Of a stretch of DNA of 64,000 nt, positions 1 through 64,000 are shown piece after piece (positions within the stretch are counted from its first letter, which is position 1; each line of letters starts with the position of its first letter). The stretch lies in the NCBI GenBank assembly GCA_036172245.1, contig JAYWIR010000027.1, positions 1,798,001 to 1,862,000 of the forward strand, given 5' to 3'. Source of the stretch: Raillietiella orientalis. Lineage: Eukaryota. Position numbers and translations under genes: made by a program. Under the pieces are notes generated by a model. The model was not told where the DNA came from. It was given only the letters and a program-made list of their open reading frames with translations, and made no database searches.

Positions 1-26
1 TCCGGAGGCCGCCCCCGTCCTTGCAG

Positions 27-1552
27 TCTCCCTTCCACATTTCGGAGACAAACCTGGTGAGGGCAGGAGCAGCTCGATTGCTCCCCCCCAGAGAGGGCCA
101 GTGATTAAAGGAGTAGGATGACACGGTTTCGGGCTGGCCACGAAGACACACGGCGAACGGGAACGGGAATAAGGGTGGGATGACCCCCCGGAGCAACAGG
201 GCGGAAGACAAATCGGTCTCTCTATAGACGAGCGCCTGGTCAATTCCTGACCTGAAGCGTTCCGGGAGAGCTGGTCTTTGCTGAGACTTCCACCCTGAGG
301 GAGCAGAGCCCTCGCTGCGCCTCACAAACCAGTTCACGGGTGGGAAACTACCAGGATTCCTGCAGACTTTGCACACCCCGCTCTCCAGCCCGCCGCAGGC
401 GCCGGCTCACAGGGGCTCTCTGTGCCACTCTCCTTGCGAGGATGTCGTCGGAACTCATCCGCGCTAGGCGTCCGACCGACGGTGGCCATCCGCGACGCTC
501 GGTTCCTGTCTTCTCGGCATTTCGCTTCGACCCCCGTGTGACCCAAAGCGCACCGGCGAATGCCGGAGGCCTCCCTTGGCTACGATTCAACGACCGAAGC
601 GAAGATTTGCACCGCTGGGAGTTTTTCACCTCCCCCCTTTCGCCTGGAGAAGCTCCGGTTGTTTCTCGTTGCCTTAGCAATTCCGCTAGCTTTATGATGG
701 GATTCGCCAGCTTGCAGCAGCAGCCGAGGAGCTGAACCACGCGGTTGCGTCACCACCATCCTTGTGAAGCGCCCAGCACGGTTACTGTGCGCCCCGACGC
801 CCTGGGCTGCACGCTGAGAGTTGCGGTGCCAAGGCACTTCCCGCTGGCTTCAGCGGCTCGTTTTTGGCGCACGAGTCGACTTGTTTTCCGCGTGGCTTGT
901 CGCGCGCAAGAGGCGCCAACGAGCTGCAGCGGCAGATGCCGTTGCGCGAGCTCCAGCGCAAGGACCTCGTTTGCATGGAGCAGGATGGGTGCAACGGTTT
1001 CGAAGGACCAAGCAAAGTTACCGTGGATCCCCCTGTGCTTCCGGTACCTGGTGCGGGGGCAATCCACTAAATGGATCTGCCAGCTGAGAATGCGAGAACA
1101 GAGTCGTGAAGGGGGAAGCAAGGAGCTTGCGGGTGGGACGGAAACGCGGTTCGCAAACAAATTCCACTTTGCAACCATTCAAGGGAGGATAAACCGAAAA
1201 ATGGAAGGAACGAGCCACCCTTGCGTGTCGATAGTGGGATCCACCCTTCCTCGAGAGGCGAGTGGTTACGGGAAGAGATAACGAAACGAGGTGACTGAGC
1301 GGGACAACTTGCTCCCGCGGGAAGTCCGAGGTGAAGAGGGAAAATAATCGCAAAAACGGGGGAAGACCGTCGGGAGGTGCACATCCGAGGTCGGGTCTCC
1401 TGCCACGGAGGGTGCCTTTCTCTGTTATATAATGCAGTGAGGAAAAAATCCCACGGAGCCTGCGGAAACTGGCCGTGCGGGAAAAGCTGCCTAAGGATTG
1501 CCATAGCAAAGGGAAACCGGGTTTCGGACCGGAGATCGAGGACCACTCCTGA
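27..1552 (+). other. Possible 3' exons of an unidentified + strand gene convergent with CDK9
   Basis: Splice-like pieces: 30-nt exon 27-56 (ccttgcag|...|gtgagg), acceptor at 227, GC3-rich stretch about 911-1050 (GANELQRQMPLRELQRKDLVCMEQDGCNGF...), acceptor aatgcag|1438 followed by EEKIPRSLRKLAVREKLPKDCHSK...HS* (TGA 1550-1552). Phases could not be joined consistently and no family was recognised. Confidence 0.2.
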
Positions 1553-2141
1553 GAGTGGAAGCAAGCAGCGGCCTGCAGTGCTCGCTGATAGCAAGAACAA
1601 AAAGGGACTACCAGAAGGCATGAACGGATCCTCCATCTTCGCTTCACCGTTGGAGAACACGTCAACGGCGAATCGATTTATCACAGATGGAAACAGCGAA
1701 GATGAACCGATTGACCGAGGAAAGAAAAGTCTTCTTATGTTCTTCCGCTTCTGGACCTTGCCATCCACTGCTCAAACATGGAACACGAGGTGTTTCCTCG
1801 CCCGTTTGATAGGCATCACTTCTGATAAGCTGCGAAATAGCATCCAGTCCGCACACTTGCATCTGGGAGTGCCTATTCACAAAACAGAGAAACACCAGCT
1901 GGTTAGTGCTAGGAGGTATTTCCAGATGAGAATAACATAGCACTAATAATTAAAACAATTACGAAAAAGTGAAGAATAAGGGGAGCGGGGGGGAAGCTTC
2001 CGAAACCAATCAAAAACACGCAAAAGGCAAAACTGTTTAAAAACACAATGCCTGGTCTTGTTGCTTGTACACATGGGGTTCTCTTCTCTGCCATATGAAT
2101 ACGAAATAACTCTTACCACGTACACAACAAAGAAAGATATA

Positions 2142-2966
2142 TTAAAACACCCTATCGTGGTATCCACTTTCCATAGATGCGGCATTTTTATTGATTTCTG
2201 GCTGTTGTTGAACCCTGCCACGTCTTGGTGGAGCCAAATACTCAAACATGCTTTTTGTGTGCAGGGCTAGCATTTTTGAAAGTTCACAGGGCATAGGATC
2301 TTTCCAGAAGAAATCATGGTTAAGAGCCTCGTCACTATCAGTTCGCTTATCGGGATCCAACACCAAAAGTTTGTCAATAAGATCACATGCATATGCATCC
2401 ACGACATAAGGACGCAGTCTCTCTTTCACTTTCCTTTTTTGTCCTTTAAGTAGTTCCATCTTATTGTATAGTTCCAGCTTTTCTACTTTGGGCCACATTT
2501 CTGTTGTGATGGATCCACACAACTGAGATATCAAGGTTATCTGGTGTTGTTCTGTCCGACCCTAGAACAGTTTTGGGAGCCAACATTAACATGTATAGAG
2601 CTTTTTCAGATACATGGAATCATTCAGACCCCTTCTCCCCCCACAACCATTAAGATTCAGGCATGTTTTGTTTGACTAGAATCAATGGAAATGAGTTCTT
2701 TGAACAGTGCACTCACTTCACACAGAACACAGACCAGAACATTTTCACCTTTCTGTGAACAAGTGAATGACACAACCATACCTTAACTGACAGCAACTAA
2801 ACAAAAGGGTAACTCACAAATCTTAAAGTTACTGCAGCATAATGATCTATGAAATGACCTTTAGAAATCCCTAGAAATCACCGTAATTCATATCGCCATC
2901 TCGAAATTACCTAGACTGCTATCATGGTTCTCACAAAATGATTCTGGAAAGATTAATTTTGTGTGG

Positions 2967-3034
<68 letters not shown>

Positions 3035-5109
3035 TTTTGGAAATCAATCATGAACATATTTAAATGTTTAAATAGGAATCACACAAAGAGTTACATTCCA
3101 GTCAACTATAAGAAGAAAAAAATCAGGACAATAATTTCCAAATAATAATAATCTCTATGGGAATCAAAATTACACATATCTTTGTTGACAAGTTACCTGC
3201 ATTATGGGGCTTCGAGTCCACATTTCTGCCATGATGCAACCTGCTCCCCACATGTCTACTGCAGGTCCATAATTTCGTTCTCCAAGAAGCAATTCTGGAG
3301 GACGATACCATAAAGTGACTACTCTACATGTATATCGGTTTGGTCCATTTTTACTGCTATTCAATGCTCGAGCTAAGCCAAAGTCAGCTAACTTCAAGAC
3401 ACCATTTTTTGTGATAAGCACATTAGCAGCTTTCATATCACGATGCAGGATCTAAACATAGAGCCATATTTAGTACTACGAATTAGTAATACAATTTTAT
3501 TGTGCTGCAATTCAAATAGGACTTCAATACACTAAGCAGGTACAGCATTTATATCTAATACCACTTTTGAGGTGACTCCACTAAATGGGAATCCCTATGA
3601 ATATACTTTCCACACTTGAATCATATGACCTGGCACATACTCTCAAATAAAGCACAATTTAAATTCAATTAGTTTGGGGACAATACAGCAAAAACAAAAG
3701 GCATGCCATGAAAATAAAGTATACAACAATTTCATTGTAAAAATTCTTTAAATTGAAAATCAAACGAAAAAATTAATACTATAAATCAACAAAATAAAAG
3801 CACTTTCAATGCAGTGAACTGTAAAATATTCTTAAATAAATTTCCACTACATTATTGCTTCTGTAGAATATCAATTTAACACAATTTTAATCAAGTTTTC
3901 TACATGCTTTCTGGAAAAAAATTACCATGATTTGCTAATTAGACCTAACATTCAAACAAAATCAAATACTTCTATCAAAAAATATGGATTATAAAACAAC
4001 TCAGGGCAAAAGAAAATAGGATACGCAATTAAATATAATCTAAAAGTTCAATTACCTTATTACTATGGATAAAATACAATCCATTGAGCAGCTGCTGCAT
4101 AACTTTCTTGATTTCCCCTAGACTAAATTTTACATTTGCGTTGGATAACAATCCAGCTAGGTCATGTTCGCAAAAGTCAAATACTAAATAGAATGTGGAT
4201 TTATATCGCTTATACGATGAGGCTAAAAGAAACACACAAAACCTAATTCCTCAATTCAGAAAGCAAAAATCTTCACCTTTATGGCGGCAGATTTCAATAA
4301 GATTAACAACATTCTCATGTTTTAAAAGCTGTAAAATTCTTATTTCACGTAATGCAGTGATAGGAAACTGAATATAAAATATTAGGTAATATCTTAGTCA
4401 GTGATTTCCATTTTGAACTCACTCCTTCAGTTTCATTTTCCATTAAAATTTTTTTCAAAGCTACGATTTTCTTTGTAGTTTTATGTCGACCTTTGAACAC
4501 CTCTCTAGTTGGGTAAGACAAACATGTAAATAAATAAATATCTCTTTCAAAAAATGTGCAACACAGATAAATTTTGATTTTTGAGGCAATGTAACAAAAT
4601 GCTAACACGTGTAACGAATTTCATTATTCATGACGACAAAAATCGAAAAACATTCCATAGATGATAGTCAAAACAACGTTATCTCATTTACATCATTGCA
4701 GTGTTTTTTTTTGTAAACACATTGAACAAATGAACATGATTTGGTGAAACACCCCGTACGCTATCTCGAGTAACTAGTAACTCGGAGCAAACACTTAAGA
4801 TGGCGTAAACTGGGGACTTAAAATTTTATTCTTGTTTGTTGATAAATAAATAAATAGATGAAACACACGTATTTTGGTTTTGATGGAGTAGAGATGCTTT
4901 GTAAGTGTTTTTGCAAATCACCGCCCCTCATGATCGCAAGGTTCATTCTACAAATTGCTGATTTCTACATACAGCAGCAACGGCATTTCAATGGAATAAG
5001 TTACATACCCGAAGGTTCCTTGCCCAATTTTGACCAACTTTTCGTATTTATCCACATCATCACAATAACGGAATTCCAATTCGTCCTGCTTGGAATCCTT
5101 AAATGTCAT
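2142..5109 (-). CDS. CDK9: Cyclin-dependent kinase 9 (P-TEFb kinase)
   Basis: Exons 5109-5009, 4504-4423, 4367-4277, 4222-4056, 3451-3197, 2561-2142, all GT-AG; total 1116 nt = 371 aa plus stop. Motifs GQGTFG, VALKK, PITALRE (CDK9 hallmark), [43 protein letters not shown]. In-frame upstream ATGs at 5124 and 5139 are alternative starts. Confidence 0.96.
2971..3031. repeat. 61-nt T homopolymer (poly-A on the CDK9 sense strand) in the last CDK9 intron
   Basis: Uninterrupted T run seen directly; no target-site duplication visible. Confidence 0.9.
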
Positions 5110-8100
5110 TGTATTTGAAATCATCTTATTTGATATCATGTTCGACAGATAACACCACACACTACAGTAACATAGTTACGTAAAACCGGTAGGAAAAACA
5201 CTTCTCACTACTCCATTTCTTTTTGGCTTTCCTTGCAAAATTATAAGACACAATAAAACTGGCAATGAAGGTTTGTTTGCCTTTTCTCCTCGCAAGAGCC
5301 ACAGTAAGCACACGAGCCCACACATTAACCCTTTCCGCGGCAAGCGCTAGCACTATTGTGCTAACGTGCTCAAGCACGTGATCTCAAGGGTGCCAGTACA
5401 CCCGCGCGAGATCGCTTTCAGGCTACCGACGAGGAATCGATGTCAATCGGCTTGCATCTGAACACTTCAGCTTGGCATAGGGCAACAGCCCCCAGTGTGC
5501 CGGGAGTATTTATGTGGCTTTCATGAGCGCAAGTTTGTCAGCAGTCAGCGTAATAAATGCATGCGACATGTGGACGATCAGCAATGTGTTCCGGGGCAAA
5601 AAAAAAACGATGCAGAAACACAACTTGTAGCAAGACCGCAGAAACGAAACAAATAAACGTGGTCACAGGTACGGAAGGCGAAAATTACTTCGCATTTTGT
5701 GGTGGCTATCTCAGTGTCTTTAATACGGCGATAATTTGCTACTGACAATTTGCTCTGCATAAATTACTCTGTAATAACGAATTTTTTACCAAAATAATTT
5801 TCGTTACAACATTTGGGTCTTTTACATGCATAAATAAATGAAACACCGTTAAATGTTCATAATGGTTGGCACGATGTAGAAAAGTATTCGAGCGAATTCT
5901 GATCGGTGGGATTTGGATTGGACACATTTTCAATTTCAAGATTTATGACATTTAACAGGATTTGTTCTGCTTTGGACATAATCGTTAACCCCCGAGCCAC
6001 CTGTCTAAATGGAATACAAGCAAAAAAGATTGCTTCGCATTCTGTCAACCACATTTCTGCATCCAGGTGTTTGGAAACTCTTTAAAAGGCAATCAATAGA
6101 AATGAGAAATTTGGAATTTAGACCTTAGGATTCCCTCCTAGAAGTTTGTGGATTTCTTCTTCTTCCTCCTCATGTGCATGCAAAACATAGTTGGAAAACT
6201 CGCGACTGAACTTTTGCTGAAGCTTCGATAAATAGCGCTGCAATCAGTCTTCTAGATGATTCATTTTTCTGGCAGAGAAAAAATTAAAAGAATATTTTGC
6301 CCTATAAGTTTTGACTGCTTTTTAGGTCTGGTTTTTGTGAAGTCACATAATGTCGTAATCCTCTGCAGCGTTACTCGCACCGACAACTACGCTCTTTCAT
6401 TCCGTTTTCAAGTGTGAATATGTTCTTATGATCAATGGCATTATGAGAAATATGTGGTCGAAATAGATGTGCCGTCTTTCAGGGATACGGAGAATTCGCA
6501 CAGTCAGCGAGAAACGCTCCAAGTGCTTTCCATTTTATTTTGCTTTGCCTTGCTTAAGGTGATGGAAACTTTTGCAGCCGAGAGAACTGCGGTCCTTGAA
6601 ACCCAGGCTCTTGCCAAGTACGGAAGGGTACGGGATGTTCTCATATCTGAAGGAAGGATGTCATCTACTATGTTCAAACGCGGGAAGGCAGCCAAACTGT
6701 TCTCAAGCCTCCCGAGAAAGTCGCGATTTCGGGAGATCTGAAATCCCGTGCTCCGAAAGAACCTGTTTACTTCTGTAGCATTAGAGGAGCACCGATCCCC
6801 TCAATGTGAACCACGAGTGGTGGTGGTGACGTTTAGGAACTGGAATAGCACAGGGGTTTTATTTAGAAAGGCGAGGGAAGTTCTCGTGAGTCACCGATGC
6901 GGAACCTGTGTTTCATCTTTATCCGAAATGAATGAGTGGATCAGGAGAGGGAAAAAATGACTGGAAGAATCTTCATGTTTCGAAACTCTTGGAGACTTTC
7001 CACGGCATGGTTTGCTACAGTCCAGCTTTCGTTTCACGCCGACTCCTGAAGATACGGGAAGCTCGGCAAAGTTTGTAAATCGCGAGATGGGACATCTAGG
7101 GAGGGCACCTGAGTTCGAACGAAACAGAAAATTTTTCCCGCCCGTTTTCGGGCAGCGCAATTTCGGGACCTCCAAAACTGAGGGGAACCGCTGGAAAAAC
7201 GACGCAACCCGGATGCCCACGTTTTTTAAACGGCATGTTCCTGAACGTGCCCTAACACGCCCCATCGGAACAGCTGATGGAGTCGCAAAAGGATGCGGAT
7301 CGTAGGTGAACCCGCATACCGGTCGAGCGGAGGATGGTCAGGCCCGAAGCGCTGGTTCCCTCTCGTCTCCATGCATGGATAGATGGAGAGGTGTTGGGTT
7401 ATGATCCCAGGCCCCAAAGGTCCCACCGAGGTACGAGGTGGATGGTATTCGACGAAGGAAGGCGCGCATGTCGCCCCCGGAGGGCGCCCTCGTCACACGC
7501 CGAGGAAGCAGCATTTCAGTTGGGAAATGTTCAGCTTCCGATCACGTGACCGGATCAGGAATCACGGATTCGGGGAGAAACCGGAACCGCGGTTTCCCTC
7601 TTGTCCTCGTGTCGCACGCACCTTGTTCCCCTCCCCCCGCGCCGCATCCGTAGCTGAGAGAATGTGCAGCTGGTCCACGAACGGAAAAGACTCCCGTTCC
7701 CGTTCGTCACACGCGAGCTCCTCGCCGAAGAATTCCCTTTGCGAAAGGCGCACGGGGTCTGCCTGGCTGCAAACGCCGCGTTCGGGATTCGTCCGGCGGC
7801 TGACCGAGCGCCCCGCGTCCGCAGCATCTCCGGAGCAACGGTCACTCCCGCAGAGCCCTGGCACTCATCCGCGCGTGCGAGCCTCGCCGTGCGGGCCAGC
7901 CGCCCTGCCCGGCCTTCCGCTAGCGGCGCGCGCGCCCGTGTCCGAAGTGAGTGCATCGCGCTCCGGGGTGGGCCGGCAGCCGCACGGGGGGGAGCTCGCG
8001 CAGGCGCAGGAAGCCGGCGGTTGTGATGGCGGCTTTCACTTGACCTCTCCACCGGCAGGTGCGCCGCGGAGCGCGGGTCCGCCCAGGGCACTATAGGTGT

Positions 8101-8263
8101 TCTATAGTATGTTTTTTTTTATTACATGCTAATAATTTTTCACATTACACACATCTTACTACATTTGGCACGCCAATAATTAAAATTTAATCGAGCGATA
8201 GCCAATTAAGCGAACAAGCTGGTCACCCAACATATATGAAGTATTAATTGAGTCCAATTTTAA

Positions 8264-8745
8264 CCCATTGGGTGCTATGGACGCATATATGCTTCGTACC
8301 AAAAATCACCGGCGTGCACTATGGACGCATGTGAGAAAATTATCAGCATAAAACTCTTCTATGCGTTTGGTAGATGTTTTTACCTTGTACATGCATAAAT
8401 AAATGATCTGCACAGCATCAACTAAGTGAACACTATTCATGTTTGAGGTGGACACAAGCACTTACGTTCCCCTTAGCAACGGCAGTAAACAAAATTTTAT
8501 TTATATCGGCTAACTATTTTCCAGAGAGTCCCTTCTCTGTGTAAATAAAATAAATAAACAATAAATAACGATGTAAGTAAACAACAAATAGAGGTGTAAA
8601 TAAGCAATTATAATAGTAACTTTAATCATCACTTTATAAAGTGCTGACTAGAGTTACTATTATGATTGTTTATTGTCTATGGAGCACGCGACTCGCGTGC
8701 CGTCAACACGGAACTCTCACTCTGATGAGCTCCGCACCCAAAGGG
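8264..8745. mobile_element. Non-autonomous piggyBac-type element (MITE), 482 bp
   Basis: TTAA on both sides (8260-8263, 8746-8749); ends CCCATTGGGTGC ... GCACCCAAAGGG form a 12-bp TIR with 1 mismatch and CCC/GGG termini; subterminal direct repeat CTATGGACGCAT twice at the left end; palindrome GCACGCGA-C-TCGCGTGC near the right end; AT-rich interior with no transposase. Confidence 0.85.
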
Positions 8746-9631
8746 TTAATTTAAGTAAATTAGATATTTATATACTTTTCCATACACGAGTCAAGCACTA
8801 CGAAATCATAGGAAACAGTGGTTCTCTTAGTCACCTTCAACCCCGACTTTCGCTTACCGAAATTCAAAATTGAATTCGATCACCAATCTCTAAAGATGAA
8901 AATTGGGGTCGCATAGTTTAGTCAACACTCATCTTGAGGATGCGAAGTGTATGCCATGCAGCATGAGTTACGTGGTGGACCCTTCAGGGACTATCGCACC
9001 TTGGATTAAAAGGTTCCTCCGAGACAAAAAGTTCATCATCGCCATCCCATGTCTCCAGAGTCGAGCCAGTTTAAGCCAAGGGGCCCGTACCGTGCTCAGG
9101 ATCCATCTCTTTGAAACCATACTGGGATTCACTTATCATCAACACTGCAGAACAAGTGAGAGGACGAGTTCACTTTCGTTAATCGCGGTGAGGGCGAGCG
9201 TCAGAAAAGAATGCGGGAAGCTGAGAGCCGCAAAGACTGCACTAGAAGCTGCATCTTTCAGTGCAATCTTCAAGTGCAACAAGAGCCAAAACACCACTTC
9301 ACACTGCCAGCTCGCTTGGCTCCAGGGTTTGGTGCCGCACCATTTTCTTCTGCGAGAAAATGGCGCAGCACCAAAAACTCTTCCATTCTCTTCTTCCTCC
9401 TCCTCTTCCTCGTCGTCGTCGTCTTTAACTCATCCCGTTTTAATCTATCCGTGATCTCCCAATAGCCACCCGTTGCCATCGCCACCGCAGGAAACCCTTA
9501 GAGCCACCCTTTCCTCCGCTCGCGATGATGCCATCCGACCTACCCACCGCGGTTTCTTCAGCAGTCTCTGACCCCTTCTCATAGCGGACAACCAGTCTCC
9601 ATGGCAAACCCGTCCTCCTCCGACGACCCAG

Positions 9632-9806
9632 TCACTGTCACCCTCTCCATTTTCACGATCGGAGGGAGCGGTGGGCTTCCTGGACACTCTGGAGAGGCAA
9701 CCCTCCGAGGGGGATGTCAACCAGCTCCCCTTTTCACAACCGGAGGAGAACCCCGAAGGTCTCTCCGATTTCTGGGAGGATCCTAGAGGGTCAGCTTCCC
9801 ATCCTT
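9632..9806 (-). repeat. Diverged copy of dispersed GC-rich repeat family
   Basis: Reverse complement ATGGGAAGCTGACCCTCTAGGATCCTCCCAGAAATC...GTTCTCCTCCGGTTGTGAAAAGGGGAG...GTTGCCTCTCCAGAGTGTCCAGGAAGC aligns by eye to the copies at 28532 and 55609. Boundaries approximate. Confidence 0.6.
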
Positions 9807-12800
9807 GCCAGCCGACAGGGGTTTCCAGCTTCCACCAGTGCCTCCGCGTCCGAAGGCTGTGGGTCAATCAGCGTCATTCTGTGGGAAGGGAGGCTCGAAA
9901 CCCACGATGCTCCCTTCCCCTTTCTCGGCGTCGACCCCCCCCCCCCCTTCCCCCGGGAGTGCTTCGAACCCGCGAAGTGCGGTGAAGCTGCAGCCCCACG
10001 ACCCGCCTTTCTTCCGCAGCACCACTCTTTGCACACGTGTTCCTCGCAACGCTCGTCCCCTCGGACACGCAGCTGCAGGGGTCTCCCCGTGGTGTCCACC
10101 TGCACGGAGGGAAACCCTGCAGTTGCTTTGTGATGGCCGTTGACCTTCCTCAGTCTCGATCATCGAATTGGCACCACTCGTCCTCCTACCTCTCGGTGAA
10201 TCCCGGTCCCCTACATCCCTTCCGGTCTCCGACTCTTTGCCCATCACTCCGCTGCCCCTTTTCCGACACCGCCTCGTTTTCTTGTCCTCAAAAGACTCGC
10301 CATTCTCACACCTGAGGGCCGCCGCATCCTGACCCAGGTTCGAATCGATCGCAAGAGATCGCAGCTCACTCCTTTCCTTACAGGTCATACCGGTCTGTGA
10401 CTTGCGCTCGGACGACCTTGCAGAAGGCTCTCCGGGGAAGCGAGCTCCCGACCTCCAGAGTTGGGAACCCGAGGTCACGGGGACCGCTTGCAGCGACGGC
10501 CCTCGTGGGCATCGGCGCAGCAGCGGGAGTTTCCTCTTCCGGAACGGAACCGGGCGGCCTCGGGAACCTCCCCAGCATCCTTTTTCTTCCGCGCAGATCT
10601 TTCGCGGACTCCCATCTCTCGCCGACAGCGGCAGATCCTCGTCACCACTCGTGCCCCGGACACAGCCTCTCTTCCTAGTCCGTATCAGTCGGAAGGGCGT
10701 GAGTGGCCCGGGGGCATTTCCCTTTCCCCAAAGGACCGAGGGCAGGTGGATCCATCTTCCCATGGAAATAGTGTCCCTCGACTCGTTCGCAGGAACCGAT
10801 GCGGACCGCGCTCTTCCTGAGGCCAGCCCGGGATCCCGACCAAGCGCCTCCCACTTCGTGGCTGTCGGCGTCGGTACGGAACCCATGGAAACGCGTCTCT
10901 CCCACGGACGCCTCTTCTCGCCGAGCTCATCCCCACCGCCGCAGCAGCACCCTCCATAATACTCGAGATTCCATTGTTCTTCCATCTCCCCATCATTAAT
11001 TTTGCTCGAGATTTCTCCATTTCGAGATGACGTGTCACGGGGCATTTGCATACGCTTGGAGAACGACCCTTAATTGCTTAATTACTGGAAGTCATCTGTA
11101 CTGGGCGTACTAAGAGTGCAATCTCCAGAAGATGTGGGGCAGTCGTACAACGTCTACGGAGTGTCGTCATCATGCTGGAAAATCAAGTCAGAGATGGCGG
11201 TAAGTGATGGAGTGAGAAGTAGGGAAAGGATTTTTCACCTGAGTACTCCAGGGAGTTTATTTTCGTGGGACTCTTAACCCTGTCGCGTACGGAATTTTTT
11301 CTTAAATCGGCCGTTTGGGGTCCGTCACGAGGAGGCACGGGGGCTGGGAAAAAACAGACAAAACAAACATAAATAAATGAAGAAGTTCAGAAAATTTGGG
11401 GGGGAGGGGGGAGGGTCGGGAAGGAATCACGGTGCCTCCCGCGACGTCCCGTTCCTTCTCTGGAGGATGCTGGCAAGTCGGCACTCCTTGTTTCCCGGGT
11501 GGTGGCCATCTCGCGGCCATCCTTAGAAGGAGTTTCTCGTCCGGAGGATGGCGCCCCTGTCGGGCTGGCTTCTTCCTCTATGCGCTCCAGGCTGCCTCTC
11601 CTCCCTGCAAGCAGCGAACGGCTGCTAAGCGCGCGCGGCTCGTGGCCGTGCGCCGCGCACGAAGAGGCGCTCGAACAGCGTGTCTGGGATCGCCCCCGGG
11701 GATATGAAGGGCCGTCAGAAAACGTTCCCAGAAGGGCCGGAGGGTAACGCAGTCAAGGAGCAGGTGTGGAGAAGGTGCGGCAGCTGACCATAAGTGATGA
11801 GGAAGGTGGAAGAGACGAGGAGGAAGGAAGTCCATGAGAGTCCTACAGCTGCGGCAAAACTGCAGCCTGTTCGTCTTGGGCATGTTGACCATCCAAAGAA
11901 TCAGACTGCATGTGCGACTCCGTCTTTTGGCACTCTGCTCCAAATTCTGGACCTCTCCCTGGTGTGCTCCGGCACACCACATCCTTCGGCGATACGCTGG
12001 AAGCGAAGGACTTCTTTCGTTGCTACCTCGCCGTCGGCGCGGAATTACTGGTTTCGGCTACCCCTGAGGCAGCTGTCCCCTCTCCTGGAAGCCCATGCTT
12101 CCATCTTCCACCGTCCCAAGAAACGGAATTATCTGGCGGCAGGAGGTCCTCTGGAAGTGCGCCCAGAGGAACTGCGCCCTTTGCAGAAAATCCTCTGCAA
12201 ACCGCTGGGAAATCTCTTTCAGGGCTGGACGCACTGGTCGCCTATAGCCCCTCTCGTCTCTTCCTCAGCGCTGTCTTCCCTCAGGGCAAACGATAACAGC
12301 AGCCAACTGGGAGGGAAGGGAGCGGGGGCGTTGTCCTGCAGCATTGCAAAGGTCGCGAAACCCCTCGACGACGGCTGCAAGACGAAGGGGTTGATGGACG
12401 ACGAAGCTCATCGTTCCCGGGCGACGGGAATCCTCCGGTGGGGCGACCTGCCCGCAAGAACTCGCGGTCCGCTCCTCCCTCGTGTGTGCAGACACCTCCG
12501 TGTTCCCGCTGCGGGGAAACCACAGGGATCCTGCCTCTAGGGATCGCCAGCAACAACCAGAGCAGGCACCTGCTGCCCTGGGAGGTTGCTTCCCCGAGTC
12601 GTTCCAGGTGCGGGGCGGCTGGATCTCTCCCATTGGACTGCAGCGTCCTCGCGGACACGTGGCGGAGACCGATCTCGGCGATTCGCCACCCGGAGGGCAC
12701 CGCCAAGGACTTGGTGGGCTGACGGCGGGATCGGTGATTTCATCGATCTGTTCCCTCCGTGCTACCGTCCCAGTCCGGTCCGTGATGGCGCCCTCGCTTG

Positions 12801-14429
12801 CAGAGAAGGGCGGCCACCCGCATGGCGGCCTCCCCGATGAGGACGGCTGCGAGGGGGTGGGTGACCTCGCCTGTGAGAAGAAGTCACCAGCATTAAGCGC
12901 CAGCTGCAGGAAGGAAGGAGAAACTGGAGCCAAAGACCCTTCTTCTCCTTTTATTTCTTTGTTTATTTATTGCCCCCCTCCCTCCCGCTCCAGACTTCCT
13001 TGGAAGTCGGGCAGAAGATAAAAGTGCAGCCGAAGGTGGAGCGCGCGGTGAGCTGCTGATCAACCCTCACTGCTGCAAGAATCAAAAAAGGTACTCCAGA
13101 TGGCTGCTCTCTAGCGTTTCGCAGCTGGGGCTTGCATGGGGAACGCGGATTTAGCCGAGAGGACACAGCCGGAAGCTACTGCATACGCCCTCTGGAGCGC
13201 TCCTCTGGAATCATCGCGTCCCAGACTGGCGGTGCAGACGCTGCTGCGAGGATCCACGCGCCGTCCGAATACTCCCCCTCGAGCGATCCTTTGGATGGGA
13301 AACCGCGATCTGCTGAGTGAGGAGCAGCCTTGACGACGGAGCAGACCGGAACAGGCGTCCTCCCACCGACAGACGCAAGGTCTTCTGTGGGCGCAGCTTC
13401 CAAGAGACCCGAGAAGCGGAGGAGGTCGCTTGGAAATACTCCGCTGAATCCCCGCCGGCTTGCCTCGAATCGCTCTCGGGTGCTGCCGAATCCGGGAAGG
13501 TAGCCGAGCCTGCCGCCAAAGAACGGGGGGCAGCTGCTGCGTTGCTTTTTCCCCCTTACCCGTGGCTGTCCAAGTTCCCTCTACCGCCGCCGCCCAGCGC
13601 GGGCGTTTCCTGCATCGAGCGCGCGTCATTCTCATCCGGACAGGAACCCGTGATCCGCTTGGCGCGCACTCATCTGGCCTCAGGTCCCGCTTTCATCCCA
13701 GTGATCTTTCCCGTCCGCGAATGCCTCCTCTCCCGCGCGGGAAAACTCACGGAAGTCCCTGGAAACGAGGGTAGCTGGCGTTTCGGGACGTGCAGGCAGG
13801 ATAGGCGGGCACGAAGGAGCGCGTCGCTCTCGCGCGCAGTGGTCCGACATCGACCGTGGCGCACATAGAAGCTGCCATTTTGAGGTGCTTCTCCATGGAG
13901 GAGACTCGGCCTGGAGCATCTGAGATGGAATCGCGTTGCGCACGTCAAACACACCCAAACGTCATGCCTTCGAAAAAACGGTGAACGTGCATGCGTGCGT
14001 GTTTTGACACCAAATAAAATCACTTCCAGGTGGCTCTTTAATTATGTCCATGCAGCTTTCTTCTTTCTTTCTTCCGGACCTTCGGCAGCCCCTGCTGTAT
14101 CGGAGTCATCACATTCATGCGAGTCGCCCCGGGGGACGGAGAGGCTGGGCTACTAGACGTGGGTGTACTACAGATTTGCAAGCTCAGGGCAAAATTAGCA
14201 GACTCATTGGACATTTTGGATCGATCTTTGGATCCCCGGAGTTTCGGAACGAAATCTAAAAAAAAAAAAGAAAAAAAAAAAAAAAAAAAAGGTAGTGAAA
14301 GGTCCTTGGGGGGGGGGGGATTTCCCCCCCCCCTTCCTTCCCTCTTTCGCTGGAGATTATCATTTTCTCCAGCGTTATTATCATTATATTGTAATTATCC
14401 CGGAGCCCGGCGGTTGGCATCCCGGAACG

Positions 14430-14446
14430 CACGCGTTTTCCACGCG
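14430..14446 (+). promoter_or_regulatory. ChoRE-like element (CACGCG-n5-CACGCG) upstream of the alpha-arrestin
   Basis: Two E-box-like hexamers separated by exactly 5 nt, about 670 bp upstream of the ATG; this is the geometry of Mondo/ChREBP-Mlx sites. Confidence 0.35.
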
Positions 14447-14696
14447 GCTGCTGCGCTCCCCGCGCATTGTTGAAGCCACGCATTGTTGCGTTTCGGGCTG
14501 CGTTTGAAACGGACGAATCCCCTCGTCGAACCGTCCCGCGGTTTTTGCCTTCGCCCGCGACCCTTCCTTGCACAACTCCTTCGAGGCCCGCGTGCGGCCG
14601 CTTCGTGCCACCGGGAGGGGTTGTGCAACGCGCCGCTGCACTCGGATGTGCAGAGTCCAAACAAACCAAGGAAGAAAGAGAGAAAGAAGGGAGGAA

Positions 14697-14706
14697 AACA
14701 CACACA

Positions 14707-14748
<42 letters not shown>
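14697..14748. repeat. (CA)n microsatellite followed by a long A run
   Basis: Seen directly; other A runs at about 14258-14290 and 17058-17080. Confidence 0.85.
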
Positions 14749-14750
<2 letters not shown>

Positions 14751-14838
14751 ACCACCCACCCGCTTGGCCCGAGCGCACCGCAGGCAGCCGCCTGGTCCGA
14801 GCATACTCCATTCGCCCAACCGAACGTGTGCCGTGTAG

Positions 14839-15089
14839 GTGAGTTCGACGCACACCTCGGCCAACGTGCTGCCCACTCACATACTTTCTAATTGCTCCTT
14901 CTGGACGACAGAAAAGCTCACGGCCTTGTGGGCAGTCATGATACTGTAGTAAAGACGTTATTCAAGAGTCACCCTGGGAAACATGCAGCGGTGTTTGCGC
15001 AAGCGGCGGAACGCAGTGCGCGGTGTGTTTTTCGGTGTACGATGCTGATGGTGTTGCCACTCGCTGCGAAAATCAGAACGGTGTTTTAG
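14839..15089 (+). other. Probable 5' UTR intron of the alpha-arrestin gene
   Basis: Consensus donor TAG|GTGAGT at 14839 and acceptor TTTTAG|CAG (tandem NAGNAG) at 15089, 27 nt before the ATG. Confidence 0.5.
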
Positions 15090-15116
15090 CAGCCGACGCC
15101 TTGCAGCCAGCGAAGC

Positions 15117-18100
15117 ATGTCGAAAAAGTTGTTGAAGTTCCTCATCCTTTTCGATAACGAGAACCTGCTGTATTTCCCCGGACAGTTTATCAACGGGCGC
15201 GTTGTCATCGAACTGGAAGCGGAGACGCCGGTGCTAGGTAAGAACCGGGAAGGCGGAGGAACCGCAGGGAATCGGAAACATTTGCCCTGTTCGTGCACCT
15301 CTTCCAACCCGTGCTTTTCCCTCCTCCTCCTCCGCGGACGTACTTCGGTTGCTTAGCGAGGGGAATTTTTCCGAGAAATTCCTCGACCCGCGCGGAATCC
15401 GCTCGCAGCCATGGGAACCGGGAACGCTGGTAGGAGGAGGAGGAAGCCAGTCGGGTGGCGCGGCGTGCCCTACCGAAACGGGGGAGCCGCTTCCCTGCCC
15501 CGACGGGGGCGTGTCGAGCCAACGGCCAAGGTGTCTCCGCGCTCAGCGTCTCGAGATGGACACGAGAGGGCACGTGCGCCTCCGTTGCAGCTGCGTCGCT
15601 CCCTCGGCGGGAAGCCATCGTTTGGGCTCGCCAAACCCCCACGGAGTAGGAAACACACGGCGCGGGAGGGAGAACCGCGGCTCCTCCCGCGGTGACTTGC
15701 AGGTCAAAAGTGCCAGCGATCTCGGCATCCAAGTGTTCCATTTCTTGCTTTCGTCCATGAAAGCATTCTCTTTTCTTTTCCTTTTTTCTCCCCCGGAACT
15801 CCTGCGGTAGGCTCCGCATGACGGACAGAATTGACCAGTTGGACGCTTTAATTGAAAAGCTAACCACCACGTAAAGTGACAGACAGACAGTCCGGTGCAA
15901 GTAAAAATACTTTGGAGAGAAAAAAAAAAAAAAGATCAGCCCAAAAAGCGCCAGCTGGAGGAGACACAAGAGAAACACACCCAGCGCGTGATGAGCGACA
16001 GTGATGGACCAGTGTCCTGATGGGAAAAAGATTCGAAAAATCGTCACCTCTGCCAGTCATGGAAGTAAACATTGGCTGGCAGAGGTGCTTTAGGCATACG
16101 TTGAAAAAGCAACAGCTGTAACAGGAATACCGATACCAGTGACTGAGGAAAGGGAACCGTAAGGCGCATCCCGATTCCTCGTTAAATGCACGAGGATGGG
16201 CGGGAAGAATACACTATAGTTACCAGGAGAATGGATTACTCTGCACCAGAAAGCTACGTCACTTCAGAGTGGGAAAAGACTTGGAAGCGCGCGTGCCGAG
16301 CCGATCATCTTTACTCTTTGGGATGGGACTGCATTTCTCTTGAATCCAGTAACTGCGCTCCTCAACAGAGATCCGGAAGTACCGCGCAGTGCACCCTTTA
16401 TGCATGATCCGGGACGGTAAGGGAGGGATGCCGAGCTCTTGTCACTTTACGCAGGCAGTGGCAACACTGTGTGAAGCTCAAAAGAGAGGTCGGAAATCTT
16501 CCTCAAATGGAAAGCACGTAGGAAAATTTCGGTAGATATCCGTTAGGATCAGTTGCCATGCACCCGTAGGAGAAAAAAAAGAAGAAAAAAAAGAACGCAT
16601 CACATGGGGAATTCCCAGAAACGGTGGAACTGCTTCCCGCACATGCCCAAGTGCCCTGTTATTAGGGATGCTGTTTTGGGAGAAGCACTTTTGTTTCCTA
16701 CTCCTCCAAGTCGATGCTCAGAAATGACCCCTGCAGGGAGACGCCACGAAGCACACATCAAGGAGTTGGTGTTTCCCTGTTTGCACGTTCCTCGGTTTTT
16801 AGGTTTCGGTGCACTTTTGCACGAATGAGGAAGGAAGGGAGGCGAGGGGATCCCCACTGTCGACCACTGCCTAGCGATAAATTGCTTCACTTTCAGCTTC
16901 CCATTTCCATGCCATGTGTTTCATGGAAGGTGGAAATCCCACAAAAGGCATCTTCCGTTCGAGGGAGGGGCGGAGTGAGGAGGGGACCTTCCGTAGTCCG
17001 CACCTTCCTGCGTGCAGCGTGTTTTTGTTTCCGTGCTGCGTTCACTTCCCTGAAACGAAAAAAAAAAAAAAAAAAAAAAAGAAGAAATCGCGGATTTTAC
17101 GGATAAAAAAAAAGAAAGAAACGCCAGGCGACGCAAGCGCTGGGCGAGGAGCTGCTCCATGGCGCGCTTAGGCTAATCCTATTGTTGCGTGTGCCCTAGG
17201 ACTCTTCTTCCACATTGTTGGAGAAGGAGTGGTCAACCTGAGCGTCAGGAAAGGCAGGTTCTACGACAAGGAAAACTACATCGATTTCAGGATGAGACTC
17301 CTGGGCGAACCAGGTAAATGATCATCTTTTTTCTTCTTCTTCACACGAAAGCATCAGGGCGCGTGGAGGTGCTGCCACACATTTTATGGGGGCGTAGAGT
17401 GGGCAGTGGGGATCGCAGCTCACGGAGGTCGGCTCGTGGAACTTCGGAATCGCCAGGAGCCACGCGGAGGAACGTGTCGCGATAAATCCAACAAATGGGG
17501 TGTACGGAGGTGTACGGGTTTCCGGTCTTCTGATAAATGTGCGCCACTCGTGAGATCCACGGACTCTTGCTGCAGTCTTACTAAGTTTTTATTATTATTA
17601 TTATTATTTTGTGGATTCGATCCCACGGTTATTTTTTATTATTTTTTTTTTTTACAACGGCCGGCTATTAGACGTTTGGATGCCTTTGAGGCTGCGAAAG
17701 GTATTCGTTTACAGACTTTCAAAACACACAGGGGCATACAAAAAGCAAAGGCGTTTCTGAAGGATGAGCGGCCGGGGTTTTTTCGAAACATCACGTGGAG
17801 AGCAGGAGAAAGAAAAACGGCTTTCTCGTTGATTGGCTGACTTCACACGGCACGCTTTCCGGGCGCAATGCGAATCGAGTGGTGAAAGCCAGCGCACGTT
17901 GGGTGTTGATGACACCTCGAAGAGGGGAGTGAAAAGGAAGAATGCTCCGCACAAGATGCTCGAAGTTCAAGCATTCCTACACGAGAACACGCACTTACCA
18001 CTCCCTGCTTTATAACACTAGCAGGGAACTGGGACGAGGCTCTCTGAATGTAGGGGCAGTCGCCAAGGTCGCGAACAAAAAAAGAAATTGAAAAACGGAA

Positions 18101-21100
18101 GCCTTGAAGCTTCCTGGCGTTTTATTTGTGAGTTCCACAAAAATTCAGATTTTGCTCGGCCATCTGCGGAATATTCAGATCGAAAGGCAGCTAAGTTTTG
18201 GGGACTGGTGGTAGGGACTCAGTAGGGAAAGAAAACTGCAAGATACTTTTTGCCAGCGAATGCCGGAGTTGAGCAAAAAGGGAAGAATTTTTCATTTTTT
18301 TTTTTTTTTTTTTCGAGCAAAGTCAAAAGTTACTGTTCTGCATGGGAGAGCGGAGCTGAATCGATCGAGCAGCTGCCCTCCTACCCTCAGCAGTCGGCAT
18401 AAAGAAAGTTTCGAGTTTGCCATGCAACGAAGAGGCGAACCGAAAAGATCGGACACGAAAAGGAGACTGAGGAAAAACGGCGCTGCAACCCGGAGTCTGC
18501 ACGGGGAGCGAGATGCCAGTACGCTCTCATTAATGCAATTATAATCACGCTGCCATGAATTACTGTGGCAGGTTTTTTAAGGAGAAAAAAATCAGGTTAA
18601 GAAAGGTGTGCGAAGAAATCAGGTTTCGAGGAAATGTCTGCGGAAAGAGAGGAAAGGAGGGAGAGATGAAGTTTCATTCTCACTGCCCCCTCCCCCCGGC
18701 CAACTGCAGCCAGGCTCCAGAGTTCGGAGCCACCAGTCCCATAGAGTGAGTTCTCGCGGGTCACCACTCGTTCCGACTCCACGTGCCGCAAGTCACCTGG
18801 AATGCCCCAAGCCGACGGGTGAATGCCGCCCATTGCGGTGAAATTCAGAGATGTGCAAGAACCATTTTGCATTCCACGTTTCGTGGAGGCCCTTCCTTCC
18901 AGAGGGCGCCGCGGCTTCCCGATCGAACCTGGTCTCCTTTCTTCCGCTTCTTGCTTCTCGGACCACAAGTGGCGCCGCCGACAACACGACCACGGAAGGC
19001 TGGTTCCGCATGCCAGCCAGCATCAGCGTGCGGCGTCCCGAGCTCCCTACCCTCGGCAACTCCGACTCTGCAAGATTTTCGAATTCGGTTGCGTCGAAAA
19101 GGCAGAGCGGAGAAGCAGCTGCGAATCAGACGGGAGAGTCTGATCAAAGGTCCAGAGGCAGAGAAAAATGTGAGAGCGAGCGAGCACGAGTGGCTGCAAA
19201 CCCAGCGCGGTGATCCGCCACGCCAGTCGCTCGTGAAATTCAGCAGAGAGGGATTCGAGTGTTGCTTTCTTGGGGACTGCGCCGGAGTCGCACGCAAGGT
19301 CGACGAACTGACCAGGAACTCCTGGGAGGGCTTTCGAAATGCTCACCTGCCGGAACGACGATGCGGAGTGCGTTGCATCGTTCGCCCGGCTGCCGCATGA
19401 AGACTTGGCATTCAGAACGAACCACGAGCACGGAATCGTTTAGACATGCTTTTGGTGTAGGTTGAAGGGGAGGTCCAAGGGCTTTGCGTAGAGCATGAGA
19501 CAAAACAACACTCCTTCGGCCCATGACAGTGAATTCGCTGCGGTTTTATCAGGCAGCTTTCCTGGGACCAAGAACGACGAGGAACACCAGATCTCGCTCC
19601 ATCGAGTTTTCCCTTTCGAAAATTACAGAATCCTGGTGAATTGAGTTGGAGGTCTTTCCGCATCAACCTCCGGACACCTCGGGACAACGCTGTCCTCGAA
19701 ACAAGCACGGCGCAATTCTCATGTCGCTCGTATTCATAGAACGAGGACGGCCTTCCTCCTTAAGGCTCACGGGTTCATCATGAGCTCACTCTTGAGGCAC
19801 GCGGATTCCTTTTAAAGTGCTGAGTTTAGTGGGGACGAGGGGGGCGAATCTTTGAAAAGGTGTCAGGATCTTCGCAGCAATCCCCCAGCTGAGGAAAAAC
19901 TCGTCCGTATTACTCGCAGCATCTCTTCAGCTTCCCCGTGACTTTTACTAGAAAAAAAAAAAAAAAATGGAGAAACCTTTTCCAGTCTGCTTTGTTCGGA
20001 TGCCAGACAATTTCAGTTGGTTGTCTCAGGAGCACGTGGATGAGAAGGCACCGTGCGTCCATTTCAACAACGTTCTTTCCGCTCCCTAAACCAACAGCAA
20101 TCGCGACTCTCTGTATCTTTCAGTTATTAGACGTCGTCATCAAGATAATTAGCGTTTAAGTAAGCGAACAAGAAGCATTCGTGCTGCTTTCGGTCGCGCC
20201 GCGTTGGAAGATTGGGTTTGGCGACATTGCTGCCTCCAGGCAGTTTTTCCGTGAGACCGATCCTCAGGTCGCAGCACCCAACTTTTAAAATTTCCTCTTC
20301 CTCTTCTTCCTCATCTTCCTCATGCGCATGCTGGTAGCTCGTGGCAGTCGTGCTTTCCTGGAAACCATCGCGCGCAGGCCAACCCGAGGGAAAAGCGTTC
20401 CCAAAGAACGCCGAAGAGTGCGCCTCTTCGCAGTGCGTTGCATTAGGAAGCGGTGAGGTCAGCAGCTGTTTCGAAAGCCATGAGGCGGACGAGCGGAGTT
20501 GCCACGGGCGGCAAGACAAGCATGACTCGCCAGCTTCGCTCAATCGCCCAATTTTGCCATCAAGAATCACGGGACAAACAAATTCGAGCGGCCGTAAAGA
20601 GAGAGTTATGGGATTATACCAGGCTCTGAGTTTCGGTCTTCATGCGCGTGCGCAGGGTATTTGAATTTTATTTCGTTGGGGTACGCGGACGATTGACACT
20701 CCCCCGTCCAATTCAGAGCTTCTTAATTTGGGTAATCAAAAGTTGGTCGCTCTCGTGGGGCACTGACAGAAGTGACTCCCTGCTGGAACCGAAAAGACTT
20801 GTGGAAGTTGCATGGCCTACCTATCGTTGTCGTCTGAGCGCGAATCTGGCGTGCCACCACCCAGCCGCGCGCTGGACCGCCGTTGAAAGCGCGAATTTCC
20901 TCCGCATCTCACGGAGAAGCGACCTGAGAATAGCTTTCCCGACGGGAGAAACGGAAGACGCCTTCCGGAGTTTTCGAGTGCTTGGTCCGCGCTTTCGACT
21001 GTGGTGAAGCGGACCGAGGAGATGGGTCCATCGAACCAAGCAACGGGGGGGCAGTGTGCACGTACGAGAGGCCACCCGGCCTCCAGCTGCCTCTGCGCCA

Positions 21101-24100
21101 GGATCGGCGGACGGTCGTGCAGCAAGCGGCACTCTCATGAGAACAGGAGATCCCGCCAGCCACGCGAAACCCGGATGCGTTAACGGAGGCCACGCGCAGC
21201 GACGTCACTTTTCGCATTCTGTTGTTTGTAACGGAAGCTCATGTCGCTCGTTGCCGCCCATCCGCTTGCGTGGGTGTTCTCCCGCCGCTAGTGGCCATCT
21301 ATAAGTTCGGATCCCATTCCATTTTGCTCATTCAATTTCTACCGCCGTTCGCTGTCCATTCGCCGACCCTGTTCGTGAAATTCGGTTCATCTGCTTAAAG
21401 AGGGTTGTGGTCCCCGCCTCTTCCCCGGGTCCTAGACTGCTTCTAAAATGGCGACCTCTTCGGGTTCACGGAACTGCGAGGTTCCTTTTCTTCTTCTTAT
21501 TGACAAACGAGTCCTTCCGCAGCAGGAGCAGTTGGACCTTGGCATCTAGCAAACAGGGAAACACTACGACCAGCCATTTTCAGTCGTTGGGTCACTCGAT
21601 GCCAGCTGCGTTCCCGACTTCAAACACCAGGAAAGAACGATACGAGTCGATGTCCTCTCTTGCAGAAGAGAGACGAGGTATTGAGGTAGTGCTTTGAAGG
21701 CCAAATCGTGCCAGGAACGTTTCCTCTCGCCACACGGCATAAAGATGAAGCGGCGAATTCCCTCGCGACCATCTCTTGTTCCCCCCACCCCCCGTCCATT
21801 ATTCCCAATTAGAGATTTCAATCCTTGGTGTCCTGACACGATGAAATTCTGATTGAATTGTATTAAATGGTGCCACATTAGCTGATTGTACCAAATCTTC
21901 ATTGTTTTTTGAATTCCTTCAGCTGATTGGACACTTTGTCATCTTGTACAATACGAATTATTTGCAGTTTTCGAATACCGTACCCTACAGCCACAAGTTG
22001 GGAAACGCCCCATGCTAGCCCATCGCACGCGGTGATACGAACTTGTTCTTCTACTTTCCGCATACCTTTTTTGTCATCCCATCCACGGTTTCGCATCCCA
22101 AATGATACTGGATTTCGTTTTTTTTTTAGGACGTTTTTTTTTCTCGGCACACACGCTTTCGAACAATCTTCTTTGAGCCTTCGAGCCTCCTCCTCTGACT
22201 TAAATAAACCTACGTCATCATCGGCTTCATTCGTTTCGCTGTCTTTGGTATCTCTCTACTTCGGTATTTCCCTTCTTTTTGATGGACAGAGGAGGAATTC
22301 CGAAAGAATGTCAAGAGACCCCTCTGTAACATGTTATCTTATTGTAAATCAAAACGATAAACAACTGCACTGCCTGGGATAAAGGATGCACGTCTCCCGC
22401 CTTCTCAAAATGGGCGCGACGCTCAAAGGTCAAAATGAAAATTCCTCTATCGTTTGTATCTCCGAAGTAGGGAACACCTGAAGTAGAGAACCTTTAACAC
22501 CAATGAACTTTTCCCTGCTTTCTCCGAAACTGCTTATGCGTCTGCGCCATCTACAAGAGTGCACGTGCTGCTGTTGGTCAATTTTTCGTGGTGCTTCATC
22601 AAGCAGTGCACTGTCCGAATGCAATGCAACGTGTCCTTCGAAGCAGCTGTAGATCAGCAAAGATGGGTTCTCGATCCTGCACATACCATTGCAGCAACAT
22701 CCGCTTCCTTTGCTTGCGACCAACGACGACAGACACTGCGTCCTCGCGTCTGCGCCCGCCTCCAGCCACGGTCCCTGGCCGCACGAAGAAGCTATCTAAG
22801 AATTGGCTGGGAACCCGAGTTCCAGAGCACCAATGAGGAAGAAAGTACCAGAACGCCCCGATCTTCGTTTGGTTGCCGAAATTCGTTTCGATTCCGGGGT
22901 CGCCCGCATCCCGGGATTCGACAGCGAACACTTCAAATCCGTTGAGCCGGGGTTCCCAGTCTGCCGAAGCGTACCGTAGGAGCGTCTAGTTCCGGACGGA
23001 TGCTGCGGTGGTTGCGAAATTCGTCCGCGGCCTCCGCCGTTTGCAACGCGACGACGACCACATCCCGGACTTCCCGCGTCCGCTACCGAGAGAGTTACGA
23101 CGACTGCAGAGCCGTGCCTTTCAGCCATCTCCGCGCACACCTCAAGCTCTTGAACGAGCATGGATGGAGAGCAGCCGACTTCCCTTGGGTGCCGCCGGCT
23201 CATCTGCCAGATTCGAAATGACCCAGAGTGAGTGGCTTGCTGGCCGGAATGACGCTAAGCGTTACCAGGCGACTTTTCCTGCGCCCAGAGACGCACCCGC
23301 GGAACGCTTTCCTTGTCGAACGGAACGTGTCCGTGCTGCGCCGCCGCCGCTTCCAGGGAGTGTGCTCGCAGGGAGCCACCTTTGGAACCGCGAGGCTCTT
23401 CCCTCTCGTCTTTCTTTGTTCCTCACATGCGCGTAAAAGGGAACCGAAATTTCAGCGCCCCGCGCATCCCCTGAGACCATGATCGACCCAGCACGCGTTA
23501 CGGGAAGGGTAGGGAGGGATCAGACGAGCTCCCATTATTTCAGGCCCGTTGCCCCTTCTCTCATGAAACCGTCTGGTACGGCGGTACATGGTACGGACCG
23601 CACTGATCGGTCACTTAACAAAAAACACCCCGAGAGAAACAGCGCAGGCTCTGCAGCTGCTGAACTGGCGGCGACGGCATCCCCCATCCAAGCAAAGGCT
23701 CGTGGGATTCAGTCTCACGCTGCGTTGGCTTCACCCACAGGTGCATCCGTGGCCGACTCTGGGAACGTTGAGCCAATGGCGAAAGGTGACCGCCTCCATC
23801 GCCGCTGCGGCCTCACTCTCGAAAGAATCTTGACCGGAAGTCGAGGACGGATGCTCGCGAGGACGATCAAGTGAAAGCGACCCTCGGCGGAGAGGGCAGG
23901 TGGCGGACGAGTGCGCATCCTTCTCCTTTCCCTGCGGGGGCACTCAGGAGAGAAAGGTTGTGGAAGCAAGAGGTGGGGAGGGTGTGTCGCGTGGGCCCGA
24001 GACGGGCGGCCTGGGAGCCGCGATTGTTTTCCTAGGCGCCAGGGCCGGCAAACTCTCTTCCCCCGGAACACAAAGTTCAGCTTATAGGGAGAACGGACAG

Positions 24101-27100
24101 GCACGCCTCTCAAGCGGAATTTGTTCCCGCCCGCAGCCGTCGCGACCGAGAGCGAGTCGCCCGATGCCTCTCCGGGCTGCGAAGTGCTTGAAAGGGTTGA
24201 TCACGAACGTGTTCGACGTCGGTCTGCGCGCACCGCGTCGCGCGAAGCACGCTCTTCCTCCCCGCCATCCTCAGTCTCCTTGGTTGCCCTTTTTTTTTTG
24301 GTATGTTTACTGTGCCAACAAACGGCCCTGAGTCACTGGGTGCGAAAGAGCACGTGGGACAGAACAGCCGGCCCCAGCGCGCGCAGCCGCGCTTAAACGC
24401 GCACTTTCCTTTAATTACCAAACCGGATGATGATGACGAGACGGCAAAACAGTCGATAAACAATCTCTGATGGTGGCGCCTCGATCTGCCTTGACGAAGA
24501 AAGGGTTTGCAAAGACGAGCGTTCCGTTTCCAAGGCAGGAAACCCAGCGCAGCACGTTATACGGAAAGTGCAAGAAGCGCTGTCCTCACCAGCGTCACCA
24601 CCGGTCGAAGTGTCGGCGTTCGTCGTGGCAAAGGAAGGTTTGTCAGCCTGTCGCGATAGGGGGCTCATTACGGAAATAAAAACAAGAAAGCACAATTCAA
24701 ACGATCGCGCGCAGATGAAAGCGGGGCTACTATGAACACGCTGCAGCGCATGGTCCAGTAGGGGATACAAGAAAGAAAGAAAAAAAATGTCCATTTGAAG
24801 GCAGTGGGGAGCCAATGAATTGCGTCCTGATTCGCCGCGCCATCAAGGCACCGACCCTTCCGTTTTACCTGAGTCCAGTGGGGCCCGTCTCACCACCTAT
24901 CGCGCAAGTTTGAAGGCTTTTCGCCTCGTTCTGCCGAACTCCGAAGTTGTCATCGCAACCCCGTGGAGGAAGGGCGTACTGGTTCAATTGCTGCCACAGG
25001 AGAAGAGCCTCGGGAAAGGACGAAGCGCTTGGGACCGTGTTCGGGCGCGTCAAAGGGGAAGGGTCTCTCGCAAACACGCCTCCCCCTTCTGCACGGCCTC
25101 GCAATCCCGGGGCACGGCGTGGAAGGGATTTGTCAAGAGCACACCCTGTGCAGTCAGATACTTCCTCTTCGGAGGCAGGCAGCGCAGGCCACTGTGCAAA
25201 CCTCGGCGCAAAAGCAGCGTTGGCATCATGTCGTAGCCTCGGGGCAAGGCGCCCCGAGTCTTTGCCTACGGGAGCGACCGCCAAGACCTCTGGGTCGACT
25301 CCTAAGGATTCAGCTCCTCGTCGGAGTCCTCTCGCTTGTAGGGACGGGAAAGAAGAGGTGCCGATCCGTCCGCGACAGAGCGGGCGGTCTCCCATTTCTC
25401 TGGCTGGCACTGCCCTCCCTGCCGCTGAAGGCACGCAGCGTGTAGCCAAGGGGGTGGAGCAGGCGTGACACCAATTCCGCATTGTTTCCGCTAGGTGAAT
25501 TTTCCCTCGGCGGGCTGGGTGAACGCTGCTGGTCTGGACCCACGTTTTCAATGCGCACGGGAAAAAACATCGTATTCTCTCGTGGTCAAGAGGTTGGGCT
25601 GACGGGCCGGCAGGAGACCCAGAAACTCTCTCCTAGCCAGGAAAGCATCTGCTTCGGGGGGAAACCCAGTGGAGGAACATCACGATGACCGCTGGGCATA
25701 TGGGACGCAAACCCGTAGCAGCCAACCAGACGACGCATCACGTGACGGGCCGCAGGGGATGCCGGCGATCGTCCCGGTGCATGCACGGGCGGGCTTTTGT
25801 TTCTGGAAAAGCTGAAGCTGTGTTCCTCGCTGCCAGCAAGAGACCGGAGACCTCATTAGAGGCGGTGAGCGGCAAGGAGGACCAGTGCTCGAGGTCCAAG
25901 AAGAGATGGACTGCTCAGACTGGGAAACGGAGGACGCGGTCATGGTGGGGCTCCCGGCGCTTTCGCCGTATCCACACATCCATGTTTGAAAGACGTCTCG
26001 CGCCAAAAACCGCGATCGTGAGTACTCCGTCGTCGGCACGACCGCTTGATGCAGGTCTTCCATTGGAATCTTTCGTCGTGGCAATCCTGACTCATGCTGT
26101 GCTTACTTGTCAAATATCAACATATTACGAAGGAAAAAAATCCAATTTTGTGTCAGGAAAAAAAAAAATAAGTACACGCAGGACAGACAACGTAACCACA
26201 ACAGGCGGACACACCAAACCAGCAGTACAACACAACATAAATGCGCGCACGAGTGCACCAGCAGCTGAAGCCCAGAGTGGTGTTTCTTCCTTTTGCCGAT
26301 TCCAGCAATGCAGCCTTTGGAGTCTTTGTCATCAGCTGCTGCAAGCAATAGGCTGCCGCCTCCCACAATGCAAAGATACAGAGCGCGGCAGCAGGGGCTA
26401 AAGAGACCGCAGCTCTCTTGCTTTGCAAACCTGGGTGATTTTCGGAAGTATCTGGGGTCCACTCCCTCTGTTTGGCATTCTTGTATGTCAGCAACCCGAG
26501 AGCTGGCAGCACCGCCCGTCCCTACATCCGGCTCAGAATTTGAGGCGAGAAGCATCCCGAAGGACAGGCACGCATGGAAGTTCGGTTCCAAGCTCAAACG
26601 CGCAAGCGCGCGCGACGCAAAGCGCTGCTCCCTGTTTCTCTGACGTGTCTTCCTCTCTCGAAATAGGTGAGGATGCGATACTCCTGTCTCCCGGAATCCA
26701 CAGCTTCCCCTTCAAGCTGGGTCTCCCACTAGGACTGCCTTCCACGTTCCTGGGAACCTACGGTTGGGTGCAGTATTACTGCAAAGCAGCGCTCAAGGAG
26801 CTGGGCGGTTTGATACACAAGAACCAGCACGTGTTCATAGTGATGAATCCCATTGACTTGAACCTGGAACCTCCGATGCTGGCTGTAAGTCCCAAACCGA
26901 CCGCCGGGGTCTCCGCGCTGGAACCCGTCCATCCGGGTCGCTCCTTCGCCCTTGTGGGGGAATGCCTGTGGAAGCTGGCGTTCCGCTCGACTCGGAAGGG
27001 CGGTAGTCGAGTGCAGGAGCGGACGCCAACGCACACCGCGCTCTTGCTTCACCCTTTCACCTTCCCGCCTCCCTCCCCGGTTCTACTCCAGCCCCCAGTT

Positions 27101-30100
27101 TTCCCCCTACACACCCCAGCCAACCCCGCATCTCCGTCCTCTCGTTCTAATCCGCGCTCTCGTGGCGGTGAAACGATCGCTCGGTGGGATCGCGGCACCC
27201 GACGTGCCGCTTCCGGCCGAAGAGATTTAAGCAACGGATGCCTCCCGGGGGCTCTTGGATTTCTCCCTTTCCTTTCGCAGAGATGTCCAAAATCCTCGTG
27301 CTTTTGTCGACAGCATGGGAAAGTTCTTTGCCAACACGAGCGTCTTAATGGCCACTGCGCCCGTTCCCTTCTCTCTTAAATTCCCCTCCGCCGTGTTTGC
27401 CGAGTGAGGCAAGCGGTGCTTTCTCCTCACGTCGTCTGTCTCCGCGTCTTTGACCCGCGCCTGCTGGAAGCCTGTCGGTTTCGAAGCCGATGGGAATGCC
27501 GCCGCGTTGCGCCGGACCCGAAAAACTCAGGCCGGCCTTCTCGACCCTGCCTCTTTTTTTGCCCGCTCGTAGGATGGGACTCGCCGTGCTCCGTGTCGGG
27601 TTCCCACGCGATTCTTTGGCGCATGAACCAAAGGTGCATTGGTTCCCCCGAGTAAACGTCTAGCGAGGAAAGGCTGGGAGACACACGCGTGCCTTTTCAA
27701 CCACGAGTCGCAGTCCCTTTTCTTCTTCGTCTTTTCCCATTTCCTTGCACCCACGTCGCATCCCTTCGATGGTCGGCTGAGGACGACTGCGCGCTCGCCT
27801 GTGCGAGCGCTCTTCGCTCCTTCGGAGCGGCGGCAGCTCTCCGTTCCTGTGACCTTCAGCATGCAAGTGGCTTGCGTTTTCCCCGCTCTTCCTCATCAGG
27901 CTCTCGCTCATCACTCCGCCCGACGTGCGACTCCCCCCCCCATCCTGCTTCCTCTTCCGCCTCTTCGCACGGCAGTCGGCAATCGAAGTCCGCTTCCCGG
28001 TAGAAACCCACGCGTCGGGACTCCCCGTTCCTTTCTGCCTCCCGTTAACCCCGCAGGTCACGAAAACTCACTTCCGAATGGTCGAATCGGCCACTGCTCG
28101 ACCTTCCATCCGCTCACGTCAGCTGGGCGCAAGCGCTCCGCTAGGATGAGCGCTTGGCGTGTTCGGAGGATGGCCCCTCGCCAACGTTCCTGATGGCGGG
28201 TTTGGATCGGTGATCAGGACGATGGGATAGTGTCATCTTCGCAGCAGGGAACAGTCGAGCTGAAGGTCGGGAGGGGCACACGAGCGCTGGGTTGCTGGAG
28301 TCGCTGCTTCCGAAGGCCTCCTCCTTCTTTTCCTCCTTCCTAATTAAAGGGAGGCGGTGCAAACGAATCACCTCGTGAGGAGAGAGCCTTGCGAAGGGAG
28401 CCATCCCGACGAAGGGGAAAATTCGGCAGGGTGGGATTGACTCTCGAAACTTCCGGAAACGGGAAAGACCGCGGAGAAGAAAACAGCAGGAGCGAACTGA
28501 AGCCAGGCTGCCAGAAGAAAAGAACACGCCTGATGAAGGCCGGAACAATGGGGGTCGATCTTCGGGTCCTTCCAGGAATCAAGGAATGGAGAGTTCTACC
28601 TCCGGTCGTGCAACGGAGAGAGGACCCCCCATCGTGGGGGGCCCCTCCGGTTCGTTCAGATGGAGTAGGAGATCACTCCAGATGTGTTGTTAAAGGACCC
28701 CCCGTTGCAGGGGAGGACCTTCCGAGTCGCGCTGACGGAGCAGGTGCGTTGCCACCTCTCCAGAGAGTGCAAGGAAGCTAGAGCGATCGATCCCTGCGGG
28801 GAAGCAGCGCCCCTTCTGAATTTCGGAAGCATCCCTTCGGGGTTCTCTTCAGAGGAGTGAACAGGAGAGGTTCCCTTGAGGGTTCCTTCCGGAGAAGAAA
28901 TTCCCACTCGCGGATCCATTCCGGTTCCCTTCGGAGAAGATGAAATGGAAAGGACTGCACTCCCCATTACGGGGGTGTCCCTCTGGAGAGAATGCAGAAG
29001 GAGATTCCCTTCGGGGTTCCCCTTCGGAGACAACCAGGGTGGGAGGTGAGATCCCCCCCGTCCGGGGGGATCCCTCCCCAAGAGTGAGAGGCATGGACTC
29101 CGAGCCCTTCCTGGATTTTCCAGCCGAAGCGTGTACAAGTGAACAGAAAACCGGAAAAAAAAAAAGCTGGAAGGAAAAAACAGCCAAGACATAAGAAAAA
29201 AGAACCCAAAGGATTTCAATCATCTTAACTACAAAGCCCGCGTCGGAGGTTTTTTCTCGCTCTAGGTGAAGGGTGGGAGGGGCACTGCGGATGCGCCCGC
29301 TCCTTCGCTCGTCCGTGCTTTTTCCAGGAACCAACGGGAGGCTGCGCCTCCTTCCCTCCGGATCTCGAATCGGGCAAACCGATCTCGCAGCGCACAGTTC
29401 CCTTGGATGCGCCCGCCCTTTCACGCGAAGTTTCAGCGTCTGCCTTGCACCACCCTCCCGCAGCTGCGAAGTCTTCCTCCCGCGCCAGACGATGGCGGCG
29501 GCTGTGATGATGCCAGCGGTAGCAACAGCATCGCCAAGCGCTCCTTTTTCCAGAAGTAGCTGCTTCTTTGCTCTTCTCGGAGTTGGGTGGTCGTCATTCA
29601 CGGCTTGAGGCCCTTCGACATGTCATCCCAGCTAGCGACCTCCCCCCCCTCCAAGCATAGCTTCAGAGAACGAAAGGATGTGCACGTGTGGGGAGGGGCG
29701 CAGCAAGTGGGGAATAACCAGCGCCATCGGAAGAGATGGTTCAAGACGAGCAGGGATCGTCTTTCCGTCGTCACGGTCTCAATGCTCTCACTGGAGGGCA
29801 GCACATGCATCGGAGGAGAGAGCGCAGCAGTTCCGCGCCAACGCGGGAGCCCCCTTCGCTCCCGGCTGGTGGGGGACTCTCGAACGAGACGGCGATGGTG
29901 TCGCCATTTTCCCCAACAGCCTTGCGAGTCCGCCCACCGTGTCTTCGAAGAACGTCCGTGGGAAGAGCGCGCACACGCTTTTTCCGGTCTCTCGCGATGG
30001 TGAGTTGGTCTCGAATGTTGGTGCCTGCGCCACCCCCTTTCCCACCCTGGGCGCGCCAGCTACCTCGAGGAGGCCTCACATGCCCCCATCTTTCCACCTA

Positions 30101-33100
30101 GAGCCCTCGTCGCAGGTTTGTCCTTCGCTTTGAGTCCTCTTACTCCAGGCTCACTGCAGCGCCTTCGGGCATGCGTGTCCATGAAGATCTCCCGAAACAC
30201 GAGCGTCACGCCCATCCTCGGAATCCGCCCCAGATCTTCGAATCCCTGCAAACCCCTTCGTCTATATCGAAGGGTACTACTGGGTTGGCTGCATCGGTCT
30301 CCACGAAGAGGAGGGAAACTGCCCAACTGTCTTCCCTCCTTTCTCCCCCACTTGCACCTTCAGCTTGATGCCCTCCCTCGCTGCCCCGCGGCACACACCC
30401 CGACTCGAATTGGCGGTGGTCTCACGGAGGCATTTTGCTCGTGTCACGGGTTCGCACTGTTGCCGACCTTTGAACGTACTTCCTCTCCGTCGGCAGCTTT
30501 GGCGCCCCTTGCGTTTCCGCGCTCGGACGCTACGACAGCGAGAGAGAATGCTACCGTCTCCGTCTCGTCCCCAGGATCCTCTACCCTCTCTCCGCCTGGG
30601 AAAAAGGTGGCGGCAGGAGAGCCGGGAGCTCCGGGAAGGGTCAAGGGACCCTATCCTCCGCGCCGAACGGGAAGCGATCTCTCCGCTCGATAGATCGGGG
30701 ACATTAAGCGAAAGCGCCCAACTCCCCGCCACCGCCGCCCGGGGAGTCGGTCGGGAGACCCGAGGAGAGCTGGGGGCAACTCAGCATCCCTACTGCAGAC
30801 GGACCTGCCGGGACCACCTCTCCGGGAAGAGGAAACGGCGCGCCTCTGGGGGAACCCGTTGCGAGGGAAGGAGCCTGATCACCCTCCGAGACGGCTCCAT
30901 CCGAAAGGAGGGGAGAGAGTGATTCGTCCGGACGGCTCCTTCGCCCCTACGGGGAAGGCGGGTTGGTCGCTGGCTCTCGGCGCCAGAGGGAAGTGGGTGC
31001 GGCGAGGTCAAAAGGAGCGGACGGGTTCTCCCGGAAGAGCGCGCCGGAGATACGCGCGCATCCAGCCCTAACCATTCCCTTCCGTCTCCTCCGCTTCCGC
31101 TTCAGCCCCAGTGTGCCCCCTCCCTCCGCACATCCTCCTCCAACCCCACTCTCCTTCCCAGTCACCCCTCAGGCTGTCCCATTCCGCCTCCCTTCCCTTC
31201 ATCTTCTCGCTGGTCCCACGGTACCCTCAAGGCACCACCCCACCTCACCCTTGCCAGGCACCGATTTTGGAGCCGTTCCCACGGTCGACGGATGAGGAGC
31301 GCGTCTCCAGGGTGCTCGGGCGATGCCCCAGCGGGTGTCTCCCCCCTTTCCCCCGAGGAGGGCAGCTCGATATCTTCCGCCGTTCCAGGACCCGTTCCAC
31401 TGCGAGATCAGCCACAGTCTGGGGACGAGCTGCTGGAAGCCGGGGGAGGTCAACTGCCACGTGCGGCTGGACAAGGGCGGCTACGTGCCCGGGGAGTCGG
31501 TGCGGATCTGCGCCACGATCACTAACTGCAGCAAGGTGTCTATCAAGAGAACCAAGGCCTCGCTCTCCGAGGTGAGTCGCGCTCCCGTCTCCCTGGCGAC
31601 CCCGTGCCCTCGCTTCCACGGCGACGGACGGTGAGCCTCTCCCCCCTCCCGCCCCCGTTCGGCCCGAGAGGAACTGGCCTGACGCCTCTCTTGCAGACCG
31701 TGCAGTACATGGCGCAGAACAGGGTCATGGAAACGGAAGTGAGGGAGCTGAACTCGCTCAGCAAGGGGAAGATCCGGAGAGGGGAGGTAGCCGAGTGGAA
31801 GGACGAGCAGCTGCGCATCCCGCCGCTGCCCCCGACCAACCTCAGGGGCTGCCACGTCATCCGCATCCAGTACGACGTCTTTGTGAGTACCTAGGCTTTT
31901 TTTGACCTTCCCTTCCGGCGCGCCCCTCGAGGCCCCGCTTGCCCTTTCGGCCGTTGCGCCGGGAGGGGAAGGGAGACCGGGGACAGTGCCTCGGCATTTG
32001 TCAGGGTTCGCAACGCCGAGACCTCCGATTGCCGCCTTACTGATGCTTCCTCCGGCGCGCATCTCGGGTTGCCCAGGCAACGGCCTCTAGGACGGGGAGA
32101 GCCACCCTGGGTCCGCGCCAAGGGCAACCTTGAATCGGAAGAAGGGCAGGTGGTGGTGGAATCCCGCTACGCTTCCTGGCGCCCTGCACCGCGCTTTCGA
32201 ACCTGGCAACGCTGCTTCTTCGATCCTGCTCGTTAGGATCGTCCGTACCGACTCATGGGGCGGCAGGGGCACTGCCCGCGCGCGCCCGATGGGGTGTTAT
32301 GCGCAGCGCTCCGAGTCCCGTGCTCGCCGATGCCCGCGGCGGCGACTCGCTGCAGCCTCCCACGCCTCAAACGTGCGAAACGGTGTGCCGGGGATGGGGT
32401 GGGGACCCTGGTCCCAGCGAGCGTGGGTCCTTCGCGGGGGCAGCCGGTTCGACCAGGAAGCTTCATACGGCGAGCTGATGCGCGTTTGCTTTTGCGGCTG
32501 CGTCCGCATGGCAACCAGGGCGACCAACAGCAGCGTGACTTTCAACTCGTGGCTTCTCGTTGGTGCGCGCCCTCCCTCAATCGCCGCGACGACGTTCAAT
32601 TCGTTTCATTTATCCGCCTACTTGCTGGCCTATTTTCTTTCGTACTCGCTTGTTCTTTTTTTCCTTCTTTTCTACTTCGATGTATTGATTTATTTATCCT
32701 GATGCGTGCGGCACGCGTTTTTTCTCCGGTTCTACTGGATCCTCCACCTGATGAAAGAGGCGAGCCCAGCAGCGCCTCCCCCCGTTTTGCGGTTTCAATT
32801 CCTCCCTAAACGAAGACGCTGCTGCAAGGAGACCTGAGGCTCCGTCTCCGGTCTCCTTGCAAACCCCCCATGTCGCTGAGTCTCGGAACTCGTGGGACCC
32901 AAGGCGGCGGGCGTGTCAGTCAGTGGGGCGACCCGCAAAGATCCACCCCTGCCTCCCCATGGTTTCCAGAAATGGTGGACTCAAAGGAGACACGCTGTTT
33001 CAAGGAACGTGGATTTTTTTTTTCTTGGAGCTCGGCGAACGTCCGCGCTCCGGGCGACTTCCGTGGAAGTCGAGCGGGAAGACGTTCGTCCGTCCGTCGC

Positions 33101-34403
33101 TCGCCTCCTTCGCGAAGGAGACAGAACATTCTCTCCTTCTCGAGGTCGCTGCTCCCAAGGTCACCGGAGTGTGTTGCCTGTCCGCCGTTTCTCGAGGGGC
33201 AACACGTCGGCCGCCTGTTTTTTGCCGTCGTCTCCGCTTCGGGGCTGCGACGTCCGTCCACCCTGATCCCAAGGCTTGCCGAGGGGATTCCGATGTGGCG
33301 CCTGGCCACTTCCCGAAAATAACCGACCCCTTCCTGGCGAAACATCTCGGGCCGACCCGTGCGTCTAGGGAGGCGCGCGGAGGCTCCGATGCTGCCAACT
33401 TGCCCGTCGACCATTCTGCGGCGAGCCGCCTCGCAGCCACCGCTGCCGCCGTTCTCGACCGCCAACTTTCGCTTCCGAAGGTGGGCTCGCTGGTTTCGCG
33501 GTGCGCAGCCGCTTCCCGCCAGCCCCTCCCTCTCTCTCTCCGCCGCACCCACCCATCCACCATGCTGACTGGTTCCCTGCCCAAGAACACGGCAGGTGGG
33601 CAGGGCGAGCAAGGGTGAAGAGAATCTCCGTTCAAATCTTTGAAAGTCTCCTAATCCAAGGGGGGGGGATCGTGCATGCAAATTCAAAACATTCCATAAA
33701 GCAATAGGCAATGGTACACATCCATGTGTGATATATACACACATATATACACTTACATACATACCGATATAGATACTTGTCAGTTGAACTTGATTCCATA
33801 AAACAGTAGGTGACAGTGCATTTATATACATATATATATGTGTGTATGTGTTGCATATACAATGTAAATATGAGATACAAATGCAGAATTTCTCAAAACA
33901 ATAGATAGCATGCACAGATATGTGATAAAAATATGTGATATGAATTTAGACGTGACGTATAGAAACTGCAGCCCGTCTTGGAACGTCACGCATGTACGTA
34001 GCGCGTACACGGAAGAGCCATTTTCGATCTTCCCGCTGCCTCGACGCGAGATCGCCACGGCCTCCCTCCTCCTCCTCGCCCCCAAAAGGGGGTGCACCGC
34101 CCCTAGCGCAGCATTTCTCCCGGTGCGAACGGGGTCGCTGCGCTCGACGCACGCGCCGCTGAAAATAGCCCCTTGGCTCGCCACGGCTGCCAGACGGACG
34201 TTCGCCTGAAAGCGTATCCTGCCCACTGCATGCCCATCCTGCGCCTTTCGTTGCAGTTCTCCATCGAACCGAAGAACGTCGAGAAGGTGATCAAGCTGCA
34301 GCTGCCCATCCTCGTCGCTACGTACCCCAACCGGAACTCCGATGGAACTTTGAAAAGACACCAGAAGAATCTTTACCCGGCCACTCTGCCAGTTTTCCGA
34401 TGA
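15117..34403 (+). CDS. Arrestin domain-containing protein (alpha-arrestin, Drosophila Vdup1-like, TXNIP/ARRDC family)
   Basis: Exons 15117-15237, 17200-17313, 26667-26884, 31389-31571, 31697-31882, 34257-34403, all GT-AG and phase-consistent; 969 nt = 322 aa. Motifs KLLKFLILFDNENLLYFPGQ, DKENYIDFRMRLLG, SPGIHSFPFKLGLPLGLPSTFLG.YGWVQYYCKA, LDKGGYVPGES, IPPLPPTNLRGCHVIRIQYDV, KLQLPILVATYP cover the Arrestin_N and Arrestin_C folds. Confidence 0.93.
28529..29100 (+). repeat. Dispersed repeat family copy (about 28529-28800) followed by a degenerate 30-60 bp tandem array of short hairpins
   Basis: Shares the identical 21-mer GATGAAGGCCGGAACAATGGG and about 200 nt of colinear similarity with 55609; then about 6 units resembling TTCCCTTCGGGGTTCCCTTCGGAGAAGA between 28832 and 29100. 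Confidence 0.8.
33691..33950. repeat. AT-rich low-complexity island with (AT)/(AC) microsatellite in arrestin intron 5
   Basis: Abrupt AT-rich block; ATTCCATAAA.CA.TAGG repeated at 33691 and 33793. Confidence 0.55.
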
Positions 34404-35644
34404 GGGGCTCGGAACGTGCTGGTCTCCCCCGAGGTGCTGGACGAGGAGGCGGACAGAGGACGCTCCGGTCGTCTTCGACCTACGGACTCGTGAAGAACAC
34501 TCCCCTACTGTTTACAGAGTGCGCTGCAGCAGCAGGAGAGAAGAGGGGGTGCAGCTAGGTGTTTCCCGCGGAGCGGCGTCACGTTCCGTCCCACTCACCG
34601 CCTCCTACGCATCCCTGCGCAGACGTGACGTTCTGATGCTGAGAATCGCCTCCAGGAACGAACAGTGCTCGCGTATGAATCTGTGAATACACGACTGCCA
34701 TCTTCTCCCGGACCTCACATTTGCCTAGCTGTACTCTCCACCCCCCCGCTGCCTCTCGCTTGCCGCCAGACGCACGGAAGGCTACCCGCCCACCCAGCGG
34801 ACTGGACAACCCGGCAGAGACGCCTGAGGCGAAAAGTGTATGTGCAACCCTTGGCGGTCGGTTGATGGAAGCAAGCATCATCGACAACCGTGACTTCCTA
34901 ACGGGACTGCCAAGCCAGCGGCGCACCGGCCTAACCTATGCGATTTCATCAGCTGGCTCCCCACCTTGGCAGGTTCGCCGATTCCCTTGAGCGGCGTCTG
35001 TGGTGGTCGTGAAGTCCCAGGCAGCGCACAGCATGCTTGGTCCTCCCAGGAGGGTAGAGGGAAAAAAACCCTCAAGTGTCTTCTTTAGCCTTCCCTTGCT
35101 CGATTTTCATCCACTCCTTGGAGAAAGGGAGGGACGGAAATGGGGTGAGCACAGTGGTCACTTCCAGGGAAACAGACAGAAATCAGCGGATGAATGAAGA
35201 CTCGGTGGACCGGGAGCAGAAGCGGGCAACGGGAATTCTGTTGCCTTGTCGCCAGGCAACGGGAAGTCGCGAAATGAGAGCCAAGGAAGTCGACAAATCC
35301 GAGAGCCAACTCTGTACGGTTCTGTGGGGAAGGATTTCCCAGTCCACCACGTACCACACCCACAGAGGAGGGGAAATTCTTTTGATAAAAAGCGGGAAGG
35401 GAAGCTGAGGATGGAAGCTCGCATTTCTCTGCTGCATTTCCTCATTCTGGTTGGAGCCCCCTCAGTTCCTCTAGCCCATCCCTTACCGCATCCCTTCTTC
35501 ATGAGATGACTTGAACAGTACCTTCAGCCAGTCTGGGATGCTGGCGTAGCCGGCATCGTTCCTCCAATGATCCCTTCAGCTGTAATGTTATTTTCTAATG
35601 TTAAAGCCCTCCTGCATATATGTAAACTGTACTATTATTTTCTA

Positions 35645-35650
35645 AATAAA
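35645..35650 (+). terminator. Probable polyadenylation signal (AATAAA) of the alpha-arrestin mRNA
   Basis: First AATAAA I found after the stop at 34403, at the end of an AT-rich UTR-like stretch (TGTA motifs, 35581-35644). Confidence 0.6.
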
Positions 35651-35652
35651 AA

Positions 35653-35790
35653 ATCTGTTCTTATCAGCTTAATATCTGATACGCCACCTATCTCGTGGCC
35701 AGCATATTAAACTACTTTTTGGAAGTGGACGGGATGCTTGGAGCTTGCTCCTCTCCTGTCGCGGGTTGACCTGGTATTGCAGTACAGCCA
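35653..35790 (+). pseudogene. U2: U2 snRNA-derived sequence, 5'-truncated (U2 pseudogene or variant)
   Basis: ATCTGTTCTTATCAGCTTAATATCTGATACG...ATATTAAACTACTTTTTGGAA...GGAGCTTGCTCC...GGGTTGACCTGGTATTGCAGTAC matches metazoan U2 from about nt 38 onward; stems IIa, IIb and III can fold. The first ~37 nt and the 3' strand of stem IV are missing, and the Sm site reads ACTTTTTG. Confidence 0.9.
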
Positions 35791-37172
35791 TATTCCCGAC
35801 GAGGAGGCCGCTCTTACCGTCCCCTGCGCTTGTTCTGCAGTATGGAAAGGAACAGCAAAGGTTGCCGCATGTCGGCGCCTCGCCGCCTTCCATCTCCACA
35901 TTCCATTTGAATATCAAGCATTTGCATACGACGTGTGGCCACGCTCCGCTCTTCATCCACTCCTGAGATCAGTGTTGGGCACTGCTAATATTTCCGTGGC
36001 ATGCAGTGGGTCATCCGGGAACGTGAAGTCGACTTCCTTGCTCCAACTACGTGAAGCAACGGTCGGGGTTAAGTTCCAGAAAGCAGTCAGGGCACTCTTA
36101 GGCGGGGCGACGGCCTGAACTTGCGTTCTGGGCACGGCCATCGGAACGAAGGCTTGCCAAAAGTTGCATATGGCAACCTATCCTCCAGGGGCCATGGAGA
36201 GCTCAGATGGTTTACCCGCACACCCTATACAAAATGCCATGGTACGCCGCAGACAGTGGTGACCTTTTTTTTTTCCTGCACTTGTGATATATATTCTTCC
36301 ACCTGCCTGGACACAACACGAAATTGCGATGTGCATCCATTCCTAAATTCTTCGCGCCACCTGATGTTCACATGCGCATGTGCTGGATAACCCACCCCAA
36401 GACGTGTAGAGTCTGCCCGTCGAAGAGTAACCTACGGCCTGTTGCAACAAGAAGGTCGGCTCCCGCTGCGATCGAAGACATCCCCCAACTTAGGGTGAGG
36501 GCTGTTGCGTCATCGAAGCAAGCCTGATCAAAAGAAAGAGCAGAGCGATGAACGTCCGCTTGAGCAAAACCTGGTGGTCTCTGCAGAAGTTTCAGAACTC
36601 ATCGGTAACCGGTAAGAACCTCCCTTTGCCGTCTGAGGGTGGTCACGAGCAGAATCATCCACAGGAGATGGCAAGTGATGGCGCTTAATACAGCGCGTGG
36701 ATGAAGGATCAAAAGAGGGAAAAAGCAACAGGACAAACGGAGGATTACGTACGCTTCCTCTGAAGAAAAAAAAAAGGCTCTGAACGTGGTCGAGAAATCG
36801 AGGGAGACGCCCTAATGCATTCGTTTGCCATCCCTCTCAAGGGGTCAATCGATCCAGTTTGCCCAGATTTCGGTCGCAAGTGACAATCACGTGAGTTGTG
36901 TGCCTTTTCTTGACGCGGCGATTCATTGAGAAAAAATATCATGGCTTTGCTGCGTGCGGAACAAGAAAAAACCGAAAAGTGCAAATTTCTAATCGTTTTC
37001 TCGCCAAGCTCAAAACGCCTTGCAGCTTAAACACAGTGCTCATTTCGAAACGGTGAAATGCAGAAACGAGGACGCAAGTGGATTGGTGGTCCACGGTACG
37101 AACACCAACGCAGAATCAACATCTGCTGGAACACTTCGTTGCTAACAACCTTTATACTGACTCACAGAACGC

Positions 37173-40100
37173 TCAATAAAATTTGGGCTTATGGGAAAGA
37201 CCGAACAAGGTCACGGCGGCAAACATGACCACGAGGGAACAGGTCACCATCAGCAATCCAACAGCATCGAAAATGAACTTTGGAGCAAAAACGTTCCACG
37301 TCATTAGATGTCGACACAGAACCGCGGCAGCACACATGCTGGAAACGACCTGCAAAACAAGAGACAGCAGCTGTTAATCTGAAACGAGATCGCTTCCCCC
37401 CCGGGTCATGTTATCTGGATCGAGATCGAGACATTTGGAGAGGCTGCGACGCAGCAGTGGGCCCCATGGCACCGCGGGAATCGAGTTGGGTTCACGTAGG
37501 TCCCCCGCTCAGCGGAAGTGCGAGTTCCCGTGCTGGGCGCGGCTAAACAGACTCTGTGATCTGCAGCTCCGGACGGCCGAACTCGGAAAAGATCGCAAAA
37601 TGAAAATGAAACGGGATGCACTTAGCTCGAAGACGAAGCGAAACATATGTGATGATAAAATACATCGAAACTTTGCATTAAAGTTTCATTGTATTGGATA
37701 CACAGGCCAAGGCAATCGGAGGGTTCCTGAAGATTTGGCAGTGATTAGAGATGCACCAGAAAAGGACTGTCCTTTTAACAAGGAAATACTCAACTCGTTA
37801 GCAACCGAATACCTCGGGGATGCCCAAAGGATTAAATAATATCGTTAATCTTTCATTTCTTGTCCTTTTTTTTTTTGAAGGAAAAAGATGTCAGACACAC
37901 GAAAATCGTCTTTTGTTTTCTGAGAGGTGCCTGCTCTAAACAACTAGCTTTTAAAAGAATTTGCTTGGAAAATACAATCAATTATCTACAGTTCTAATAT
38001 TTCCATTTCTCACTGCACCTTCACATCTTGAACATTGTGCAGGAAATGCAATGTTGCCTTTAAGGGCACAGACACATCAGATTGCGACAAAAAATAAAAA
38101 GGTCTGATTTCAAATGCACGGTGTAAAGGAGAACACCCATTCAGTAAATACAGAAGAAAATGCACATCATTCTGAGTAGGTACAAACCTTCAAGTTGCAG
38201 CAGATCAGATAGCTGAAGGACAGCTTTGCCAGCCCCAGCACAAAATCACGTGGCGCTTCATTGTCAGAGACATCTTCAGCTTTGGTTTTCGGATTCTGGC
38301 GCCTCCAGAACCTTGCACTGTCATTTATTGCTTTCCTGAGTAATGATGGGCTCCATATCAACAGAGGAAATGCAAAAATGCAAAGAATGTGTGATGCATA
38401 AATATGCATCAATACAAAGAAAGCGGATACTGCATATGTAGTAAAGTCTCCTGAACTGCAAAAAAAAGCAGCTTTCCATGGGATAGATGGGATGGTAGTC
38501 TGATGACCTAGGGCATAGAAGAAGTGACATGCAAGTAAGTACAGGCTTAAGGCCCAAGGCCAAATTAAATGGGAACTGGTTCCTAAGATGATACACACTA
38601 ATTACAAACAGGACACAATTTGGTCACTATACCTATCTTTCTTTCTTGCAAAAATATATACATATACAAAAGAATGAACAACTTAATAGTAATCCAAAAC
38701 TGCAACATAATCACTGCATTTGATGCAGATAATAGTAAAGCAAATATTAGGTACAACTGAAATGCATGGTTGAATTTTTCTTGCTTCAAAATAATACACA
38801 TACCTGTAAATAAAATCGCAAGTAGGAACAAATATTGACTTCTGTTAAAGCTCTGTGGGAAACTGTGGATTCGCATGAGTTATGGGATGCACATATATGT
38901 GACATGCACATGCACTTCAAACGTTTTCTCTGAACAATTGATGCTGTGGTTTCCACAATGAATTGAACAATTAAAAGAAAAGCTAGATGATGCTGTCTCA
39001 CATGTGTGCTTTGTAGAAACTCAGCGACTTGTGAAGAATCAAGAAAGCAGTAGCACAGTACAAAAGACATGAAAATGTACAAGCGATAGTTTTTCCATCT
39101 TGACTCAGCATACTCTTTAGAGGATGCACATCTGACTGCCAACCAGTGATCTCCAACAAAAACAACAGTGACCGATACAAGTGCCAGAATGAGCTGAAGA
39201 AGAGAACCGAGAGCTTCACCAAACAATGCTGTGAAATATTTAAGGATGTCAAAAGGAATGCAACCTTTTTGCTCATCTCTGCAGCTCTTGAATTTCAAAG
39301 TGGTGCTGACTACAACAATTGCAGTAATCACCAATGCACTTACTGAATAGCATCTTTTTTTTCCTGAAATATTATGTTTCTTGTTTTGTAGCATCCAGTT
39401 TGTACTAATGTAATAAATTTTCCAAACAATGAGCATACTGCTAAGTAGGTATGAAACAGTAAAATCCTCATAGATTACAAAACTATTTGAAAAGGATGCC
39501 ATGCAAATGAATAAGAGAATCAGCGATGCAATAGTAAACACGGAATTTTGATGAACTTTTGTTCCAAGAAAAGAACTAACCAATTTTTTAACATATATCA
39601 TCAAACACATCAAAAGTACGAAAAGTACACAGTAATGCAGATACTGTATGTCATACATAAGTTCTAGCATCTGTATAGATAAAACCACAGTAAGAGGAAC
39701 AAGTGAAAATAAAGATACAGACATTGTGACAGTGGCAGTAATGAAAACCACATTCACAATCAGCAAGGTTCCAATACCCTCTAGTACGAACTTGAAGTTA
39801 AAAGTTGCCCAAACTTGTCGAAACAATTCTTTCACTTCAGAGAAGTAATTTTCTAATAATATCATGGTTGCTTCAATTTCTTCAGTAGTTAAATTTTGGT
39901 GTACTGAGGTGTTTAATATAGCCACAATAGAATCCTCTGCTTTAGAAAGTGATTCGAATCCTTGATGCATTGATTTCCTTTCATAAGCTAAATACTGAAT
40001 CAACTGATGAAAATTCGCTTTGTATGCAGCAAAACGTTCCAAGAGACACTCCTGTGCAAAAAATTGCTTATTTATTTTATCTGAACATGGAATCAACGAT

Positions 40101-41176
40101 GCAATGACTGAGCCTATGTTTGCAAAAGGTATTGGTATCCCAAGCAGCCAAGAAACAGTGGCACACAAATCTAATTGGAATGCTTCCTCAGAGAAAGAAC
40201 CTTGATCATAAATTGGAAAGATAGGTAATGAAGAATAAGCAAATAAAACCGCTGATACTTCTGAGGCACTATCACCACCATGATCACCTGCAATGCTTGA
40301 TGTTCAAATGCTTTTATAATTCTGATCATACCTTTCTCAGTCATGCCATGATCACTAACAACAAACAAGATGGTTTCATTTGATAATCTGTTTATTATCT
40401 CTCTTAAAATCAATTTACTTTTAATATCAAAGTACCAATGCTGAAAGTTACCTGATAAAATGATCCACTTCTAATAATTTTCTGGTCATTTCACTATGCA
40501 GAGGTCCATATTTGTGGCCACAGTGATCAATACCAAGTAAATGAGCAATAACTGCATCATAATGATTTGTTTCAATTAGTGGAAATATGTGCTCGCTCAC
40601 GTAACGGTCAATTGTATCCACATCCAAAAAATTGAAAGATGGATATGCTTTCGAAAAATCAAACTTGTTGGGAAATAGCGTTATCCATGTGTCATCACCA
40701 AGAAACGCGATTTTTTTATTATTTTTAAAAAGTTGGTGAACTAGGTTATCCTCTTCTACTTCATAGCTTTGGAAGTTGGAACTGATGTCAACAAAAGTTG
40801 GCAAACTGCCGGTCATGAGACCTTTGATCCTCTGCATTGTGGTTGTTGGTGAATCTGCTACGAATTTCAACAATTTCGCATTTCTCGGTTTACTTCTGGC
40901 CAATTCATCAAGTACACGAAGTTTGTTCGTATAGCGCTCCGGGGACTTCTTTTCGGACTTTGCCACAAAGTCATACCTTAATCCATCCACTACAATGAAA
41001 ATAATTTTTTTAAATGGTGTCCTATAAGAAATATTCCCGCCATACACTGGAGTAGCACTTTTCTTGGTGACTACATTCTTCTTCAATAAGAATCCCTTGC
41101 TAAATATGTATACTTCAAAAACAGACACAGCACCAAAAAACATCAACAAGAATAAGTACGTCCACTTGTGAGGCAT
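37173..41176 (-). CDS. PIGO: GPI ethanolamine phosphate transferase 3 (PIG-O/Gpi13)
   Basis: Exons 41176-40452, 40402-40332, 40287-38804, 38756-38633, 38582-38188, 37349-37173; 2976 nt = 991 aa. Motifs VDGLRYDF, ADSPTTTMQRIKGLMTGSLPTFVD, GDDTW, HLLGIDHCGHKYGP, SDHGMT..GDHGGDS, FSNSFVIYE, FFYALGHQTTIPSIPW, RHLMTWNVFAPKFIF; multiple transmembrane segments. Confidence 0.94.
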
Positions 41177-42351
41177 CTCAAGAACTATCCATATGCATTT
41201 CAATTTCAGGTTATGAGACAAACCACGTTAAATCTCGCGTAACGAAACGACACCCTTATCATTATTTTTCAAACTTTTGATGGCATGTGGCATTCCAGAG
41301 ATTGCATTCTAAGATCGCCAATGCGTTCCACCTTGGCGTAGTGGAAATACGAATAGAACGCATGACAGCCGTCGTCCTGGATGCCTTGCGTTTCCCGGGT
41401 TCCCATCTCGGACGACCCCACCGTAGGAGCACCGCTGGAAACAGAAGCGCACGTGTACGGAATCTTTTCCACAAGGTGCCCCCCCCCCATAAAAAAGGGT
41501 TGAAAAATTTCCTTCCCCAAATATCATCTTCGTTTATGAATTGCCTTCTAATGCGAGAAACATTTGCAGTCTAACTGAAATATTTAGGAAGTATCTATCA
41601 AAAATTGGCATACCACAAATTTATTCGTGCATAATGTTCACTAAATAACATCGTCTAAAGGCAAATTATATATCAATACTCTTTTTTTAAAAAAAAATCG
41701 CCAACTTCATAACCATTTTTCCTTTGATAATCGCTTCGTATTCCAGGGATCACACCAAGATTAGCTGATTCTGATTTCTCTAGTTGTTGTTGTTGTTATT
41801 ATTATTATTATCAACTCGCGAACAATTCACAACTAAAATTGGCCCAGGAAACAAAAAACAACCTTTGATTTACGGCGTTGTGTTTACAAGATAAGTACAC
41901 AAAGATAAATATACAAAGAAAAGGAAGGGTAGGAAGCAAGTGTTTCCAAGAAGCTAAATACACAGAGAAAGTTTGAAAAAATTTGACACCAAACTGGAAA
42001 AGCTTGTACCTCTTGAAAAGTCAATAGAAGACTTTTAAACTGAAAATACAGTTCAAGTTTTTCAAGAGTGCAGTTATTGGAAAGACAATTCATATAAGTG
42101 ATTCGTGCATTATTTCTATATCCGTTTGTTTATTTAAAGGTACTGTGTGGAACAACAAAAAATTTAAATTATGTTCAGTCTTTCTACTCGCAGACGTTAC
42201 TGTGGTAAGTTATCTTTTTTTTTAGCTTTCATTTGTTTATCCTTGGTTCCATTTCAGCAATTTTAATAACAGTTCCTTTCACAAAAAGCGAATAAAATCA
42301 CATCCATGATGCATCTTAAACATGACACAGTCAAATTCAGTTTTGAGCTCT

Positions 42352-42382
42352 TAATCGGATTACGATTCTCGTAATCCGATTA
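42352..42382. repeat. Perfect 14-bp inverted repeat with 3-nt loop
   Basis: TAATCGGATTACGA-TTC-TCGTAATCCGATTA. Confidence 0.85.
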
Positions 42383-44544
42383 GGTCCAGAACGCTCTTTA
42401 TCTTTGGATCTCCTCAAGCACCGTTCCATTTAACTTTTGTGCCATAAAGTTAGACGGACCGTGTATTTACGAATAGAAGGTCTTTGAATGAACGATTCAA
42501 TCTCAGTAATCGTCCTTCTTTGCCTCCAAACCAAGTTTTCATTTCTAGGTCAGTTGAAATTTCGGTGTTTATTAATTATGGGTCAATTCCCATTTGTTGC
42601 TTTTAATTCCCTTGCTCTCCTTAAACATTTACTGTGGCCATATTTTCCAGAACTTCCTTCCAAGTACAAATGTTGTGATTTTCAGGATAATCATTCAGAA
42701 AGTTATTATCATTATTAGTGGAACCGAAGTAAACTTTCAGTATCATTTAAGATGAGTGATCTCTGAAGAAGTATGCAAGATCTTCGCCGTTGCTATTCAA
42801 AGTCACTCATTTGTTTAATCTCTTGTATATAATTCAAAGCCTCGAAGCAGGGCTGATTAAAGTGCCAAAGTATGAAATCATGAGAACTCGGGTTTTCTAA
42901 GAACCGGTTATGGACACTATTTTCCAGAGTAGTCTAGTTCTGTGTTGATCTCCGTAGGTTTTCATACCCAATCGGATATAAGTCCTTCTAATAAGTGGAT
43001 CCAATAATCAAACTCTCCTGGGGAAATATGCTGAATGGAATGTAAAACTTGTATTTAGTAATTAGATTCATACGCAAATTGGATTCTTACTTGGTCACAG
43101 ATGAAGAATTCTCTGTAAAGAACAGCTATTGAGCATTGAAACAAAGAGTGGAAAGACATTCATGAGAAAACTGCTATTTTTCATTTATTGTGTTCATTTT
43201 CTGGGCTCGTGTAATAAGGTGCATTTATTTTGAGTTCATTATTCATTTAGTACTTTGAGCTTCCATTTTCTTATTTATCATCATCGAAATTTTCAGGAGA
43301 TGAAAGTATAGGGCTTGACATCAGGACAATAGTACAGAGACAGTGCAAAAAAAAGAAAAGAAAACGATACATATGAGAATTACATCCAAGAAAATGGAAT
43401 TTTGTAGGCTACGATCTTTTAAATTGAAAACACATGACCACAGTTGCAGTGTTGCAGTTGCATCTTGGATATCGATTGGTATAGTTGCAAACACTTTTAA
43501 AAAAATGAAATATTAAGCTCCTGAATGGGCGTAGACGTACAGAATAATTGGTAGAACGTTAGGAGTCTCTAAATTCCTAAAAGGACCAATTCCTGAAAAT
43601 TGTTATCGAAATTGTATTTGCACGTCATCACCTTCACCTTCCCCCTCCCCCGGTCATAACTTGTAGTATGAGGTTATGTTGCATCAGGAGCTCAATGTTT
43701 CCCAGTAAAGATTGTCCTGTAAATTTGAAATTGCTACTGATTTACCGAAATCAACTCATTGATTAACGTTTCAATTCGGCAATGATTAACTAGTCGGGTT
43801 TTTAAAGTTTGTCTGACCACATTTTGAGTGCCGCAGTATTAAAACATCCTTACTGGTTCCTGTAATCATCAACCACTGAAAAGACGAAAATTTCGTTAAA
43901 AAAAAATCCAATTTTTGCATCCTTTTTCACATGGCTTCATTTTTCTTTCTTACATTCTGTCGATTGTGTACACATTTTTATGGGAATAGTTTGGACCTCG
44001 GAAACCACTCGAATGTTTGGCTGCCGTGAGGCGCGCGCACGCTCTGCATAAAATTGGCGCGGCCGACTCGCCGTTGCAGCTTCAATCAAAAGTCGGTCCT
44101 GAACTCGTGTTGTGCCAACTCGAAAATTGCATTTCTCAATTATAGAAGAAACGTAAATGGTTCGGAGTGCTGAAGAGCCTATCGAAATCCGTGCAGAAAG
44201 AATATTTAAATGTTTTGAATCCAAGAATTTTCGGATGAAGTTCGTTGTGTGATTCCAAATTGTTAGCGATATTAATTAAGCACGCGTCAGGTGACAATTG
44301 CAGGTAGACTGAAGATGTTTTAATAAAATTATTCAAAAGAGCATTTGTGTTGTAATTGGCTGCTGTCCCCAGAATTGTTTGCACATTGCATTATTTTTTC
44401 GTTATCACCACATCACAGAATGCATTTGGGGGGGATAAAAAGCCTAAGCGACTGAAAGTTCAAACCAGCACTCATGCACATGCAGTTTCTTCAGTATCAG
44501 CTGATTGGTACCTCTAAATTTTGCTTTTTTGCAGAAGAGAGGGG

Positions 44545-45387
44545 ATGGCTGAAATAGATCAGCTATTGCAATTGTCAGTTACAGGCCAAATCTGTGAGGG
44601 CATTTTTCCCAGCTTCAACCATCTGTACTGTAAATACAATTTTGCATATGGGCCAGATTGGATTGTAGCTTCGGTATGGAAATTTTGAGTTACACTCAAA
44701 AAGAGAATCTGTTACTAGGGAATAGAGGAAGGTATTACACAGATTTCAAAAAAAACTTCTAATCAAGAAAGAAGTTTCATTTGGAGTCTTCCCATTGATA
44801 TTTCTTTCCGTTCCACATGCCCATATGGCTGTAAGTGCTTCTTATCACTATATTTTTCTTTAAAAAAGGTATAGGGCCTCAATTTGTATTTGGAGTATAT
44901 GGTTTGGACATATTTGGTAATGATGTTGTAAGAGGTTATGGTGTCCACCATGTACCTGTTGGAAATGGCATTCACAAACTAAGGTAAATTTGCTGTTTTC
45001 ACAGAAGCTTCAAAATCTGACCCTGTTCAGTAGCTGGATTCTAGAACATTGTAACACCAGTTTTAGTGAGAGCTTTCATTTGTTCTTTATACTTTTAATA
45101 CTGCTAGCATTTTCCTGTAGGATTGCAACTTTTGCACCACAGTCAAGTAGTCTCTTACATATGCTCACGTCTTGGCTATCAGGTCAAAAACCAGAATACT
45201 TAGACATGCATTTCCTAACACATGGAGATGGAAGAGGAGGTATGAAATCTACATCCTTTAAATTGAATCATAAAAGTTGCTTTTTTTTTTAGTGACAAAA
45301 GTGAACTCTGAAGGCTGCATCACTTTAGAATTGTGTATCATAACAAAAGGTTTTTCAAAGTTAGGCTATCAAATTGCAAGCTCTTAA
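44545..45387 (+). CDS. B9D1: B9 domain-containing protein 1 (ciliary transition zone, MKS module)
   Basis: Exons 44545-44673, 44719-44830, 44875-44983, 45121-45239, 45293-45387, GT-AG and phase-consistent; 564 nt = 187 aa. LSVTGQI...[13 protein letters not shown]...[12 protein letters not shown]...[39 protein letters not shown]...[11 protein letters not shown]...KLGY is colinear with B9D1 as I recall it. Acceptor at 44534 implies an upstream UTR exon. Confidence 0.93.
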
Positions 45388-45713
45388 CATTACCAGTTTC
45401 CATCATGACTGAATAGAATTGCTACATTCTTGATATCTTGCACTGATAATTTAACTTTTTATTTATTATATTTGCACATAGACAATGATTTTGGAATGGC
45501 AATGCATTATTCATTATGCAATCTCAGCATGCACTAAATGTGTGTGTATGTGTTTCACTTGCAATCATATCAACAAAGTGTGTATACTATACCCTGATGC
45601 ACACCCATTGTTGACTTAATTTTGCAAACTCTCACTTATCAATCTTAAATTACAATTAATCTGACATGATTTTGTATAATACTGAAAAGACAATAAACAC
45701 ATGATTATACCTA

Positions 45714-48700
45714 TTATGGTTTGAAGTTTAATTTCTTAAATAGATTTTCTGCTAATTTTTGTAAATGACAAGGGAGCTGTGAAAGCAAATGTGAAGGACT
45801 ATCAAACTGCTTGAAAAGCTGATCAGTTAGCTGTTTCCAAAATGTCGACATGACTTGGAGATCATTAAGATCACTTGCAACATCTATTAGCATCTTCCAA
45901 AATGTTTCTTGATCAGCCACAGCCTTATATTGTTCCCATAAGCACACATTTGTAGGATATGATTTTAGAGCTTTGGTAAGTAATTCTTGTTTGAGCTTCT
46001 CATCTTGAGCTATGTTAACCTAAGAATGCAAAGGTTGGATGTAACAGCTACAAAGCTTTTCACTCACAATGTCTATGTATTGCTGCACATTAACATAGTT
46101 CTTTTGCTGTGCTTGTTCCAGAACACGTTGCAGACGATTCCACCTAACAGGTAATGTGTTAGACCCATTGGCACACAGCTTTATAATTGTGTCCAAGTAG
46201 AACTGCCACATAACTGGTGTATCTAAGTAGTGTGTGGCTTCTTCATATATGTGCATACACTGCCTACCGATAAAATCACTTAGAAAATGAAATATGGATT
46301 ATATTACCGGACACGCTTGTTGTCAAAATGATCATTGGAATCACTGTCATTATCAAGCACTTCTAGAACATTTTTCAATTCCACAATGCTAAGTTCGTCA
46401 GCAGTTAGCACTTGATGTGACTTGCCTTGCAGAATCCACAAAGCAAATGTATCCCAAGAGACTTCATAAGAAGGGAACAACTTCCACAGCAATCTAAAAA
46501 ATGTGCATGTAGGATTTTTCATAACTTTAACTACTATGGTTAAAAAATGCTTTTAAAAAAACTTTTAAAAAATTCGTTGGTTTCAAGCAGGAAAATTAGT
46601 ACAGGAAAATTGCATCAAATAATAATTTCCACTAAGAGATACTCATCACACTCTAATAAAACATAATGTGAGTGCTTTTGGGGTTACTGTTGCAACTTGT
46701 ACACAAGAAGCAAATATTTTGCACCTTAAAAATGGGACCAAGATCAAGTCGTCAAAAAACAAAACCTATAAATAATTCGAAATGTTTTAAAATGAAGTTT
46801 GAAGACCCGAAAATTTAATTGCAACCAATAAAACCTAAACATGCTCAACCTTTATGTACAGCTATTTCAAGATTGGCTGAAACTTATGAATAATTAGTTT
46901 AATGAATCAGTGTTTAGCAATTCTGAAACAAACTAAAGTCAGAATCTTCCTTACTTTCTCAGTACAATTGGAATGAAGTTTATCACTTCCTGATCATGCG
47001 ATGTGCAACTACAGCTGCATGTTTATCCATCCAAATAAGCTAACGAATTTGCTTTAAAATTTGAAATTGATCATGCTGTGAGTGATGGGCAATCCAACAA
47101 AACATGTGAAGTTGATCACCTCACTTTGCTCAATAAGTAGCGTATACGCATATTTTTGCAGAATCATTTGTTGATATGCCTGATAATCTGTGACCTGTCA
47201 TGTCTTGAGTCTTGTTCGAACATTCTGATTTGGATATGTTCATGTTCACAGATAATTTACATCGGTTACAGATGCAATAATATGACTGTGGTGCTAATAC
47301 TCCACCCAGGAAGTATGAACTGCACTTAACATAATGTAGTTAATCAATTTATAAGGCAACAAATACCATCTGTCATGTACACAAGTCTTCAAGACAAATA
47401 AGTCTGATTTCTTAACAATGTATGTACAGAAAGCAAAAGTTACATCCCTTCTGAAGCACTTGACCAGCCCGCTCTAAAATACTTATAAAGTAGTAATGAG
47501 TCGAGTGCATTTAGAAATGTCTACACGTGAATACATGCAGGCGAAATTCATAAATATGAAATATTCTGTAATTGCTGCTGAATATTCATGGCTTCTGTAA
47601 GTCACGAATGCGTAGAATGCATCTGCTCCTGCTCATATTCTTTAAATAATAATGACGCATACTTTTGAATGAAACTATTTTCTTTTTCTTCTTCCGGAAA
47701 TTGTCAGATACGCAAATATTTTGTTTGCTACCATCTTCTGGGAAATCATTTCATGCAACTGAGCACTGCCTCTATTATTGGGTGTTATATGAATTAAAAA
47801 CCCATTTTTCTTCCCAAATAACGTACTATCAACTAACAGAATGTCAAAAATCTGCTGCTATGAACCACCAACTAAGTACACCATAAACATACTCCAGTGC
47901 AATATAACAGCGAATTTCACCAATGGAAGGTGCCAAAAAATCGATTTTTGATGAAGGAGATAAGGGAAATGAATGAAAAATTTTATTACCTTATTATATT
48001 CTCCTGTAAGGGAGAAGTGAAAGCAAACAGGGCACAAAGATTGAGGCATGATACTAGAAATTCGGGTTTTGATATTTTTTCAATAGCTGTATCTATGATA
48101 ATCTGAACAAGTTGTCCTTCTAAAACATCATCTGATGGGAGCACTGGATTTTCCTGAGTTTGAAACACCTCTAATCGCTGTCTCAAATATTCGCAGTAAA
48201 GCAACTCAAAATGGACAAACTGCAATACATATCAGTAAATCTAGTTAAGCTATTTTAATCAGTTACATAAACATTTAAAATTACATAAAGAATCACTGAA
48301 TGCATATCTAGGGAATCTAACAGTACACTGTGCATATTCATCTGGCTGAAGGAAGCAAAAAATTAATGAAATTGATGAAAATGAGTTTTGGTACTTAAAG
48401 GATAGTTACAATTAAAGAACAGTACTTTTAATACCAACTAAAATGTACTACTTTGAATTCAAAGGAAAGTTTTTTTAATTAAATTTAAGTTTTTGAATTT
48501 AACTTGATGCTTATGTGTTTGGAAGTTTTAACAGATTTAAATACTCGTCCTATGAACTTATTCATCTCACATAGTCCATCAATCTTAAGGTATTCAGACT
48601 TCACTTCATCTGAACTCTCAAGGCTTGTAAAATTGCAATTTTCACAGCACAAGCATTAAAAACCTGCTTTTGAATCAATATCTCTACAGGAGATCATGGA

Positions 48701-51700
48701 TAACCCCAATACCATGCCCACTTCATGCATTGCTGGAAAAATTTTCATGTAAAGGATGGGAACCACTTTTGTTTGAAAGATCCCTTGAAGCACTTTCCTA
48801 GCATAGTGCCTTGCTTGTTTGGGCCAAGCCTCCAAATTTAACCCCGTCACTAGGCGCAGTTGATTCCAGAAAACAAAGTTTCCGGGTTTTCCTGTGAATG
48901 CCCATCTCAGCTTTATTTATTTTTTTCCCCTCAAGTGTCTTCAATTATTTGTTCATTAGAAATCCATCAATTGAATTGCTGTGATTAAAGAAATTCTACT
49001 TTAGTTTTCCTCTATTTCAAAGATCAATTTCAGTCCATCTCGAAGATGTTTTGCTAATTTTACACTCATCTGCAACAGCACAAACAACCATCTGCTCCAA
49101 TGCAGGCTTGACTAGCATCGCAGGCTTGAAATTCAGCTGACTTCGCAGATTTTGACTTTTATATCTTATAGATAAGCTTGTTTTTCGTGTGTAACCACAT
49201 CCAGAACAGTTTCCCTCCTTTCCAGTCCACTTGGGCTTACCAATGATAAGCTCTAAGCCTGTGCATTTTCGGCTAACATATTTTTTTAAATGAATCAATT
49301 AGCCTAAGATGTCTACACAGAGAAGGCACATTGTTATTTCTTGGCTTCATTATGTGGTAATCACTGGAACATGTTAGTGTTGTATTCATGGTGACACCTA
49401 TGTTGCCTGACAAGTTACTTTTTTGTTTTTCTTAAAGAAAAAATCAATATATATGTAACATGGAGCCTTAACTGACCTCCCAGAAATATGTCATGTTAAA
49501 AGATAATTGCAAGTTTAAAACTGAGTACTCGATTTTGAAATTCAGTCAGGAAAAAACACTGCACCAATCCATAGCTTTCTGTGGATGCTGTTGTCATCCT
49601 TTACAATTTTCAAGTACAGTACAAAAACTTTCGCGAATTTAACAAAAACTAAATGGTGCACACTATTCATAGGCAATCAATAAAGTTTTACATCTCAAAA
49701 GAAACTGTTTTTGTTTAGAATTTCAAAATTGTAAACAAAAAACTAGAATTTTGTTGCTTCAAACAGTACATGCAAACCAAATGAAATGCACACAATTTCA
49801 TCCACATGTTGAGATGAAACTTACCTCTAAATAAAGATCCTCAGAAGAAGGATTATGCTTAACACCCTGCAAAAAGAAGTTTCGGGCATTGTCACTGGAA
49901 TGATTAGTTTCCCATTCCCACTTGGCCGCCTCTATCCACAACCATGGTTTCTTTAAGTGAATCTGCAGCATTCGTATATATGCACGACTCACAAGCATTG
50001 GTTTGTCCTATTGCAGGTGGAAAAAATGAACTTTTAAAACATGACTTATTACAGAACATAAATAACACCAAAAAATCTGAACACTAAGGGCATATTGTAC
50101 ATGTATTTTACAACTGCATTATCTAAATAGCGTTTAAAAGAAGAATCCAAAACACCATCTGATGGCTAGTAAAGGCATATCCTTCAACAAAAAGCACTTC
50201 CTAGCTCCACATTCGTGAGTGCAATATGAAAACCTCGAAGCCAGGTAAGTATTCGAATTTTATTGAGGCAACAAAATCTATGATCGCAGAAAACTAAAGA
50301 TCACCTGCTACACAATTTAAAAATGATGTAAAATACAAGCATCCAATTCAACAAGGAGTCTTATTGCTAGGGATTAAGTTGTACTTTTCAATAAACACAC
50401 ACATGTACTGCAATTGAAGTTTAATGGGCATAAAAAAAGATAATTGCACAGATGAAAAAGAGAAATCCATTCAATACCATCTACAAAGAGCACTTCAGTT
50501 TTTGTTACCCAATGAGACACATGACATACTAATCATGAATGCAGGCCAGATATTGAAGAAAACAGTCCAGTCTGTTACAAATAAATGCATACACATTAAA
50601 TAATCCATTTGAATACAATAAAAAGAATCAAACAAATCACACAATCTGTAATGTTGCTGATAGAGAGGGATTTCCTCACTTCTCTGCAATCCTGATTTCA
50701 ATGCCTTGTGTCAGTCCACATTAAATCATGTAACAGTAGATGGTAACATGTTTTTGGTGCAAAAAATTTGGAATTTCCTCTGATGCATCTCTATAGGAAT
50801 GCCAACGATCCCAGGAAAATGCAAAACCCACAAACAGGAACTATACTACAACTTAAATCACTTATAAAAAATCCTCTCCAAATTTTCAAAAGTACTGAAC
50901 CATGTTGATATTGGTCATGAGATGGAATGCAAGTACATATTTCTTAAGAGTAAATTTGAGTCTTGTCTTAGATTGACGACTGTGTAAACATGGACATATT
51001 GCTCGTGATGCTTTTAAGTTTGAATAAATAATTAATCAAAAATAGTTATTTTGAAACCACATTATGCACCCAGGAAAATCGAATTTTACTGACACAAATA
51101 ACGAATATAACTGAGCATAAAAACGAAAACAAGACTAAGAAAAGAATGACTATTATGAATGTACGGAAGGTATATAAGTTTCGTGACTCGAAAATTAAAG
51201 GAAAACATTCACAGGGACCAATACACCCAAGGAAGAATGTCTAAATAGAATTCAATGTTTAATACTCAAGTAAAACCTCACAATTGATAATCATAGAAAC
51301 CACCTTTAATATTGCAGAAAAAGAATTACAGTGAGTATGTGGGGATGGAGAGAAGAGAAAGAAGAAAACACATTTCTAAGAAAAAGAGAGAGAGAGAGAA
51401 AAAAGTGATTTTGTGAGAAGGTGAATTAAGACATGAATACTAATACAAATACAAATTAATACAATAAGCAACTTTTTCCAATTATTTGGATGATTCAATG
51501 TTCGAGAAACTTTGCTAAATTCTTACTCACAAGAGAATTACAAATGAAATTTGAAGGTCAGCAATTACAATGTGGAAAAGAACAGAAGCTAAGCACATCA
51601 ACTGTCAGAAAAATAAACATATCCACCTGCAAATGTTTTGAAGTTATCTTCTGGATGGAAACATCCCAAATTGTAGTTGCCACAAATTTCAACAGGCATT

Positions 51701-52816
51701 CATTTCATGGTTTACTCATAGAAACAAACTTAGAATTTGCTACCCTGAGAACTCTAGTTACTCACAGAGTAAGCTCAGATAACAAATGCATACAAAAATG
51801 AAAAGATAAAAGAAAGACATAAAAAAAACAGATGATTATCAAAACTGGGATAACTGAAATTAGCTATTCTAATTTTAGATTCTATCACTTACTCCTACAA
51901 ATGTTCAATACTCAAGTAAAAATGAAGTAATGAATAAATCATGAAGTAATGCATATAATGTATGAGAGTTATCAGTAAAGTCTTTCCTAAGAATTTCACA
52001 GAAAACGCAACAAAATGCACACAGACACTTGTACCTATCTTTAGAAACACTTATAATGCACATGTACTTGATGGCAAACAAACAGATAAAATTCACTCTA
52101 ATACTCACCAATGTCTTCAAAAAACCAAGGTATGCTAACCACAAGTTAGAATCACTTTGGTTTCTATATACAGCAGCTCTGTATAAACAAATGATTCGTG
52201 AAACTACTGCTCTATCAACACATGATTTCTTTTTAAAGCAACCAATTCTCTGAAACAACATTCAAAACAATAATCACTGAACAAATGGGCACACAAAAAT
52301 GACTGACAAGCTTATTTTACAATCAACTATTACTTTTTCTTTAATCGATAAAATTATTCAACTGTTTCATTAATACTACAAATATCATTTGATATTACAA
52401 TTTACTTTTTGGTTTGATTTTGCAATCATATGTAAAGTGAGGAGTTTATTTCCTGCAGTGTAAGTTCCACTAATAAAGCAATCAAATAAAAACTGTGAGC
52501 AAAAATTCTTCGATCATCGAATACACAAATGGCTGGGCTGACTTATGGACTTACCTTTCTCCGTTTCTTGATTAGGGATAAAAGACTCGTTTCAAAGGCT
52601 ATGTAATCTAGATAATCCTTTTTCGTTTTATATTTTTTTTGCAATTTATACTCATAACTTCTTTTTCTTTCAACAATATCTCTATAAAAACAACACAATT
52701 AAGAATTTCAACAGCATATCAAACCTGATTTCTTCCTTGTTGAAAATCCCGAGTGTTTCCATGTGAGATAGTTCTTGCAAGGAGTTTTCCAAGAAATATT
52801 GTACATTTTCTGCCAT
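45714..52816 (-). CDS. UTP6: U3 snoRNA-associated protein 6 homolog (HAT repeats, SSU processome)
   Basis: Exons 52816-52725, 52681-52555, 52249-52109, 50007-49825, 48219-47990, 46493-46308, 46263-46068, 46019-45714; 1461 nt = 486 aa. N-terminus MAENVQYFLENSLQELSHMETLGIFNKEEIRDIVERKRSYEYKLQ, DYLDYIAFE, LWIEAAKWEWE...DNARNFFLQGVKHNP..EDLYLE. Confidence 0.92.
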
Positions 52817-54036
52817 ATTAATTAACTGTTTCTTGAGGACGCTGGCATAAAAGGGCCTTATTGAAAATCACAAATGTCTGCACTACCTAAACATTTGAAA
52901 TTAACAATCAAAGTAACCAAACATCACATGACTTTACAATTTATCGCGCACCCATTCTAAAACTATATTTTAATAGTTTCTTTAATATTCCGAAATGTAT
53001 TTACGTTACTAAACCTAATAGAAATTTTCAAACCCAAAACTTCGTCTTTTGCATTGCACTTAAAATGGGCAACCTGTGACATTCCTGTACCTGTGAAGTG
53101 ATCCGAGAGCATCGTATTTTTAAAGGATAACAAATAATAAGTCAAGAAAGCGATTCAGATGATGGGGAACACACAATCATCACGAATCATTCGATGGCGA
53201 AAATCAATTCCACTGTGCATGATTACTCACTTTCTGACTTCACGATCAATTAGATTTAGGGGACACTACGTAACCAGATTCATGTCACTTCAAAATGGAC
53301 AAAGACTAAGGCTAAAATACGTCCACCGCGTACATTGCCGTTTCAACATCTCGAACACACTTGGATCCACATGCACACGAACACGACCGGACAACATGAA
53401 CCAGCCAATTAGTAGGGTTACCAGTATTACAAAGTTGCTAGCTTGGTTATCACATCCTATAGACCTTTCCAGTCAGTGAAGAAACAGCGATTCTCTTTAC
53501 ACATCCATCTTGACGGATGCACAGATCAATGCAAATCAAATCTGTCAATTTACTCCCAGCATTATGCACTCTAGAAATTAATGAATAGGTAAATGGAACA
53601 TATGTAGTTCACAGTTGGGAAAATAACTATGAGCAATAATAATAAAAAAGGAACTGTTATTTTGAATCCAATAATTTCGTATCTCTACTCAGAGCATCAA
53701 AAACTCTCTATCAAGCTGCAAATTCGATTAACACAATTGCAGTAACAAAATTGGGATAATAATAATAAACTGCTTGCGAATACTATAATTTGAGCATCGA
53801 TAAATTCATTTTCGCATTATCAAACTGGAGACATGTCATGAAGGAAGCCAACTCAAATAAAATTCCATTTCTGCTGGGTCTTAAATAAATTTGCATAAGC
53901 ATCTACGGATGCATGAGGGGTTCCTGCCTTAAAAAATCTAAATTCTGATAACTTTAGGTTTAGAACCTTTGTATAGCGTGGAAGGAACTTTTTCGAAATA
54001 ACTCAACAGATTGAGCACAAGGTACAGAATATGAAA

Positions 54037-54233
54037 AATTTGAGGCTTATAATTTCCATTAAAGGATAATAAAGTGAACTGTAGTTTATGAAGTACTTTG
54101 AAATTGAATTTTGCAGGCAAAATAAAAGGAACGAAGAAGGATTGATACTATCTTTAAATATAATCTCATATATCTGCTTCATAAACTACAGTTCACTTTA
54201 TTATCCTTTAATGGAAATTATAAGCTTCAAATT
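54037..54233. repeat. Long inverted repeat: 57-bp arms (1 mismatch), 83-bp spacer
   Basis: 54037-54093 is the reverse complement of 54177-54233 except at one position. Confidence 0.92.
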
Positions 54234-55608
54234 GATACAAGTTGATACAGGAGAATCATAAGGAAATCCGTGAAATTTCTACGGTGAATGGAGTGCATTT
54301 TCCAAAGAAAGTCATGATTTGGTTTTGCATGCCCACTGCCTCCCTACCCTTCCAAGAAAGCCAGAAAGCACTGATCACCTTTACACTTTGCTGCTAAAGA
54401 TATTTTGAGTCATTATCACTAATACGGGAACATTTCATTACAAGAAACAATTATGAAAGCAGGATAATTCCTACGAAAAAACTGTTGCTGAAAGAAAGAG
54501 CTTCCTTCTACTAAATGACGACACGGGTTCATCGCATCTGAGGTTTCATCAGAGAAGAAGAAAATTTATAATGCTGTTCAGAAAGCAGAAGACAAGACCA
54601 GATACCACACGATATCATCTGTTTTCATGAGGTAAAAATGGCAGATCGGATTGTTCGAAACGAAAATGTGGAAAGCAGCTCACATGATTGCTGCCAGTAT
54701 CTCCTAGGATTGGAGGGCATGGCAGCCAACCTATTTCGAGAAATACGGATCTGTGAAATCCAATGCGCCCAAGCCGCCTTGCAGTTACACCTCTAAACGG
54801 AAATAGAGAGGCAGTTGTTAGAAGGAGGGAAGGGGGACGGTCCACTGGCAGTTCCAATCTCAAGACCGAACCGACGATGCCTTTGGAAGAAAGCAAAGTT
54901 ACCAAAGTTAACGGGGACATGCGATTGATGAATTCACTTTCCAGTAAATGGGACTTAGGACGAAGACAGTAGAAGAGCAGAACTAAAAGAGGAACTCTGA
55001 GACATCGCTCCCATAGCCGAATGTGGATTTCGCGCGCATGCTTTTTTATTATTTTACCTCAGATGGCCACTGCAATTGCGCCGATGCTTCAGTTGCCTGC
55101 CATGCTGAGCGTGTCCCGTCCATGAGAAATGGGGGAAGATGGGGGGGGTTTCCAATGCTTCCCTGAGTTGGTTGTGGTACAGAGATTCCTTAGGACCACT
55201 GAGGAGGTGAATGAAGGGGAACGAGAGATTCAGTGTGGAAAATGCGACTCTGGGGTCGCCACCGTCGAGGCGCACCTCAAAAGCCGCACTTCGATGCTGG
55301 GGGAGGAGTAGGGGGCGGAGAAAGAAAAACGGGAAGACTCAGAGCACATTTCGGCGCAAACTCGGGAACCGGGACAAAGGTGGCGAGGCGCACGCGCTAG
55401 CGCGAAAAGGGCGCCCGGCGTCCGACGAGCCCGCGTCGGAGGCTTTGTGGTTAAGGCTTCCGCGCGTGGCACCATGCGTCGCGGGTTCGAATACTCCGGC
55501 AGAAACTGACGCCATTGCGTCGTTGGGTTCCGAGTTTCTCCTGCAATGGCGCTGGTTGGCCGAGACATTCGGGCGTGGCACCGGCGGTGGATTAAGCCGG
55601 AGGCCCCC

Positions 55609-55838
55609 GATGAAGGCCGGAACAATGGGAAATTGACCTTCGAGTCTTCCCAGGAATAAAGGAGTGGGGAGTTCCCCCTCCGGTCGTTCAACGGAGAGCG
55701 GACCCCCCGCACCGGGAGACCCCTCCGGTTTCAAGATGGAGCAGCAGTCCTCACGGGCACCTCTCCAGTTGTTCAAAGGAACGGACCCCCCCCTGTTGCG
55801 GGGGTTCCTCCGAGTCGTCGCCTCTTCACAGAGTGCAG
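55609..55838 (+). repeat. Dispersed repeat family copy
   Basis: Colinear with 28532-28780: GATGAAGGCCGGAACAATGGG...CCAGGAAT.AAGGA.TGG.GAGTTC..CCTCCGGTCGT.CAACGGAGAG.GGACCCCCC...CCCCTCCGGTT...AGATGGAG...CCGAGTCG...AGAGTGCA. Confidence 0.8.
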
Positions 55839-58344
55839 AGACCTTGCCCCACCCCAAGCACCCCCGTGCGCTTCCCTCCATCGGATCAAAAGGGATCCGG
55901 CGGTCTCCACCGCTTCTGGTCCTTTCCAGTGTGGATCCGACGACGCCCTGAGACCTGCCGACGCGGCGACCGCGTCGGTCCGGTGTCTTCGCGACCGCCG
56001 CGCCGGCAGAGGGAACGCTGACCAGAGGCGGCAGCATCCCTCCCCATTCACGACCCTCTCTCCCTACTCGAGTGAGGGGGAATGCCAGCGCCGTCTCTCT
56101 CATCGTCGCTTTAGCAACGGCTTTCTGAGAACCCCTGCGGGCACGCCTCCGAACTGCTCCGAGCCAGTGCGGGTCGCCGCCTCCGGGACGCCGGCGTTGC
56201 CCCTCGTCCGCCCCCCAAACGGAGTTGTGTTGTGGTGGGTTGGTGCACCACAGCAAGGGCCTTCCGCGCTTGCCTGCCGAACTTGCGGCAGGTGCCCCTG
56301 GGCGCTTAGCCCCCAACTTTTTCGGGGCCGTCTCTGGAAGTGATCCGGGAAAACGCCACAGGTGCAGCAGTGTCCGGCCACCGCCCTCACCCGACGGTGA
56401 GGCGCCCTTCGAGAGCAGCCGCCCCGGGACCCCACGACTCCTCGGATCAACACGACGGAAGTCGGCGCGTCCCACTCTCTGGCGCCGTGGTTCTTCAGTG
56501 CCACGCTTCGGGACAGGAGGGAGCGGTGGAAGTTGGCGGTTTCGGGACTCGTCCTGGAAATGGCGATCCTTCAGCGGGATTGGGGCTGTCTCCCGCTCCC
56601 CCGATGGGATGACCTGGGCATCGATGTGTATGCGCCAGCAGAATGGGCAATGCGGGAAGAATAAGGAGGGACATCGGAATCGGCCCCTCACCCCCACATC
56701 ACTCCTGCTTAGCCGTGGGAAAGCTGCGCTACGCGCTGGCAGAGGCACCCGGAGGCGTCTCCTCCTTGGGCACCCACGCCGCTGCTAAGCGAAACACCGC
56801 ACTTGGAAAAACCGAGAACAGCTTTTCTCCCTCCCTCGGATAGTACCTTCGCATCCGATGCTCCCCCGCCGCCTCCGTGGCCAAGGCAAAAGGTGCCTCC
56901 AATGTCCGGCCGGCAGGAGCGTTCCCACCTGGGTGGTTCCGAAGTCCTCAGCAGAGCGAAGGGAAATGCGCTCTGATCGCCAAGGGAGCCGCCCCCTAAG
57001 GCGCAGCGTCGTCTGGACGACCCCCGAGAGGAGGCGGGCGGAAACCGGGGAATCCTCCTGGCAACTCACCCGGCCCCTCCCTCGCGGAGGTGCGTTTCGG
57101 GGTGCTGCGCGCCCGGAGGCGAAGCAAAAGGAGGGAGCCTCTCGGATGCCCCCTCACCGATGCTTGCCTCTCTGCCGGAGGAGGAATTCCGTCCGGCGCG
57201 GTCTCGCGACCTTCCCACACCCTCGAAGCTTTCGGCGGCGGCGCCTCCGGCTGCAGTCTTCCCCCCCGTTCCCTCGGAAGCACGCACGGAGGTCGCGTGA
57301 CCCCAAATGCGCTCCGTCCTGCCCCCCTCTCCACTAATCCGATCAGGGAGGAACTAAGAAATGCTCCGAGGGCAGGAAGCCTTTCGACAGCGCCGCGGGC
57401 TCTAGAGGCACCCTCTCCCCCTCCCCCTCCAGAGGAAGGACCGGACGGTGCGGTCGAGCCGAGCGACCTTCGACGAGGGGAGGAACGGTGGAAGATCCAG
57501 CCATTTCCCCGTCTTCCACGGCGAGTCCAAGCAAGGGAGGGGACGAAACCGAGAGTCTTCTGGGCCCCGGGTGAGCTCTTCTCGCACCGCGCTCACGATA
57601 CCGGAAGCGTCGCCCTCTAAAGGTAGGTCGCGCGGTCAGGACGGCGCTGCGCTGCCGTTTGCGCGACCCAGAGGCGCCGTCCCAGGCTGCCGCTGACGGA
57701 TCCATGGAATGCAGGGGGGAAAGGGGGAAGGGGTGAAGACGCGACCCTAGGACCTCGGTCGGCGTGCGCGGCAGCTGCAGCAGCAGCAGCGGTGCCCTGG
57801 GAGGATACGCGCGTATGGGAACGCACCCTAGTCCGCACAGCGCGGCCGGGCAAGCAATCAACCCAGAAATCACCCCAGGTTTCCATGCCTCTCCCCTTCC
57901 CTCCCCGACCCACACGGCAGTAGCTTGCTGACCTTTCTCAGAAGCGTTCTGTCTGCCGCGCCGCCCTTGGCATTCCACCGGGTTGCGAGAGGCTCCAGGG
58001 CGCGCGATGGACCGGGAGGAAAGCGCTCCGATGGGGCTAACGCCGGCAGAAGAGGCTGTGCATGGCCGCCGCCTGTTCACCCTCCTTCCTTGGTTTCCCC
58101 CTCCCCACGCTCGCCTCCCCGAAGGCGCCGTTGTTGTGGAGAACCGTTCCTTTCCGCATCTTCCTGACACGTCCATCTAGGAGAAAAGTCTTCGCCTGAT
58201 TGCAGCCCTACGGTTGATGTGCTTGCGGCACCTCCTGCTGATGGTTTGGGCAGTTCCACGTCCAGCACCGTTCCCTGGGAATCCTTCCGTATGCGGAGTC
58301 ATCACTTGACTGCTTATGGGGGGAGGAGGTGACTCGACTGGCAC

Positions 58345-58450
58345 GGGATGGGAGGTCCCTTCCGAGGGAGGGGACGTCTCCATCTGCACAACCAGAGGGG
58401 AACAGGCTCCTTGATGCCCTGGAAGGGCCCCGGGAGTCGACTTCCAATCC
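58345..58450 (-). repeat. Dispersed repeat family copy (inverted, partial)
   Basis: Reverse complement GGAAGTCGACTCCCGGGGCCCTTCCAGGGCATCAAGGAGCCTGTTCCCCTCTGGTTGTGCAGATGGAGAC aligns by eye to 28550-28625. Confidence 0.65.
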
Positions 58451-59626
58451 CAGGCGACGGTGACATCCAGCTTTTGACTTTCATATAGACTTTTGTCAAC
58501 AGAAGATTATTGTTGCAGTTTTTGCAGAGAACATGCGCTTCCGTGTGCTGGCAATGTTTGTTCCCTTGGTCTCACTAGGGAATCTTGCGCAGAGAATTAA
58601 ATAACTTTATCTGATTTCTCATCACTTTATTTGCCAGTGCCGCAGCCGGAGGCCAAGCAGCGTCGTCCTGCGGGAAGGGAAGGGAGGGGGGAACTCGAAA
58701 CCAGACTCACCCACCATTCTCGACGTCGGTACTCCGCATAGGGATTCGAACCCGTAACGCTTGGTGCCACGCACGTAGACCGGAGTCACACGGCCAATTC
58801 TCCAACGGAGCTGCGGAGGTGCCCGAATTCCCCACTCAAAACGTGCCGCTGATAGTGTCAGCGAAGAGGCTTCCGGGAGGGGTGCGTCGAGGGTCGGACC
58901 GAAGGTCCCCTGGCAGTGCCAGGAGGGAGCTAACATGTGCCGGATGCCGCGGAGAGGCAGTTGCAGGTTCCCGGGAAGGAGGCCCGCGTGAAAGCGGGCC
59001 ACACTACCCATCTCGGAGAGTGCGCAAGGAGGGCTTTCCTATCTGCGCGGAAGAGCGGCTCATCCACCGGTCCTGGAGTGAGTTCCAACGACCCGAGTAC
59101 CAGCGGACACGAGTGACCTTCCGGTTCGCAGCAACCCCGAAGCCCAGGATGGCCGTCCAACTCGACCAGGAAGGGTCGCAGCTGTGCGCACTTCCTTTTC
59201 CGGCAAAGATGTCAAACGGCGCCGGTGCAGTTGCAGGTGTCCTCGGCGCCTCTATTCCTCGCTGAGCCGGAAGCATGGCCGCCGGCAATCGGAGCATCTT
59301 AGCCAAGTCCGTTCTCGAGGGCGATGGCCATTGGGCGCGTGCGCAGGACCAGCCGATAGAAAGGTGCCTTCCCGCGTCTGCTTACATGCGCCGTAATCTC
59401 CCGGAACAGTGCAGCGCTGCAGAGACTTTCGTCTACCCTGGGGAGAGCAACGACTTCCAGCAGGGGGAAGGAGACGCAGGCGGGTGCGCCGGACGAAGGA
59501 GACGGTGACACATCTCTCTCCCCCCGTGACAGCAGGGATGCGCGAGGGAGGACGCGACCTGCCGCGAGGGAAGACGAGAGAGCAGAGAGTTTTTTTTTTT
59601 TTTATTCTCCCGTCTGATAGTCACCC

Positions 59627-61331
59627 TCAGACTAAGCTAGAGTGACCCCGGAAGGCGAACGGCTCGCTGGCGACGGGATGCCTTGTCGGGCACGTGTGGC
59701 GCCTGCTCCCCTCCATCTGGTCCAGACAGTCTGTTTTTGAGATGAAAGTGACCGGGGGAGAAGGCGAAGCAGGCTGGAAGCCCCCTTTGTCCCGGGATGG
59801 CTCGGCCTGCCTGCCGCGACACCCGGATTTGGTCAGGTAGCCAGAGTCGTCCGGGTCGCTCTCCTGTGCGTGAAGTCCCTGGCGGGCGCGACAGGGAGCA
59901 CCCGCGGGGGACGGGCTGGGGGTCGCTCCGTCGCCTCTCTCGCGTTCCTCGCCGCGCTCTCGTCGAGAATTGCCGGTCCGTGAGGGAGTGTCGGAGATGA
60001 CCAGCGCACCCGCGCGTCCGACCCAGCCGTCCTGCGAGCGAGCTCTCCCGCAGTGACAGAGAGCGGGAGGCGACCTGGCGGCGAGCGGCCGGCGAGCTGG
60101 CAAGGCGCTGTCCTCGCTGCGCGCGCTTCCGCTGTCCGTGGGGGATGGCGTGGTGGTGGTGGAGGGGGTGGGAATGGGGGAGGTGGCGGCGGCGGCGGCG
60201 CCGCCGCCGGAGCGCGCGTGCCGTCGGAGCCACCGCAGCAGTTCGCGGCGAAGGACGTCCAGCTCTGCTGTGGCGCGCTGCCGCGCCCGTCCGACGCACT
60301 CGACGCGCTCAGCGGCCAGTCGGGCGTCGAGCGACTCGTCCAGCGCCGAAATCCCGCGGCGGGTGCGCAGCTCCAGAGCCGCGATGCGCCTGCGCAGCTT
60401 CTCCTCGGCCGAACCGATGCGCTCAAGCAGCTCGCTCTTGCCGGCCTCGAATCTGTGGAACAGTGGGGCGCAGTAGCACGACCGGCCCATCCCCACGGGG
60501 CCCTGAAAGGAAAGGAAACGGAAGGCGCGTAAAGAAAAGTGCTTAAGGGGGGGGGGGGAGGAGGGAGGGAGGGTGCACCTTTCGGATGTTGCCGGCCAAG
60601 TCCAAGTAGTACTGCTCCCCCTTCTCCAAGGGATCTTCTGGGAGGGAGTCCAAGTTGGGTACGGGGAACGAGGACAAGTCCGGGTAGTGGTGGCAGCCAT
60701 ACGGGGAACCCGGGTGGCCGACGTCGCCATGACCACTCTGGAAAGATGGCGGCAGGAGGAAATGCGGACTGCGGGCGTCGCCTCCTCCCTCACCTTCTTC
60801 TTCGCTCTCCTCCTCCTCCTCCCGCCGCTCGCCTGCTCCGGAGGAGAATCCCGAGCGCCCACCAGGAGCAGCGGCGAAGATGGCGCGCCGGGTCTCCGCC
60901 GCTCCCGACACCGCCGGCCTCCTTCGGCGAAGCTCTCCAGGATGCGGTGGACATCCGAGAAGTCCTTCCGGGCTGCTATGTCCGACGCTGTCTCCCCTTG
61001 CTGAAGAAAGGGGGGGGGGAACCCGTTGCTGTGGAGACCAAGGGACGGTACGCGGGCCTCTCCTCACCCGGTTCCTCCGATTCGGGTCACAGCCAGCTTC
61101 CAGGAGGATTCCAGTCAGCTTCCGGCGTCCCATGGCGCACGCCACATGAAGGGCGGTGTCTCCATTCTGAGAAGAAGATATGCGCGATGGCGGCCTCTCG
61201 ACGATTCCCCCTCCCCTCCCACCCTCCCTTACCTTGTTCTGAATCGATGCATCGCCGCCCGCGCTGATCAGGATGCGCGCGACGCCCGCGTGCCCGTACC
61301 GGCACGCCGTGTGCAGAGGGGTATCGCCGTA
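59627..61331 (-). CDS. ANKRD6: Ankyrin repeat domain-containing protein 6 / diego-like (3' partial)
   Basis: Exons 61331-61233 (YGDTPLHTACRYGHAGVARILISAG), 61166-61068 (NGDTALHVACAMGRRKLTGILLEAG), 61000-60794 (QGETASDIAARK), 60737-60579 (SPYGCHHYPD...PLEKGEQYYLDLAGNIRK), 60502-59627 (GPVGMGRSCYCAPLF, then coiled-coil and low-complexity tail). All phase 0, GT-AG. Upstream exons not found in 61332-64000; the last exon could hide another intron. Confidence 0.85.
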
Positions 61332-64000
61332 CTGGAAGGGCCAAAAGTCACCTGAGGTCGGCATCTTCCGGGTCGCAAAAACTCGCTCGAGGGTGATTGA
61401 AAAACGAAAAGAGGAGAGATGAAGAAAGGAACACGGCAAGGACGGAGGGAAGGGCGCACGGGCGCGCTTTGTTTCTGTATCTGCCCTGCAGCGTCGGGAT
61501 CCCCGCTCCGAGGCTCGCTCCGCCCCTTCCCAGGACACGCGGTGGAGCGTTGGTGACTGGCACGAGACGGGCGCGCCAAATGATCCCTCCACCTCGATCT
61601 ATTGCTCCGCGGCCGGCAAGGGATGCCAACACCACGGGAGGGGAGAGAGAGAGGGGGGGGGGCGAGGGCGGAAAAACAGTGCATTGATGTGCGTGCCCGC
61701 AAAGGAAGCAAAAAAAGGAGAGCGCAGTAGCGCTGGGAACCCTGCGGGACACGCGGGAGGGGGTCAAGAAGGCGGGGCAAGGTGGTGGTGCATTAGCGCA
61801 TTCCTCCCGTCCAGATTCCAGAAATCTTCCTTCCTTTCTTTCCTCTCTTTCTTTCTATCTTTGAGGCGATTTCGGTCGCCCGGCGTTGTCAGCACTGCCC
61901 GCATCTGTCGCTTCGTCAAAGACGTTTTGATTTTTCCGCTCGAGACGGCACCCGCGGCGGACAGCGGACGGCCCTCTTTCTCGACGATGACCGTCGGCGA
62001 AAACCGTGTGATCCCCTGCGACTTTCGCAAAACGCACGGTTTTCCGCCCGCCGTCAAGAATACGACGTGCCGCTGCATGCGTGATGGTGGCGCACTTTCA
62101 AGGATGTTCTTCGATTCCAAGTTAAAAAGAAAGAAAAAACACACACTCTCCCTCTCGCGCGGTTTCTTCGCCTTGGCAAGCGCGGTTGCTATTTTTAAAA
62201 CGGAAATTGACATCGAAAGACGGGAGAGAGAATCGAGGAAACGCCTTGAACAAATCGCAGCAGCAGCCCAGCGTGCTTTGAGGACGGGCCAACGGGCGAT
62301 GGAATCCGATTTTCCGGGCCGCGCACAAGCGTCCCCCTCTCTGGGAACACGGATGCCGCTCTCTGTGGACAAACAGTTTCGCGGCCCTGTAAGGCCCTCC
62401 GACTGGTGGCCCTAAGTATCAACCCTTTCCGGGAACCGAGTCCAAGCTAGGACGCGATTTGGTGCTCCCGGGTGACGGGAAAGCAATCGAAGGATGTCTT
62501 CTCTTACACCTACGAATCTTCTTCTTCCGCGGTACCGTAAGAGGCAGGAAGACGGGGAGCAAATGAAGAGGATTGGCTCTCCACTCGCTCGACAAGGGAG
62601 CAGCAGCTACCGTCAGAGACACCGTCGTTTCAGGATCCCTAGGATCGTGGAGGGCCGGCGAAAGAGGCATGCTAGGAGAGCCGAAGATGGTCCACGAGAT
62701 TCGGGAAGAAAACAGCGCTCTCCAACATAAGCTGCCCAGAGATCTTCCCGGGAAGCACACATGGGGTCGGCAACCGAGACGAAGAAACTCCCATCATGCC
62801 AAGGTCTCGAACGAGAGGTAAAATAAAGAGGACAGCCACCTCCTTGCCACCGGCTGTATCCTCCGGCAGCACATCTTTCGGGAACGTATGCAGAAGTCCC
62901 CTGCAAGCGCGTCTTTTCGATGAACCCATCGCACCTCTGCGTTCGCGGTCGCATTTTCGAGCAGAAGAGTCGTAAACCACGATCTCAGGCACGAGGGGTA
63001 ACGGCGCAGTGAAGTTCGAACCAAAAAAATCAAACTCAAAAAAGAAAGATGAGTGACAGAAACAGCAGCAGCAGCAGCAAGCCAAAAGGGAAACGACGGA
63101 ATCGCTCGCTAAACCCCCACTTCCAAAATTACACAGGCGTTTTTGTAAACTCCATCATCACCACACCTGAGATCCCGATTTCCATCTCAATCAAAAGTGC
63201 TCGTGCACTCTTCTGACGAACCGTGCCTTCCTCTGCGATTAACCTCGGTAGCCACTCGGCGTCTCGACGCCGCAGAAAGAGTCGCGAGGACTTGGCGCAC
63301 CGACCACGAGAAAAAGAAAGAAGCAAAAAAGCAAAGCCGCCCGCTCCTCCCACCACTGTCGGGCTTTTTTGTCGGTCCGACCCTATTCGATCCGAAACGG
63401 CTCCCCCGGTCCCCAGTTCACTTTTATTTTCATTTTTTTCTTGCGGCAGCACACGCCAGCGATAGAGAGATCGACCTGAAAACAAAATGTAAGATAAGAT
63501 AAGATGGAATAAAATGGGCAATTCTTTGCTATATATTTTTTTGCCTTGCAAACACTCCGGACACCTGTTGCTCCTGAGATCGAACGGAAGAGCCACGCAC
63601 GGCGGCGGCTGTAGCCAATGCCACTTGCTGCAGCTCTTCGACGTGGCTCACCCTTCACGGATGGCTCAAGACGGCGCAGTGAAGTACTGCCTCCCTCCCC
63701 CGCCTCTTGGAGGATGGGCACGGTTTCTTCCGTCTCTCTCTCTCTCTCTGCCTGTAGCGGCTACTGCGCAGCGCGGCAGCCATAGCACTTCCAAAGCTGA
63801 CGGCCGGCTACCGGGAGCCCATCCTTCAAGGAATCTGTTTTCCAAGCGTTCCATTCTTCCACGAGCGAAGCCTTTCGAGCCTGCGGAATTCGAACCGACC
63901 AATCAGAGGCGCCGTGGCTCGGACAAACAGTCCCGAGTCGCTTTCCGGCACCAAAACAAACGAGCAAACAGAAAGCCCCGCACACAAGAAGCCCTGTAAA

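Follow-up and report, generated by a model that had tools for sequence, protein, structure and literature searches.

How does the body of a U2 snRNA gene, deprived of its 5' end, come to lie directly behind an AATAAA hexamer downstream of an arrestin-domain gene? This arrangement was found in the window, by which is meant the whole 64-kb stretch of DNA analysed here. An earlier note on the same DNA had regarded it as a U2 fragment fused to the arrestin poly(A) signal, and had offered as explanations a co-opted 3'-end processing element, a U2-derived SINE or a young pseudogene. Our analysis of the sequence argues that the segment is very probably the 3' junction left by a non-LTR retrotransposon that is specific for U2 snRNA genes. 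Most likely, therefore, the window holds an ordinary instance of a phenomenon already described, namely a U2-site-specific insertion that leaves a headless U2. The features that bear on the question are as follows.

About 15117-15239, 17193-17315, 26660-26884, 31377-31574 and 31682-31888, + strand: earlier arrestin-domain exons (tblastn)
34239..34403, + strand: final coding exon, with stop codon, of the arrestin-domain (ARRDC-like) gene (tblastn homologues, Pfam)
35581..35653, + strand: AT-rich sequence that closes with AATAAAAAA, presumably the 3' end of a Utopia-like element truncated on its 5' side (GC, junction)
35645..35650, + strand: AATAAA hexamer, most likely element tail, which the arrestin-domain gene may also use as its poly(A) signal (sequence read)
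35654..35815, + strand: remnant of a U2 snRNA gene, running from nt 39 to roughly its natural 3' end (Rfam U2 and alignment)
35715..35722, + strand: mutated Sm site, CTTTTTGG for ATTTTTGG (alignment; A to C at 35715)
35761..35815, + strand: stem-loop IV remnant with loop motif ATTGCAGT kept (alignment, alternative fold)

A headless and decaying U2 remnant

The Rfam U2 model (RF00004) matched the + strand at 35618-35804 in a cmscan search, scoring 87.8 bits where the gathering threshold is 46 (E 5.2e-16), and U2 was the sole Rfam family to exceed its gathering score in the 64-kb window. U2 identity in this alignment starts at AUCUGUUCU, model positions 1-33 being laid over a forced, mismatching stretch, and the first U2 base present is nt 39 (TCTGTTC), at position 35654 and in sense orientation. 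The copy is thus missing the 5' 38 nt of U2, i.e. the U6-pairing region and the GUAGUA branch-point box. A direct reading of the junction agreed with the earlier description, in that the hexamer at 35645-35650 is followed by AAA (35651-35653) and then by TCTGTTCTTATCAG from 35654. The stems that had been named are likewise retained, as judged from the sequence and the cmscan alignment (IIa TATCAG/CTGATA, IIb GCCAC/GTGGC and the ATATTAA element), together with stem III with its GGAG-CTTG-CTCC and the loop IV motif. While the U2 body is present as reported, its end had been placed too early, at 35800, and homology runs to about 35815.

The alteration of the Sm site was also borne out, CUUUUUGG being found where AUUUUUGG was expected (35715), and 90% or more of the 29 intact U2 genes to which the copy was aligned keep the A at this position. 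Deviations were seen at 5 of the 84 columns conserved in at least 90% of these genes, and in stem IV the 3' arm has been altered by three substitutions (35791-35793) and by an insertion of 9 nt. Fold prediction indicated that the stem IV region refolds with part of the AUUGCAG motif paired (z = -0.29), and the U2 fragment as a whole folds no better than shuffled sequences (z = -0.88). The copy therefore fails as a functional U2 with regard to its 5' end with the branch-point box, the canonical Sm site and an intact stem-loop IV, and its sequence is consistent with a dead, decaying remnant.

The absence of the U2 head, which the earlier note had pointed out, extends over the 64-kb window, as established by three null searches. 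The Rfam model gave no second U2 match in the window at E<=1, the 38-nt head pattern found no match in it with up to 3 mismatches allowed, and a real head, taken from locus L105, reached a best local alignment score of 22 against a shuffle maximum of 25. Similarly, the claim that target-site duplication and tail are lacking around the copy held in a k-mer comparison and a run search. No 6- to 12-mers were common to 35590-35656 and 35770-35900, where about 1.2 shared 6-mers were expected, and no A or T run was found 3' of the U2 end. Both marks of a LINE-1-type processed pseudogene, a 3' poly(A) tail and a flanking target-site duplication, are accordingly absent here. As to the head itself, it may have been lost through deletion of target at integration, through a later deletion, or through joint mobilisation of tail and body to an ectopic site.

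The breakpoint coincides with a known retrotransposon insertion site

Two non-LTR lineages, Utopia and Keno, have the boundary between nt 38 and 39 of U2 as their fixed insertion site (Kojima and Jurka 2015, PMC4640811). According to the parts of that paper that deal with these elements, Utopia is a member of the NeSL clade and encodes a restriction-like endonuclease, Keno encodes an AP endonuclease, and U2 resumes at nt 39 downstream of Utopia, a site that Keno shares. In its S1 Fig, Utopia-1_IS ends CAATAAAAAA|TCTGTTCTTATCAGCTTAATATCTGATACG, and further families there have AATAAA-bearing tails abutting TCTGTTC. The window junction reads AAATAAAAAA|TCTGTTCTTATCAGCTTAATATCTGATACG, with AATAAAAAA immediately before U2 nt 39, only six A's at the junction, and the AATAAA at the very end with neither a spacer nor a long poly(A). 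The same source describes arthropod Utopia as inserting without target-site duplication and reports it for 21 arthropod species, Daphnia pulex among them; the missing duplication and the arthropod host of the window were thus both counted in support of a site-specific insertion.

These features could be accounted for by an element that nicks the U2 gene between nt 38 and 39 and is inserted in sense orientation by target-primed reverse transcription, its 3' end landing directly on TCTGTTCTTATCAG. The downstream U2 body would then be headless, cut off from its promoter and lacking the U6-pairing region and the branch-point box. What the window keeps of such an element would be a short, 5'-truncated non-coding tail (about 35581-35653, ending AATAAAAAA), and U2 nt 39 to about 190 (35654-35815) would then have decayed, with the Sm site mutated and stem IV broken.

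The AT-rich stretch of about 72 nt is taken to be derived from the element. GC content falls from 0.5-0.7 to 0.15-0.45 around 35580, and the 5' boundary of the tail (about 35581) is uncertain, as it was placed by this fall alone. Since nt 38/39 together with AATAAA is a known junction, which is reproduced at independent loci (see below), the hexamer is most likely the retrotransposon's own tail and not an arrestin signal onto which U2 was fused. Searches for coding remnants were negative throughout. No RT or endonuclease Pfam match occurred in all 187 window ORFs of at least 110 aa, no Exo_endo_phos or RVT_1 domain was found in the window, and neither a CCHC motif nor a convincing PD..(D/E)xK motif was present in 33900-35652. 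In tblastn searches of the window, six element proteins from loci L131, L133 and L134 gave a best E of 0.059, and three AP-endonuclease ORF2s a best E of 0.5. Another idea, that the GC-rich 1.2 kb separating the arrestin stop from the tail is decayed element coding sequence, was rejected on the same negative Pfam, motif and tblastn searches. With no RT or endonuclease remnant, the element is therefore deduced from the tail of at most about 72 nt and the junction alone. Severe 5' truncation predicts that coding sequence will be missing, which bars us from speaking of an element but permits an element's footprint.

The same junction recurs in other genomes

A scan of metagenome contigs with the U2 core yielded at least 130 loci from many eukaryotes mixed, of which 122, among the matches listed, had at least 40 nt of upstream sequence. 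Among these 122 loci, 108 carried a head, 3 a variant head and 11 were headless. An AATAAA lay within 40 nt upstream of TCTGTTC in 8 of the 11 headless copies among the matches listed, against 29 of 2210 windows farther upstream in these same loci (1.3%) and 2 of 102 intact genes. In locus L103, a U2 head ending GTGTAGTA is followed by an 86-nt insert ending AATAAAAAATTTAA and then by the body from TCTGTTC, an arrangement that directly displays a 5'-truncated insertion in the U2 nt 38/39 site.

Genome contigs scanned for an A-run followed by a U2 body provided 4 loci with 6-kb flanks (L131-L134). ORFs with Exo_endo_phos, RVT_1 and zf-RVT were present upstream of the junction, in the same orientation, in all four. 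They are intact (1155-1161 aa) in L131, L133 and L134, where they stop 278-623 nt 5' of the junction, and fragmented in L132. All four are of the AP-endonuclease type, with AATAAA followed by a spacer of 10-25 nt and then by A10-A22. The U2 head is kept wholly or partly in L103 and in the array L132-L134, unlike in the window. The tail of the window showed no significant similarity to the tails of the 11 headless loci and the four long-flank loci (15 in total). The 24-nt junction of the window was absent from the metagenome contigs, and a 23-nt generic junction from the genome and viral contigs; the viral contigs contained neither the U2 core nor the pattern of an A-run joined to the body. Switching of the RT from U2 templates to polyadenylated mRNAs, or artefactual cDNAs in metatranscriptome contigs, had also been considered as a source of such junctions; this reading was dropped because of the far-side head in L103, the published site and the element ORFs of the long-flank loci.

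Alternative origins

An ordinary U2 pseudogene, that is a 5'-truncated reverse transcript or DNA captured at a break, might have come to lie beside a native arrestin poly(A) signal by chance, with no site-specific element involved. The lack of element coding sequence and of a head, and a tail unlike any other tail, would fit such an origin, but it needs two coincidences, a break exactly at nt 38/39 of about 190 and an AATAAA a few nt away. The hexamer occurs in just 1.3% of the 40-nt windows and before 2 of the 102 intact genes among the matches listed, whereas the nt-39 start with AATAAA recurs in 8 of the 11 independent headless copies among those matches and in the published junctions. A LINE-1-type retropseudogene, moreover, would show the poly(A) tail and target-site duplication that are missing here, and we regard a chance origin as highly improbable. 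The earlier suggestion of a pseudogene thus stands insofar as the copy is a non-functional U2 remnant, and missed the probable cause, a U2-site-specific retrotransposon with its nt 38/39 junction. A U2-derived SINE resembling SINEU is less credible still, and scarcely worth entertaining. In its favour, the sequence comes from U2 and lies apart from any U2 array, but no second copy is present in the window. SINEU elements have a 5' head taken from U1 or U2, end in a 3' poly(A) tail and were found in crocodilians only (Kojima 2015, PMC4494074); the SINE proposal fails because the window copy has neither head nor poly(A) tail.

The mechanism could also be the same and the source different, a Keno-like AP-endonuclease element or an undescribed U2-site lineage in place of Utopia. 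Keno uses the identical 3' site (PMC4640811), the AP-endonuclease type was seen in 4 of the 4 long-flank loci inspected and is therefore common in public data, and a 72-nt tail is too short for lineage assignment. Against this, the hexamer of the window is terminal with six A's, as in the published Utopia tails, whereas the AP-endonuclease examples have a spacer and A10-A22; the AP-endonuclease element proteins found no match in the window; and the host list in the same paper gives Keno for frogs, fish, lancelet and hydra, not arthropods (PMC4640811). We consider such a source unlikely, and favour Utopia, with its restriction-like endonuclease, because the hexamer sits directly at the end, with no spacer and no long poly(A), in an arthropod host.

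Possible use of the hexamer by the arrestin-domain gene

The upstream gene had been called an arrestin gene, and arrestin domains are indeed present, Pfam Arrestin_C and Arrestin_N both being matched; the assignment was refined to an arrestin-domain (ARRDC-like) gene. Its exons were placed by tblastn with the homologues P0003, P0005, P0007, P0008 and P0016, the best named matches of the arrestin-domain exon being amphipod and lepidopteran, in keeping with an arthropod host, and its stop codon (34401-34403) lies 1.24 kb upstream of the AATAAA/U2 junction.

The hexamer is a plausible candidate for the poly(A) signal of this gene. Past the stop at 34403 no canonical signal comes before it, and it is the sole + strand AATAAA between 28343 and 37175, with two TGTA motifs upstream and a CA 15 nt downstream. 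The roles of TGTA and CA motifs in 3'-end processing are textbook knowledge. Exaptation may thus have been superimposed on the insertion, the gene using the donated AATAAA, with cleavage in the first 10-30 nt of U2 and with UCUGUUCUU serving as downstream U/GU-rich element or loop IV binding SNF/U2B''. However, no SNF-type hairpin survives in the U2 remnant, and the fragment does not fold above shuffles. Arthropod genes often use variant hexamers, which makes other 3' ends possible. We therefore hold the exaptation to be conceivable but doubtful. It is compatible with a retrotransposon origin, and the contest concerns present function only. The more specific proposal of a co-opted SNF-binding 3'-end element found no support, since stem IV is broken, the region refolds at the above z = -0.29 with its motif part-paired, and the whole fragment remains at z = -0.88. 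A reading that joins origin and use can also be framed, in which tail and U2 body came to the locus together, as a single unit, instead of originating from a U2 gene resident there; read-through of an element within a U2 gene would have led to ectopic integration of a 5'-truncated copy, after which the arrestin-domain gene would have adopted the AATAAA as its sole canonical poly(A) signal, its pre-mRNA being cleaved in the U2 remnant. We regard this combination as rather improbable.

With the retrotransposon origin preferred, a headless U2 that begins with nt 39 and follows an AATAAA-ended sequence would be read as a retrotransposon footprint and not as a new RNA element, and such copies could offer an inexpensive way of locating Utopia- or Keno-type elements in genomes that lack annotation. 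Beyond annotation the importance is slight. Should the arrestin-domain gene truly end at the hexamer, it would be another case of a transposon-donated poly(A) signal.

Comparison with known systems

The window resembles Utopia, as characterised in the relevant parts of its description, in the resumption of U2 at nt 39, the sense orientation, the missing target-site duplication and the arthropod occurrence. The tail, with AATAAA and A's directly on TCTGTTC, is as in Utopia-1_IS, a comparison made by eye only, and headless U2 remnants are the usual by-product of such elements. It differs in that Utopia encodes, in one ORF, zinc fingers at the N terminus, then RT, and at the C terminus a zinc finger with a PD..D/ExK endonuclease, none of which is in the window, and in that the arthropod families described keep U2 nt 1-38 on the 5' side, whereas the window has no head. 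In oomycete families, the U2 head is lost upon integration (PMC4640811). The window copy, furthermore, stands alone between two convergent protein genes, the arrestin-domain gene and a GPI-transferase-like gene, and not in a U2 array.

With SINEU the window shares a U2-derived sequence spread by retrotransposition, but SINEU, as published, retains 32 bp from the 5' end of U2 together with a poly(A) tail, whereas the window holds a body without head or tail. Keno, as described, meets TCTGTTC at an identical 3' junction, and its tail likewise bears an AATAAA. Its ORF2, with N-terminal AP endonuclease and RT, and its poly(A) tail are missing from the window.

R2 and other target-specific elements have a precise 3' junction and variable 5' junctions with target deletions. 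5' truncation is frequent in R2-type elements, and dead halves of the target gene remain. The insertion logic appears to be the same in the window, the difference being that the target of R2 is 28S rRNA and the target here is U2.

The headless U2 piece and its gene neighbourhood

Read directly, the window carries AATAAA at 35645-35650, followed by three A's and by TCTGTTCTTATCAG from 35654. In a cmscan search (Rfam 15) of the 64-kb window, U2 (RF00004) alone exceeded its gathering score: the + strand match at 35618-35804 reached 87.8 bits (gathering score 46, E 5.2e-16). The alignment was good solely from AUCUGUUCU on, with no match in the stretch forced onto model positions 1-33. Stems IIa, IIb and III were kept, as were the ATATTAA element and the loop IV motif, and the first A of the Sm site was replaced by C. 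No second U2 piece was found in the window by a permissive Rfam scan (E<=1), and no further copy of the region was present within it. A 38-nt U2 head pattern had no match in the window at up to 3 mismatches, and a real 38-nt head, from the metagenome locus L105, aligned no better than shuffled sequence (best alignment 22, shuffle maximum 25). The search for a target-site duplication found no k-mer of 6 or more common to the 5' and 3' flanks, and no A or T run followed the U2 end. The earlier note, which had described AATAAA joined to a headless U2 with these stems and loop IV retained, an altered Sm site, no head elsewhere in the window and neither poly-A tail nor target-site duplication, was thus accurate in its observations.

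The upstream neighbour is an arrestin-domain (ARRDC-like) gene with Arrestin_C in two exons and Arrestin_N in a third (Pfam). One arrestin-domain exon retrieved 27 homologous proteins, the best named being from an amphipod and from Lepidoptera; the host is accordingly an arthropod-like animal. As the homologues align to 8-9 residues from their C-termini, the stop codon at 34401-34403 was taken as the end of the coding sequence. Downstream lies a convergent gene, which we take to resemble a GPI ethanolamine-phosphate transferase (PIGO/PIGG type), and the U2 piece sits in the one intergenic space that the two genes share.

Genes flanking the U2 piece
~15117-15239, 17193-17315, 26660-26884, 31377-31574, 31682-31888, 34239-34400, +, arrestin-domain gene exons (tblastn of homologues)
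34401-34403, +, arrestin-domain stop codon
38170-38601, -, 144-aa exon, convergent gene
38789-40303, -, 505-aa open exon, convergent gene
40451-41227, -, Phosphodiest-domain exon, convergent gene (E 3.5e-05)

The arrestin-domain stop is followed 1.24 kb later by the AATAAA at 35645. No other + strand AATAAA occurs from 28343 to 37175, and within 2.7 kb past the stop it is the one canonical signal; arrestin-domain transcripts may end at this hexamer. The sole ATTAAA in 28343-37175, at 35706, is inside the U2 piece. On the - strand, the convergent gene has an AWTAAA site at 38324-38329, the next one below being at 32689. Within the 9-kb arrestin-domain intron, a - strand ORF at 21902-22255 encodes an EF-1 guanine-nucleotide-exchange domain (EF1_GNE, E 1.8e-12) and could represent a nested gene or else a processed copy.

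Elsewhere, GC-rich (0.55-0.66) and AT-rich (0.32-0.37) blocks of several kb alternate along the window. Very long T and A homopolymers (up to ~70 nt) and an (AC)n-(A)n tract occur at 2965-3037, 14696-14756 and 17045-17087. A TA/TG-rich palindromic low-complexity tract at 33725-33870 matched mir-3149 and mir-297 on either strand at 35 bits, below the gathering score of 100; these matches are almost certainly compositional. An AT-rich, near-perfect inverted repeat at 54037-54233, whose 57-nt arms are 98% complementary and separated by 83 nt, has the appearance of a small foldback or MITE-like element, and the GC-rich right end holds an ankyrin-repeat ORF at 60546-61598 (-) (Ank, E 1.3e-15).

Headless U2 copies in metagenome contigs

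To provide intact comparison genes, metagenome contigs were searched with the conserved U2 core, yielding at least 130 loci. Among the matches listed with at least 40 nt upstream (122), a normal head was present in 108, a head that was variant or artefactual in 3 and no head in 11. AATAAA stood within 40 nt upstream of TCTGTTC in 8 of these 11 headless copies (the exceptions being L007, L046 and L070), several of the 8 having a short A-run in between. Among the same listed matches it occurred in 29 of 2210 40-nt windows farther upstream (1.3%) and upstream of 2 of 102 intact U2 genes. Set against this background, the frequency shows that the architecture of the window recurs across unrelated organisms. 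Locus L103, the only one among the matches listed with a separated head, has its U2 head, which ends in GTGTAGTA, parted from the body, which resumes at TCTGTTC, by 86 nt that end in AATAAAAAATTTAA. This locus explains the architecture: something with an AATAAA-bearing 3' end inserts in sense orientation between U2 nt 38 and 39.

Two headless copies (L064 and L100) carry GTA between the A-run and TCTGTTC, placing the junction ~3 nt more 5' (U2 nt 35/36); a family whose nick is shifted, or microhomology during priming, may account for this. In another locus (L108) the U2 fragment is preceded by what we take to be a transposase library adapter, a library artefact that was assembled into the contig.

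Full-length elements at the same U2 site

Genome contigs were scanned for an A-run joined directly to the U2 body, a pattern that intact U2 genes cannot match. Four loci were recovered (L131-L134, flanks up to 6 kb), on contigs that are filed under bacterial MAGs but carry eukaryotic U2 genes and arrays, and are evidently eukaryotic DNA binned into prokaryotic genomes. All four have a same-orientation non-LTR retrotransposon upstream of the headless body. L131, L133 and L134 encode an intact ORF2 (1155-1161 aa; Exo_endo_phos, RVT_1 and zf-RVT) whose end lies 278-623 nt short of the junction, and an ORF1 bearing a zinc knuckle is also present in L133 and L134; in L132 the same three domains are spread over several broken ORFs. 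The tails comprise AATAAA, a spacer, A10-A22 and TCTGTTC. These elements are of the AP-endonuclease type and Keno-like, Keno and Utopia being two non-LTR lineages specific for nt 38/39, and their ORF2s, 30-57% identical to each other, represent several families. In the L132-L134 array, the element 5' ends adjoin partial U2 heads, truncated at ~nt 20 and ~nt 27, and a neighbouring repeat holds an intact U2 gene; L131 had no head within 6 kb. L133 and L134 (one MAG, two contigs) represent two U2-site element families in one U2 tandem array of ~2-kb units (ORF2 57% identical; ORF1 64% over 130 aa).

State of the U2 body and remains of an element

The window U2 was aligned with 29 head-bearing loci, the 30 closest in the similarity ranking, among loci listed, less one with too little flank. 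It deviates at 5 of the 84 columns with at least 90% conservation; in the 29 intact genes deviations range from 0 to 7, with 0 in 17.

Deviations of the window U2 from conserved columns
35715, +, Sm-site A>C
35791-35793, +, three positions, stem IV 3' arm
35807, +, one position

U2 homology extends to ~35815, and stem IV has a 9-nt insertion. The predicted fold of the fragment is no more stable than those of shuffled sequences (z -0.88), and the stem IV region adopts an alternative hairpin in which part of the AUUGCAG motif is paired (z -0.29). The earlier note's suggestion of a co-opted RNA element with a preserved SNF/U2B'' site is thus unsupported, and the body is a dead, mildly decayed remnant.

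No reverse-transcriptase or endonuclease domain was detected in the 187 window ORFs of at least 110 aa (Pfam). In the three + frames of 33900-35652 a CCHC knuckle was absent, and the single PD..ExK-like string was isolated and lay within low-complexity sequence. When the six proteins encoded by the L131, L133 and L134 elements were compared with the window, the best E was 0.059, and the tails of these loci matched A/T runs only. At ~35580 the GC content drops from 0.5-0.7 to 0.15-0.45, and the element remnant therefore probably spans 35581-35653. This tail has no detectable similarity to those of the 11 headless loci among the matches listed.

Origin of the junction and comparison with Utopia and Keno

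The window segment is most likely the footprint left at the 3' junction of a U2-site-specific non-LTR retrotransposon, an already known explanation. A U2-derived SINE, another of the earlier note's options, was unsupported on comparison with the described SINEU, as was a classical processed pseudogene, given the lack of a target-site duplication and of an A run after the U2 end. Within the retrotransposon explanation, target deletion at integration or a later deletion could have removed the head, or the element tail and downstream U2 could have been mobilised together to this site without it.

Kojima and Jurka 2015 (PMC4640811) describe exactly such insertions at U2 nt 38/39. There, Utopia is a lineage with a restriction-like endonuclease, specific for one U2 snRNA gene site, with a precise 3' boundary and variable 5' boundaries; Keno is an unrelated AP-endonuclease lineage with an identical 3' site. 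Utopia is reported from 21 arthropod species, including Daphnia pulex, Ixodes scapularis and Strigamia maritima, its arthropod families producing no target-site duplication. Disrupted U2 genes outnumber intact ones in Phytophthora and Nasonia, and for oomycetes the paper infers head loss by target deletion at integration. The S1 Fig junctions read ...CAATAAAAAA|TCTGTTCTTATCAGCTTAATATCTGATACG for Utopia-1_IS, ...CTAATAAAAGTCAA|TCTGTTC for Utopia-1_AMi and ...GTAATAAATCC...CAACA|TCTGTTC for Utopia-1_ACa. The window junction, ...CTAAATAAAAAA|TCTGTTCTTATCAGCTTAATATCTGATACG, has the same downstream U2 sequence as Utopia-1_IS, and its tail resembles that of Utopia-1_IS by eye. With the hexamer directly at its end and only six A's, the window tail has the form of the published Utopia tails, in contrast to the AP-endonuclease tails of L131-L134; this form and the arthropod host favour Utopia as the probable source lineage.
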